A stretch of 64,000 nt of DNA from Sporopachydermia quercuum (taxonomy: Eukaryota). Location: NCBI GenBank assembly GCA_001599295.1, contig BCGN01000001.1, positions 1,674,001 to 1,738,000 on the forward strand, given 5' to 3'. The position numbers and the translations under genes are program-made. Numbering within the stretch: the first letter of the stretch is position 1; the number at the start of each line of letters is the position of its first letter. The notes under the pieces are model-generated. The model searched no databases and was not told the origin of the DNA. It saw only the letters and a program-made list of their open reading frames with translations. Below are positions 1-64,000 of this stretch, piece by piece.

Positions 1-1068
1 CTCATTAACGAATTTGAGGAGAAAGTCAAAACTGTTAAGCAATCATCACCGCTCTCCCAACGGAATGCATCAAAAGCTACCCGGAAATTAAATAGACCTT
101 CTGCTGGTCAGCTAGTGTTTGTGTTGGATCCGACGGGGAAAACACGGCTTGAGGCTGCCCACCCTACAACGATTAACAAACATGGACCTAATTACCATGT
201 AAAGCTTATTGAGAAAAATAGTAGGATAAAAATTGTGGAAAACGATGAAAGTCCTAGCAAAAGAAGGATCAGTTTCCTAAAAACACGGAAAAAATCTCAA
301 AGTAAAAGAAAACCCAAAAAGGAGAAACCTAGTAGTAGTAAAACGATTGATGACTTCTTTGCCCGAGAGACAAAGCTTGACAAAACGGAAATCAAAGAAG
401 AAATTATTAGCGAAGATTCCGCGCCCGAAAATATAACTAGCTTTGTTGACGGAAAGATGACAATAACCACAGGTGGAGAGATACAATTCACTAGTCCTAG
501 TAAACATCCACCAAGTCATTCCAAAGTGCTAGATGCTACACCAAGAAAGAAAAAAGAAAATAAAGAAATAGGGGGAGCTAAGGGAAATGATAGAACCCCT
601 AGAATTAATGTTGAGAATAGTAAACTTGGGACAAGTGAGTTATTATTTTTACTGGGTTCTTCGGATTCGGAGTCTGATTTTAATTCGGATCATTCGGAGT
701 TATTGAAATCTCCATTAAGAAGGCGGATGATTTCTGACGATGGAAGAAAGAGAATGCTTGCTCTGGAGAATGTGAAGTTTTCTGATGAAGGAGACGAGGA
801 ATCCGAAGACCGTGATTTTTTGAAATATGATGCCAACTCTCGATTTAATTTACTTGCCGATGTACGGAAGAACCTATTCAAAGCTGCGGAAAAACCTGAC
901 ACATCGGGAAAGGGAATGGGAAAGAGAGAACAAATACTGCAGTCAGAGAAGAAAATGGTTTGTTCAAGTAAGGATCAGTTTGTTGTACCATCCGATTNGG
1001 GCTCAGAAGAATTCTCAGATGTTGATTTTTCATTCAAATCAAACCATTCCGTCTTTTCTATTGACTAG
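1..1068 (+). CDS. 3' part of a gene entering from outside the window; Lys/Ser/Glu-rich, probably disordered protein of unknown function
   Basis: Frame 1 is open from base 1 (LINEFEEKVKTVKQSSPLSQ...) through the listed ORF to TAG at 1066-1068; basic clusters and SP/TP sites; no family recognised. Confidence 0.7.
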   Translation, partial: LINEFEEKVKTVKQSSPLSQRNASKATRKLNRPSAGQLVFVLDPTGKTRLEAAHPTTINKHGPNYHVKLIEKNSRIKIVENDESPSKRRISFLKTRKKSQSKRKPKKEKPSSSKTIDDFFARETKLDKTEIKEEIISEDSAPENITSFVDGKMTITTGGEIQFTSPSKHPPSHSKVLDATPRKKKENKEIGGAKGNDRTPRINVENSKLGTSELLFLLGSSDSESDFNSDHSELLKSPLRRRMISDDGRKRMLALENVKFSDEGDEESEDRDFLKYDANSRFNLLADVRKNLFKAAEKPDTSGKGMGKREQILQSEKKMVCSSKDQFVVPSDXGSEEFSDVDFSFKSNHSVFSID

Positions 1069-1564
1069 CATTAGGAAGCAGACCCTCTGACTTTGATCAA
1101 AGACAGCAAACTTAGTTAATGCTCTTATCGCTTATTCTTTACATATTTTACTTTAAAGCGATTGAAATATCCACAGATTGTGATAATGAATCATTGAGCA
1201 GCTATCATGATTAAAGTAGTACCCAAAGATTACGATGAGCATAATGTGATTATGTAATGTCAAATACTATTTCAACAGATACTGCTCATCGTCATATTTC
1301 ACATACTAACTTAGCTTTTCTTCCATCAACTTCTCTCAAGTCTATTCTTAGAAAAAATAGAGAAGCATTGGTTCTAGCATGGTTTTTCCGGTGCGGATCA
1401 ACTTATTGTGTATCTATGACCAGCTTATAAAACAAGTATCCATTATTGCGCTAGGGAATATTTAACACTATTCTGGAACATTTGGAGATTCCGAGATAAT
1501 CCTAATAATACCACGGGCCTAAAGCACCTGATTTCCTATACTGCCTTGATGTCTCTTTGATCTA

Positions 1565-3587
1565 TCCGAAATCCGGGGTAGGTACTATTCCGGTTTTTTT
1601 TCGTGAAGCCAGCATAACCCTATTAGGATATGGATTGAAATCAGGTAGATATCGCGCATGTGATAGGAAGCCTTTGAATCTCATCTTGTTTCTTGTCATA
1701 TCTGGAAAGCGAAGTCAGATGATGTGACAAGGCCAAACGATCATATGACAAAGATGATATAAATGGATAAAATGTAAGGAACGGTAGAGGGAGAAGAGAA
1801 TATATGAGGTGGTTACTTCTTTAATACATTGTTGAAAGAAGATCGAATTGTTTCATAACTCAATTAAGAGATATCAGTTAATTACTCTATAGAAAATCTT
1901 ATACGCAGGGAAATCACCCTCTCCATTATACCTAGATAAATTGAAGATTTCCTCGCATCTTCTGGCGAGCCAAGTTGGAGATTAGTCAACCCAATCTCCT
2001 CGAATGAATAAATAGCAATTATACCAGGATTGATATTTAGGTATCTACAGTTCAAGGTAATCAATTTCCCCACGATCCAACCACCATTCTATTCACCCGA
2101 ATTCTTTCCTCCTATTTTTAGTTCAATCGGGTTATTGAGTGAAAATTGTCAATTTGAAGAACCAAACACAATGTTTTTTATATTGCTTAGCCGAGCACGG
2201 AGAATCGCAAAGTATTTCTTCACTATGGTGCTTACGTTATTGCTTACGTAAGAGGAACAATATCGGAAATTATAGATAACTTTAAATGTAGTGAGTAAAA
2301 AATGTATGTACATGTAAGAAGTGACAGCTTGTTCCGAATAGATCCGGAATAAGTTCAAAGTTAATACCCCAGATTCGTTTACGGACTCCAGTTGCTCACC
2401 ATTTAAATGAGTAAAGTAGCAAGTGTACCCTTGAAATAGCCGGTAGATGTCGGAATGAGGAATGGGTTGGTTGTGTGAAGGATACGTACAATTCATATGA
2501 CATGAGAAGGATGAATCTAGGCTTTATCAAGTGATAGGTGGAAAGTCATCGCGTGAGACGTGTAAGTAGAAGAAAATCAGACTGCTGAAGTAGAAGAAAG
2601 TATAAGAAAGAAAGAAGGAGCTTTCAGAATGAATTAAAGCAATAATAGGCAAGTTTCCGTAGGTGAATAGGTCTTTGGGGTCAGAAAGGGCCTTTTGCAT
2701 ATATATCGCCTATTGAATTGCAATTGGCTTGTAGTAGTATAATAGTTCACTTGTCATACAATAATTTCATTTCCTAAGTGGGTGTCTTTATTTTGTCATG
2801 CAGAGATGACCTGTCAATGAACAAGATTACTTGGAGTGATTAAAAAACACTAAACACTACTTGGGCACATCATGAGTTAGACTAATTTAGACATCCTTGT
2901 TTATTTCGAAGGCTCTTAATGGTCATCAAATCCAGAATGCACTGTTTGATTAGGAGAATCATAGGTTGAAGGAAAATTAGGTCTGATATGAAATACAAGC
3001 ATAACTTCGAAATCTGGGGAAAATAAAATAGTCATGACAAATCAGATTCATTTGTATTTTTATGAACACCAAGAGGAAGTAGACAAATAATTTACCAAAC
3101 TCTACGGCTATTTTAAATGTGTGTTATATTTTTATCATTGAGGAACCAATCATCACAATCTCAACTACTTACCAATCCTTTAATACTCAACTCCAACCCC
3201 CGCATAATGTTCATTCTGTTAAATAAATCTTCCATCAGTGAAATCCCGACAAAATATATCTGATGTCTCATATTAGCTCTTTGTCACATTAATGTACTCA
3301 GTCTCATTTTCCATGCTCATCATGTCTCATTTACCATCATCCCAATCACCAATTTGACTGGAACTACACTAACTACTCGCATTACCATCATTTCTTCTCA
3401 ATTCTTGTCATCAAATCATCCGACACTCAACCCGTTCTTTCCCTACATTCCAACCATCTCTTCCTCAAGTTTCCCTCATCTCTATTCTTTGTCACCCTTT
3501 TCTCCGCTAAAAAGTATACTGAAGGATATTCTCATCCATATACGCAAGACCTAAAAATTAATCTCCTGTTTGTTCCGAAATCTGGAG
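1565..3587 (+). promoter_or_regulatory. PCK1 upstream region with Mig1/CreA-type SYGGRG sites and a thrice-repeated TYCGAAATCYGGRG element
   Basis: CGAAATCCGGGG 1567-1578, CGAAATCTGGGG 3008-3019, CGAAATCTGGAG 3576-3587; ATTATGCGGGG on the minus strand at 3198-3208. Glucose repression of PCK1 is established in yeasts. Confidence 0.5.
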
Positions 3588-3883
3588 TAAATGTATGGAA
3601 GAAGTCGAACTTTATTTCTATTATTACCACTATAATGCAAATTTCACAATTCATTTTCTCTCATCAAAGGACAAATGGTTAGTGTGATAATAATGAGGGT
3701 AAAGAAATATGGGAATAGTATTTAAATAGGAGGAATTCCCATTAAAAGACTTAAAAAATACTATTAAATATTTTAAAAATTTTCCTTTGGATTGAATATC
3801 GAATCATCAAATCACTCAGTTCTATCGTATTTGTAGTTAGCTATCATAGAATAGAACAACATTATTCATAGCAACCTTTCACA

Positions 3884-5548
3884 ATGACTCCTGCTGTCAA
3901 CGTCACCAAATTGCATCCTCAAGGTGTTGAGCCTGATCACACTGAGTTGGAAGAAGAATTATATGAAACTGCTCATATTGATTATAACAGAGTTCATATC
4001 AACCATAACCCTAGTGTTCCATCTTTGTACGAAGATGCCTTAGTTCACGAAATCGGATCAGCTATCAACTCAACTGGTGCTTTAGTTGCATCTTCTGGTA
4101 AGAAGACTGGTAGATCACCAAAGGACAAGCGTATTGTTGATGAACCATCATCTTCTGAACACATTTGGTGGGGACCCGTGAATAAGAAGTTGACTGAACA
4201 ATCATGGTTAGTTAACAGAGAAAGAGCAATTGATTACTTGAATACTAGAGAACGTATTTATGTTGTTGATGCTTATGCTGGCTGGGATCCTAAATACAGA
4301 CTTAAAGTCAGAGTTGTTTGCGCTAGAGCCTATCATGCCTTATTCATGAGAAACATGCTAATTAGGCCCTCCAAGCAAGAATTGGAAGACTTCGGAAAGC
4401 CTGATTTCACTATTTATAATGCTGGTACTTTCCCTGCCAATAGATACACTTCTGGTATGACTTCCAACACTTCAGTTGCTATCAACTTCAAGGAAATGGA
4501 AATGCTTATCTTGGGTACTGAATACGCCGGTGAAATGAAGAAGGGTATCTTCACTGTGATGTTCTACTTACAACCTGTTAAATACAAGGTTCTTACTTTA
4601 CACTCATCTTGTAACGAAGGTTCTGACGGTGATGTCACTTTATTTTTTGGTTTATCAGGTACTGGTAAGACAACTTTATCTGCTGATCCTAACAGATTAC
4701 TTATTGGTGATGACGAACACTGCTGGTCTGACGATGGTGTCTTCAACATTGAAGGTGGTTGTTACGCTAAGTGCTTAGGTCTTTCTGGTGAAAAGGAACC
4801 TGACATTTTCAATGCTATTAGATTTGGTTCCGTTTTAGAAAACGTTGTTTTCGATCCTATCAGCAGAGAAGTTGATTACGATGATGCCACTTTAACTGAA
4901 AACACCAGATGTTCTTATCCTATTGAATATATTCCTAATGCAAAGATTCCATGTCTTACATCTTCTCATCCATCCAACATTATCTTGTTGACTTGTGATG
5001 CTAGAGGTGTTATCCCTCCTATCTCCAAGCTTACAAATTCTCAAGTTATGTATCATTTTATTTCTGGTTATACTTCTAAGATGGCTGGTACCGAAGAAGG
5101 TGTTACTGAGCCTGAGGCTACTTTCTCTGCCTGTTTCGGTCAACCTTTCTTGGTCTTACACCCAATGAAGTACGCTCAAATGCTTTCTGATAAGATGACT
5201 GAACACAAGGCCAATGCTTGGTTATTGAACACTGGATGGACTGGTCAATCTTACACCAAGGGAGGCAAGAGATGTCCACTTAAGTACACTAGAGCTATTT
5301 TGGATGCCATTCACTCTGGTGAACTTTCCAAGGTTGAATACGAAACTTTCCCTGTTTTCGGTCTTCAAGTTCCTAAGTCAGTTCCAACTGTTCCAAGTGA
5401 AATCTTGAATCCTGCAAACGCATGGCAAGGAGGAAAGGAAGAATTCTTTGGTGAGGTTACCAAACTTGCCAAGCTATTCTCTGAAAATTTTGAAACCTAC
5501 AAGTCTGGCGCTACTGAGGAAGTTATTGCAGCTGGTCCTTCTGTCTAA
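3884..5548 (+). CDS. PCK1: Phosphoenolpyruvate carboxykinase (ATP)
   Basis: 554 aa; motifs [21 protein letters not shown]-loop [25 protein letters not shown]; strong codon bias. Confidence 0.98.
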
Positions 5549-7930
5549 GCTCTTAGCATTTTATAGCATATACATATGTAATTGGGCGGTTTAATTCATA
5601 ATTGTATTTATAAAGTATTGTTCTGAGTAGTAGATAGCTTGTAAAGAAAATAAAGAAAATAGAGACAGAGACCTAACTTAAAGTAAATTGTATCCCATTT
5701 ATAGATACAGCTTGTGAAGTATTTAGACAACAAAGAAGAATCCGTTATATTAATCCCAACTTCTTATACTAGTTAGTATATATGAATCTATTTTTCCATT
5801 GGCCTACTTGCTTAGAAGTAACAATGTTGTGGGCGGTTAGGCTTATCTGAGAGGCTTCCTGTTCTTCTTAGGACAAAAACTTTGCATGTAGCCATAATTC
5901 TACCCAGACACTAGACAAGTTGTTTCTCATTTATTTGGAAGTTCCGATTCAATTGATCAAATAATCAAACTGGTATTTCATTNTGATAGATAACACTCTT
6001 GTAAAAGAAGCTTTGTTTGAGGTAGTTGTATCCTAATAGAGAAGTTTTATTCGAGGAATTTAGATCTCAGATTAAGGTGCTTTTGTCACATGATACGATT
6101 GGTAAGGTCAGGTGGAAAAGCTTTTTGGCGTGGTTCATAAAAGAGTAATAGATTATACATCTTTGATAATCAGTTAGTTGCTACATGAATTTAGGTTAGT
6201 GAATGATCAGTAGTGAAAAATTTCCAGCACCGAATTAAAACTTTTCATTATCTTTATCACTTATAGTTTTTTATTTATTTATTAATAAGCATAGATCCAT
6301 TAACTTATTCTTGCTTTGAATCAGGTTTTACCTGTAGTAACATGGTAAACTTTCTTGAGGATAATACAGCCTTACATGGCAATAAAATTAATTAAAAGAG
6401 AAGAATCAGGAGGTTCCCCGTCATTACTAATAGTGTGGTATACTGACCTGAACAGATTAAAATTTATGATGTTGAACCTGCTTTTGAAATAACTTCAACA
6501 GCCAAAAAGAAACTAGAAAAAATCAACCAATAAACCTGTTATACTTAATTTATTATTTATATTCCGTTATCTCTATCGACTCTACCGTGTTTTATTCTTA
6601 TTTGATCATTTCTCATTAAATATAACTGTCGCTCGGTAATACCCCGTTTGAGAAATTGAGTTTGGGTATAAGCTCAAGACAAAAAGCTAAATAAGCTTAA
6701 TCACAGTGATGGTCCATGTGAAACCGAAGAACAATGAGGAAGAAACTAAGAACAAAGTAACAATACTTTGTGGTATGACAGTTGTACTCTTACAATGGTT
6801 GAAGTGGTTTGTAAATTAAGAAAAAAAAATAGATTTTAAACACATAAGCTAGTAGTAGATACATATAAACTAAGCATTCTGATGATATAGGAAGAAGCAG
6901 CTAGTGAAATATTAGTTTCTAACTTTAAACCTTATTTTATTTTACTTCAAATGCAAGTACCCTCGAGATAATCGAGATGATATTTGATTGATTTAGATTT
7001 CCTTTACTATAAATATTTGATTCATGATTTGTTCTTGCTGATGATAACAGGTTTCTCTCTTAATAGATATTCTTTTACCCAGGCTTTGCTTCCCTTTCGT
7101 TCTTATCCCTCCTGCTCATTCCGTATACCCGTCAAATTACTCATTGACTTGCATAAACGTTATGCATAAACTTATTTAACTTTCGGGACGTTATTGCTCT
7201 TCGTCCCGATAAGCCTCCTTGATATTTTTAAAGAACCATCTATCCCAGCACGAGACATCTTCTTCCACACACTAAACACGATCCAAGTAACAGTTTTGAA
7301 TTCCAACATTTCTCAAACTAAAATCAAAAAGTACTTTAACACTCCTAATCTACTGCATCTTCAAACATTTTCAAGCCTTAAGAAAAGTGGAAAAACAAAT
7401 TCATATCTCCCCCTAGTTCCAAACTTTCCGGACAATCAACCTTTCGCTAGTCTTCCTTACCATCTGAGTACCGGACAATCAACTCAAATTCTCTTTCTTT
7501 TTACGAAAAGCTTTTCTGTTATCTCTTTCCCATTTGAATTCCCTGTTACAACTTATCATCCATCTCTCAAGGAAATAGGTCTAGAAACCAAAGCTTGTTT
7601 GCAGTCAGAGAAACATTTCTAATTTCCAGAAAAGCTGTATAAGTTACATCAATTTTCAGCCAATCACGCATCAAACACACGGGAAGTGTATCATTGCGTG
7701 CGTGGGTGCATGAGTAAAAAAAAGCTTATTGTCTCTACTTACAGTGAGAGAACGAGATAGATCCCATTGCAGTTTGCACATGGAAACTGCTTTTTATTTT
7801 TGTTACCAAGCAAAACAACANCTGTAAACAACATTATCTACAGTTCTATTGATATTGCATAGTTGTACATAAATCTAGAAGAAAAAAGTTTGAATCCAAA
7901 GTAATACAAGCACTAATTCTATCAGGCATC

Positions 7931-10900
7931 ATGGTGAGCCGCTCAGGTACTGTATCATCAGGATCCAGAAGATCGCACAGCTCATCAGTAACAAATAATT
8001 CTAGACCAGGTAGTCCATTATCGCCAATTCTTAACTCAAGGCCTATTTCTCCACCTGTGTCTGCTGCAGGGTTTCCTTCGAATGCTCTAAGCCATCAAGA
8101 TGTCGTTGCAGGCTCATCAACAATACAAGCATTTATAATGCTGGCAGAACCACATATATATGTCCAAGGATTTGAAGAACAGGAGATGGAGGAAGCACCA
8201 CCAACGATGCTGCGGGGCTCGTTAATTCTACGAATATCAAGACCTACAAAGCTGAAAGCGATTTCGCTGATGTTTAAAGGGATAGCGACTACGGAATGGC
8301 CTGAAGGAATTCCACCGAAACGGCAAGAGACATCGGAAACCATTGAACTAATATCACATGGCTGGCCATTTTTCAACGCTCATTATCCCTTAGAAAATGA
8401 TCGATTCCCATTTTGTGGAGCCCATATCATCCGACCGTACGGTGGATCATCCGACAAGGACAAGGACAGTGGATTTTCGGATCTAACTACTACAATATCA
8501 CCGATGCCGGGCTCACCCATATTAGGAGTACTTTCTCCAAGAATCTCGTCATCTTCAATATCTGCAATATCATTGTCTCCCGTTTTAAAGCATAGCAGAC
8601 CTTCAGCATCAATTTTAAATCATTTGGAATCTCCAAAATCTCGCCTTAGATCTGGTTCCGATTCAGAATACAACCGATCCAATACTTCCAATCTCAACTC
8701 CAATGCAGATGCCGAACTCAACCTGCATCAAACTTTAGCATCTGATACAATGTCCATAACCGGTATCCGAAGTAAGGGCTATTCTGTATTTCCGGCTGGT
8801 GACTACATATACAACTTCGAACAGCCAATCCATGCATCTATTCCGGAAACAATATCTTGTACGTTCGGAACAGTTCAATACTGTCTAGAAGCCACTATAG
8901 AGCGTTACGGAACTTTTAAATCAAATCTTGTCGGTAAGAAACCAGTGACGATTGTCCGGACAGTCTCAGATGATTCTCAAGAATCCTCGGAACCAATAGC
9001 AATTTCTAGAGATTGGGAAGATCAGCTTCATTACGATATCGTTATTGGCGGAAAAGCTTTCCCTATCAACACAAGTATTCCCATAGCGTTCAAACTTACT
9101 CCGCTTGCTAAGATCCAACTTCATAGAATTAGAGTTTATCTTACCGAGAATGTGGAGTATTTCGCTAAGAAAAAGAAGGTTCATCGGCTTGAAACGATAA
9201 AGAAGTTTTTGATTCTAGAACATGTTCCCGTCGGTGGAGCGGAAGACTCTCTTTTCGGGACGCTGGAAGAAGTGGGAGAGATTGGATCGGCAAACTCCGG
9301 AGTAGGTGCCATGGAAGCCGAGTTTTCAATGCTTATTCCTGATACTTTATCTAAAGGAAGATTCACTATTCAACCGGATTCTTCCTATGAAAATATCAAT
9401 GCTCATCATTGGATTAAGATTTCATTAAGATTATCTCGGAAAGACCCCGATAATCCAGAGAAACGGAAACATTATGAAATCTCTATTGATTCTCCTATTC
9501 ATATATTATCTCCGCTTTGCAATCTCAAATATATCTCACTTCCGCCTTACTCCCCAGACGCTATTCCGGAAACTTCAGAAATGTTGGAACTCACATATTC
9601 AGGCTTAAACATTCCTTCTCAACCTTCAACTCTTTCACTTGACTCGGTCTTAGGACAAATGGCAGGTCCACAAGTAGGTTCAAATCCGGGTCATCTTAGA
9701 AGTAGAGCAGCAACAGTCCCTGTTCCGGGTTCAGGTATCGGAACAGCTTCAAGTATGCAAACCGATGACGGTGGAGTTGGTAGTGGAACTACAAATGATT
9801 CAATGGTATATTATCCCAGAAATTACGTTCATAGAACGGCTACAGGACCCTTATCTCCGCAAGTTACTGCTATATCTTCTCCGTTATTATCACCTCATTT
9901 GCAGGAAGTGCCTCCTCCACCATTTCAAGAACGGGATCGTCATCCGATTATAAACGAAGCGCCTCCTATATATGAAGAAATTGTCAGAACAACGGCTTTG
10001 GGATCTGTGTTATCAACTCCAGTTTCTGAGACTCAAACTTCGGATCATTCTGGGGCTGCAATAGGAGCTGGAACAGATCTACCGGTACAAACTCTACCAG
10101 ATATCGGAGATTATTATGATAGATATCAAACAGATAGTAATAGCATATTAACATCGACGAGTAGCGGGGCGGCTAGCGGATCGACATCCACATCATATTC
10201 AATAGCACCGTCTGCTACCGGTACTAACGGAGCGGAAGACGGGAAATCCTTGCGTTCAGTCTCCACTAGAAATTCCAGAGAAAGCGGAGAAGTTGGAGAA
10301 TCTAATCCGGTCTTACAGCTGGCGGATATAAGCTCGGGAGATCTTGGGCTTGGTTCGAAACACTCAGAATCCTTAAACGTGCCCATATCCATACTACCTA
10401 GTAGTTTCCATACCGGAGAGATGTCAAATGATAGCANCAGATTGCCTGATGGTACCAGTATGTCTACCCGTACTCAGGAAAATGAAAATAATGGAGTTGA
10501 TGCTAGTTCACCTGAAGCTTCAGGAAAGGATAGCGTAGAAACTCCTAGAGGGACTGGATTGAATCAAGTAATAACCGCCTCCGACTTCCTCCATCAGGAA
10601 TATTCTAATAGTCCCGATAGTTCAGTTGCGTCTGATAATATCGAAGCTGACAATACAATATCTCGATCAATTTCTCCGTCGTCGGAATATGCTGCATCTT
10701 TAGCGTTCTCGGAAGCTGAGCAAGAGCCACTGTTGACNACTATCAAATCAGCTACATCAAATTCATCATTAGCATCAGCAGATAGAACCTCAAACTCATT
10801 TGCCCACCCCCCTCCGAATTTCTACCATCTGAGAAGACAATCAAATGCCAGTCTATTGTCGGGTGATCGCAATGGTTCTGTTGATATCACATCGTTTTAT

Positions 10901-11407
10901 CCTCAGTTAGTAAACTCAGAACGGAGAAGTTCGCAACTCACATTGGCTTCAGACGTTCTAGGGCATTCAATTAGTCCCGTAGAACCAGCTCAATTTGTAC
11001 CAGGAAGTATCGGAGAAGATACAAGAGATACCTCCCCGCGCTTCAAACTTGGGTTATTCCGAAGTGGAAAAGAAACCAGAAAGAACTATCAAAATCCTGA
11101 AGAAGTATCACAAGATATTTATAATGAACCAATAACTTTCGGTTTGAAGAGCATGAGATCTCCGTCTTTTGGAATCGGAATGGATCCAACTGTTGACATG
11201 GAGATTTCGGAACTATCAGAAACATTCAACCGAGTTGGTATCAAATCATTAGGACAACCATCTGCTAGCACTGCAAGCAATAGCACTAGGAAAAATAAAA
11301 GTGGATGCGATACATCATCACAGTCACAATATAATGCCGCGATGCCAATATTGTCTACTATTGCATCCAATGGAGTGGAAGATGAAAAGTTGTATGAAAA
11401 GGATTGA
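7931..11407 (+). CDS. ALY2: Alpha-arrestin (Aly1/Aly2, Art6/Art3-like) Rsp5 adaptor
   Basis: 1158 aa; TEWPEGIPPK, GDYIYNFE, ISRDWEDQLHYDIVI, HHWIKISLRLS, EISIDSPIHILS arrestin segments; PY-type motifs LPPY and PPIY; Ser-rich tail; adjacent to EXO70 as in S. cerevisiae. Confidence 0.88.
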   Translation: MVSRSGTVSSGSRRSHSSSVTNNSRPGSPLSPILNSRPISPPVSAAGFPSNALSHQDVVAGSSTIQAFIMLAEPHIYVQGFEEQEMEEAPPTMLRGSLILRISRPTKLKAISLMFKGIATTEWPEGIPPKRQETSETIELISHGWPFFNAHYPLENDRFPFCGAHIIRPYGGSSDKDKDSGFSDLTTTISPMPGSPILGVLSPRISSSSISAISLSPVLKHSRPSASILNHLESPKSRLRSGSDSEYNRSNTSNLNSNADAELNLHQTLASDTMSITGIRSKGYSVFPAGDYIYNFEQPIHASIPETISCTFGTVQYCLEATIERYGTFKSNLVGKKPVTIVRTVSDDSQESSEPIAISRDWEDQLHYDIVIGGKAFPINTSIPIAFKLTPLAKIQLHRIRVYLTENVEYFAKKKKVHRLETIKKFLILEHVPVGGAEDSLFGTLEEVGEIGSANSGVGAMEAEFSMLIPDTLSKGRFTIQPDSSYENINAHHWIKISLRLSRKDPDNPEKRKHYEISIDSPIHILSPLCNLKYISLPPYSPDAIPETSEMLELTYSGLNIPSQPSTLSLDSVLGQMAGPQVGSNPGHLRSRAATVPVPGSGIGTASSMQTDDGGVGSGTTNDSMVYYPRNYVHRTATGPLSPQVTAISSPLLSPHLQEVPPPPFQERDRHPIINEAPPIYEEIVRTTALGSVLSTPVSETQTSDHSGAAIGAGTDLPVQTLPDIGDYYDRYQTDSNSILTSTSSGAASGSTSTSYSIAPSATGTNGAEDGKSLRSVSTRNSRESGEVGESNPVLQLADISSGDLGLGSKHSESLNVPISILPSSFHTGEMSNDSXRLPDGTSMSTRTQENENNGVDASSPEASGKDSVETPRGTGLNQVITASDFLHQEYSNSPDSSVASDNIEADNTISRSISPSSEYAASLAFSEAEQEPLLXTIKSATSNSSLASADRTSNSFAHPPPNFYHLRRQSNASLLSGDRNGSVDITSFYPQLVNSERRSSQLTLASDVLGHSISPVEPAQFVPGSIGEDTRDTSPRFKLGLFRSGKETRKNYQNPEEVSQDIYNEPITFGLKSMRSPSFGIGMDPTVDMEISELSETFNRVGIKSLGQPSASTASNSTRKNKSGCDTSSQSQYNAAMPILSTIASNGVEDEKLYEKD

Positions 11408-12539
11408 AAGGGAAAGATAGAGTGTGATGAAGTAAAGTAGGGTTATTTAATGAATAGATAGAGTAAACGGAATAAATGGGCCGTAAGTATAATACGAGAT
11501 GAGTAGTAGTTGGCAACATTTTATACAGTAATATTCAATAGAATTAATAATAAAATCACTACTATAGAAAAGATCATTCTCTTATATGACTATGTATCTT
11601 TGGCCTTGTTACTCAGTCACCAATTAGTTTAATATATCGAAGAGCATCACATGAATAAATGTATAAACAGCACTCAAACTTGTCTTCATACTATCTAATT
11701 CTAAAGATCTGACCAAATTCCAATTAGTCAGAAAGGTTCTCTTTCTTCAAACGTATAAACGAGCCTTGCTTTGATCAGAACCCCCAACTCTCGGATTATT
11801 TGATGAAAGTGAGTCAGTAAACCAGTAATCTTTGTTATTTTTACCGCACATCGATAACAATGTTCGTGCTGATTCATCTCTCTCATTAAATAGCCGGCCG
11901 TCTTATAGACTCCAATACCATCATTCAATGTTACAATCGTTTTTTCTAATAAAAGNAAGACAGAATATATATAAATCAAGACATAAGTCAAAATATCTTG
12001 TATAATAACCACCAAGAGTCACAGAAAAGGTCAGCAGTCTCTCGAACCGGTAGTTCATAATACCCTATGGATAGCGATTGAATCTATTAAATCTTCGGGA
12101 TAGATGCAAAATTTTGAGGATGATCTTCCAGCAACAATCACTAGTAAACAGAAACTGTATGAAATTCTCAACTCCAGTCGATGCAAATACACCACTAGTA
12201 GCAATCACTTATCACTTACCAATACTGCTTCCAGGTGCCAGGAATTATATTTGTCACCACCACTTATGGATGCACGCCATTCATTGATTTTCGCTACTTG
12301 CACTTTAAATCGTTCCAACCCTGAAAACAAATAAGAGTTTCTTGGAGTGAATACTGGAAAACGTGCCAACGAAAACAGAAATCAAGTCAAATTGTCCTGC
12401 TAACCCGTCATTTTCATTCAACTTTTCATTGTTTCAAAATCGAGTGCAACCATATATTCTAGTAAAAAGAAATACCAGAGATACCTTGTTCTCCTTTATT
12501 CTATGGTTCTTACGTCAAACAGACCTGTCAGAAAATTTT

Positions 12540-12740
12540 CTAAAATCTTCTCCAGAAGTTTCTGAAATCCCATCCAGCACTTTGGCCTTCTTCCGTAACA
12601 TAAACATCACGCTTTCTTTGATTAAACCTATCCATTTCTATTATTTGATCATGGATATAATGGAACCCACCTACTGCATAAAAGACAAACAGTCCAATAA
12701 ATAATTTGTGCTGGAATTTCAACAAAGGTTGTTTGGCCAT
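12540..12740 (-). CDS. Small 66-aa single-pass membrane protein, possibly COX14-like
   Basis: ATG at 12740 (ataATGG context): MAKQPLLKFQHKLFIGLFVFYAVGGFHYIHDQIIEMDRFNQRKRD...WRRF; one hydrophobic segment followed by a charged tail; resemblance to Cox14 is by eye only. Confidence 0.45.
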   Translation of the reverse strand: MAKQPLLKFQHKLFIGLFVFYAVGGFHYIHDQIIEMDRFNQRKRDVYVTEEGQSAGWDFRNFWRRF

Positions 12741-13385
12741 TATCAAATATAAGTAAGATAAAGGATCGGCAGATGATTGGGGAAAAAGTAAATAGAGCCA
12801 GAAGTCGAGTAACCAGAAGTAAGTAGCTATNTGGGATCTGAATATTATCGTATACAAAAAAGAAAGGTTCTACAATCTGATTTGTCACTAATATAGGTGA
12901 ATGTTTGTTATTTTTATCTGACCTTAGTGAAAGTTGTAAATCTACANTNCAGCTTGGTTATCTTCTTAAAATTCTACTGGTGTGTGAAGAATAAGTTATT
13001 AGGTTAGGCAAAGAATGCCAATCAGATTACCGTTAATGGGACATGACTTAACCCCATTATTCGCACGGGTAATAAGACATAAATGAGTATTAATAGCGAT
13101 TGATCAGTGAAACATGATTACCGATATATCAAAAATACTTCTATGAAACTAGACCATAGAGGAATAAATAGATTTGCTTGAATTGGGAATCGAGAAATTG
13201 CAGACTAAAGTTATATTTTGATTGTCNTTTCTAGTTTGAGGTTTTACTGAACGTGGAGTATACTATGATCCTGACTGAGCATCGACACCTAACTGGTGAA
13301 CAAACTATTTTATAAAACCACCAGAAAATACCCTTTAATAGCCATAAATCTTACTAATATAGTATATGGCCTTGATTCAAGTTCA

Positions 13386-15433
13386 TTAACCAAGTGATTC
13401 TAATTTCTTGTCCAAACCTTGTTTAGTATATTTAATATACTATAAATTCAAGTTAGTAAAACAATATTCAACAATTATTCAATTCTATTATCAAACTACC
13501 TCATAACGAAAAAAAAGAAAATCTTTTACTGAATTANACTTACCTTCTCAGTATGTTTCGAGAAGTCACTCTTGGAGTTCTTATCGTAAAATCTATGATA
13601 CAACGGAGAGATAAACTTTATCTCTTTGGCNAAATATGTCTTTAATGCAGGATCAGCAATATTCAACTGTTGAAACTTAGAAACCTGTTCATCAAACTCA
13701 GAATTGAAACTCTTAAATTTCTCTTTAATTGCTTCCCTATCCTTTGATGACATAGTGGTAGATTGTGTCATTGTTACATCCATTAAATGTGAAGCTAAGC
13801 CTTTCCACGTTTCCAAGAACAGATTTAACGCCCGTTTCTTCAATCTTTCAATTCTTGCTGTTCCAACAGTCCCTAAGGCCTTGCACAAATCCGGAGACCT
13901 TGATATAATTTGTTCGACCAAAGTAAGATTGGTGATCAAGAAAAATCCAATTTTTGTGCTTCGATTTGCTCCTTTTAAGGAATTGCTCACTAATTGCTTA
14001 GCCTTCAGTTCTAAACCTACCATAAGAGCATCTAAGCAATCACATAAATATGAAGAAAACAGTTCGTTGTTGTCACTAGAAGGAACATAACCGGGTGTAA
14101 TAGAACTAAAAGTGGATAACCAAGTAGGCTTTGGACTTGGAATCCATGATCCTGGGGTTATCCCATCCATTGATTTAGTAGCAGAATCACAGTATTCAGC
14201 AAACTTCCGCACCTTGGACATAACTTCCACCGTTATTTCTGAAACGCCATTATCAGAAGGTATTGCTGTCATAGAACCAACACGTTGATCGACGTACCGA
14301 AGGAATTCCTTGAGCAATGTTTGACTTAAATCTTTACAAGTTTTCTCATACTGTTTCAAAACTGAAACACCAACTGCATCTCCTAGATCTACGACTTTAT
14401 CATTAACTGAACTGCTTATAAACTGATCAACACCTGTAGTTGATTTGTACATTTCAAATACTAGCAAGCCTTCTGTAGTAATTCGGGATTCAACGAAGGC
14501 AATCAATTTGGCAATCGTATTCAAATAACCACTAACGATACTCTCAGCTAGTGGCTTAAAGAATTTTAGTGGTTGGCCTAAATCTGATACTAGTTGAAAT
14601 TCATTTGATAAGAAGCCTATTATACTTTCGCTATAAATACTTAGCTCTTGTATATAAACTTCTGTAGGTACTTTTTGTATTGCTGGGTTGTTCATTGATG
14701 TTGGTGATACATGTTTCAAACAATTGTCGATCAACTTTGTTCTTTCAGCAGTATAGATTGTCAATACCGATGTATCATCAGCATCAATTTTCGAGACAAT
14801 CTGAGCTGCAAGCTTGATTTTCTCTATCAGTTCATCATTCGGATATGGGAACGGCTGTCTTTCATCAATAACTGTTTTCGGGTTAAATGAATCCTTTGAG
14901 GCTTCTTTGACCAAACCTTGGAAATACATCACAATCGAGTTCTCACCTTGTTTTATTAGATTGTTCGTGTCGATATAAATTCGTGAGAAAGATCTGTCCA
15001 GTTGATTAGTTTTCATATGAGCTCTAATGCTTGCACATGAATTAACAGCCCTTAANTATTTACTAAGTCCTACCGCGTTTATCTTATCAACTATAGAAGT
15101 AGATATCGTCATATCAGGGTTATCTACTAATTGTTTGAAAGTAATCACCTCTTCGCTCTGTCGAAGTGTATATGCCGAGCTTTCAATACTTGACAGTAAA
15201 TTTAAACACTCTGTTACATTTGCATTGTAGATGTTCAATTGAGAAGAAGCAGCAGCCAAGGGTCTAATAATCTTCTCTGACTTCGAAGCCTTCGCTGATA
15301 GTCCTCGCAGAGATTTAGACAGATCTGAGGATAACGAGGAACATTTTGTTAGGTTATCTTCTAATATTTTAATGTCTGCCTCATCAGCATCAACATCAAT
15401 GTCGACTTCTCCTTGATACAAGCCTAACACCAT
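13386..15433 (-). CDS. EXO70: Exocyst subunit Exo70; exons 15433-13544 and 13439-13386
   Basis: C-terminal Exo70 signature (MSSKDREAIKEKFKSFNSEFDE...YHRFYDK); intron 13543-13440 (GTAAGT...TACTAAC...TAG) restores HTEK|YIKYTKQGLDKKLESLG*. Confidence 0.93.
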
Positions 15434-15755
15434 TATCAGGTATGGCTTGACTTGTTTGATATATACGTGTAAAAATAAATATGCGTTCGTGCGTCCTTAC
15501 TTGATTACTCCAATTGAGGTGTAACAATTAAGACTGATCAGTAATGATTTCTNTTCAATCAGACGNATTCTCTTGTTGACTCGACAGATAAGCAAAAGAG
15601 TGTAGAATGTAATGCCTTCTTCTTTATGTGGAATATATGACATAGGGAAGAGCGAAAGATCAGTTGCTGCTTTGATTATGTCATCACATTGAGTTATGTT
15701 TTAGAGATTATGTTATATTTTAAAACAATTGGTGAAAATGGAAAAGCGGAAACCA

Positions 15756-15791
15756 TAAAGGAGAATTGGAATCTAAAGGAGAATTGGAATC
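15756..15791. repeat. Tandem duplication of 18 bp TAAAGGAGAATTGGAATC
   Basis: Two exact adjacent copies in the EXO70-TRL1 divergent intergenic region. Confidence 0.85.
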
Positions 15792-16370
15792 TTATGATGG
15801 AAAGAATTAGGTATGAGTCATTTGACAGACGAGAATGATACGGCTTTTTATGCAATACTATCTTTTATAATAAAGGAGCTGATATTAGTTGATATCAGAA
15901 TGCATTGAGCTTCTTAGTTGAACAATGGAATTCACAGTAATACTCGAAAAAGAAAACCACTCAAGCATATTTCGGAAAACATGATAGACTTGAAACATTA
16001 TAAGTTCCGAAATTTTCTCACTTTAGAAACCTGAAAAAAACAAACTATGAAATAAAGTCNCATATAAATGCTAGACAGTTCCCTTGATCACTGATTCTAT
16101 TGATCTTGATGCTCAATTATTTCCCTATTGTAATATTAAAGCTCTCCGCAATCCTTAATAGAAGGATTATGCATCAGTTGTTTTGATTTATAAAGCCCAA
16201 ACTGAAAGGATAGCGAGAACACACTGTAGACCAGCAATCACCATATCAGATTGCTTTTCAAACACATAGCATTTCATATCAATAACCTGTATTACCCAGA
16301 AACAATTCAGGTGTCAAACAAAAAAATTCTAAAAGCTTGGAAGAGCCTCTTGTATATAAATTAAGGAGAA

Positions 16371-18902
16371 ATGAGTCAGCCAATAAAACTCTCATTCCAA
16401 GCTTTGAAACCGAGAGCAAACACTTCAGTAAATGAATTATTGAGTCTGCTTGATGCAGCTAAACAATTACCAAACAAGAAGGGGAAAGCCCACGAAACAC
16501 TGCTAAAACCATGGGGAATGGACAGGATCATTTCATCGTGGAAATTCAATGAGTGGGATTACAGCTCAAACAAAATAGCATTGCCAACGCAAGCTAGAGG
16601 ATTATTTACATACAGAGATGAGAATTCTGAGGGCCATATTCTTGTTCGGGGGTATGACAAGTTTTTCAATGTTGATGAAGTCCAGAAAACCAAATGGGAA
16701 TGGCTAGAAAGCAATACAAAAGGACCTTATTACTTGTCACTGAAAGAAAACGGTTGCATTATCTTCGTTTCTGTCTTTCCTGATACTAAGGAATTGGTTG
16801 TATGTTCTAAACATTCAACAGGACCAGGTAGTGATGAGAGAGAATACAATAAGATCCATTCTTTTGTTGGAATGAAACATTTAGAAAGACACTTGAAGGC
16901 AGCTGGAATTGAAAAAGAAAAGCTCGCTGAGGATTTACTACAATTGAACGCTACAGCTGTATTTGAATTATGCGATGATAAATTTGAAGAGCATGTNCTT
17001 GCTTATGATAGAGAGCATTCAGGCTTATACTTACATGGACTCAACTGCAANACTGTAGAGTTTATTACTTACCCTTGTGAAAATGTATCAGAATTTGCTG
17101 AGAAATTTGGGTTCTTCAAAACAGATTATATTGTTATNGACAACTTCAAGAATTTAAAGCAATTCTTGGAAACCTGTGCAGAAACAGGGAGTTATGAAGG
17201 GAAAAGTATTGAAGGGTTCGTGATAAGGTGTAAAGAAGTGTTAAATTCAACAGAAATAGTAGATTNCTTTTGGAAATACAAGTTTGAAGAGCCATATTTA
17301 TTATATCGACAATGGAGAGAAATGACTAAAAAATGGTTGAGTGGTAAATCGGTTGAAGAAATCAAAGTCAATAAACACGTCAAAGTCTCAAAATTATANC
17401 TTAGCTTTGCCATTAAATTCCTGACAGCGAACCCAGAGTTTGCCGACAAATATCGAAATGGTCATGGCATTATTGGTTTACGAGAAGAGTTTTTAAAATC
17501 CATAGGAAAATCTGGTGTGCAAATCATTCAGGAAGAAAGCTTAGAGTTGGTGGCTGATCCGGAAATTAATGAACTATCCAGTAAGTTTTCTGATTTATAC
17601 CTTGATAAACCATATTTTGTATTTATACCTGTGGCGACTATTGGTTGTGGTAAGACTACAGTTTCCTTGACTTTACACAATTTATTCCCCCAATGGGGAC
17701 ATGTGCAAAATGATGATTTAACTGGTAAAGGACGAGAGCAGAGATTTGTTTCTCAATCATTGGATGCATTTAGTAAATCGAATAACTTTGTTATTGCTGA
17801 TAGGAATAATTCCATGAGAATAGAAAGAGAGAGGCTGCTGAAGCTGTTCAAAGAGAAGGCTGATCCGTATCTTAGACCTAGACTACGATTTATATGTTTG
17901 GATTTTGTTGGTGACGATATTTCTACTGAGGAGCTGAAGAAAATTACTTATGCTAATGTAACCAGTCGAGGGGATAATCATAAGACAGTCAGAGTTTCTT
18001 TAGGGGAAAGAAAGGTGATGCAGATAATGGATGATTTCATTCGAAGATACCAAGCCGTCGATGCTGATGTTGAGCCAGATAAAGGCTTCGATCTTGTGAT
18101 CAAGTTAGATATCACAGACCCAAAACCAAGCAGAGCAAATGTTTCAATAATATTAAATGCCATGGAAACGCATTATCCTTCTAGTTTGCCCTATATCCCA
18201 ATTAGCGACCAAATTGATGAAGCATTTACGAAAGCGCTTGATTATAAGCCTGAAAACATAGTTGTAGTTAGGAAGCCTATGAAAATTGAAAACACTATTA
18301 CAACAAATAAACATATAGCAAAGCGAGCTGATTACTTTGCTATTAAGGTCAATCATGAAAGCGTGATGAAAGCAGTGAAAGATAGCTCCGCTGTCTTATC
18401 AGATTCTACGTTCCGAAGTCTTGAAACAGAAGGAAAGATTCAACCTCGGTTCCACATTACATTGGTTCACAAATCAAGTTTGCAANGAAATAATGGAGAT
18501 GGCCTGGAAGCTTGGCAAGCATTACAAGAAATCATTTCAATCACATTGAGTGACACGCCCTATAAAAAGGGTGATTTGAATATCATCAATGGAGTTGTTG
18601 CTGACATCAAGCTTTGTAGTATTTTCATTTCTGAGGGTAAATTAATATGCGTCGCTTGTGATATTCTTGAATTCAAAACCATAGGCGTCATAGGGTCACG
18701 TATCAAACCAAAACTGTTAAGTTCAGTCAAATGCAACAACCGATTCCCTCATATAACACTAGGAACAATGAATGGGNTCAAACCATTTGAATCCAACCTC
18801 GCATTGAATACATATTCCAATGGTGATCATGGTGGTATCACCAAGATTGATTTTCCTCATGACATTATTTTAGTTGATCAACCTTTAGCATTTTTTGCAT
18901 AG
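16371..18902 (+). CDS. TRL1: Fungal trifunctional tRNA ligase (ligase, kinase, cyclic phosphodiesterase)
   Basis: 843 aa; [17 protein letters not shown] ligase motif I, CSKHS, EGFVIR; kinase P-loop ATIGCGKTT and ADRNN; two CPD HxT motifs (FHITL, PHITL). Confidence 0.96.
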
Positions 18903-19250
18903 GAACACTAGTCTGATATGTTAGATAGATATCAAATATTATCGCACGTTTCTCCTATTGATTATCTGTAGATTACAATGATTCTATAAGATTACTCTTA
19001 AGTATTTCTTGAGCCTCGGGGTTTACAAACTAATCCTTGGTTAAGGTTTAATCAAAATATGCATGTGAACATAAATTTCAGAGGTTCAACTCCAATAGAA
19101 GAAATAACCGTTTCCTCCCAAACCCACGATACTTCGCAATACGACTTTGAAAGTCAAACAAACATAACTCAAACTGAACCATTCTAATACTCAAATATCA
19201 TTACCTTTAAAATGCAATTTCTATACTTCATCTAATTTCTTCGATCGTTG

Positions 19251-19291
19251 AATTCTATAACAATTCTATACCAATTCTATACCAATTCTAT
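19251..19291. repeat. Imperfect minisatellite, about 4 copies of an 11-bp CAATTCTATAC unit
   Basis: aattctataa caattctatac caattctatac caattctat seen directly. Confidence 0.75.
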
Positions 19292-19576
19292 GTCAACATT
19301 CCATCCAGACGGCAGCTCTTTACCCACATCTCTCTTTCTCAGGAAATAACCCTGTAATGGGACGAAGAAATTTTTTTGGTGATAGAGCGAGCGATCTTTT
19401 TCTTGCTTCCGTTCGCTCTCTTACAAGACCCAAGAGGACACTGAATTGCCTAGATTTATGGATTATAAGAATTTCTTTTGCATTTGTAAATATAAACCTA
19501 CATAATCTGTGATAAGTACGTAAACAGTTAAGTTTTACTTGTGGATGCAAACTTGTCGTCAGAGGTATCATTGAAA

Positions 19577-21679
19577 ATGGTTGATAAGAGTAAGACATCT
19601 ACTAGACATAAGCCAAGGAAACCCGTAACAACAGATGAAAGATTTTCATCTGTTCATTCAGATCCTCGGTTTGCTAGACCCAATAGGAAGCACGTAAAAG
19701 TCAATATTGACTCACGCTTTAAAACCAAGATAGCCGAAGGAGAATTCAAGAATGTTGCAGGTNTCGATAAATATGGTCGAGCGGTCAAGAAGGACTTGGG
19801 TGAGAAGGAGTTGGATAAGTACTATAATCTGAGTGATGAAAACGAATCAGAAAAGGAGGAGCAAGAAATAGAAGATGAGCAGATATTAGAAGAGAAGGTC
19901 AAAGCTGACAAGTCAAAGAACCTGAGATCCAAAGGAATTGTTGACAACGATAACTATAATGGTAATGATGTTGATAGTGAAAATGAAAGTGAAGGCGACA
20001 GCGAAAAAGGCAATTCTATTGATATAGGTGACTTAGCAAGAGGAAGAGTTTTAATGTCAAGTAGTGATGAAGAAGATAGTAGTGATGATAGTGATAGTGA
20101 TAACAGCAGCGAAGATGATTTGGCTGAGGAGGAAGATGAGAGTGAAATACGCCATGATTCAAATATTCCTTCTGGTGATGCCACCAAAACAATTGCTGTA
20201 GTTAATCTTGATTGGGACAATGTTCGATCAGTTGATTTGATGGCAACTTTTCATTCTTTTGTTCCACCTACAGGACGAATAATTCAAATAGCTATTTATC
20301 CTTCAGAGTATGGTAAAGAAAAAATGGCCAAAGAACAAGTAGAAGGACCACCCAGAGAGATCTTCAAAAAGAAAACAAGCAGGAAAAACAAGTATGAAAA
20401 TAAAGATGGTGAAGAACTAACAGTGAAGGATTTGATTGAAGAAGNCAATGGGGAAGAAGATTATGATTCTAGTTTGTTACGTAAATATCAGTTACAGCGT
20501 CTACGCTATTACTATGCAATTGTTGAATGTGATAGTGTGGCTACTGCAAAAGCGATCTATGACAATTGTGATGGAGCTGAGTACGAATCAACGTCCAATT
20601 TCTTTGATTTGCGTTATGTTCCTGATGAGATGGAATTTGAAGAATCGGAGATCCGTGATTCTTGTGATCAAGTACCTATTGGCTATGAGCCTAACCAATT
20701 CATCACCGATGCTTTACATCACTCTAAAGTCAAGTTAACTTGGGATGAAACCCCGGCCGAAAGATTGAAGTTTGCGTCCAAAGCTTTCAGTAAAAAGGAA
20801 ATCGAAGAAATGGATTTCAAAGCATATCTTGCTTCAGATAGCGATAAAAGCGAAGAAGATGAAGAGAAAGAAAAAATGAGAGCAAAGTACAAGGGTATTT
20901 TAGGTGCTAAAGTTGGTAAAGCATTGGAAAATGGTTTTGATGACGAGAAGGACGTTGATATGGAAATAACATTTACGCCTGGTTTGAACGAGGTAGCAGC
21001 AAATGATTCAAGTGATGAAATTGGTGGAGGTGGTGTTGAGTTGACACAACAAGAAAAAGAACTCACCTCGATTGAGAGATATAGGATGAAAGAGAAAGAA
21101 CGAAGGAAGAAGCGATTAGAAAGAATAAAACAAGCTAAAGCTGAAACCAATGAGAAGAATAAGGATGAGAAGAAGAAGAAGAAGTTTAAGAAGGGAATTA
21201 ATGAAGATGACGAAGAGGAGAAGAAAAAGAGGGAAGAGCTTGAGCTTTTGATGGAAGATGTAGACAGCAAACAGGGTAAACAAACGCAACATTTTGATTT
21301 GAAGGAGATCATGAAACAAGAGAAGTTAAATAAAGTAAAGAAAGGAAAAGGAAAGCAAAAGAAGAAAATCGATACTGAATTGGTTCAAGATAATTTTGCC
21401 TTAGATTTGAAAGATAATAGATTCAAAGCAGTCTTCGAAGATCATGATTACGCTATTGATCCGACCAGACCTCAATTCAAAAAGACAGAAGTTATGGATA
21501 AGTTGCTCAAAGAAAGACGTAACAGACAACGAAATCATGGAAACGGTAAACATAAGAAGTCTGTTGACTCCTTGGAAGGTTCAAATAGAAAGAGAAAACA
21601 TGAGAGTAACTCTTCTATTTCCACAAGTGCTGATGTTAACACATTATTGAAGAAGTTGAAAAATCAGAAAGCCAATTGA
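19577..21679 (+). CDS. ESF1: Nucleolar pre-rRNA processing protein Esf1
   Basis: First in-frame ATG at 19577; DERFSSVHSDPRF, DKYGR, AVVNLDWDNV, LRKYQLQRLRYYYA, DMEITFTPGL, DNRFKAVFEDHDYAIDPT. Confidence 0.95.
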   Translation: MVDKSKTSTRHKPRKPVTTDERFSSVHSDPRFARPNRKHVKVNIDSRFKTKIAEGEFKNVAGXDKYGRAVKKDLGEKELDKYYNLSDENESEKEEQEIEDEQILEEKVKADKSKNLRSKGIVDNDNYNGNDVDSENESEGDSEKGNSIDIGDLARGRVLMSSSDEEDSSDDSDSDNSSEDDLAEEEDESEIRHDSNIPSGDATKTIAVVNLDWDNVRSVDLMATFHSFVPPTGRIIQIAIYPSEYGKEKMAKEQVEGPPREIFKKKTSRKNKYENKDGEELTVKDLIEEXNGEEDYDSSLLRKYQLQRLRYYYAIVECDSVATAKAIYDNCDGAEYESTSNFFDLRYVPDEMEFEESEIRDSCDQVPIGYEPNQFITDALHHSKVKLTWDETPAERLKFASKAFSKKEIEEMDFKAYLASDSDKSEEDEEKEKMRAKYKGILGAKVGKALENGFDDEKDVDMEITFTPGLNEVAANDSSDEIGGGGVELTQQEKELTSIERYRMKEKERRKKRLERIKQAKAETNEKNKDEKKKKKFKKGINEDDEEEKKKREELELLMEDVDSKQGKQTQHFDLKEIMKQEKLNKVKKGKGKQKKKIDTELVQDNFALDLKDNRFKAVFEDHDYAIDPTRPQFKKTEVMDKLLKERRNRQRNHGNGKHKKSVDSLEGSNRKRKHESNSSISTSADVNTLLKKLKNQKAN

Positions 21680-22741
21680 TACTTCATCCTGTATAGAACC
21701 AAGCAAATAAAACTATATGAACTGTAAGCTACTAGCTCTTTCAACCCTTTGAATCAGAGTGTAAATTAATTGGGCTGTACCTAGCCAAAGGTTATACAAC
21801 TTTATACACCATGTGGTTCACAGCCTAACAAGTATTCTCTAATAAGACAGAATAATAAAGGTAATATAAGGAGCACATATATACTCTGAATTAGGCAGTC
21901 TCTGTAACTCTATTTCCCCCGTTTTCTCTCTCTTAGACATTCTACTAATTTTCATCATTACAGTGTTTTCGAGATATGTTCAAATTAATAATATCTACTT
22001 CTGGGCTCTAACAGCAATTAGAAGCTCAAGCAAAACAAATGAATGACTCATCAAAACTTCAGAGCTTTGAATCCATTCAATCAAGTATTCGATATAACTA
22101 ACTATTTCGGCGACCCTTGTGAGCCTCCTGCTTTTAAACTTAGTTGCTCTTGGCTNTTAGCAACTTACGATGGGAATAGCATCAAGTTCATTATATTAAC
22201 ACATTCAACCATAAAATATGAATTATCCCAGGAAACGTTAACTACCAAAGGTAAAATATAAACTTCATTCTTCTGCATCGAAGTCATTATCTTAGTACAG
22301 CTAAATCTATTTTTCATAACTATAGAGTATATAGAGTGTACAGCTTTCATTCACTTAGGTAGATCATCGAGATTAAAGTTTTACTAAAGAGTCCCAAGAT
22401 GTTTAACTGAAAATTTTGGGCAACTTTAAGTATGTAAAACTGTGCACGAAAATAATTCTATTGTTTTCATTCAGGACAAGTAAAGGCTTCATAGTGACTT
22501 TCACTGTGAAATGTTTTGAATGAGTTTGCAATCAACATAAGGAAAGGATTATTGTTGTTTGATTGAATGGTAAATTTAGAAAGGCAATATTACTCCAATC
22601 AATCAAGATAGTACTCTCATATAACGCGCACGAAAGGTACACATCTGTCAATGAACAATTTGTTAGGTTGCTAAGATCAACAACATCATGGATCACTGAC
22701 TTGGTTGTGAATATTCAAAATCCCAGTTTGCAGATACAACA

Positions 22742-23614
22742 ATGAAAAATCCTATACTGTTTTTCATACCCAGAAAGCTTTCTTTGATAATAATTTTTCT
22801 GTTCTTACTATCGTGTTACATAAAGCAAGCATTAGGTGGTGTGTATATTTATGTTAAGGAAGAAGAGGAAAAATGTTTTATGGAAGAGCTAACTGCAGGA
22901 GGCTTGTTAGTAGGAGAATTTCTTGTTGAAGAGTATGACAAAAAAACTGAATCATACATTCCAAATAAAGATGCTACAATCAAAATCACAGTGACGGTAT
23001 GTTAACTTGAGTTATATGTTGTAATTACATGAGCTTCAAAAGGGTTAACGATCAAGAGAAGAGTAACTAACCCATGAATTACTAGGAACTATTTGATGAC
23101 ACTCATATTGTTGCTCAAACATCTGCAGATTACAAAGGTCAATTCGCATTCACAGCTCTTGAGTCTGGTGATCATTATGTGTGTTTGACTGTTTCTGGTC
23201 TAAGTGATTTGCAGAGTATGGCACAGCTACATATCGATTTCGTACAAGGTGACCGAAGTAGACTGGATTCAATAGGTAGAGATAATATAGTGTCTTTATT
23301 AGATACAGTGAGGCAATTGAATGTGAAATTGACGGAAATAAAAAGAGAACAAGAACTTATAAGGGTATGTATTTATTTTATACAAGGAATGAATCGGTCT
23401 AATCAACAAGACAAGGGAAAAATCATATACTGTTTTGTGTTACTAATTATCCCTTCTTTTACAGGAAAGAGAACAGTTATTCAGAAATATCAGTGAAGAA
23501 ACCAATACCAAAGCATGGAAATTGTCCTTGGTTCAAATCTTATTGCTTGCGGGAGTGGGATTCATTCAAATGTATACATTAAGACAGGTATTAGTGAAAG
23601 CAAAAGTTCTGTAA
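22742..23614 (+). CDS. p24 (emp24/gp25L) family cargo receptor, Erp1/Erp5-like; exons 22742-22996, 23086-23364, 23465-23614 (227 aa)
   Basis: Signal peptide; GOLD domain (EEKCFMEEL...GQFAFTALESGDHYVC); coiled coil; TM helix; C-terminal KAKVL dilysine signal. Both introns are GTATGT...CTAAY...YAG and keep the frame. Confidence 0.9.
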
Positions 23615-23803
23615 TATAGCAAAATCTTGATTTGAAAACAAAATATAAAATAGAAATAACATTTTGCGCAACTGCTAAGATGTATGATGACAATCAATAT
23701 TATCAACAGTAGTATGAAAACATTAGCTCGATATCACGGTACATTTTGCTTATGTCATTGTCATTGTCATTCGGTGGTAACCTTGTACCAAAGTAAGTCC
23801 TGT

Positions 23804-25300
23804 CTAAGCCGTATCATTAACGCCATCAACGAGAATCTTTGGTTCCAATTCATCATATGAATTGAAAAATGACTTGAAAAGTTTAATGAGGTACAAAACA
23901 TCATGTGAGCCACCAGTCTCACGAATAGAATGCATACTCAATTGTGGGTTACCCAAATCAAGTGTTCTGATTCCCAACTTAGATGCTAATATAGGGCCGA
24001 TAGTTGACCCACATGGTGAGTCGTTGCGAACAACAAATAACTGCAAGGGTACCTCAACCCTCACTGCAACGTTCTTCAGCAGGACAATACCTGGAGAGTT
24101 GGTGGCGTACCGTTGATTAGCATTGATCTTAATTACAGGTCCTTCGTTCAACGATGGTCCATGGTTCTTTTCGTACTTATTTGTATAGTTGGGATGGATG
24201 CCATGAGCCATATCAGAAGAAAGTAAAAATGATTTAGAGGCAGTTTCTTCTAATGCCGTAATGATGGCAGCACTATCAGCGGGATTCTCAATTGAACCAG
24301 ATAAACAACTAAGCCTCTTCAAAGCAGACAATAAAAACGTAGAATCAGCACCTTGAGCACTTTGAGATCCTATTTCTTCATGATCAAACAAAGCTATCAA
24401 TCTAATGCTAGAATCATTGTGCAATGAATCCTCTGTACTGGCATCAACCAAACCGTTAGCGGCGCAGAAACAAGATGTAAGGTTATCCAATCTTGGTGAC
24501 GATATGAACTCTTCATTAATACCAAATAAAGTACTAGGTTGAACATCGTATAAAATTAATTCAAAATCTTCTATATCTTTAACATCAATAGACAATTCTT
24601 TAGCAATCACACCTAGTAACCCTTCATCATGCCGTTCTTCAATAGTAAGTATTGCTTCAAAATCCTTCTTTTCAGCGCTTGCACAACTATGGCCTGATAC
24701 TGATTCTTCTTCTTCAGCTTTTGTAATTTTGGAGGATGACTCCAAACTAGAGATAGGATAGAGTTGGTTTTCTTTATTAAACTCAAACTTTTGATTCACT
24801 TCCCTGTCCAAGTGGATGGCTAATGTGGGAATACGAAGTAGTGGTTTAGAAATTTTTACCAATTTCGGTGCAAATGTCCCATCTTTTTCATCTTTAATGA
24901 AAACTCTTCCAGCAATGCTAAGATCTCTGTCAAACCAACTATGCCAGATACCTCCACCGTATGTCTCAACGCCAACTTGTTGATACCCTTTTGTAGATGA
25001 TTTCGAGATAGGTTTCACTCTTAATACCGGAGAGTCTGTATGAGCACCAACAATAGAAATTGGGCCACCTGTTTTCCATTGATTTCCAACAGCAAATGCA
25101 ATGATGCTGCTTCCATTACGGGTAACGAAGTACTTCTTGCCTTTCTCAACCACTCTCGACCATGATGTTCTTTCACTTAATTCTATAAAACCAGCCTTCA
25201 GTAATAGTTCCTTGACAGTTGCAACTGCATGATAAGGTGTAGGACTAGCATTGACGAAAGTAAGAAACTCTTTCGCACAATTAATGCTTTTCAATGACAT
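23804..25300 (-). CDS. APE4: Aspartyl aminopeptidase (M18 family)
   Basis: First ATG at 25300; SPTPYHAV, GAHTDSP, ETYGGGIWHSWFDRDL, RLDNL, FDHEEIGS, SDMAH, PCGSTIGP, QLSMHSIRE. Confidence 0.95.
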   Translation of the reverse strand: MSLKSINCAKEFLTFVNASPTPYHAVATVKELLLKAGFIELSERTSWSRVVEKGKKYFVTRNGSSIIAFAVGNQWKTGGPISIVGAHTDSPVLRVKPISKSSTKGYQQVGVETYGGGIWHSWFDRDLSIAGRVFIKDEKDGTFAPKLVKISKPLLRIPTLAIHLDREVNQKFEFNKENQLYPISSLESSSKITKAEEEESVSGHSCASAEKKDFEAILTIEERHDEGLLGVIAKELSIDVKDIEDFELILYDVQPSTLFGINEEFISSPRLDNLTSCFCAANGLVDASTEDSLHNDSSIRLIALFDHEEIGSQSAQGADSTFLLSALKRLSCLSGSIENPADSAAIITALEETASKSFLLSSDMAHGIHPNYTNKYEKNHGPSLNEGPVIKINANQRYATNSPGIVLLKNVAVRVEVPLQLFVVRNDSPCGSTIGPILASKLGIRTLDLGNPQLSMHSIRETGGSHDVLYLIKLFKSFFNSYDELEPKILVDGVNDTA

Positions 25301-25569
25301 AACGAATCTGGATTGCAATTTTTTCTTGCGACTCACTACTAAAGTTTTGATTTCTCTCTCTAATCAAATATTTTTGAAACCAATCGTCCTAAACATCAAG
25401 TACAAGCACGTCAACTACAAGAAAAAGTAATAATACCCTATCAAACTTCAAAAATATCAATCAACCAACGCTAATTGCAATAGGAAGCTTTGATTTAAGA
25501 AAGTCGCTAAGTTATGTTATCTCCATAACTGGACCCTATCAAGCTAATCCGGAAATAATAAAAGAGCAG

Positions 25570-25576
25570 CACGTGA
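25570..25576. promoter_or_regulatory. Cbf1-type E-box (CACGTGA) in the APE4 / trans-sulfuration gene divergent promoter
   Basis: Exact CACGTGA; Cbf1 sites are characteristic of yeast sulfur-metabolism promoters. Confidence 0.45.
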
Positions 25577-26037
25577 TGAGTGTCAATAGTTTCCGTATTC
25601 TTCGGCGGCTTCTAAAGTAGTAGGAGATTCCCTATCTGTCCAAACTCTAGAGCTAAGAATTGCCAAAGTGTAAATACCCCATTTTTTATACGGCATCATC
25701 TCATCGCTTTCAATGATCATTTGTGTTAAAAGTTGTTTATTACGCCATAAAATTCCATCTCTTCTTGATCACTGATCACTTATCCTTGGCTTGTTTATTT
25801 GTTATTGACAGCTGGCAGGTTAGTCTTGTTTGTATTTTTGATTCTATATAATAATTGAGTAGTCTCCTAATTGAGGAATAGTAGGAAGTATTCTTGACAA
25901 TTGATAATCGAAACAATTGAAAGTTACCATATTGGATTCTCAGACATAAATAAAAATTCATATTGATCTGATAGAACTACAAGCTTAGAATTAAAAGCAA
26001 AGAAAGAAAAAGATCACAGTTAGAAACCTTCATCAAA

Positions 26038-27207
26038 ATGACAAACGACACTAATTCTTATCATCCAGAAACAATTCTCATTCACGGGGACGATGAACTT
26101 TCCAGGGTAACTGATATCACAACGCCAATCAATGTTTCAACCACCTTTTCTTATCCTAAGGATCCTGAAGAACTTCGCACTAGCAGAGAAAAGAAAGCCG
26201 CCAACGTTGGATACCTTGTCAAAGGCCAACCAATTTACTCAAGATTGACTCACCCTAATTCCGAGAGAGTCGAAGAAGTAATCTCTGAACTTGTCGGTGC
26301 TCATGCTGTTGTGTATAACTCAGGTTTAAGTGCTTTTTATGCTGCTCTTACTCTTTTGAATCCGAAAACTTTGGTTATGGACAAAGGATATCACGGCTGT
26401 CATGGTATTGCTGATATTTGGACTAGAAATTATGGATTGAAGAAAGTGGCATTAGAGTCATTCAAAGAGGATGATATTTTAGAAGGTGATCTCATTCACC
26501 TTGAAACTCCGCTCAATCCCACAGGTTATTGTATAGATATCAAGAAGTATGCTGATATTGCTCATGCTAAAGGGGCCAAAATTATGGTCGATGCTACCTT
26601 TGCTCCTCCTCCTTTGCAAGATCCCTTTGAGTTTGATGTAGATCTTATTATGCATTCTGCTACTAAATACTTTGGAGGCCATGCCGATTTACTGGCAGGG
26701 CTATTGATCACCAAAGATCCTAAAGTAAAGGAACAACTTATTAATGATAGGTTATTACTTGGAACCAATATTGGCAATCTTGAGGCTTACTTGCTATTAA
26801 GATCTTTGCGTTCTTTCAATATTCGTATCAACGCTCAGTCGTCAAGTGCAGAAAAGGTAGTTAATTTCCTTATTGACAACCAGGATAAATTAAAATCTTT
26901 GGACAAAATCCACCACTCGTTGCTTCAAAAAGATGAACCCTTTGTTAAAGCTCAATTGAAAGGTGGACACACTCCTGTTTTCTCTTTGGAATTGAAAAAC
27001 AGAGAACAAGCTAGATATTTACCTTCCAAGCTCAAGTTATTCCACCATGCTACCAGTTTAGGTGGTGCTGAATCTCTTATTGAATGGAGAGCTATGTCAG
27101 ANCCTAATATTTCTGAAACACTTTTGCGATTCTCTATTGGTCTAGAAAACACTGAAGATTTGATCAATGATCTTGAGCAAGGTTTGAAGGCGGTTGAAAA
27201 GTATTGA
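26038..27207 (+). CDS. Cys/Met metabolism PLP-dependent enzyme (YHR112C-like cystathionine lyase/synthase family)
   Basis: 389 aa; PINVSTTF, YSRLTHPN, LETPLNP, VDATFAPP, PLP lysine motif HSATKYFGGH, ATSLGGAESLIEWR; divergent from APE4 as YHR112C is in S. cerevisiae. Confidence 0.9.
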   Translation: MTNDTNSYHPETILIHGDDELSRVTDITTPINVSTTFSYPKDPEELRTSREKKAANVGYLVKGQPIYSRLTHPNSERVEEVISELVGAHAVVYNSGLSAFYAALTLLNPKTLVMDKGYHGCHGIADIWTRNYGLKKVALESFKEDDILEGDLIHLETPLNPTGYCIDIKKYADIAHAKGAKIMVDATFAPPPLQDPFEFDVDLIMHSATKYFGGHADLLAGLLITKDPKVKEQLINDRLLLGTNIGNLEAYLLLRSLRSFNIRINAQSSSAEKVVNFLIDNQDKLKSLDKIHHSLLQKDEPFVKAQLKGGHTPVFSLELKNREQARYLPSKLKLFHHATSLGGAESLIEWRAMSXPNISETLLRFSIGLENTEDLINDLEQGLKAVEKY

Positions 27208-27706
27208 GTGTTTCAACTAATAGCAGCTATATATGAGACTTGTTAAAGCTTATGAAACGATTGAATGAATAAATATATAACCATTACCATCGTATAATCT
27301 ATTATTCGACTCTTATTTCTCGTTTTCTTATATTACCTACATACTAGAAGATGTAGAAATGATATGTAATAAGTATGCAATATATTATTCCAATATAGTT
27401 AGGAGGATCTATACTACCTATTTAGGTATGACGCCTAACACTAAATACTTGCTATCAATAAACTTCACAATCTCTAAAAGGTTATATCACTATGAAATAG
27501 TTCACAACAATTGACATCTTTATTGATGCGAGACCTCAAATAATGACGATTATCAATTATTGCAATTAATCCTGCTTTTTATAGTTATCTGTTTTTTTGT
27601 AAAACTTCATTTGTTTTCCACTTAGCTAACGTTCTTCACTGTTGAGTCTTGCTATAGCGTATCACCACAAGAACCTAATGAAAATACTGCATCGCGTATA
27701 TTCCAA

Positions 27707-29858
27707 ATGTCGCGACGTTCCACACGATTAAGAGGAAAATCTCAAGTAAACTATAGTAAATTAGGAGAAGATGAATGGAGCGAATTTGATGATTTAGAGA
27801 CCGTTTTAGGTCTGGACAAGCGTGCATCGAATCGAGGAAACGAAGAAGATTCAGACGATGAAGTAATAATTGAGGATATACAATCAGATCCAGCGGATGA
27901 TGAGATAATAGAAGAGGAACCAATTGATACTGACAATGAAATTTTAGACAGCAGAGCTAGTAAAAGTCGATCGAAATCGATTGATGGTAAAGGTAAAAGG
28001 AAAAAGGGGAAATCGTCAACCATAACAAAAAAAGAGCTAATTGCAGGCTCAGGTAGCAGCAGCTTACCTTTGTTTGAGCTATTACTGAAAATGAAGTTCT
28101 GTTCATTCAAAACACGAAGATTGGATGGAAAGCTGGCTAAATTTTTTGGAACAAGCTCAAGAATACAAGAAGGTGAAGCTTTAGTCAATTATTGGATGGA
28201 AGACCCTTTTCTTCCCAATGAGACAAAATTTTTTGACTATACGGCAAATCTTATCAATCATTCACTATGGCCTGAATTCGAGAATAAGATTGTTGATAGT
28301 ATATATGAAGAGATAAAAGAAAGGTATGTTGAGGAATTATGTTTTTAATCTGGTGCATGTTTTGGTACTGGGATTATATTATACTAATATGTTAACAGTG
28401 AATATACTGCATTAATGTCACCCAACATATCAGCTAGGATGTTTATTAATCAAGAAGTCCAACCACGAATTTTACGTCTTCACGTCAAAGAATCAATAAA
28501 TGATCAAAGAATGATGATATTTAACGGCAATACTACTACGGAGCTTTCGTGGGTACCTGGAATAGAAGATAGATCTATCCAAATATTAGCGGTAGCTACA
28601 TCATCCAAAGATCAAATAGAAACAAATTTTAACAAGCAAGGCTTATCAGTATACTCAACAACATCAACAGGATACTCAGCTCTATGTTTATACAAGGTTA
28701 ATACTAGCAGTACTAATATGATTCTCTTCCAAAGTATTATCATAGAAGGTGGTCCTCTTTCTAGTCTGTCGTGGAACCCAATGAAATGTTCAACTACCGA
28801 TTTGTTGGGTATTCTGGGTGTTCTAACCCATTCAGGATCAATAAAAATAATAAAGCTGAAGAAAAATGGCTTTAAATACTCAAAGATAAAACAAAGCTTT
28901 GAATTATCTTTTCCTACTAGGAAAATAACTGCGTTCGCTTGGAAATCTGAAACACGGATTGTGATAGGTTTGGACTGCGGGAGTATTGCAGAATATGATT
29001 TTTTGAATTACAGCTTAGTTAATCCACTTTATACTTATCCGATTCATGTATCAGGAATTAGTCAAATTGTATCTTGCTTTCCAAGGTTGAATGATATTAT
29101 ACTTACAATAGGATTTGATTTTAAGTCAATACTAGTTGACTTATCGTCATTCCCTTTGAAACACTCTCTTTTGAAGAATAGATCCTTTACATATGCTGAA
29201 TTCTCACCGATAATTGAAGGAATAGTTGGTTCAACCAGATACAGTGGTTGTAGAATATTATCACCTAGATGGATGGATAGTAGTACAGTCCTTACTATGA
29301 CCCCAGGCACAGTGACAACAGTTTCACTGTCACCAATTCACCCATTTGTTGTTTCGGGAGGATCTGACGGTGGATTAATTATAACCAACATATTTACTTC
29401 TTTATTTGGAACTTCTCAAAAAGTCGATATGGTAAGTTTGATAGATATTTGGAAATAACTGATTTCTGAGGTAAGAATCATTAAATACCTTGACAGAATT
29501 ATTAACAGAACAACTCATATTTAGACAAACCAACAATTGATTCTATGGAGATTAGAATATAGTAGAAAAGAAGATGCCTATAAAATGTCGGACATTTTAA
29601 TCCATCAGGTACGTTAATCACAATGTGCTTTAGTCACTACACCACTCTAAGACCATATATCTATCGCTAATCCAGTATTCTTTTCCTAACTTGATAACTA
29701 ATAATTTACAGGTGATCAATGAATATGGTGCTCCTACACCTACTTATCCCCCACAAATCAGTATTGTTTCTTCCAGCTGGAATCCTAATATTAGCTCTGG
29801 TTCATGGCTGGCAACAGCTACAAAGGAGGGCTTGATCTGTGTTGAATCCATTAGTTGA
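27707..29858 (+). CDS. TFC6: TFIIIC tau91 subunit (WD40), Tfc6-like; exons 27707-28323, 28399-29431, 29525-29608, 29712-29858
   Basis: Acidic/basic N-terminus followed by WD40 repeats (SLSPIHPFVVSGGSDG; LWRLEYS; SWNPN...SWLATATKEGLICVE); three introns (GTATGT, GTAAGT, GTACGT donors) join the ORF fragments in frame; lies near ESC2 and ESF1. Confidence 0.75.
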
Positions 29859-29874
29859 TTGGTTTCATAATTAA

Positions 29875-31325
29875 TTAGTACCTGGGGAACTTCTGGTCTA
29901 TTTTTATACTCCATTGATTTAATCCTCCAATGATATCTCTAGAGACCAAATCCCTCTTCTTCAGCTCTTCCACAGCGTTTTGAGAATCATTGCCATATCG
30001 ACAAACCAGAAGAATCTCCTTTTCAGAATTGCTTTTAAGCTTTTCTACCAGTTTCTGGTAATCAGCCGTATTTCTTTCAATATCAGTTATTGGAATATCT
30101 ATTTTCGTTTGTTAGTAATAAAGTACAGAGAGAAGAGATCTCACTACTTTCCATCCAACTAGTTTTTACTACGTGGAACAAACTTGCGATACTACTTACT
30201 TATTGACTCTGATAAAGAGCAAATGTCAAACTGCTCCTTTGGTCTACAATCCAGCAGAACATAATCATTTGGATTCTGATTCCTCATAACACTTAATTGT
30301 TCTACAGTGATTCGTTCCTCTGAAGATAGAAGGACCTGGTCAGGTTTACCACAGAACACTGAATAATCAAACTCGCCTTTCTGCACTATTGATGCAAACT
30401 CACTGTTTTCAATTTCACAGTTTGATTTCTTACCTCTCATTCTCATTTTACGGAAAAGCTTCCCGTCTAATGCTGAGAATAAAAGTATGAATGGCTCAAA
30501 ATTATTCTCATAATGCCCAATAAGTAGCTTGATAGTTTCCAAAGACATCAGTACACCCATTATACCAATAACAGGACCAAGGATGCCAGAATCTCTGCAA
30601 GACGACACAGAATTAGCAGGGGGTGGGTTAGGATAGAAACATCTATAACAAGGTCCTTCTCCTGGTGGATAATTTAGAATAGTTAACTGACCATCAAGTT
30701 TAACACCGGAAGCCGAAACCAAAGGTTTACCTGCTAACACACAGTTGTCAGATATCAAGTACCGTGTCATTGGGGTATCTGTACAATCAAGCACTATATC
30801 ATATTGTGATATTATTGATAATGCATTAGATACGTCTAACATTATGTCATGAGTAACACAGTCAACATTAGGATTAAGCTTTTTCAGGAAAGCAATAGCA
30901 GAATGAGATTTCAATTCACCAACTGTTTCTGTACTATGTAGTATTTGACGATGTAAGTTAGATACATCTACTGTATCACTATCGACGATACCTAATCTTC
31001 CAATACCTGATCCTGCTAAGTATGCTAAGGCTGGACAGCCAAGTCCACCTGTGCCTACTACTAACACTTTTGAAGTTTTCAGTCGAAGTTGACCTATGAA
31101 CAAAGAACCAATGCAAGTTAGTACTTGGTGATTCAAAAATTAATATCTAACAATAGATGAAACAGCGAAACAGCGCATACCTTTCAGTCCTACTTGAGGG
31201 ATGATTATCTGTCTTCCATATCGAATATATTCGTCAAGATCAAGCCTAGTATTTGATTTTAAGATCTCATTTTCTGTCTGAAGTCTTGCTATCTCCTTCC
31301 GTAGTTTCTCAACTTCGTCATCCAT
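29875..31325 (-). CDS. UBA4: Urm1-activating adenylyltransferase/sulfurtransferase; exons 31325-31181, 31093-30200, 30098-29875
   Basis: RYGRQ, GTGGLG, SNLHRQ, DCTD, PCYRC MoeB/E1 domain; spliced C-terminal rhodanese domain with CRYGNDS and DIIGGL...FPRY*. Confidence 0.94.
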
Positions 31326-31945
31326 TATTATTAAATAACAGAACCAATGAAAAATAGAGAAACTTGTTGAGTAAACAACAGGTACCCACTTCACTTCAAC
31401 TTCATAAATAATTTCAACAAATATAAGTAATAATCCTTTGTTTTTAATTTATAAATAAATCAATCACGACTCCAATGAGAAATTAATATCTCAGTCCTAG
31501 TATATTACACTCAAGATACCTCGTTCATCTATCTACCTAATAATTCATTATCTTTTTTGTTATTTCGTTCTTCTTTATGAAGAAAATTCAGTTTAAGAGT
31601 CAGAGAATCACATGCAGGTTTTTCTTCACCTAACTAGTATACTGTCGATAACACGACGTCTCCTTTCAAGTTTCCGATAAAGAAAGATTAAGTAATCATG
31701 ATAGTTGAGAGGTCGGTAAGTATCTCAGATTTAATTTTATCTCTATGTTTGTGTGAAAGTAATAATTGTATGTTGGCAAATAGGGCAAGATAAGCTGAAT
31801 CACATCTAGTTCCTCTTTTCATTATAGACGAATAGGAAAGGTTTATGAGGATTTATTGTGGAAACTTGGGCTTTATATTGGATGGAATTAAGATTTAGAT
31901 TTTGAACGTATAAAGTAAAGAATAGTAAACAATGAATTGTTTATA

Positions 31946-33279
31946 ATGTCCGATAACGATGAATTTGATTCTGAGAGTTCGGATGAGAATGATCTAGACC
32001 TTTTTACTTTCTCAAGCATATCCAATGTTTCTGATGCTCGGATAAGAAAGTTAGCAGAAGAAACAAAGTAAGTTAGGATTTTGAGATAGAAACAATTTGA
32101 GTATTCGTTGGGTTGAACAACAGTTCTTAACACATATTTAATAGGGAGGTTGATACTGCAATTGATTCCCCATTAAGCTTAGAAACTCTGAGGCCTAAGA
32201 AAAAAAGAAGAGCCATAAAGAAGGGAACCAGAGGAAAGGTTGCACTGAGAGCGAGCTCAAGAGATGAAAGTGATTACACTAGCGAAGAAGACAGTGATAT
32301 TACAGAAATTGCTGAAGGGGACCTGAACTCAAAGTCAATATCAAATGAACGTTTCACTCGCAGCAAAAGTATAGAGAAAACTGCTAGCGACATTATTTCT
32401 ATACCTTCGGATGATGCAATATTTGATGACGAGAATGTGGCAATAGAAAGTGAAGCTTCCCGAAAGAATGAAATTAGGCGACGTGTCTCTGCTATAGTAA
32501 AACAAAAAGTCTATGAAACCACAAATCGGAATGTACCTGTTGTAATGCCGCATGTTGCAGATCAAGAGGATGAACATAAGGGAGAATTTGGAGATGAACA
32601 TAAAATAAATGTTACTGTTGAATGCCGCATTCCTGGACCGAAGAACGTATCGTTAACAGGAAAGTATACATTAGGAAGTCATGATAAAGTAGAAAAGTTA
32701 TACTCATTATGGGTAAATCAGTTTTCACCAGTAATATCACAATTTCCCGGCTATTATCATAAACTGTTTGGGAGAGAAAAACTAGTATTTCGCTATCGCA
32801 CAGCTAGAGTTTTCAACTCAACTACTCTCAAAAGTGTTTTAGGGGATAATTTTGAATTCACTGACAATGTGGTATTTGAGATTCTCACTGATAAGCAGTA
32901 TCAATTACAAGAATGGGAAGCTAGACAGGCGGAAAATCAACTTCTTGCTAATGATGGTGGTGATATATATGATAGAAACCTTTATCTCGAATCAGATAAT
33001 GATGAAGAAACAAAAGACGCACAAATTAAAATAAATAACAACGAAGATCAAGATTACTTCCCTGTGAAACTAAAAGATAAAGCCAACAATACATTAATAG
33101 TACATGTAGCTGGATCGACAAAATTGATGAAACTGGCTGAGCATTACCGGTCTCAAAAGAATGTCCCTGGTGATCAAACTGTGAATCTATTATTTGACGA
33201 TGAAGTACTTGATTTAAATGAAACTGTACAAACCACTGAATTGGAAGAAGGATTTATTATTGATGTTGTCGTCAAATAG
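31946..33279 (+). CDS. ESC2: Esc2/Rad60-like SUMO-like-domain protein; exons 31946-32067 and 32145-33279
   Basis: Acidic N-terminus with DLFTF; intron 32068-32144 (GTAAGT...TAG) in frame; C-terminal SUMO-like domain (LLFDDEVLDLNETVQTTELEEGFIIDVVV) preceded by RVFNSTTLKS. Confidence 0.8.
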
Positions 33280-33974
33280 CATTATTGAGTATATCTTAAC
33301 TATCGTCAGATCACCATCAACTTGAATATTTGCATCTCATGCATGTATTATCAGTACGATCTCCTGTTTCAACTTGAAAAGATTAATCAGTAAAAGGCTA
33401 TGTTGATTATCTTCTCTAAAGTAAATATCCTGTATAATATTCTATTTGTATTATAATAATAATTATAATAATTATTTGTTTTCAGACGCGTATTTTCTAT
33501 CTATCTTGCAGTTAGGTATTGACGATTCCGTTTCATTAATGTTGATTCCGTAGAACCTCACGTGTTTTGGACATGATAGAAAAAAAGATGTTAGGATATC
33601 TCTATTTTGAGTATGCAATCTATTTATAAGCATAATTCAATAAGTTTCTTGTCATCAAACAAAATTAATATTCAATTAGCTATTTGCCATATAATAAACA
33701 GAACAATGAACGATAACTGAATATTCAGAATTTACTTGGGAGTGCTGTTAGAAGTGAGATTTCATTGTTCATAAGAATAACAGTCTTAACAGTGAGTGAT
33801 ACATACAATAGGACAGATCGTACTTCTGCTTCCATTGAAAGGAGGAACTCTTTTTCTCATTGAGCCGCAGAGCATTGGTATTCAATTGATTTTTCTAATC
33901 AATGACGATATACTGTCAGTGAAAGTGTAGATGGTTTTTTCGAAAGTAGTAACACTTATATCAGAACTGTCACA

Positions 33975-34999
33975 ATGAAATCCGTCATTTCCATATTGTT
34001 ATTGCTCTTGGAGCTGTCAATTGCAGCACCAGCTTTGCTGTACTCCCAAAGATTGTAAGTATACAATTGAGATGTGCGATATAGGTTGCTGCGAATGATG
34101 ATGATGAATTTTCTACTAAAGATTAATATTGTTATTTGTTCCTCCAGGAAAAATACTAACATCAGGCAATCAGAATTGAAGGTGTACTAGATAGCGTACC
34201 TAATAAAGATGACACTGTAGGAGCAGATTCATTTAAACAATTTGCTCAAAATTTCATTACTCCTTGCACATCCGACGCTTATTTTATAGTGAATCTACCA
34301 GGATTACGAATGGAGGATTTGAGTGAACGACAAAGTTTTTCTACCATTTGGACATTTATGAATAGAGCTGTAACAGTTGCTACTTTTCCTTCAGTTGAGC
34401 TAGATAAGAATGGGTTCAAAGAACTGATAGAGTACGTTGAAGATACATGTCGAGCGAAACGTCTCACTTATATAAGTGGTGAAGCAGAAATAGAAAATTA
34501 TATTGATACTCAGAAAAGGGTCATATATATGGAACTCGAAGCATTAGAAGACGATATGTCCGAGGAGGAGAGAAGAAAAGTTCTACAACGTAATGACTGG
34601 ATAATGCTTAGAGTGTTTCAAAAAACACCGACTCCTTATCATACAGTGATCTTTACATCAACGAATCCTAGTATAGAGGATGATATTCAAAGAGGGATAA
34701 AACTAGGTGGTTCTGTTTTTCCTGAAGTTGAATATGCTGCTAANCAGAAGGCAGAATATGAAATAGAGAAGCAACAGAATATAGAAAACGAAAAAGAACG
34801 GAGAAGAAAACAGTCATTAGTTCAGCATTTTCCAGAAGGTGTCGAGAAGGTAAATGAAGAAAACGAGGATTATAGCAACTTGTTCCTATTTAGCGAAGAG
34901 AAGTATGAAATAATCAAAGAGAAGCTGATGTTATACGGAACGAATATTGTTTTGGCGTATTTGGCTTTTAAATTACTTAAATCTTATTACTGGGGATGA
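33975..34999 (+). CDS. BIG1: ER membrane protein Big1 (beta-1,6-glucan synthesis); exons 33975-34054 and 34174-34999
   Basis: Signal peptide MKSVISILLLLLELSIAAPALLYSQRL; intron 34055-34173 (GTAAGT...TACTAAC...CAG); CTSDAYFIVNLPGLRMEDL and PTPYHTVIFTS motifs; C-terminal hydrophobic segment. Confidence 0.78.
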
Positions 35000-37132
35000 T
35001 TTAAATGTTTGGAAAAGAGGTATCAACATTTGCATGCATTTCATGATATTTTTATTTCCATGAGTACCAGATTGACTGAATGAGTTAAATAGTTCGACTG
35101 CTAATTTCTTTCTCTTTGAATGTCAAGCAAACTTAGTAACACTACGAAGCAGGATGTGTTGTTATTGTTCTGAAATGCCACGACACTTATAAACATAAAA
35201 CAATATTTGATATACAGTATCCCACTTAGTTTGTGTGCGATTGTTTCCATAGCATATGAACCTAACCAAACAATGTCTATCTACAGAGAGTGTATTATCA
35301 TTAAAATTATTACAGAACAACAGGAATCCAACCAGATTCTCTCTAGTATATGAGGTTATTTCATCATCAAGCCAGCAAATTCTATTGGAATTATTCACCC
35401 AAGGTACATATTTATTATTTACCACATTTATTGATCATTTCAAGAATCAAGTCTACCAAAATTATAGTTAATTCATCTTTCCAACGGTTTTACCCAATTG
35501 GATATTTTTATGCCTGCAACTACTAGCATATTGCTACATGTGAAAACTTTATTAAAAGGATTTTACATGAACTGTCAAACTAAGCCTCTATACAGTCATT
35601 CATTCTACAAAACAATTCTTTCACTTGATATACACCTATTAATTATCAAGTTTAACAAATAGATAATTTATTTGATGATGTAGGGTTGATTGATATTATC
35701 CTTGACATAGTTTTCGGCAGCTGCCCATAATAACCCCTTTTGAAATAGAGAACGGACGCCAACATCTTTTAAAGTCGAACATACTCCAACGCTTTTAATG
35801 CTTCTCACTTATCTCTCTTTCAACGGTCAATCTCATCAAGCTCAGATCTCAAAAATAAATCCCTAAATTTCGGCAAGCCAATGCCAAAAAAAGCCTTTTT
35901 GCTTCGATCAGAAGGAAATTAACTTTTTCTTATTGTACGGAAAAGACAAGTTGCAACGGTTTTTGTGTAGGAGTTTAAGTAAGAAACTAAATACTCACTC
36001 CTTCATTATGATATACTTACCGGCTTAGACTATCGGTTAAGATAACAGCCTGGATGTTCAGAGTCCATTTACTAACTGGCAGGCAAAGAGAAACCATTAG
36101 AACTTTCCCAATCACGTTTCATAATAGTTGATTTAATTATCATTATAGTGATCATCATTAATATATCTTATTAGAGTAACTAATTTCAATTTACCCTATT
36201 CGATCAATGATGGTTCTCTCTTCCTCCAGAATATAATCTTGCTATTCACTCTCATGAACCAGTACAGTATACTTACTCTTTAGCTCCTTCTTTACCTATC
36301 CATTGTTTATGCTTTTATAAGGTTAATCAGACTTTTATAATTTTTCCTCTACCAGCCAAATCGTTTTAGATTTAATTGATCTTCTTTCAATTATTTCTGA
36401 ATCCACAACTGCACCTTTCCTCTAATCTTCATATTTCTTTTACTTCTTTCTTTCTAAGCGACTGAAAAGCACCCTTTACAGCTTCTCAACAGTATAATCT
36501 GCCATTCTTTCTGTACATTTCTATACGGATAAATCCTCAACGTCTGTAACTTTATTTACCAAATTGAAGAGACGTTACACAGTAACAGAACGTTAACCTT
36601 ATTTGTTTCCCGATCAAGCTTATGCTTGCTGGCCCCATTCTCCCAATCTTTGAACCACTTCAGCCTCCTCAACCACTGAAGAAAGCGAAGAATTTGACAT
36701 AAGTTTTAACAATGCAGTTAGAAGTTGATACTTTAGTTTACCAGCTGTTCATCGGTAATATTGAAACTGTTATTATCGTATCAAGTTGATTTATGTTATT
36801 CAGTCAGCTATAGTTATAAACCAAAACAACTATTAATAGGTGTTTATGGTTGGCCGATTACTTGTTTGATTGTTTATTGACAGGCGAATAGTTGAACGAT
36901 TGATTGTCATTAATGATCTCTTTTCTTTAACTCATTCAATTATTATAATAATATTAAGGAAGAGCAAAAACTTAGAATCTCCAACGGCAACTGCACAACT
37001 AATAAATTACTGAGGATATAAACTAGGTCATATCAACATCATACCACTATACACCATAATACTGGATTGCAACAAAATTCAATCCAAGAATCAGTATCAA
37101 TAGCATACCATACCCTATAAAAATAACTCATA

Positions 37133-38803
37133 ATGCGTCTTTATTACGTTGTGCCTCTGAAAGTCACGAGCGAATTCTCGAATAGTATCAATANTCATTT
37201 AAAGAGATTCAATGCTGAGATAGTCCCACAACTAGGCATCGAAACAAATGAGAGTACACTGTTTGAAGCAATTACGGATCCTTCACAATCCTTGATGGGT
37301 TTCTATAAAATGGCCGCTCAGTCAACAGATCCTTCTTCACCATCAATCATAATATTTCATGAATCTTTTTACTCGTCTGCCAATCAAGCTATCTTACAAG
37401 AACTTTTAGGCTTCTATTATTCAAATTTTAGTCATTTATCATTAGTTCTCGCTCCTGTTATACAGAAAACAACATTAGCCTCAGACCTTCCTTATATTTC
37501 TCAACTTATCGAAGCTGGAGCATCAGTTTTTATCTACGGTGAAACTCTCGACAATGTTTCCAGTGAACCATGTTTCAATAACCTGATTGAAACCTATCGT
37601 GATCTACATACTCTGACCTCTGATAGGCTAAGTACTGTTAAGATGTGGTCTGATATTTCTGATGGCAATTCTATAGCTCCCTGTTATAGAATTAGCACTA
37701 CGTTAGTTAAACAACTCACCACCAAGAAAATAGGAACCAATATTATCAAGACTTTCTTCAATGAGAATCTGAATATTATCCCCAATGAACTGCTTGGATT
37801 AACCCCTGAAAGGGCTACAGAGATCTTATCTATAGTTCCACAGTATGGCTTTAATGCTCATACTTTTAATAGCAATGAATTAATTTTTGTCGGAGTAAAC
37901 ATCTTCAAGCATGTGTTCAAAATGAGAAACTACGATACGAAAATCGATGATTTTGTTATCCCTGATGCAGAATTGTATGCGTTCGTCTTTTCAGTACGTG
38001 ATCATTATCATACAAGCAATCCTTTTCATAATTTCAGACATGCTGTTGACGTTCTACAAATGTGTTTCCATTTTCTACTTCGTTTAGGTTGTCTTCCCGC
38101 TTGGGGCCAAGAAGAAGAATCTACTGCTGTGTGCTTTGATATCCTAGCACCTTTGGATGTTTTATCATTATTGGTAGCAGCTATTGGTCACGATTCTGGC
38201 CATCCTGGTCTAACAAATGTTTTTCTTAACAAGCATAAAACTCCTTTGTCTTGTTTATATAACTCTAAATCGACTTTAGAGTCTTTTCACACTGCCTTGT
38301 TCACCAAAGTTCTCAATTTATACTGGCCAAGTACTTTTGAACTTCATACAAGCATTGTGGATTCAATATTAGCTACTGATATGGCTGTGCATTTTGAATA
38401 CATTGCTAAATTGAATAAGCTAATAGAATCTTCTGATAAGCTACAAGAATCTCTATTGGATAACGAAGTTTCTGACGATGAGAAAACTAAGATTAGAAGG
38501 CTTCTTTTGGGAATTTTAATAAAATGTGCTGACATTTCAAACGTTTCTAGACCTATAGAAGTGTCGATTCCATGGGGTTTTGATTTGTTGAATGAAATGA
38601 ATGAAATCGCTCAATTGGAAATAGAAACTGGAGGCCAAGGAAATGTCGTTGAAGTGTGCGAAAAAAATTTGAAAAACGGACAGTTATTTTTCATCAATAC
38701 ATTTGCAAAAAGCTTGTTTAAAGCGGTTAGTAAGTTGATTCCTGAGTTAGCATTTGCATATAATCAATTAGTTGATAATATACAGTATTGGGAAGAACTG
38801 TGA
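37133..38803 (+). CDS. PDE2: High-affinity (class I) cAMP phosphodiesterase
   Basis: 556 aa; NPFHNFRHAVDV, IGHDSGHPG, LESFH, ILATDM, IKCADISNV, GQLFFINTFA. Confidence 0.92.
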   Translation: MRLYYVVPLKVTSEFSNSINXHLKRFNAEIVPQLGIETNESTLFEAITDPSQSLMGFYKMAAQSTDPSSPSIIIFHESFYSSANQAILQELLGFYYSNFSHLSLVLAPVIQKTTLASDLPYISQLIEAGASVFIYGETLDNVSSEPCFNNLIETYRDLHTLTSDRLSTVKMWSDISDGNSIAPCYRISTTLVKQLTTKKIGTNIIKTFFNENLNIIPNELLGLTPERATEILSIVPQYGFNAHTFNSNELIFVGVNIFKHVFKMRNYDTKIDDFVIPDAELYAFVFSVRDHYHTSNPFHNFRHAVDVLQMCFHFLLRLGCLPAWGQEEESTAVCFDILAPLDVLSLLVAAIGHDSGHPGLTNVFLNKHKTPLSCLYNSKSTLESFHTALFTKVLNLYWPSTFELHTSIVDSILATDMAVHFEYIAKLNKLIESSDKLQESLLDNEVSDDEKTKIRRLLLGILIKCADISNVSRPIEVSIPWGFDLLNEMNEIAQLEIETGGQGNVVEVCEKNLKNGQLFFINTFAKSLFKAVSKLIPELAFAYNQLVDNIQYWEEL

Positions 38804-40005
38804 TCTAAGAAGGATGATCAATAAGAAATTGGACGTCTCCATGAGATATATGGCAAGTTGTTATCTTATAAGTACTTAACGGCAAATTAGTTGCCTGATG
38901 GTACAATGAATATAAACGATCATAGTCCCCTGTCATATGTCAACGATTCAATGCTATAATATTGTTACATTATTGTTATGATATCATATTATGGTATCAT
39001 ATTATGTAGCTTCACCATTATTGTCATAGTCAAGTTAATATTTAATCTCATGGCATTAGATTTCAATATCAAATTAATTACCAACAACTACTTCTTATTT
39101 ATAATTTGCCTTCATTGTTTCATTGCTTACCGAGTTATCACTCAGCTAATTGTTGCTTTCTGGTTTCCGGTTAATGCACTACTGGTTTTTATTAACACAC
39201 ATTGCTTACTACTACTGTTAGTTCTCGAACCTCATTTATAATCTATTACTGGATACTACTATCAAGTAGCATATAAGATTATTGCAATTGGTCCTTTTCA
39301 CAATTGATGATTCAACATTAATTTGAGACCGCTGTTTGTTCTTTTGTAGTATATAGTATAAGTATTGGATTATAAAGATAGATATTATAGACAAACTAGT
39401 GAACCATATGTTCCTATGTAGAATTGTGTTTATGATACCTTGACCCCCCAAGTTGTACTTGGCAGAAAGTTAATAGAAGTGAAACAAGTTCAGTACGATA
39501 AAGCAGATAAAGAGTAATTTTGACTGGTAGAGGATTTACTTGTTGATAGTCCAGCTTGCTACAATGAGAATGAAGAAGAAGAAGCAGATATCAATCGTTA
39601 GTGTAGTAGAATGACAACACTCTAGAATACAAGTTTTATCAATATTATTAAGAGCAAAAGACGTTTGCTTTATATGTTTAAAGATATATCACAGAAAGCC
39701 AACTATAAATATTATTTATATAGGAGCTTTTGATTATTTAGTGAATAATGAGCATATGAGCAACAAGAGCAACAAAAATATCAATATTTAGAAAAGTAAA
39801 CCTTCGAAATCAATTAAATTAAAGTGAAGTGCTTTCTATGAAAAGATGATAAATTCAATAATATTGCAACTAAATATGCGAAGTAGGACATAAAAAATAA
39901 AAAATAAAAAGAAGCAGTGAGGCAGTGAAATACAAGTTTCGAAAAACGCGCTCATAGCACGTAAACCAATAAATAAATGAAATACTGATAAATAGTAAAA
40001 TTTAC

Positions 40006-40040
40006 CAATCAATTGGTCAATCAATTGGTCAATCAATTGA
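40006..40040. repeat. Tandem 12-bp repeat CAATCAATTGGT, about 3 copies
   Basis: caatcaattggt caatcaattggt caatcaattga seen directly. Confidence 0.8.
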
Positions 40041-40356
40041 AGCACATTATATTTTACTATATTATGCTATATATTCCATTTTATTATTTACCAGAATCTA
40101 AAGACACGGACTCATTTACATTTACATTCCCATCCACTTACACTTCCTCACATATGTATTATTCACACTAACTGATTACCAAACTACTAAATATCCCATC
40201 TAATCACATCCTATTATACTCATCTGCCTCGCACTTCTTTCTGTCTAAGATATGAGTATCATACATCAACACTAAATTAATCACATCTATAAATTGCATC
40301 CATAGATCATATTCATTATTGTAGAAATAATCTGAACCATTCTCGGGCTTTTACAA

Positions 40357-43300
40357 CTATTTCTTAAACACCTTTTTCATAACACCATGATCTTTTAGCA
40401 ATCCTTCAAAACCAGAATTACTTTTCGTCTTTTTTCTGGAATTTTGTTTAAGGATTTTCTCTGCCTTCTTCATGGTTAAAACATTTCCATTTCTTTTAAT
40501 GTTACCATTAGCGGATTCTTCTTCCAGCTCAGAGTCAGAATCGGAGTCAGAATCAGAGTCAGAGTCAGAACCAGAACCAGAATCAGAGCCAGAACCAGAG
40601 TCGGAATCAGAATCAGTTTCTGACTCCGAGTCTTCATCAGTAATAACATTCTCCCGGCTTGAAGTTTTCCTCAGGTCGAGCTTTTTCACATTAACCAATT
40701 CTTTTAGACCTTCTCGAACATCAAGCTCTCTATTAACCAACGATGATAAACTCTTCAATCCTTTCATAATTCCTGCTTTGTTTGTTGTGGGATTAGAACT
40801 ACTGGCTTTAGTGTTCTGCTCAGATTTAGCATCAAATATGGTCACATTTCTGGCCACATTTTTGGAGTTAAGATTATCTCCCAAACCACCAGCTGAGCCA
40901 CTGGCTGATTCGGGAGCTTCTTCTTTTGGGGTACTATTCCTTCTCAATCTGGGGACAAAACTTGGTGACAAAGCTTCTATGGCGCTCTGACTACCACTAC
41001 TCTTGCTGCTAGTATTCGTTCTAGTAGTCTGTATTGGTGGCGGTCTTACTAAATGGGGGCTTCGGAGATCAGGTGCCTCTGGGGTTGGTGTTTTCTCTCT
41101 GGATTTAAAAATTGTGGTAGGTTCTTGCATCGATATACTAACGGACGTTGCAAGCCTCGGGACCTCTGTATCGGAATCCGAGTCATCGTCATCGTCGTCA
41201 TCCTCTTCCGAATCTTCATCTGAATCATCATCCTCCGAGACGCCTTCCGAAGCTTGAGCTTGAGCTGATACTGAAGTGAAATTTGGTTTAGCACTGCTGG
41301 GTTGAGTAAATGTTTTACCATTTGTTGCATTTAAGGTTTCTATAGGCTTAGTTGGCGACACAACATCCGTTTTGGTAGGAAGGGGAGTCTCAACCACACT
41401 TTTGTCATTTGGGGCTTCAGATTTTGCTTCAGTTTCGCCAAGCTTAACAATGTCCTCAGACTTGGCTTTCGTTTCCACCTTAGCCTCCATTTGGGACTTA
41501 CTTCTCTTCGTTTCCTCTTTAGGCTTTTCTTCTAGTTTACCTTTGGCGACTGCGCCACTTGTTGTCCTCGTCGTTGGATTAGCCTCAAGGTTCTTGGAAG
41601 TTGTTCCAACCATAGTGCTCTCTGTGGCTGCTGCTGGTGCGTCTGTTGTTGTCGGCTTAGGATTTTTAGCCCTAACACGAATAGCATTATTAACTGGTGG
41701 TTTAGATTTTTCGTTTGCCTCATTGTTAGCCTTGGATTCAACTGCCTTTTCAGTAGTAGCTTCGACTTTTTTGGTGTCTTCTGATATACCTTCATTATCA
41801 TCATCATCATCATCGTCATCATCACTAATTGTGGTTTTACTTAGAACCCTTTCATTATCAGTTGCCCTGGTAGCCTTTTTTGATGGAGGTCTGGCAGCAG
41901 CAGCAGTTTTGTCCTCAGACAAAGTAACTGTTTTATCCACAGTGGAAATAGAGGTCCCAGATATCTCTTTAGGAACAGTTGACTTCACAGTGTTTCTTGC
42001 GCTATTGTTCTGTGGAGCTCTTGGCAGTGGCTTTGTATCAGCACCGTCACTTAGCTCAGACACATCTTTATCTTCTATGTCAGCTTTAGCAGTTCTCTTG
42101 TCTTTCTCAACTTTTTCACTAATTTCTAGCTTCTGCTTTTGCTTCAGCCATTCCTCTTTTGTCAACATTTCTTTATTCAATGTTGCAATATTGCAATTGT
42201 TCACTTTGGGCGTAGATGCTGCTATCATTGCAAGCTCAGAAACACCATTTTCNCTTGTTGGAATATCAATTGTTTCCAAAGTAGTGTTTCCAACAGAGGT
42301 NGAATCACCTGGTGATATAGGAGTTTCCTTTGGAGTGGCACTACTATTCGTAGTAAGACTAGTACCAGCTGTAGCATCTATGGCAGGCGTAAGTGGAAGT
42401 GTAGCTTTAGTATTAGCTTTAGTATTATTATCAGTAGTTTTAGCATCACTTGGGGCAATTTTATGAACTGTTAAGTTATCATATGGATGTTCCATTTGTT
42501 CCTTCACTTTATCCAATGCCTTCTGAGCAGCTTTTCTAGTAGAGAATCTTCTGTTAGAAGTTTCTCCATGTACTTCACCTTCAGTAATTGCCCTTTCTTC
42601 AGTTTTTGCTTCAGTTTTTGCTCCACTTTTAACAGCAGTTGCCCTAGATCTAACAGGCTTCTTCACAGCTGCTTCTTGTTCTTTTGAATCAACCTTCTTA
42701 CGAATACTCTTGCTAGTTGAGGGAACAGATTCTTCACATTTGATGCCTAATCTTAAACATCTTGCACACGACGGAAGCGCTCTATCACACTTTTTTCTTA
42801 CTTGCCTACAACCCATACAGGCTAAGAGTCGGCAAGATGATGACTTGTTAGAAGTATCTACTTCTCTGTCATGTAATTCTGAATCATCTGTCTTTAGTAC
42901 ATCATCAGATGTTTTTTTAATAGTTTCGATGGATTCTGTCGGAGGCCTTGATAAGGATTTCAATTTCAATTTCCCTGAACCTTCTGTTTTATTTGCATTA
43001 TTCGATACCGCTTCAGCTTTATCTAATTTCGTTGCTGATGCTCTTTTCTTAGTAGCTTTAGCATCATCAGTATTTTTAACAGCTTCAGCATTTCCTAGTT
43101 TCTCATTTATCGTAGCCTTTTTTTTATATTGTCTTGGCTTTGATTGAATCCTTACTTTTTTACTACTAGAAGATGATTTGTTCTCGATCTCATCAGGTTC
43201 CAAAATCATTTCTTTGCTCATATTACTTGGACTCAATAAATCTTCATGAGTGCTAACGTCGATATTTCTAATGGGAGAGGGAGCCAAAAGCAGAGGTGAC

Positions 43301-44422
43301 TTCTGGGGATCTACATTCATAGCTGAGTCATCACTAGGAGGAGGAGCTAAAGATAAATTGCTTTCCTCCTCATCTTCTTCATCTTCATCGCTTTCTTCCG
43401 ATGCGTGCTCCTCTTCCTGGTCCTTCTGCCTATCTATGTACTCTTTTCTTGAACCCCTACCAGAATTCGTGCCATCTTCCTGATTAATCATATGAGAATT
43501 ATCATTAGCATCATTAGCATGCATTAAAGTCTGTACAGAAGTTCTTACAGCTCTTGGTGATTCACTAAGTCTAGTATAGTTAAACTCTATGCTATCATTA
43601 TCGTTTTCAAAATCTGTATCAAAGCCCAAAAAGCTATCTTTCTTCCGACGTTTTCCTCTACTGACTGCATGCATAATTGCATTAGTATTTCCNCTGGTAT
43701 CTGCATCCGATCGAGGAACTTCCGAACTTGGCTTCCGTTTGCTCACCATAAGTCGAGCCGTTGCTTTATATCGAGGAACATCTAATAGCTCATCGTTCTT
43801 AGCAAGCTGTGAATACTCGTCGTGATCTATAGGAGGATTCAATAATACTCTTACTATATTACAATCATCGAAAACATCTTCAGCAATATAATCAGGGTCT
43901 AAGTCGCAACCATTAACGTCTTGTAATCTGTTTATATCCAGAGGTCTATAATTGGTCAGTATTTAATCAATAAATCAATAAAAAAGAAAAAGCTCTCATG
44001 TAGAAAACATAAGAGTAAATTAAGAGTAGCGTTTGTCTTTAACTCAACAAAATATTTACTTACCTTTCATCAGGATATAGCTTAACAAATCTGGTAGCGA
44101 TCTCTTCGCAAATTTGTAATAAATTATACCCTTTATGCGTCAAATGCAAAAATTTCTTTAATTCCACGTTCTGATAATTGGAAATTGGTGATCCCGTTAC
44201 CAGTGGACTAGATGCTGCGTAGCCGATTGATGTCATACGAGCCTGGGTTATTGATGGAGGTGTATTGTACATTCCCGTAAGTGAGTGCCGCCCCCTGCCG
44301 GAAGTATTTCGCATTCTGACATTGCTTTGAGGGTATATCTGACTGTTACTATCTTCTCCATATGTCGCTTGGGTATTTATATGTTTTGTCCAAGGGATCA
44401 GAACTACTTGAAGTTTCAACAT
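40357..44422 (-). CDS. Net1/Tof2/Dnt1-like nucleolar Cdc14-binding protein with an internal Zn(II)2Cys6 domain; exons 44422-44064 and 43945-40357 (1315 aa)
   Basis: MLKLQVVLIP...KKFLHLT...EIATRFVKLYPDER|PLDINRLQDVNGCDLDPDYIAEDVF is the Net1-family N-terminal domain, joined across intron 44063-43946 (GTAAGT...TACTGAC...TAG); long disordered region; LKSLSSLV, a DS-repeat and a basic C-terminus. Confidence 0.85.
40528..40630 (-). repeat. Coding hexamer repeat (Asp-Ser / Gly-Ser tract)
   Basis: Repeated tcagag/tcagaa/ccagaa units encode DSESETDSDSDSGSGSDSGSGSDSDSDSDSDSDSE. Confidence 0.85.
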
Positions 44423-45406
44423 TGTAATCGAGCTTATTTTCTGTGCATACAAGATTATAGTTACTTTATCGTTACCAAAAACATCCAAAAGGTATTATGG
44501 GTATAGATAATGAAAATTAAGCGTTTTAGTAAGTATTTGTCAAATCTCGAAACAGACAATAATTGTGGATGGAATTTTTGACCTTATTTATTTGATTTGA
44601 GGCCTGTCAAGTGCGTTTCCTGTGTAGACTAGGTAACAACAAATCAGCCCAAAGTGAACAGGAAATACTTCTAGTGTTATCGAATTCCAAGGCAGACAAA
44701 TGCCAATTGATTGTCGGGTTAATGTAACAATATTGTGCAAGTCACTATTAACATTAAGCCAATATATAGAATATAACGTAACGATTTATTGGAGATGGTA
44801 TGAAAAAATAGTAGTATTTCGGTTATTGCATGGATTTTTTACAAAGATGGTTCTATTTTTTCTTGGTAGAAATGTAGTTGGTGTGGAAATAAGGTTTTGG
44901 TTGAAAGGCAATTTACGCGTTTGTATCCGGAGGTTTCCCATGTCAATTCCGGAGGTCTGTTATTAAGGAACGAGAAGTAATGCCAATCACGTGCTTTTCT
45001 ATGAGAATCACCTTAAGTTAATTTCGGCTTAGATATCAGAATCGATGAAGTTTACAACTTTGGAATTGAATCGCGTGAAGACACATTGAAAATCGTTTAT
45101 GTACGGATTGGCTTTGAAATCATCTTAATGGGACAGACACTATCTGAGTATGTGAATGTTNAATGACAGTTGTTGTACAGGTTGACGATAGATAGGAAAC
45201 GCAGTAAGNGCTGTATTAATTTTTCTTTCAAAATTGCTCAATAATAAGAAACCAGAGTTTAGTGTGTATTTTGTATAGTTTAAAAGATACCTAATTAAAA
45301 AAATGTGCTGCGTAAACTGTATGGCAGTGTGAACAAGAATTCATCATCCCATTGTCAAGCGTTCTCAATAGACAGAGATTGAGCTGATGTAGTAAAGTTG
45401 TCTAAA

Positions 45407-45429
45407 TTTTTTTTTTTTTTTTTTTTTTT
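45407..45429. repeat. Poly(dT) tract, 23 nt
   Basis: Uninterrupted T run between the RAD28 3' end and the NET1-like promoter. Confidence 0.9.
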
Positions 45430-45696
45430 GATGGAGGCTGATCACTCTTAGGAATAAAGGTAAGCTCGGTGTATCATTTTGCAATAACACTTCACGGCAT
45501 ACTCTGTACGTTATCAAAAAGTACTTAATACCAAAAGAGCAATATAACAGATTCAGTGTGACATCGTAAACTGTATAGCTCTTAACTCCAAAGTAACAAA
45601 ATACGCTTTGTTGATCCGATAAACACAATACAATGTGGTGTGTCATCAACTTATACTAAATTATCAGTGACCACGTCCTACTATTCTTCTAAGAAN

Positions 45697-47206
45697 TTAA
45701 CCTAGTTTTATCCTTTTTGCATTCATTTCATTATTGACACTATCTAGCACATTGCGTGAAACTTGATCTGTGCCAAAGATATCATCCAAATCATCGGAGT
45801 TATCANAATCATCTTCAGAATCATCTTCATTGTATTCAGGTTCAGGTGCCCAATGTAATATCTTTCCATCCAACCCCCCAGTGAAAAATTCGACTGTTTC
45901 ATAATCTTTGAAATCAATAGTGCTACATCGTGCACTAGAAACACCTCTAGCGAGTCTATTGATCATTTTCCCCTCACGAAAATCATAAAATATTACATCG
46001 CCAGTATCACTAGGAAATACCAGAATCTCTCTACTTCCATATCGATAGGGTTCTTCTACCAATGAAAAATCTAGATGTTGTAAATGTTTGTTTCTTATCA
46101 AAGGGCCAAAATTTGTCAGTTTATTGATACCACCCTCTGGTATTAAATCCCAAACTCTCATCTTATCATCATTACCACAGGATATAAGGGTCCCACCATC
46201 TCTACACCAAGCAAGACCATTTACAGGACCCATATGAGATCTTATTCTGAAATTATCATACCTATTGTCTTTCTTTGCATCAGTTGTCAGACTCTTCCTG
46301 TTAAGATAGAGTTGGGCTTTAGGAGGGTTTGAATCATCGACTCTGTTCATGTCTAACAAGCAAACACATGCATTGCTTCTTCTAATATCCCAAAGCCTAA
46401 TAGTTGAATCTGATCCGCCTGATGCCAAAATATTTGGATCTTGAGGTGACCAAGCGACAGCTAGAACTTTTCCATTGTAATGGCCTGCTAGTGAATGAGT
46501 AGCTGAGCTGGTTCTGATGTCGAGTAAACGTACGATTGGATGGTCGGAACCAGTAGCTATTAAGGTATGCTGACCGGTTTTTGATAAGTCAAAATTGTAC
46601 ACTTTATTTCCCAAGTCAAACGATAGAACACTTTCCATTTCATTACTATCCCATACTTTGACAGTGTTATCAAATGAGGACGACACAAACATTCCATTAT
46701 CATTGGGCCACCATGCGCAGCATGAAACAGCAAAATCATGCCCTTCATGTCTATAATCTGTGTTAGTAAGTTAGCCAATAATTAAATCGATTTCAAATTG
46801 AAGAATTCGCAGAGTGGAACGGAACATAATACTTACCTCGGTATTGTCTCTAAACAGACATATTTCTTATCATCGTAATCTGATTCTCTTTCATCAAACT
46901 CTTCCAAATCCCATATTTTTAAACTGGAATCAGCTCCTCCAGATATCATACTATTAGAGAATGTTAGCTTAACTTCTCCTCAGTAAGAATAATATTTGGT
47001 CTCAGCATTCGCCATATTCATACATACTATCTATTCTCTGCTCTTTCAATAGTCAAATAATTAGTTGCACCCAAGTGCGCTGGTATTGGGAAGCTCTCAT
47101 CTTCAACGATATGCAATCTTTGGATTCTATTTTCTTGAAATTGACGTCTTAACTTCCAGGGATCCTTGGTTAACCCCAGTGACCTATCCAGCAACAAACC
47201 ATTCAT
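45697..47206 (-). CDS. RAD28: WD40 protein, Rad28/CSA (ERCC8) homologue; exons 47206-47028, 46950-46837, 46750-45697
   Basis: Spliced N-terminus MNGLLLDRSLG...ENRYMISGGADSSLKIWDL...HDFAVSCCAWWPNDNGMFVSSSFD; VRLLDIRTSSATHSLAGH, RLWDIRRS, TNFGPLIRN are CSA-family features. Confidence 0.85.
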
Positions 47207-48419
47207 TAACTGATCAAATCCCTATTGGATTTTCTAAGTGAATGGTAATGTCAGACATACAATTGCCTTGTTTTGGAAGTTCTCTTTCTCTCCAAAGCAT
47301 TCACCAATTTTATCAATCTTTGAATCGCCCAAAAAAACACTTGCACAACTTAGAAAACATGTTAATTATTAGACTGATTTATTTTCTTGTTCTCTTTTTA
47401 TTTTTCATTTATACTGTTTATCTCTTTGTTCAGACCATGGATGGTAGGAAGAGATGAGAGAGATAGTGTACAGTATTGCCTAAATAAGAAGATTTTACCA
47501 ATCCCAACACTTTCAAATCCGAATAAAGACCTAACATCATTTCAACTGAAATTAATCATTATCTCTATTCAATGATCATGTTAATTTAAACAAATTCTTT
47601 CTTCGTTATTTACGTCTTTTCGTATACAATAGTAGCAATACAAGCAGCAGCGTCTTTCATTATAAATCTTTTCTCACGTTCGCAAACCTCTCAGAACTTT
47701 CTTGTGAGCATTTCGAAATGTGGGGCTTTGCTATCAATCTGCATGTGACATTCATATGAATGATGTTTGAGTAACAAAAGTTGAACAAATCCATTTAAGT
47801 GTCGCCCATCTCGCTTCTGTGGTATAGTAACTAGGGTCTGTCCGTTTCCACTCTTTTGATGGCAGTTTTCTTTTTTTCTGTTTTTTGTTGTGGTGATGAT
47901 ATCTTGTTGATATGAGTTGATCAAAGCTTGNTGATATGTGTACCACCATGTTTGATTCGTTTTACGAAGATAGTAGTTACATAGGAAATATAGANAAGAT
48001 CAGCAGTCGAACTAGAAATTTGCTAGAAGAACTTGAAATAGATTGAAAGCTAGATAGATATATATTACGGAACTATAAAAATCCATACAGTAGAAAGGAG
48101 TTGTTTTCAAGAGTGGATGATTGTTTGAAAAAGATCAACTTGGAGGAACCAGTAACTATTAAGATAAGGTGTCATCACAATAAGAGATTTGAATTTTTTA
48201 TTGCTGTTACAGCAATGATTTGAATTCAAATTTGGGGGATTGTCAGCTATATGGATTTGGGATAGATACTTACTTTCATTTGGGTAGTTATTGTTTCTTC
48301 AAGATCGAAAGTGAATTGAGTGAAAAGAGCATATTTCAAGGCTTACAAAAGACAGATATAAACGGAATAGAAGAAATAAAATATATTAACGGGTCTGTAA
48401 ATGGTATGTTCTTTAGAGG

Positions 48420-50190
48420 ATGCCATTAATGTTACGTAACAGCCACGGCAATCATGGCTCCTCTCCTTCATCAGATGGTTCTAATAAATCTGGTTCGTTT
48501 TTGAGACGTCAAATGAAGTTACGTCAATTTGGATCTAATTTGATGCGGAAATCGCTTGCATTGAAAATTTTATCACCTCATATTGAACAGTCTGACGAAA
48601 GGATTCAGAGACTGAAATCAAAATGGGGATCGTACAAAGGAAGATATTCCAAACGTCGTTGGCCAGAGAATCATTTCCATTGTGATGACATCTATTGCGA
48701 TGATCATTTTGATTCTCCGATTTCATCAGCGAGTGCAACAATGAGAGACGAGACAATGAGAGATGCTACAATCGATGAAGTCTATGAAAATATCCCTTCA
48801 AGGTTGGAGCTTGATGACCTGCAGGACTCTAGTTTGAGGTCTACAAGACCCCCCTATTCAAGTGATCCTTATGTTGGCTATTTTAATCGTTCGCTCGATA
48901 CAAGCCCCTTTGTTTGTTCGCTGGTGCAAAGAGAGAATTCGATCTGCTCTTCTGTCGACTTTTGTTCTAACTTCACTCCAAAGAAGAACAATGACAGTTC
49001 ACAGTTCCCAGCTCCTACTGAGATTACTATTAGAGATTTGACAATGCTTGATATTAGTGATGATTTGCATACGTTAGACCCTAATGATACTATCTATGAA
49101 AAGTTTCACTGCACAAATCTTTCGGATGTTTTTGATTCCTATATGCAGAAAACACCAATTAGCAATTACAAAGTTAACTCAGGGGATCCAAATCCAAAGA
49201 ATATCTACGCTCCAGGTAGATTTTCATCACACAATGATTCAATCAACAGAAAACTTAGTAATTCGTATTCGAACACATTTGAAGTGAGTAATGAGGACAC
49301 ATGTGATTATGATAATGATAATCAATTTCAAGATGAAGGCACATCACAACGATTATCTAAGAACCAAACTTATGCAGCAGGGACTTTCAAATCCTTGCTT
49401 CCAAGCAATCATAATAGTTCTTTCTTCTACTCACCTATAACTCCTGATTACTTGTCTTCAAATAATAACATTAATCAACATGAGAGACTGCAAATGAACA
49501 GTATATATTACCAATATGCGAATCACTTCTACCGTTCAGAACTGACAATATTTTTTAGCTGAAAAATTTAATAGACATATTGATTCGGATCCTTTTTATG
49601 AAGCCTTCTCAGATATTGATGAATACCAAGTAAAATCTCGCCTAGCTAATGTTCTTCCACAGATTTATAATCGTAACAACGTGAACTTGCAAACACCAGT
49701 GAAAACCTCAAAATATGAAAGAGAATCTATTCTTAGTCCTCTATTATTTGAGCCAGATATGGAAACCAAAAGTAGTCATCATACCAACAATAATAACAAT
49801 AGAAGTAGAATTCAGTTCAGTCCGGAGCCTGAAGTGTTCTGCTATAATACTGACACAATCAGGCGTCATAGTCGTACATCTTCTATCAGGCATTTGTGGT
49901 CATTAAGAGGGAAGTATCTGAAAGGAAAAAATGAGATATCACATTCAAATGGGTTCGATGTATCCGAATCGGTTTTGAAAAATAAAATCAATGAGAACTT
50001 CCGCCAGGAGCTTTTACAAGCTGAAAAGTGTGACGGCGTTAATATTGAAGAGTTCCTACATATATTCGATACTAGAGAACAAAATCGTGTTAAATCAGAA
50101 CCATTTCTAAGTTCAGCACGCTTAAAACAGTTGGAAAATTATCAGAGATATACAGATTACCCCATAAGAACTCTAGAATATGTCAACTGA
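48420..50190 (+). CDS. Gip1-like PP1 (Glc7) regulatory subunit; exons 48420-49500 and 49559-50190 (570 aa)
   Basis: RVxF-type motif RIQF, SILK-type SVLK, and C-terminal AEKCDGVNIEEFL...ARLKQLENY resembling the Gip1 C-terminus as I recall it; a 58-nt intron (GTATAT...ACTGAC...TTTTTTAG) joins the two ORFs in exact phase. Confidence 0.65.
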
Positions 50191-50537
50191 TCAACTAATT
50201 TTTTGCTGTTACAGATAATTTGGTATATATATACTCTAACACTAAACATCAACTTTTAAGAGAATTGAGGCAATAGCACATTACTAGTGGTAGGTTCTAA
50301 TTTCTGAGATTATACAAAAACATTTGGTTTTCACAAGGTACATGCTACAGAAACATATGGTCGATCATCTAGAATCATTGTTGATTGAAGATACTGCTAA
50401 TATACAACATTGGTATATAAACAGGCAAAAAATACATAAAAATACAAATGATTATCTGTCATACCTACGTGTGGATCCTTCTTCTTTCCCTCCCTTAATT
50501 GAATTTTTATTCGCTCTCTCTTCTACTTCATATGCAA

Positions 50538-51943
50538 TTAACAATATTGTCTTTGGTTCAATGGAAATGCAACACCAGCCGGCGCTATATCACTGTCGAT
50601 ACTGTATGTGAAACTTTCAGTCTCATCATCTTGTATAACTTTTCGTGTCCTATACATCAAAGGTACTTCAACAGTGGCTGATCCAATTAAACATATCAGT
50701 GTTAAAACCACAGTACCAAACATGAAAATAATCCCAATTATCTTCACAGGTAAAGAATTATACTTGGTACCTATTTCCAGCAATGCAGTTGTAACTGTAC
50801 CCAANGGAAATGTACCTGCCCACCAATTTTTGGAGAAACTCAGCTTGCCATATCTAGCTATGGACAAGATTGCAATAAACAGCCAAAAGGTTGCATAAGC
50901 TAATAAGAAGAACGCCATTAAAGTTGTTACCAGCGAACATGTGCTCGAAACGCTAAGAAGATTTGTTTTCTCAAATGCAGTTGTTGCTTCTTGTGATTTC
51001 AGAAAAAAATAGTCTGCTGCATCTTGGCCTTGACGAAACACTCCAAATGCTCCTTGTCCTAAGGGTCCCAGGGGTAAAAATGCCGAGAATGCAGCTGCTT
51101 TTGGAGGATGACCGTAAGTAAGTAGCCTATACAGATATAAGACCATGAGTGTAGATGCCAAGGTTTCGCCTAGGGAAAATAATAAGAAGCAAAGAATCAA
51201 ATGTGAGAATCTCATGTATTCAGGTATAGCATAAAAGAGCATAGCACCTTGTGAAGAGACGACAACTAATGGAACAACTGGGAGTAGAATCAGTGCATTA
51301 ATTTTCTTCAGATCTATGTTTCCATATGTAATCATGATATATGGGATAAAGAATGCGGAACATATGGAAAGAACAATATTAAGTAGTGTCAATGAATAAC
51401 AAAACATATTCCATCCATGTAAGCCCGGTGCTTCTGCTCCATAATATTGGGCTATGAAATGAAGGGTGTTACTGACAGCTGTGAGACCCATGGGAAAACA
51501 TGCCAGGCAAACCATGTGCGTTGGTTCTTTCAAAACTAGAGTAAATGTCCGATAGTCATATATGAGTCTAGTGAGAAATAGAATAAGTGTGCCAAACAAT
51601 ATAAATATTGCTATAGCAAAAAATATGAGACCAAATATGCGAATTACAAGTGATTCAAGTACGGTCGTACCAAAGCTGAATAAAATTGAGGATGAGATAC
51701 CTGTTCCCATTATTGACACGAACCAGCTACAATTAACATATGTTAGGATTTCAGGATCTGAATGAAAAAGAGTACCTTTCTGTCTTTTCTATATGAAAGA
51801 TGGAAGAATGTCCCTCATGGTGAATGCTTTTCATTTATCAAATAAAATCAAACATGCATAAAAGTAACATACAATGGTGTGAACGATTGAGTTAACTGAT
51901 CCTTTCGGAAAGTCTGGAATCTGAATGGAATGTTGAATCCCAT
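50538..51943 (-). CDS. SLAC1/TDT-family transporter (Ssu1 sulfite efflux / Mae1-like); exons 51943-51873 and 51726-50538 (419 aa)
   Basis: Intron 51872-51727 (GTATGT...CCTAAC...TAG) restores SFTPFWFVSIMGTG; FPMG, LLPVVP, FLPLGPLGQG and WWAGTFxLG motifs; about 10 TM segments. Confidence 0.88.
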
Positions 51944-53087
51944 TTTGCAGGATTAAAGATAGTCTATCAACAGAATAATTGATGTCTTTGGTGCAACTTC
52001 TTCTCCTTATCTCCATCGACTTTTACTATATGTACTGTTTTCCTATCTCGAAAAGAACACCAGACACTGCACATTTGAAACTCTGGAAGCTGATTCTAAT
52101 CAACTTTTATGTAATATACAATTTCTTTTTTGAAGAAACTGGTGATTTTTATTCAAATCACGTATTCAAAACTTGATAGTACTCATGCAAAAGAAACTAT
52201 TTTTCATTGTACTATGGAGCGTGCGCCACATCTATCATTTATATACTGCTGTGTTTTATGTATTCCTAAATTTGGACACATACAGCCACATTGTCTTACC
52301 AATGCCACAGAAGATAGCAACAGTCTCTCATTATCCTCTGCAGCTACCGTTTTGGAAGGCGTGAAAGTTTGCATCAACCTCAGCCCTGGCATAAGATAAT
52401 GAACGTTCACTAGTCTAAGACTCGGTGGCTCATTCTCAAAATACCCTAAGTATGTAGAGGAGATAAAGGAGAATCTTTTACACTTCAAAATCTGGTAAAT
52501 TCCACAGCCCTAGTAATATCCAGTTTTCTTTTTGATAAATTGATTTTTTTAAGTTCTCCTCAATTTTATCGGTACAAATAACATCATCACTGATTGAACA
52601 ATTAGGTGAACTGTGAATTTACATCACTTTCCCAAATTGGAATAANTGTGGCTCATTGATGAGGCTAGGCTCTCAGACTGGTAATTACACATGCTCCAAT
52701 ATACCTTATGAACTAATTTTTCATATGTTTCGTTTTATCTTACTCGTCTTCGTAATGTGTATTATCAACATCCGCGGCCGAACTACGGCTCGTTTCAACA
52801 CAACGGGAGTGCTTACTTGAATGATTAGCTATCTATCGTTGTAGTCAGATGTTAGCTCTGTNAGGATTCAATCTTCAGTACCCTAATTGTTTTTAGACCA
52901 TACTTAATTGAGTTCAAGTATACCAGTAGTTTGATTGGTTAAGAACCTAGGAAATACATCATATTCACGTGCCTCAAATTTGGTGAGAGTCGTAAAGATC
53001 CGTTCCCTAACCGATTTTAGTTGCTCATTGTTGAACAGTTTTATAGCTGGAGACTTTCAATAAACCTAATTTTAATATATCTTACCT

Positions 53088-54713
53088 ATGGCTGAAGGAA
53101 ATTCTACGGAGCCNACAACGGCAATTGCTACTGCGGGTCCCGCAGTTACTGATACTCAATCAACAGAAACAACTACACCACCTTCAACTCTAGTTACACC
53201 TCCAACTGACTCAACTTCCTTGGCATCTATTATTACATCAGGCATTGATCCGGCCACAGGGAAAAAGCTTACGAACAAAGAATTAAAGGAATTAAAAAAG
53301 AGAGAGAAAGCAGAACGAAGAGCTGCGGCCAAGACTGCTGCTGGTGTTAGTCCAAATGCTCAGCAAAACAACACCAGCTCCAATTCCAACTCTAACAGTT
53401 CCCAAATTTCTGCGGACCAGAGATCGGGCAAAACCACCCAACTGAACTCCCAATCTGCTAAGGAAGCTGTTGCGGCAGATCGTATTAAGAATACATTAGC
53501 ATTATTTGGTCACTTAGANCCCCATCTCAATATAAGAAATTCACAGGCCCACCCGTCAATAGTTATTCACCCCGAAATTTCAACATTGGCTTTGAAGTTT
53601 TCCACATATGATATCGTTGGCTCTCGTGCTCGTTGCAAGTCAATGCTACTGGCTTTTAAAGGTCTTATTCGTGATTATATCACACCTCCAGGAACGTCTA
53701 TATCTAGAAATCTAACAGCCAATTTAAGTCACCAAATTGATTATTTAAAAACAGCTCGACCTTTGAGCATCTCTATGGGAAATGCTATCAGATGGTTGAA
53801 AAGAGAAATCTCCGTTTTGTCACTCGATACGAGTGAAGATCAAGCAAAGATTCAATTAACTGAAAAGATTGACTCATTCATCAAAGAAAAGTTAGACTTA
53901 GCAGATGTTATTATTATGGAATCAACTGCTGATAAGCATATCAATGACGGTGATATTTTACTGACATTTGGTCACTCCTCGGTCATCGCAGAGACATTCC
54001 TCTATGCCTACACCCAATTACGAAAGAATTTCACAGTCATAGTAGTTGATTCTAGGCCTTTGTTTGAAGGTCGTAAATTGGTGAGAAGACTATCTAAAGC
54101 TGGAATTAGATGTATATACGTATTGATTGGGTCATTATCAACTATTTTAGATAAAGTCAATACTGTTTTCTTAGGTGCTCATGGTATATTTTCTAATGGA
54201 AGGTTATACTCACGAGTTGGTACTGCTGTTGTCGCTATGGCTGCTAAATCGCGAAATATTCCAGTGTTGGTATGCTGTGAAAGCATTAAGTTAAGTGATC
54301 GTGTTGTTTTAGACTCGGTATCAGTTAATGAACTTGGTGATCCTTCTCAATTGACAGATTTGACAATTCAACCGCCTGTTAAGAAGAACAGCTCATTAGA
54401 AGCTTTCCTATCTAAATATAGGGCCGCCAATGCTAATGTCAATGGCAATAGCAATGGTAATCAACAGAAGAAGGGAGATAACAAAAATAGAAATTCAGGT
54501 GGAAACGATAAGGATGTTGGTAATATTATCTATAACAATGCATTGGGTAAGTCACCATTACATGATTGGATGAATATTGACCATTTGAACATTTTAAATG
54601 TCATGTTCGATTTAACACCTCCGGAATATGTGAAAAAGATTATTACCGAGCTTGGATCTTTACCTCCAAGTTCTGTTCCTGTTATTTTACGTGAATATAA
54701 GTCTATTCAGTAG
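53088..54713 (+). CDS. GCD2: Translation initiation factor eIF2B delta subunit
   Basis: 541 aa; LFGHL, IHPEI, ARPLSISMGNAIRWLK, VVDSRPLFEG, NGRLYSRVGTA, TELGSLPPSSVPVILREY. Confidence 0.95.
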   Translation: MAEGNSTEXTTAIATAGPAVTDTQSTETTTPPSTLVTPPTDSTSLASIITSGIDPATGKKLTNKELKELKKREKAERRAAAKTAAGVSPNAQQNNTSSNSNSNSSQISADQRSGKTTQLNSQSAKEAVAADRIKNTLALFGHLXPHLNIRNSQAHPSIVIHPEISTLALKFSTYDIVGSRARCKSMLLAFKGLIRDYITPPGTSISRNLTANLSHQIDYLKTARPLSISMGNAIRWLKREISVLSLDTSEDQAKIQLTEKIDSFIKEKLDLADVIIMESTADKHINDGDILLTFGHSSVIAETFLYAYTQLRKNFTVIVVDSRPLFEGRKLVRRLSKAGIRCIYVLIGSLSTILDKVNTVFLGAHGIFSNGRLYSRVGTAVVAMAAKSRNIPVLVCCESIKLSDRVVLDSVSVNELGDPSQLTDLTIQPPVKKNSSLEAFLSKYRAANANVNGNSNGNQQKKGDNKNRNSGGNDKDVGNIIYNNALGKSPLHDWMNIDHLNILNVMFDLTPPEYVKKIITELGSLPPSSVPVILREYKSIQ

Positions 54714-55035
54714 TTCATATGTATTTTTTCAATTGCAGATAGTTAATGGGTAACTACAATAGGTAAATGGAACGTGAANAAAATGCTATGATTTTTTCAT
54801 TATTCATTGAATCATGAGTAGCGTAGAAATGAAATGGTTGACTCATGATATCGTTATCCATTATAAGTTTTCAGTATCAAGCAATAACAGTCGACCAACA
54901 AATTCTACTATGGCTTTCAATATTAATATTGCTGATTACTATTAAGACTGTTAGAATAATTCATTATCTAGTCTTCAAGTAACTTAGCTTTTAACCCACA
55001 TCACAATTCTAATAATCCTTCTAATCCCAATCATT

Positions 55036-57573
55036 TCATTTATCTACTTCTATTTCATTACTAGGACTTGAAGCCTCCATATCGAAATCCTTTGATCCTG
55101 AAGCACTCGACCCATCTATGGTTTCTTCATTAACTAGTTTATTACTTTCATCAACAATTGATCCATCATTTATTTCGTTCATTCCATCAACATCAACATC
55201 AGCAGCATCATTACTAATACCACTGTTGTTATTAGCTATCATTTTGCTCTCAGCGTATGATTCTAATCTCTTCCATGATTCATTTTTAATTGCTTTCCTT
55301 CTTTCATTTTCAATCAATGATTTCTTATACATCACCAAACAACGATCAAATAGCAATTGATTAGAGTCCATAAATAATTTCAAAGCATTGAATGCTAAAC
55401 TATGGATTGTACGATTCCAATATCCAGATGCTGTGCTTGGTATTGAGGAATTGGATGTTATAGGCGTTAATAACTGCATAGTTGAATCTCCATTAACTGA
55501 ACCCTCAGTATTGCCGTCTAAACCATTACCAGCTAATCTTTCGTTTGCTCCACCACCAGAATTTGAAAAGGATCCCATGGAATCAAAAGGATCATCTAAG
55601 CCTGGTGTTTTAGGCTCATTCAAACTGATTTCGTACAAGGGTGCGAAGATGATAGGTAAAATAACTTCAGTATTGTCAGCAATCAATGCTAAAAAATAAT
55701 CATTATTCCAAAAACAAAGTACTTTCTCGCTGACTTGGAAATGTGGGGATGCTATACATTTAGCAAGCTGAACAAATAAAGGAATTTGAATCTTAGCAAA
55801 CTCTTGNGGTTCCAAAACTTCAAACGAATCTTCAATCTCTGATAAAAACATCAATTCCTTTGGACTATTCGTTTTAGGCCAATACCTTAATAAGCTCATG
55901 TAAACTTCATCAGTCATTGCAGGTTCTTTTTCTAAAAATTGAACAACACAATATGAAAGTTGTGGTTGATATAAGGAAAGACATTTTGGCTTATGTAAAG
56001 GCATCAGTACTTTACATAAGAAGATTTTATGCTCTTCTTTCAATGGTAAAGCAAACCCATTAATAATAGATCCCAGAATCTCTAGTAATTCAGCGATACC
56101 ATTAAATCGATCTGTTTCGTAGACAAATTGTAAGAAAACATTATTAATGGATTTACGTATAAATGAACGTAACGATAAGAACTTACCATAAATTCTATGC
56201 AATGTCGTCTTAAGACAATCTCTTTCTCTAGGATCTTCACTGTCAAATAATTCTAACAAATGAAGTATGAAAGGATGATCAATATATTGTTTAGCCACAG
56301 TATGATTGAAATCCGGCGACTCAACAAATCTAAGAAAGAATTCATATACTAATTCCATATGAGGCCAAGCCACTTCAGATACTGGTTCATCTTCATCAGG
56401 GTCAAAAATTTCGCCAATAGGATTAACTGGTGGTGGAATAGGTCTGAATAAGTTCTTCTTAAACATAGCAACAACATGAGCATACACTTGATCAGAATAA
56501 GTAAATCTGTTCATAGAGACAAACTCCACTAGTTGCTGCAAAGTGATTCGTTTCAACTCCTTCCCACGAATATCTGATGATGGATCAGTGAAATCAAACA
56601 TAATATTGCATTGGTCTACTTTACGAATGAATAAATTGATCCTCTCCGTTGGTGGCACATCTTCAAAAGCGGGTAATTGAATAAACTCCTGATGGTTTCC
56701 AATTTCAAACCGGGAAGAATTGTGACGTTTTGGTGATCTTATTCTGTCCAAATCTGCATCTATATGTAGCCTTTCAAACGAGTGAGAGTTCCTAGGAATA
56801 TGGATTTCGTCGGTTATTGTTTCTTCTGGTCCTGCAACTGCAATGGTATCATCAGTTACATGTAAGCCAGCAATGGACGGAATAGGGTGATGAAATGATG
56901 TAACTTCTTGAGCTGTTTGCTCAGATTCTGCTCCAACATCAAAAGTTGGTGCTTCTGTTGTACCTGAGGCAGTTGGTTCCAAAGTGATTTCTGGACTATC
57001 TGGATCAGGTCCCGATAAAGTTATGTCCAACTGAGGTCTTTTATCTATTTGGATGTCAAGTGGCTGATGGGATTCTTGCTTGAAATTGGATTCAGGTTCT
57101 TGCATATCTTGGGATTGTTCTTGAGATAAATACACATTTGGTTCAAAAGGATTGGAAATGGGATTTGAACCTGCACTATGAGCGCTAATTGTAATTGCAG
57201 GAGTGTTAGTATTGTCTTCAGGAGAGGAAGACATAGATGCAGAAGTTTGTTGTGACGCGCTTCTTGCTTGTGAGGATACGTTTGCATTTCCTGTTGTTGA
57301 TGTTAGTCCAGGGTTTGTACTTGTCGATGATTTGTCTCCTTGATTACTATTGTTGCTATTACTGCTGCTCGTGGACTTCTGAGACCCAGGGGTTCCTGGT
57401 TGAGCTGTAGAATCTTTCTTTCTTGACCCTGATTTAGTATCGTGACTTTTACTTCTCGACAGCTATAAATACAATAAGAGTTAGAATGAATTTAGAGAGA
57501 ACCTTGTAGTTTAACATATAATGGATCTCCGGTAGTAAATGAGACATACGCGCTGTTTAAATCCTTTCATCAT
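55036..57573 (-). CDS. RTS1: PP2A B' (B56) regulatory subunit; exons 57573-57550 and 57462-55036
   Basis: B56 core ([37 protein letters not shown]); a 24-nt first exon MMKGFKQR plus intron 57549-57463 (GTATGT...CTAAC...TAG) gives the Rts1-type N-terminus MMKGFKQRL. Confidence 0.95.
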
Positions 57574-59532
57574 CTTTAATATGCTATTACTATGTGGATG
57601 TTTTTTGATAGCAAACTCAAAAACCGTTAAATTCTGGTATAATAAAAAGAGAATATGATGTTTTTTATTCTCACAACGTTTGATTTGATTGAATATAACT
57701 CTAAGTGTACAGATTCTAGTGTACAAGGACTCAAGTGTTGATACTAAGGTTAATTATTATTGTCACCTTCTACACACATACATTCACATTAAGCAAATCA
57801 ACTGATTATTAAACTGGTGGTTCAATCAAAATATCTCAGCAACAGTGACAACAACGACAAGACCACGCAGAATAATAATAGTACTAGCAGACAAGTATGG
57901 CTAATATTCAAATTGATTGATTCTCAGACAACCACCTAGTTGGATGCTCTTGCTATCTTTGATGATGCTGTTAACAATTATTGTCCCAATAGCTAAACAG
58001 AGGAAAGGAAGAAATCAGTGGAGGCTGAGGGCTTCAGTCAAGAAAGTATTTACATGTAAACAGATTTTTGAGGGGTGTCGAGATTTGGAAATAAGGTTTT
58101 GTATAATATGCAAGAGTGATGTAGGTGAATACTCTGGTTGATGAGAGTGAGCAAATAGAATTCAAAGAGGAAAATCTTCAGAGGTAATTATTGGGGTTAT
58201 TGAGGTTCTAAGATTGGATTTGGTATTAGTCGGTTGATTTATTAAAGAAATATCTAAAATAGTAAAGTTGATAGCTTAAATAATAAATGTTTCTAATCTA
58301 GCGGTATTAAAGAAACATTAAGGTTAGATTTCCTAGCATAACAGCAGAACTATACATGGACGTGCATAGTTTATATAAACCTTATTGATATATGAGGATA
58401 TATGAGAGAAGACGTCTACGTACAGAATAAAAAACGTTCAAAAGGCTCCTCAAACAGGAAAATTTGTGATAATAATGTTTCAGTAACAATGTTGAATAAT
58501 AAACTCATTTTGTGATCCAAATGTTTTTATGTAACAACTCTTAATTGCATCCTTCTGATCATTCAACATTCAACATGGGGTTAAGATGAAACTCAAAATA
58601 ATATGTATCACGTGATCCANCATTATACCAAATTGAGAGGTATCATCATGTCTTGCCTAGCTATCACAAGCTAGGTCAACTCCCAAATATAATACAAANT
58701 GTTCCTACTCTGAATAATCAGAGTTAGTTTTTATTTGGTTATTCTAAAACCACGATTACAAATTTCCACATTTAATTCATCAATAGGTCTCTTTCATTTA
58801 GACTGTCGTCATTAACTGTCAAATGACAGACAATACACAATGTCTCTCTGCCATTCATAGTTTTTGAAGTGAGATGGGATATCCATGCACTTTATATGGT
58901 GAAACTTTTCGCATAAAACAGAAAAACTTATCACCGAAAAACTTTTTAGATCTTTGAAATTCTCAGTGCAATTTCTTTTATTGAATATTTTAATTGATTC
59001 CATATTATTTGCCAGTATTTAGTGATTGAGAAGCTAGAAATCAATGATACTATTTTATTGTTTTTGGAAAATCTGAAAACATACAAATGGTCGATTGCTT
59101 ACAGGTATGTCTCATTTGATATGACTTCGTTGCTACAGTTCTTCTAGTGAAATCATTAAATTGACACTTGTATTATAACTTACAATTATTTGATGATTTT
59201 TTACTGCTTTTTGAGTAGTACTTGACTATTTGCGTGATCTGATATTGATATGATGATTCTTGACCGATTACTTCTGAATGACTGTTTTAACAGTCATCGA
59301 AATGAAGAATCAAACCAAGAACCGCTACTCTGATTAAATATCCACGAAGAGCGTTTGTTTAACTGAACTCTATCAACTAAATCATAAAAATCTTTGATAT
59401 TCTATTGCATTGATTGTCCAACCTTGCTAACAAATTTCTTAGGAATTCCCCTAGCTTGTGATCTGAATTTATGAGTCTACTGTAAGTGGGGTATGCATGC
59501 TTGTATAGTTGCTATTGTATTTTCTTGTCTTT

Positions 59533-60358
59533 CTATAATTCTTCTTTCTTTTTCCTTGTGAGATCTCTTTCCCTGTTATCCATATGCTCTAAATCGTCAT
59601 CTTCTGTTTGATACAATTGATTTTGCATCATTTTGTTATTCCTATAACTGAGAAACGTATTCCACAGTGTAGCTGAAAAATTGATAACTAGTAGCCTGTA
59701 TTGCAAAGGGACGAATCCAAAATTAAGGAACTGAACTGCTGGCCATAAACACCAGTTTGCTAGTACAGTTGTTTTGAAATTGTTTTGTAATTTTTGTAGA
59801 ATATGCGACTTATCTTGTCCCTCCAATAAACCCATGACTGTGAAGTACGTGCATACGCCTACTGGGGCAAATCCCACTTGATCAACAGATACTCTAAATG
59901 CCAAGTCTCGCCATCGTAGTCGTTCTGATCCATCAGGTTTGTTTGGTAAATGAGTACCAAATGGCCATTTCACTTTATTGATCACCCTATACCAATTGTA
60001 TCCAAGCGTTATAAAAAAAAATCCACCATAAAACACTGCTCGCATTGATCGATAAACATCAATTGTAGGTAGTTGTTCTGACCCAAATAAATGCAAATCT
60101 AGTCGTGGAGGTTCATAATCACCATTAGTTATTCCCTTTGGAGTGGGAAAGCAAACTTGAGCAATAAAGTCTCCTGTTGTGCATAATATCTGATACTGTT
60201 AGAACGCTATTCACCTGCGAAAGTAAAAAAGTTTTAACAATTCCGATGTTTGTTATGGGCAGAAAATTTCAAATATTACGTACACCAGAAGCTAGGCCAT
60301 TAGCTATCAATGGCCTTGTATGTAGTTGACGTAAGTACCATCGAAAAAAGGTAGCCAT
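59533..60358 (-). CDS. SYM1: Mpv17/PMP22-family membrane protein; exons 60358-60284 and 60189-59533
   Basis: WYLRQLHTRPL, GDFIAQ, DQVGFAP, NWCLWPAVQFLNFGFVPLQYRLL, WNTFLS; intron 60283-60190 (GTACGT...CTAAC...CAG). Confidence 0.88.
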
Positions 60359-61929
60359 TTCCAGCTATGTATATTTTGTTTCAATACTTGTGGTCAATTG
60401 TATGTCTTGACTTACTGTTGAGCTCACTTGCGATTGATTGAAAAGAATGTGGCTGTTCTTCAAACGCTATTGCTACTCCAAACTTGTTCCTGTTACTTTG
60501 AAGTATTCTTGTGCTGTACCAAAATATTTAGTAATTGTATGGTCAAATCTTTATAGCTGCCAATTCGTTTGTTTAATCTGTTTCATTACGTTCTCATTTA
60601 ATTTCTGTGAGTAAAAAAGGAAGTGATTTGGAAAATCAAGTAAAAATAAAATCTTGAAAATTCAACGGTTTAACTGTTAGGCGGCTTACCAATTATTGAT
60701 TCGCGTTTCAGATAAATATTCTGTTTGTCATAATGTTCGGACCCGAAACTGATAAGACAAAGACATTTCTCTGTATGATGTAATCAGTATAACTTCGAAT
60801 AAATGAAAGAAAATGCATAAAGTAAAATAATAAATAAATCAGAGAATTAAATAATGTTACCTGCAAGCTTGTCCTATAAAGAAATATAAGATGGATTGAT
60901 GGAGTAAAGCCTCATCTAGACCCTGGATTTAAAGTTGTTGTAGGCACCGATGGACACTATACTTCGCATCTTGTCTTCATACATTTAATTGCTTTTGAGT
61001 GAATATTGAATAGGGGATTTAGGTGCTATTAATCTAGTTTCTTTTTCTTTTTCTTTTTCCTTGACTCTTTTCTTCTCTACTGGCTTGCATTCGTTAGCTT
61101 AGAAATCGATTGGGCCTGATTATCTCTTGGAAGTTTTGTATAATCATATATAAATTTTTAATAGAGTTCCATGCTTACAAGTTAAGGCGATGGCCTATGT
61201 AAACAGAAAAGAGGAGTGAATTTAGAGAGAAAAATCTAATTGATTTTATAAACTACATAACTTATTAGGCGATTACTTGAATGTTTGGAAAAATAAAAAA
61301 TCACGTGCTATAGAATAACATAATTGCTGTTATAGCTGATCATCAAATGGTAGTCAATCGGCCTTCAGTTATTTATGTGAATCAACGAGAGGGAAGGTTA
61401 TGAAGGAAATGAGGAGAGAAAAAAACGAGACACACAGTTTTTATCAAGATAAAAAGATTCGTCTATTTGTGTTCAGTTTTCGGCAGTCGTTGACAGTAGT
61501 AGGGTTCTGAACTCATTGTGCTTGTGCCAGATGAGTAAATCTATTGTAAAAGTGAATCTTCAGAATAAAATAGAGCTCCGTATGACAAGACCCAGCCAAC
61601 AGGCAGAAGGACAATCTTGGTTGCAGTAACAATCAGGTCTTTAATCATAGATCTATATATCTCTCTAGGATCAATTACTAGTTTTCAACCAATGTATTAT
61701 TGGCATCTACTTAAGAAGTAGTAAACATACTTTCATCTCTACAGAACAAGAAAAATAATGCAAAACAATTACGACTCAAGTAGAAGTAAATATTCAGTAC
61801 TAGGTAATAAAAAATGAAAAAATTAGATATATAAGAAACAAACTAAATTAAAATCAAATCAAATCAAAAAAAGAAAAAACATAGTGGCTGTTCAATAATC
61901 AATTGAAATCAGGGTGATTTAATACACAA

Positions 61930-62868
61930 CTAGGCATTTTCAGCGACAGGTTCGGCATCTTCTTCTTTTCCTTCCCATTCTTCTTCACCCGGCAATTCAG
62001 CTTCATCTTCCTCTTCTTCATCGTAATCGCCTTCAATTGACTTCCTGATGGATAAGGTTGGCTTGACAACAGCATTGTCTAAAGTCCAAGAAGCTAAAGC
62101 TTCTTCGGCGTCAATGATAACTTGTTTAGAAGCTTCATAACCATCATAAGCAGGTCTTGTTTCACCTGGAGTGACAGGGGAGTCGTCAAGTAATTCCAAA
62201 AGAGCCTTACCATATCCAGCAATCAAAGCAAGCTTTTCAGTGTGCTCACGAATAGAGTCGAATTGGTAATTGAAAGCAGCCTTTAATTTTTCTCTAGTGA
62301 TATTAGATAATTGGGCTTCAGCAACAAGAGATTCGGCTTCAGCTCTGACTAGCTCTTGTTCCAAAACTGTGATCTTAGGAGAATTAGGATCCTTGTACTT
62401 CAGGTAAGCAATTTGGTCGGTAATCTTTTGTTTACGATCACGGGAAGGTTGAACGGATGCTTCTATGTTTCTGATAGACTTCAAAGTGATTCTGTATTGA
62501 TCATACTTATCAATGAATTGATCTTCTAATTCACCGATTTCGTAGATCAAAACACCAATCTTGTCAGTGATATCAGAAACATCATCATCATTTTCTTCAC
62601 CCCAGAGAGATAATTGCTTAGCAACTTCTCTTCTTTCATTAGCAACAATCTCCATAGATCTCATCACATTTTTTTCCATCTTAATTAACTGGGCCAACTT
62701 CTTCGATAACTCAGGTCCAAATGAACCAGCAGCGGTCTTTCTGAAAGAATGGGCAATGCCACCCTTGCCGAAGAATCTGCTCTTGGTAGTTGATGGAGGT
62801 GGTGGAGGTGCTTGCAATTGAGAAGCTGTTGGGGCTCTTGAAGAGCGTAAAGAGTATGTTCTATGCAT
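61930..62868 (-). CDS. PIL1: Eisosome BAR-domain core protein Pil1/Lsp1
   Basis: MHRTYSLRSSRAPTASQLQ, LEQELVRAEAESLVAEAQLSN, PVTPGETRPAYDGY; strong codon bias. Pil1 versus Lsp1 is not certain. Confidence 0.93.
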   Translation of the reverse strand: MHRTYSLRSSRAPTASQLQAPPPPPSTTKSRFFGKGGIAHSFRKTAAGSFGPELSKKLAQLIKMEKNVMRSMEIVANERREVAKQLSLWGEENDDDVSDITDKIGVLIYEIGELEDQFIDKYDQYRITLKSIRNIEASVQPSRDRKQKITDQIAYLKYKDPNSPKITVLEQELVRAEAESLVAEAQLSNITREKLKAAFNYQFDSIREHTEKLALIAGYGKALLELLDDSPVTPGETRPAYDGYEASKQVIIDAEEALASWTLDNAVVKPTLSIRKSIEGDYDEEEEDEAELPGEEEWEGKEEDAEPVAENA

Positions 62869-64000
62869 TTTGTATAAAAAGTAGTTTGTTATTATTAGTA
62901 GTACAATTTATAAGGGTAACAACAATCAATAAGTTACTACAGTTTGGCTCATTAATTGTTCAGTATTCCTTTCAATCAGTGTTGTTATATCAAACGTGAA
63001 GAAGAAGAAGAAGAAGAACCTCAAGGCGGGAATTGTTTGAAGGTAACAAAAGAAGGAGAAGCCAAAGTCAATTGAATTGGCATTGGGGTATTTGCTGTTT
63101 GCATGTACGTAACCTATTTGAGTTTTCTCAATATGAAACACAACTACAAATGTGAATCTACAGTGATGAATTGGGAAGTTACGTATACAAACACAGTGAG
63201 ATTCACCTAATATGTAAGTGAATGTGAGAAAAAGTACATTNTTGGTGTCATTATGCGTCATTAATACAGGAAGAGTGCATATATGTATGGTGATGGCGAA
63301 GGTGGAAAGGATAAGAATTCAGGGATTATTGAATAAGAAATTATTTGAACCATCATATCAAATTATTTTATTACTTAATTCATATTTCATGAATTATTTT
63401 CCTTTGAAATAGTTTCATTATATCAATACTCAATTGCAACNNNNNGTTGCAATTGTAAGAGATGATCCTAGTTTGATTGTGACTATTGAGTGGATGGTGA
63501 CGTGGTTGAGTTCCTTTTGGTTGGTGAAATAATGGAATGAGAGCTCATGTTCGTGATCATTTTACTGCGCACAGATAACGAGCACTCAAATCAACACTGT
63601 GAAGGGAATAATTGGTATGGGTTGCATTAAAAAAAGAAAACCCCTGTGAATTGCAAAAACGATAACTAGTAAGAATATGAGGATACAGGTTCTGATTGTC
63701 TGAACTTTCAATTTGAGCTGTAGCTATTTCTTTATCAGAATAGAAACGACGAAGGTAAATTATCAATCTTGTGAAAAATACGAATTGACCAAAAACACGA
63801 AAGTGTTCTAGTTGTTCTTTGTTTCATCCTGCAGGGAAAATTGTAACTTTATTACTACATAGTGAAGCTCATATGATACTTATGACAGTTCAGTATTCGG
63901 GCATCTATTTTGTTCTGTCATCACTGTTCTCGAATAGATAAAGAAATGTGGTTATCAAGATCTCACTCGACGTTTTGAACAATGTTTTACAATTTATATT

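Follow-up and report, generated by a model that had tools for sequence, protein, structure and literature searches.

The gene described here lies on the minus strand (44422..40357) of the analysed window, by which we mean the whole stretch of 64,000 nucleotides, and encodes a Net1-family protein with an intact Gal4-type zinc cluster in its interior. It is predicted to consist of two exons and one intron. Starting from the ATG at 44420-44422, exon 1 (44064..44422) comprises 119 codons plus two bases of a split arginine codon, and exon 2 (40357..43945) provides the missing base, 1195 further codons and the stop at 40357-40359. The intron of 118 nt between them (43946..44063) has the 5' end GTAAGT, a branch-like site TACTGAC and the 3' end TAG. 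Joining position 44064 to 43945 keeps the frame and results in a coding sequence of 3948 nt with a single terminal stop, which corresponds to 1315 amino acids. A strict intron pattern, which yields four candidates on the plus strand and eight on the minus strand of the whole 64-kb window, recognizes only 43946..44063 within the gene. The splicing intron at 44063-43946 had been proposed in the original prediction, and the in-frame join, the splice signals and the colinearity with relatives across the junction speak in its favour. In contrast, the downstream open reading frame had been given as 1161 amino acids and has to be corrected, since the stop-to-stop frame holding exon 2 (43962..40357) is uninterrupted over 1201 amino acids, exon 2 itself being made up of the 1195 whole codons and the split codon. 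The host is a budding yeast with a GC content of ~36%. TRL1-, EXO70- and arrestin (ALY2)-like genes are found in the same window, and in S. cerevisiae TRL1, EXO70 and ALY2 presumably lie near NET1 on chromosome X.

Exon 1 encodes an N-terminal Met-x-Lys-Leu-Gln-Val strand, then a loop and then the first half of the domain PF10407 (Cytokin_check_N). In the profile scan this half (44066..44158, minus strand; profile positions 2-32; exon 1 residues 89-119) reached 33.4 bits, and the second half (43837..43941, minus strand; profile positions 35-69; exon 2 residues 2-36) reached 42.3 bits. Both exceed the Pfam gathering score of 22.6 and abut at the splice junction, the intron dividing the domain exactly. 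Thus, the Net1-family N-terminal domain that had been predicted was recovered by the profile. Moreover, the spliced N-terminus aligned without a gap at the junction with seven family proteins and with the open reading frame of a metagenome locus, L001. In BLAST searches against 40 family proteins exon 1 matched 38 of them and exon 2 all 40. The alignment with the family begins at residue 1, with the Met-x-Lys-Leu-Gln-Val start that is present in 38/40 family proteins (the remaining two have other or truncated starts), and continues into a variable loop ahead of the domain. A PDB sequence search with exon 1 gave two matches only, both at chance level (E 0.81 and 1.8).

Family features are also found at the opposite end of the protein. 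An acidic Ser/Asp tract of ~42 residues (40513..40638, minus strand; about residues 1223-1264 of the spliced protein) is followed by a basic C-terminal tail (40360..40485, minus strand) with a terminal Gly-Phe-x-x-Leu motif at about 40390-40416, all of these coordinates being approximate and derived by hand. In composition the acidic tract corresponds to the acidic portion of the C-terminal region in S. cerevisiae Net1; besides, a weak low-complexity match to the 'Serglycin' profile was obtained for exon 2 residues 1107-1143. The terminal motif is present in 30 of 34 distinct family tails, the other four looking truncated, and the window tail was aligned with 16 family tails and with that of L001. 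When the middle and C-terminal parts were compared with the 40 family proteins by BLAST, with the low-complexity filter off, the best E was 0.85, and the conserved tail was detected by direct inspection and alignment only. As judged from its sequence, the gene product is a full-length Net1 orthologue, which is indicated by the colinearity across the junction together with the acidic Ser/Asp tract and the Gly-Phe-x-x-Leu tail. Binding of Cdc14 or Sir2 is assumed from homology over ~160 N-terminal residues only; the genes of both partners lie outside the window.

The zinc cluster is located internally, within the long disordered stretch that separates the N-terminal Net1 domain from the acidic tail. 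It matches the Zn2Cys6 profile PF00172 (42718..42822, minus strand; profile positions 2-36) with 30.0 bits at a cut-off of 21 and an E of 5.8e-7. The six-cysteine core Cx2Cx6Cx6Cx2Cx6C is complete (42736-42819, residues 496-523 of the spliced protein), and a search of the 64-kb window for the pattern Cx2Cx6Cx5-12Cx2Cx6-8C in six frames gives this one match. An intact Gal4-type cluster, as claimed in the original prediction, is thus confirmed within a Net1-family protein. No match to Fungal_trans (PF04082) or Fungal_trans_2 (PF11951) was obtained at E<=1 in the profile scan, in agreement with the middle-homology region of fungal transcription factors having been noted as absent.

Among PDB sequences the cluster matched Ppr1 (E 6.2e-5), Lac9 (E 6.2e-4) and also Gal4. 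The proline between Cys3 and Cys4 is retained. Between Cys2 and Cys3, Gal4 contacts DNA through the basic residues Lys17, Lys18 and Lys20, of which Lys17 belongs to the base-contacting stretch of the Gal4-DNA structure. In the alignment to Gal4 the window protein has Arg, Lys and Lys at the positions of Lys18, Leu19 and Lys20, and Val at the position of Lys17. The net charge is +7 for the cluster and +5 for the following 50 residues. The cluster contains no CTG codon and its reading is therefore independent of a CUG reassignment; a tRNA scan of the 64-kb window found none and hence gave no clue to CUG decoding. Only 11 cysteines occur in the 1315 residues, six of them inside the cluster and one five residues upstream of it. 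With 30 bits the cluster is close to the lower limit of the 28-78 bits spanned by 49 Zn_clus proteins, and the sequences that it matches best are generic Zn2Cys6 domains of chytrids, heteroloboseans and Aspergillus at 40-50% identity. A Zn_clus domain was found in 0/22 other scanned open reading frames of the window, and no gene was seen among them from which the cluster could have been copied recently.

The combination could be an artefact in which a chimeric assembly or an incorrect gene model links a Net1 gene with a zinc-cluster gene unrelated to it, and the 53 N positions in the window, three of them inside the gene, would be in line with this. We give this explanation hardly any credit. 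The second PF10407 half, the zinc cluster and the family C-terminal tail share one open frame of 1201 codons, none of the three Ns of the gene falls into the cluster, and the gene holds no other strict intron candidate. Since one uninterrupted frame spans both the cluster and the second half of PF10407, the fusion of the two is independent of the intron. A contig of 34,677 bases from the read run X3 covers 42302-43692 with 0 differences, which is weak support because it possibly stems from the same sample; of the other runs, X1 contained nothing matching and X2 short, unlike pieces only. Two further arrangements were considered and rejected: a second intron removing the cluster, as the pattern finds no candidate for it in the gene, and an end-to-end fusion of two genes, as the family C-terminal tail lies downstream of the cluster. 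The acidic tract and the Gly-Phe-x-x-Leu tail are shared with the family, and therefore the cluster is an internal insert and not the product of two genes run together.

In the AlphaFold model the cluster adopts a confident predicted Zn2Cys6 fold, with a block-mean pLDDT of 92-95 across model residues 21-50 and two short helices (residues 23-27 and 40-45) that each start at a CxxC. The predicted fold superposes on Gal4, Ppr1, Lac9, Hap1, Put3 and Leu3. Foldseek returned 28 matches, and all 20 that were listed are Zn2Cys6 domains, namely 18 DNA-binding domains of transcription factors and two entries of the kinetochore (CBF3) complex. The best-fitting rows have an rmsd of 0.6-1.8 A over 26-40 columns. 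The best E among the matches listed was 0.018 and none was at E<=0.001, due to the shortness of the domain. The 76 residues after the cluster show neither a helix nor a coiled coil in the AlphaFold model, so that dimeric recognition of paired CGG half-sites is not expected. We regard it as highly probable that the gene is a genuine Net1 orthologue and that its cluster is folded.

The cluster was absent from all 40 family proteins retrieved and from the single metagenome locus (0/40 and 0/1). The original prediction had stated, to the best of its knowledge, that S. cerevisiae Net1 and Tof2 and S. pombe Dnt1 carry no zinc cluster. The set of proteins compared does not include these three; to our knowledge they are devoid of the cluster, and we know of no Net1-family protein that has its own DNA-binding domain. 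PF10407 and PF00172 were found together in 0/50 HMMER matches. Searches for relatives of the protein were conducted in libraries that contained no close relatives of this yeast. When the complete exon 2 was used as query in a word-indexed search, 7997 candidates were scored with none at E<=0.001, where low-complexity words probably crowd the list, and the same search with exon 2 residues 1-60 produced seven candidates with none at E<=0.01. A metagenome scan with the first 435 exon 2 residues gave 124 pattern matches and no relative among them; with the alignment A1 the scan retrieved one locus, L001, which is a single-exon Net1 gene without the cluster. The ESM Atlas provided no usable match. 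In the literature, supplementary files aside, we found no description of a Net1-type protein bearing a zinc cluster.

As no close relative of the protein was found in the libraries searched, a recent neutral insert is a candidate explanation. The cluster would then be a lineage-specific acquisition with little or no function, or a zinc-stabilized knob for contacts with protein or RNA, and the rDNA would be reached via adaptors. Such an origin would fit the absence from 40/40 family proteins and L001, the modest Pfam score of 30 bits, the Val at the Gal4 Lys17 position and the lack of a predicted dimerization element. Moreover, the surrounding 1000-plus residues evolve too fast for similarity to remain, and insertions in this part are therefore probably tolerated. 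However, the six cysteines, the proline and the basic residues are all intact and the fold is predicted with a block-mean pLDDT of 92-95. A chance origin is also implausible in so Cys-poor a context (11 Cys/1315), and the 40-50% identity of the best matches to generic Zn2Cys6 domains as well as the presence of Zn_clus in 0/22 other open reading frames of the window argue against this explanation. Taken together, we consider this explanation unlikely, though it deserves to be kept in mind.

Net1 is a scaffold that keeps the phosphatase Cdc14 and Sir2 at the ribosomal DNA; in S. cerevisiae it is the core subunit of RENT, and Tof2 is its paralogue. The window protein shares PF10407 with S. cerevisiae Net1 and Tof2, S. 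pombe Dnt1 and Net1 of Clavispora lusitaniae (CLUG_02406). The likeness to the family extends to the Met-x-Lys-Leu-Gln-Val strand, the long, disordered and Cys-poor body, and the C-terminal acidic Ser/Asp tract followed by the basic tail with Gly-Phe-x-x-Leu. It differs from the family in the internal Zn2Cys6 cluster and in the intron inside PF10407. The similarity of the window protein to its relatives is limited to a short N-terminal segment, as is stated for C. lusitaniae Net1 in excerpts of PMC3814328. According to the same excerpts, the C. lusitaniae orthologue, alignable over a small segment only, is located on the rDNA spacer together with a Sir2 orthologue (PMC3814328). Passages of PMC6415870 describe that S. 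cerevisiae Net1 is brought to the rDNA indirectly, by Fob1 at the fork barrier and by its C-terminal region at the promoter, and that in this C-terminal region its authors saw no sign of a DNA-binding domain. In the excerpted parts of both papers, Net1 reaches the rDNA via other proteins (PMC6415870, PMC3814328).

With the Gal4/Ppr1/Lac9 factors (PF00172) the window protein has in common the six-cysteine spacing, the proline between Cys3 and Cys4, part of the basic residues between Cys2 and Cys3 and the predicted fold. Unlike in these factors, the cluster does not lie near the N-terminus and starts at residue 496 of 1315, it has neither a linker and coiled-coil element nor a Fungal_trans or Fungal_trans_2 region, and it carries Val in place of Gal4 Lys17. 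Zn2Cys6 domains nearly always occur in regulators of Pol II genes. Accordingly, the cluster might bind DNA at sites other than rDNA. The protein would then be an extranucleolar repressor or adaptor that recruits Cdc14 or a Sir2-type deacetylase to other loci, such as particular Pol II promoters; all listed PDB matches except the kinetochore entries are Pol II-type regulators. Nevertheless, the N-terminal and C-terminal hallmarks of the family are intact and the middle homology region of transcription factors is absent. Furthermore, family members are reported at the rDNA in S. cerevisiae and C. lusitaniae in the excerpts cited (PMC6415870, PMC3814328). A role away from the rDNA hence appears improbable.

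Three further systems are relevant for comparison. The two kinetochore entries in the Foldseek result, 6gys_B and 8ow1_CE (weak matches, E 1.5 and 2.6), are chains which we take to be Cep3 of the CBF3 complex. Like the window protein, Cep3 has a Zn2Cys6 domain in a chromosomal anchoring or architectural protein and not in a gene-specific activator. It has a transcription-factor-like body, dimerizes and is unrelated to Net1. Mammalian UBF is a functional analogue in that it, too, is a nucleolar protein in which a DNA-binding module occurs together with an acidic tail rich in Ser/Asp, but it contains HMG boxes instead of a Zn2Cys6 cluster and there is no homology. The acidic tail of UBF resembles the Net1 C-terminal region and partly substitutes for it, as reported in passages of PMC6415870. 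As described there, recruitment of S. cerevisiae Net1 to the replication fork barrier depends on the DNA-binding adaptor Fob1, which provides in trans a DNA contact that the inserted cluster could give in cis (PMC6415870). In contrast to the cluster, Fob1 is a protein in its own right and has another fold.

Among the explanations considered, the best as a whole is a Net1 orthologue whose inserted cluster contacts DNA directly, to which we assign a probability of roughly 0.45. The protein would be a single full-length Net1/Tof2 orthologue with a Gal4-type Zn2Cys6 module inserted into its long disordered region, and it would serve as a scaffold of the nucleolus, like its counterparts in S. cerevisiae and C. 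lusitaniae. The cluster may give this scaffold a direct DNA contact, which would probably be of low affinity, monomeric and of the CGG type. The high copy number of the rDNA repeat and the multivalent nature of the scaffold could make such binding effective. Such a contact would add to, or replace, recruitment by adaptors via Fob1, Pol I and the promoter complex. For the parts of this reading our confidence differs: that the cluster binds nucleic acid is predicted with somewhat better than even odds, and the rDNA as its relevant target is a putative and more tentative assignment. Direct tethering of the nucleolar scaffold to DNA is, we infer, the most plausible function of the cluster. The 'alternative RENT-targeting system' that had been put forward is hypothetical and is somewhat weakened because the cluster has no recognizable dimerization element and because the libraries searched yielded no close relative of the protein that shares it. 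A more far-reaching version, doubtful at present, is that Net1 of this yeast lineage has turned into a self-targeting rDNA protein in which a sequence-reading Zn2Cys6 cluster is combined with a Cdc14/Sir2-docking domain and a Pol I-stimulating acidic tail. By analogy, this would amount to the UBF logic of a DNA-binding domain plus an acidic tail, reached by convergence. If it were true, recruitment of RENT mediated by Fob1 or the promoter complex could be dispensable.

If the insert is neutral or restricted to one species, it would be only a curiosity of domain shuffling. If the preferred reading of a direct DNA contact is true, it would be the second case in which a zinc cluster serves chromosome architecture and not gene-specific activation, the first being Cep3 of the kinetochore. 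It raises the questions of how fast-evolving disordered scaffolds capture new domains and whether a single Zn2Cys6 module suffices to direct a multivalent protein to tandemly arrayed repeats. A Net1 with a built-in DNA-binding module would moreover be a ready-made natural experiment on the extent to which tethering of the scaffold to the repeat is by itself enough for nucleolar Cdc14 sequestration, for rDNA silencing and for Pol I stimulation.

According to the original prediction, an intron joins a Net1-family N-terminal domain to a long open reading frame with an internal Zn2Cys6 cluster. On the minus strand, an upstream frame of 144 codons (44494..44060, stop-to-stop; first ATG at 44422-44420) terminates directly after a GTAAGT at 44063. 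The 3' signals, a TACTGAC branch-like site followed by a TAG ending at 43946, are reached 118 nt downstream, and the second frame comprises 1201 codons (43962..40357, minus strand). Joining 44064 to 43945 maintains the frame via a split Arg codon and results in a 3948-nt CDS with one terminal stop and 1315 residues. In our scan of the window with a strict yeast-type pattern (GTA[ACT]GT ... TACT[AG]AC ... YAG), which returned four candidates on the plus and eight on the minus strand, 44063..43946 was the sole candidate inside the Net1 gene. Its branch site is TACTGAC, whereas the other candidates compared have TACTAAC. The Pfam domain PF10407, described as 'Cdc14 phosphatase binding protein N-terminus', matched exon 1 (residues 89-119, profile positions 2-32, 33.4 bits) and exon 2 (residues 2-36, profile positions 35-69, 42.3 bits) at a cut-off of 22.6 bits. 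Since both halves abut, the predicted intron cuts the domain exactly. Moreover, the spliced N-terminus aligned from residue 1 and without a gap at the junction to seven family proteins and to the Net1 ORF of a metagenome locus (L001). The proposed splice junction is supported by this homology. The fusion itself does not depend on splicing because the second PF10407 half and the cluster share one open frame.

The six-Cys core (42819..42736, minus strand) was the single match to its pattern across all six frames of the window. In the HMM scan suggested with the original prediction, PF00172 reached 30.0 bits (E 5.8e-7, cut-off 21) on the window protein. This domain and both PF10407 halves exceeded the Pfam cut-offs, and the reported combination was confirmed. 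A PDB sequence search with the cluster returned Ppr1 (6.2e-5) and Lac9 (6.2e-4), with Gal4 and Hap1 weaker. The protein contains 11 Cys among its 1315 residues, six of them in the cluster and one five residues upstream, compared with 1-7 each, mostly 2-3, in the other 40 family proteins. No Leu within the cluster is encoded by CTG. An AlphaFold2 model of 126 residues that include the cluster was computed from an alignment of 39 of the 49 Zn_clus matches; ten long Zn_clus proteins, some with transcription-factor domains, were left out. The block-mean pLDDT was 92-95 over model residues 21-50, a segment containing two short helices, and dropped to about 55 in the rest of the model. Foldseek found 28 matches in the PDB; owing to the shortness of the domain, none reached E<=0.001 (best E 0.018). 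All 20 matches listed of these 28 were Zn2Cys6 domains (Gal4, Pho7, Lac9, Ppr1, Hap1, Put3, Leu3, AlcR and two kinetochore (CBF3) entries), and the best-fitting among those listed had an rmsd of 0.6-1.8 A over 26-40 columns. Sequence and model indicate a genuine, folded zinc cluster. An artefact is very improbable: a 34,677-base contig of a sequencing run (X3), which may come from the same sample, is identical over 42302-43692.

The family was retrieved with a profile (A1) that combined the domain half of exon 2 with a single fragment match. This search yielded 40 proteins, several of which carry the names Net1 or Tof2; the entries with names belong to Eremothecium, Nakaseomyces, Kluyveromyces, Lachancea, Huiozyma and Ogataea. 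In BLAST, exon 1 matched 38 and exon 2 all 40 of them; the exon-2 matches were confined to residues 1-60, with one alignment extending to residue 114. The middle and C-terminal parts gave nothing significant against the family (best E 0.85). Nevertheless, 30 of 34 distinct family tails share a C-terminal signature, an acidic Ser/Asp tract followed by a short basic tail with Gly-Phe-x-x-Leu near the last residue, and the remaining four look truncated. Both the acidic tract and the Gly-Phe-x-x-Leu tail are present in the window protein and can be aligned with 16 family tails and L001. This signature of the family (proteins P0055-P0093; L001:4599-7664) was reported by no Pfam model in our scans. 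In S. cerevisiae Net1 the tail falls within the Pol I-stimulating C-terminal region (CTR). According to Hannig et al., association with the promoter requires the CTR, which also stimulates Pol I and whose acidic part resembles the tail of UBF (PMC6415870). Similarly, the Net1 orthologue of C. lusitaniae aligns over a small segment only, as does the window protein, yet it is located at the rDNA spacer together with the orthologue of Sir2 (PMC3814328). Low overall similarity is normal for the Net1 family, and on sequence grounds the window protein is a full-length Net1 orthologue.

The arrestin (Aly-like), Exo70 and tRNA-ligase genes are also in the window, clustered at 7853-18902, some 25 kb away from the Net1 gene. 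Their S. cerevisiae counterparts ALY2, EXO70 and TRL1 are chromosome X neighbours flanking NET1. The intervening genes code for Esf1, aminopeptidase I, a Cys/Met PLP enzyme, a ThiF protein, a Rad60-SLD protein and a phosphodiesterase, and are located elsewhere in the S. cerevisiae genome. For several neighbouring genes, a strict intron candidate (GTAAGT ... TACTAAC ... YAG) lies at the 5' end or close to it, namely for the WD40, ThiF/Uba2-like and Exo70 genes and two other frames (minus strand 46751-46836, 30099-30199 and 13440-13543; plus strand 34055-34165 and 30953-31082). Sporopachydermia quercuum seems to retain many short 5'-proximal introns. Six plus-strand frames of 214-381 codons had no Pfam match at the thresholds used (1-1068, 27626-28348, 28388-29458, 34160-34999, 48417-49562 and 49546-50190). 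In each of the pairs 27626-28348/28388-29458 and 48417-49562/49546-50190, a single gene may be interrupted by an intron or a frameshift. N bases occupy 53 positions, mostly single and roughly one per 1.2 kb (e.g. 998, 5983, 42253, 42301 and 43693), three of them inside the Net1 gene. The scattered ones resemble masked ambiguity codes from a heterozygous diploid more than gaps; the five consecutive bases at 63441-63445 could be a small gap.

In contrast to Gal4-class factors, the window protein has no Fungal_trans or Fungal_trans_2 region at E<=1, in agreement with the missing middle region noted originally. The cluster is internal (residues 496-523 of 1315). No helix was predicted in the 76 residues C-terminal to it, and therefore the cluster lacks the usual dimerisation unit of linker plus coiled coil. 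Lys17 and Lys18 of Gal4 contact the CGG triplet. In the alignment Arg15, Lys20 and the Pro are conserved, whereas Lys18 is replaced by Arg and Lys17 by Val. The net charge is +7 for the cluster and +5 for the next 50 residues. DNA binding at targets outside the rDNA appears unlikely, given the family membership.

Neither precomputed PF00172 matches nor the six-Cys pattern occurred in any of the 40 family proteins. A rescan of 29 of them, omitting eleven near-identical entries (P0060-P0070; those named are Nakaseomyces glabratus), found no Zn_clus at E<=0.1, and the metagenome locus lacks a cluster as well. HMMER with the first 435 exon-2 residues (half domain plus cluster) against 1.84 billion representatives returned 50 proteins, 49 with Zn_clus only and one, a 61-residue fragment, with PF10407 only; none combined both, the half-domain being a weak probe. 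The survey covered mostly Saccharomycetaceae and Ogataea-like yeasts, from libraries without close relatives of Sporopachydermia quercuum or its own protein. Within this scope no other protein with this architecture was found, and no description of such a protein in the literature searched. The best cluster matches were generic, no donor gene could be named, and none of 22 other window ORFs scanned contained Zn_clus. Many of the best matches (P0003-P0011 and others) are short proteins that carry two clusters but lack a transcription-factor domain; eight of ten looked up (29-50% identity) were named, mostly chytrid fungi, plus Naegleria, Willaertia and Aspergillus. A recent insert, neutral or not binding DNA, is a less probable explanation, with the absence from the surveyed family proteins on its side and the retained basic residues against it.

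We favour, with a probability of about 0.9, a genuine Net1 orthologue with a Zn2Cys6 module captured in its disordered body. The original interpretation is partly supported, and the direct DNA tethering within it stands as a hypothesis. Most likely the module would give the scaffold direct DNA contact, probably monomeric and weak. At a tandem array, weak contact by a multivalent scaffold could be enough to bias or stabilise its association with the rDNA. In a bolder version, a single protein with both a DNA-binding module and an acidic tail that stimulates Pol I would, by analogy, follow the logic of UBF, the mammalian nucleolar protein with HMG boxes and an acidic tail. Direct contact would complement the recruitment through adaptors that is described in S. 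cerevisiae.
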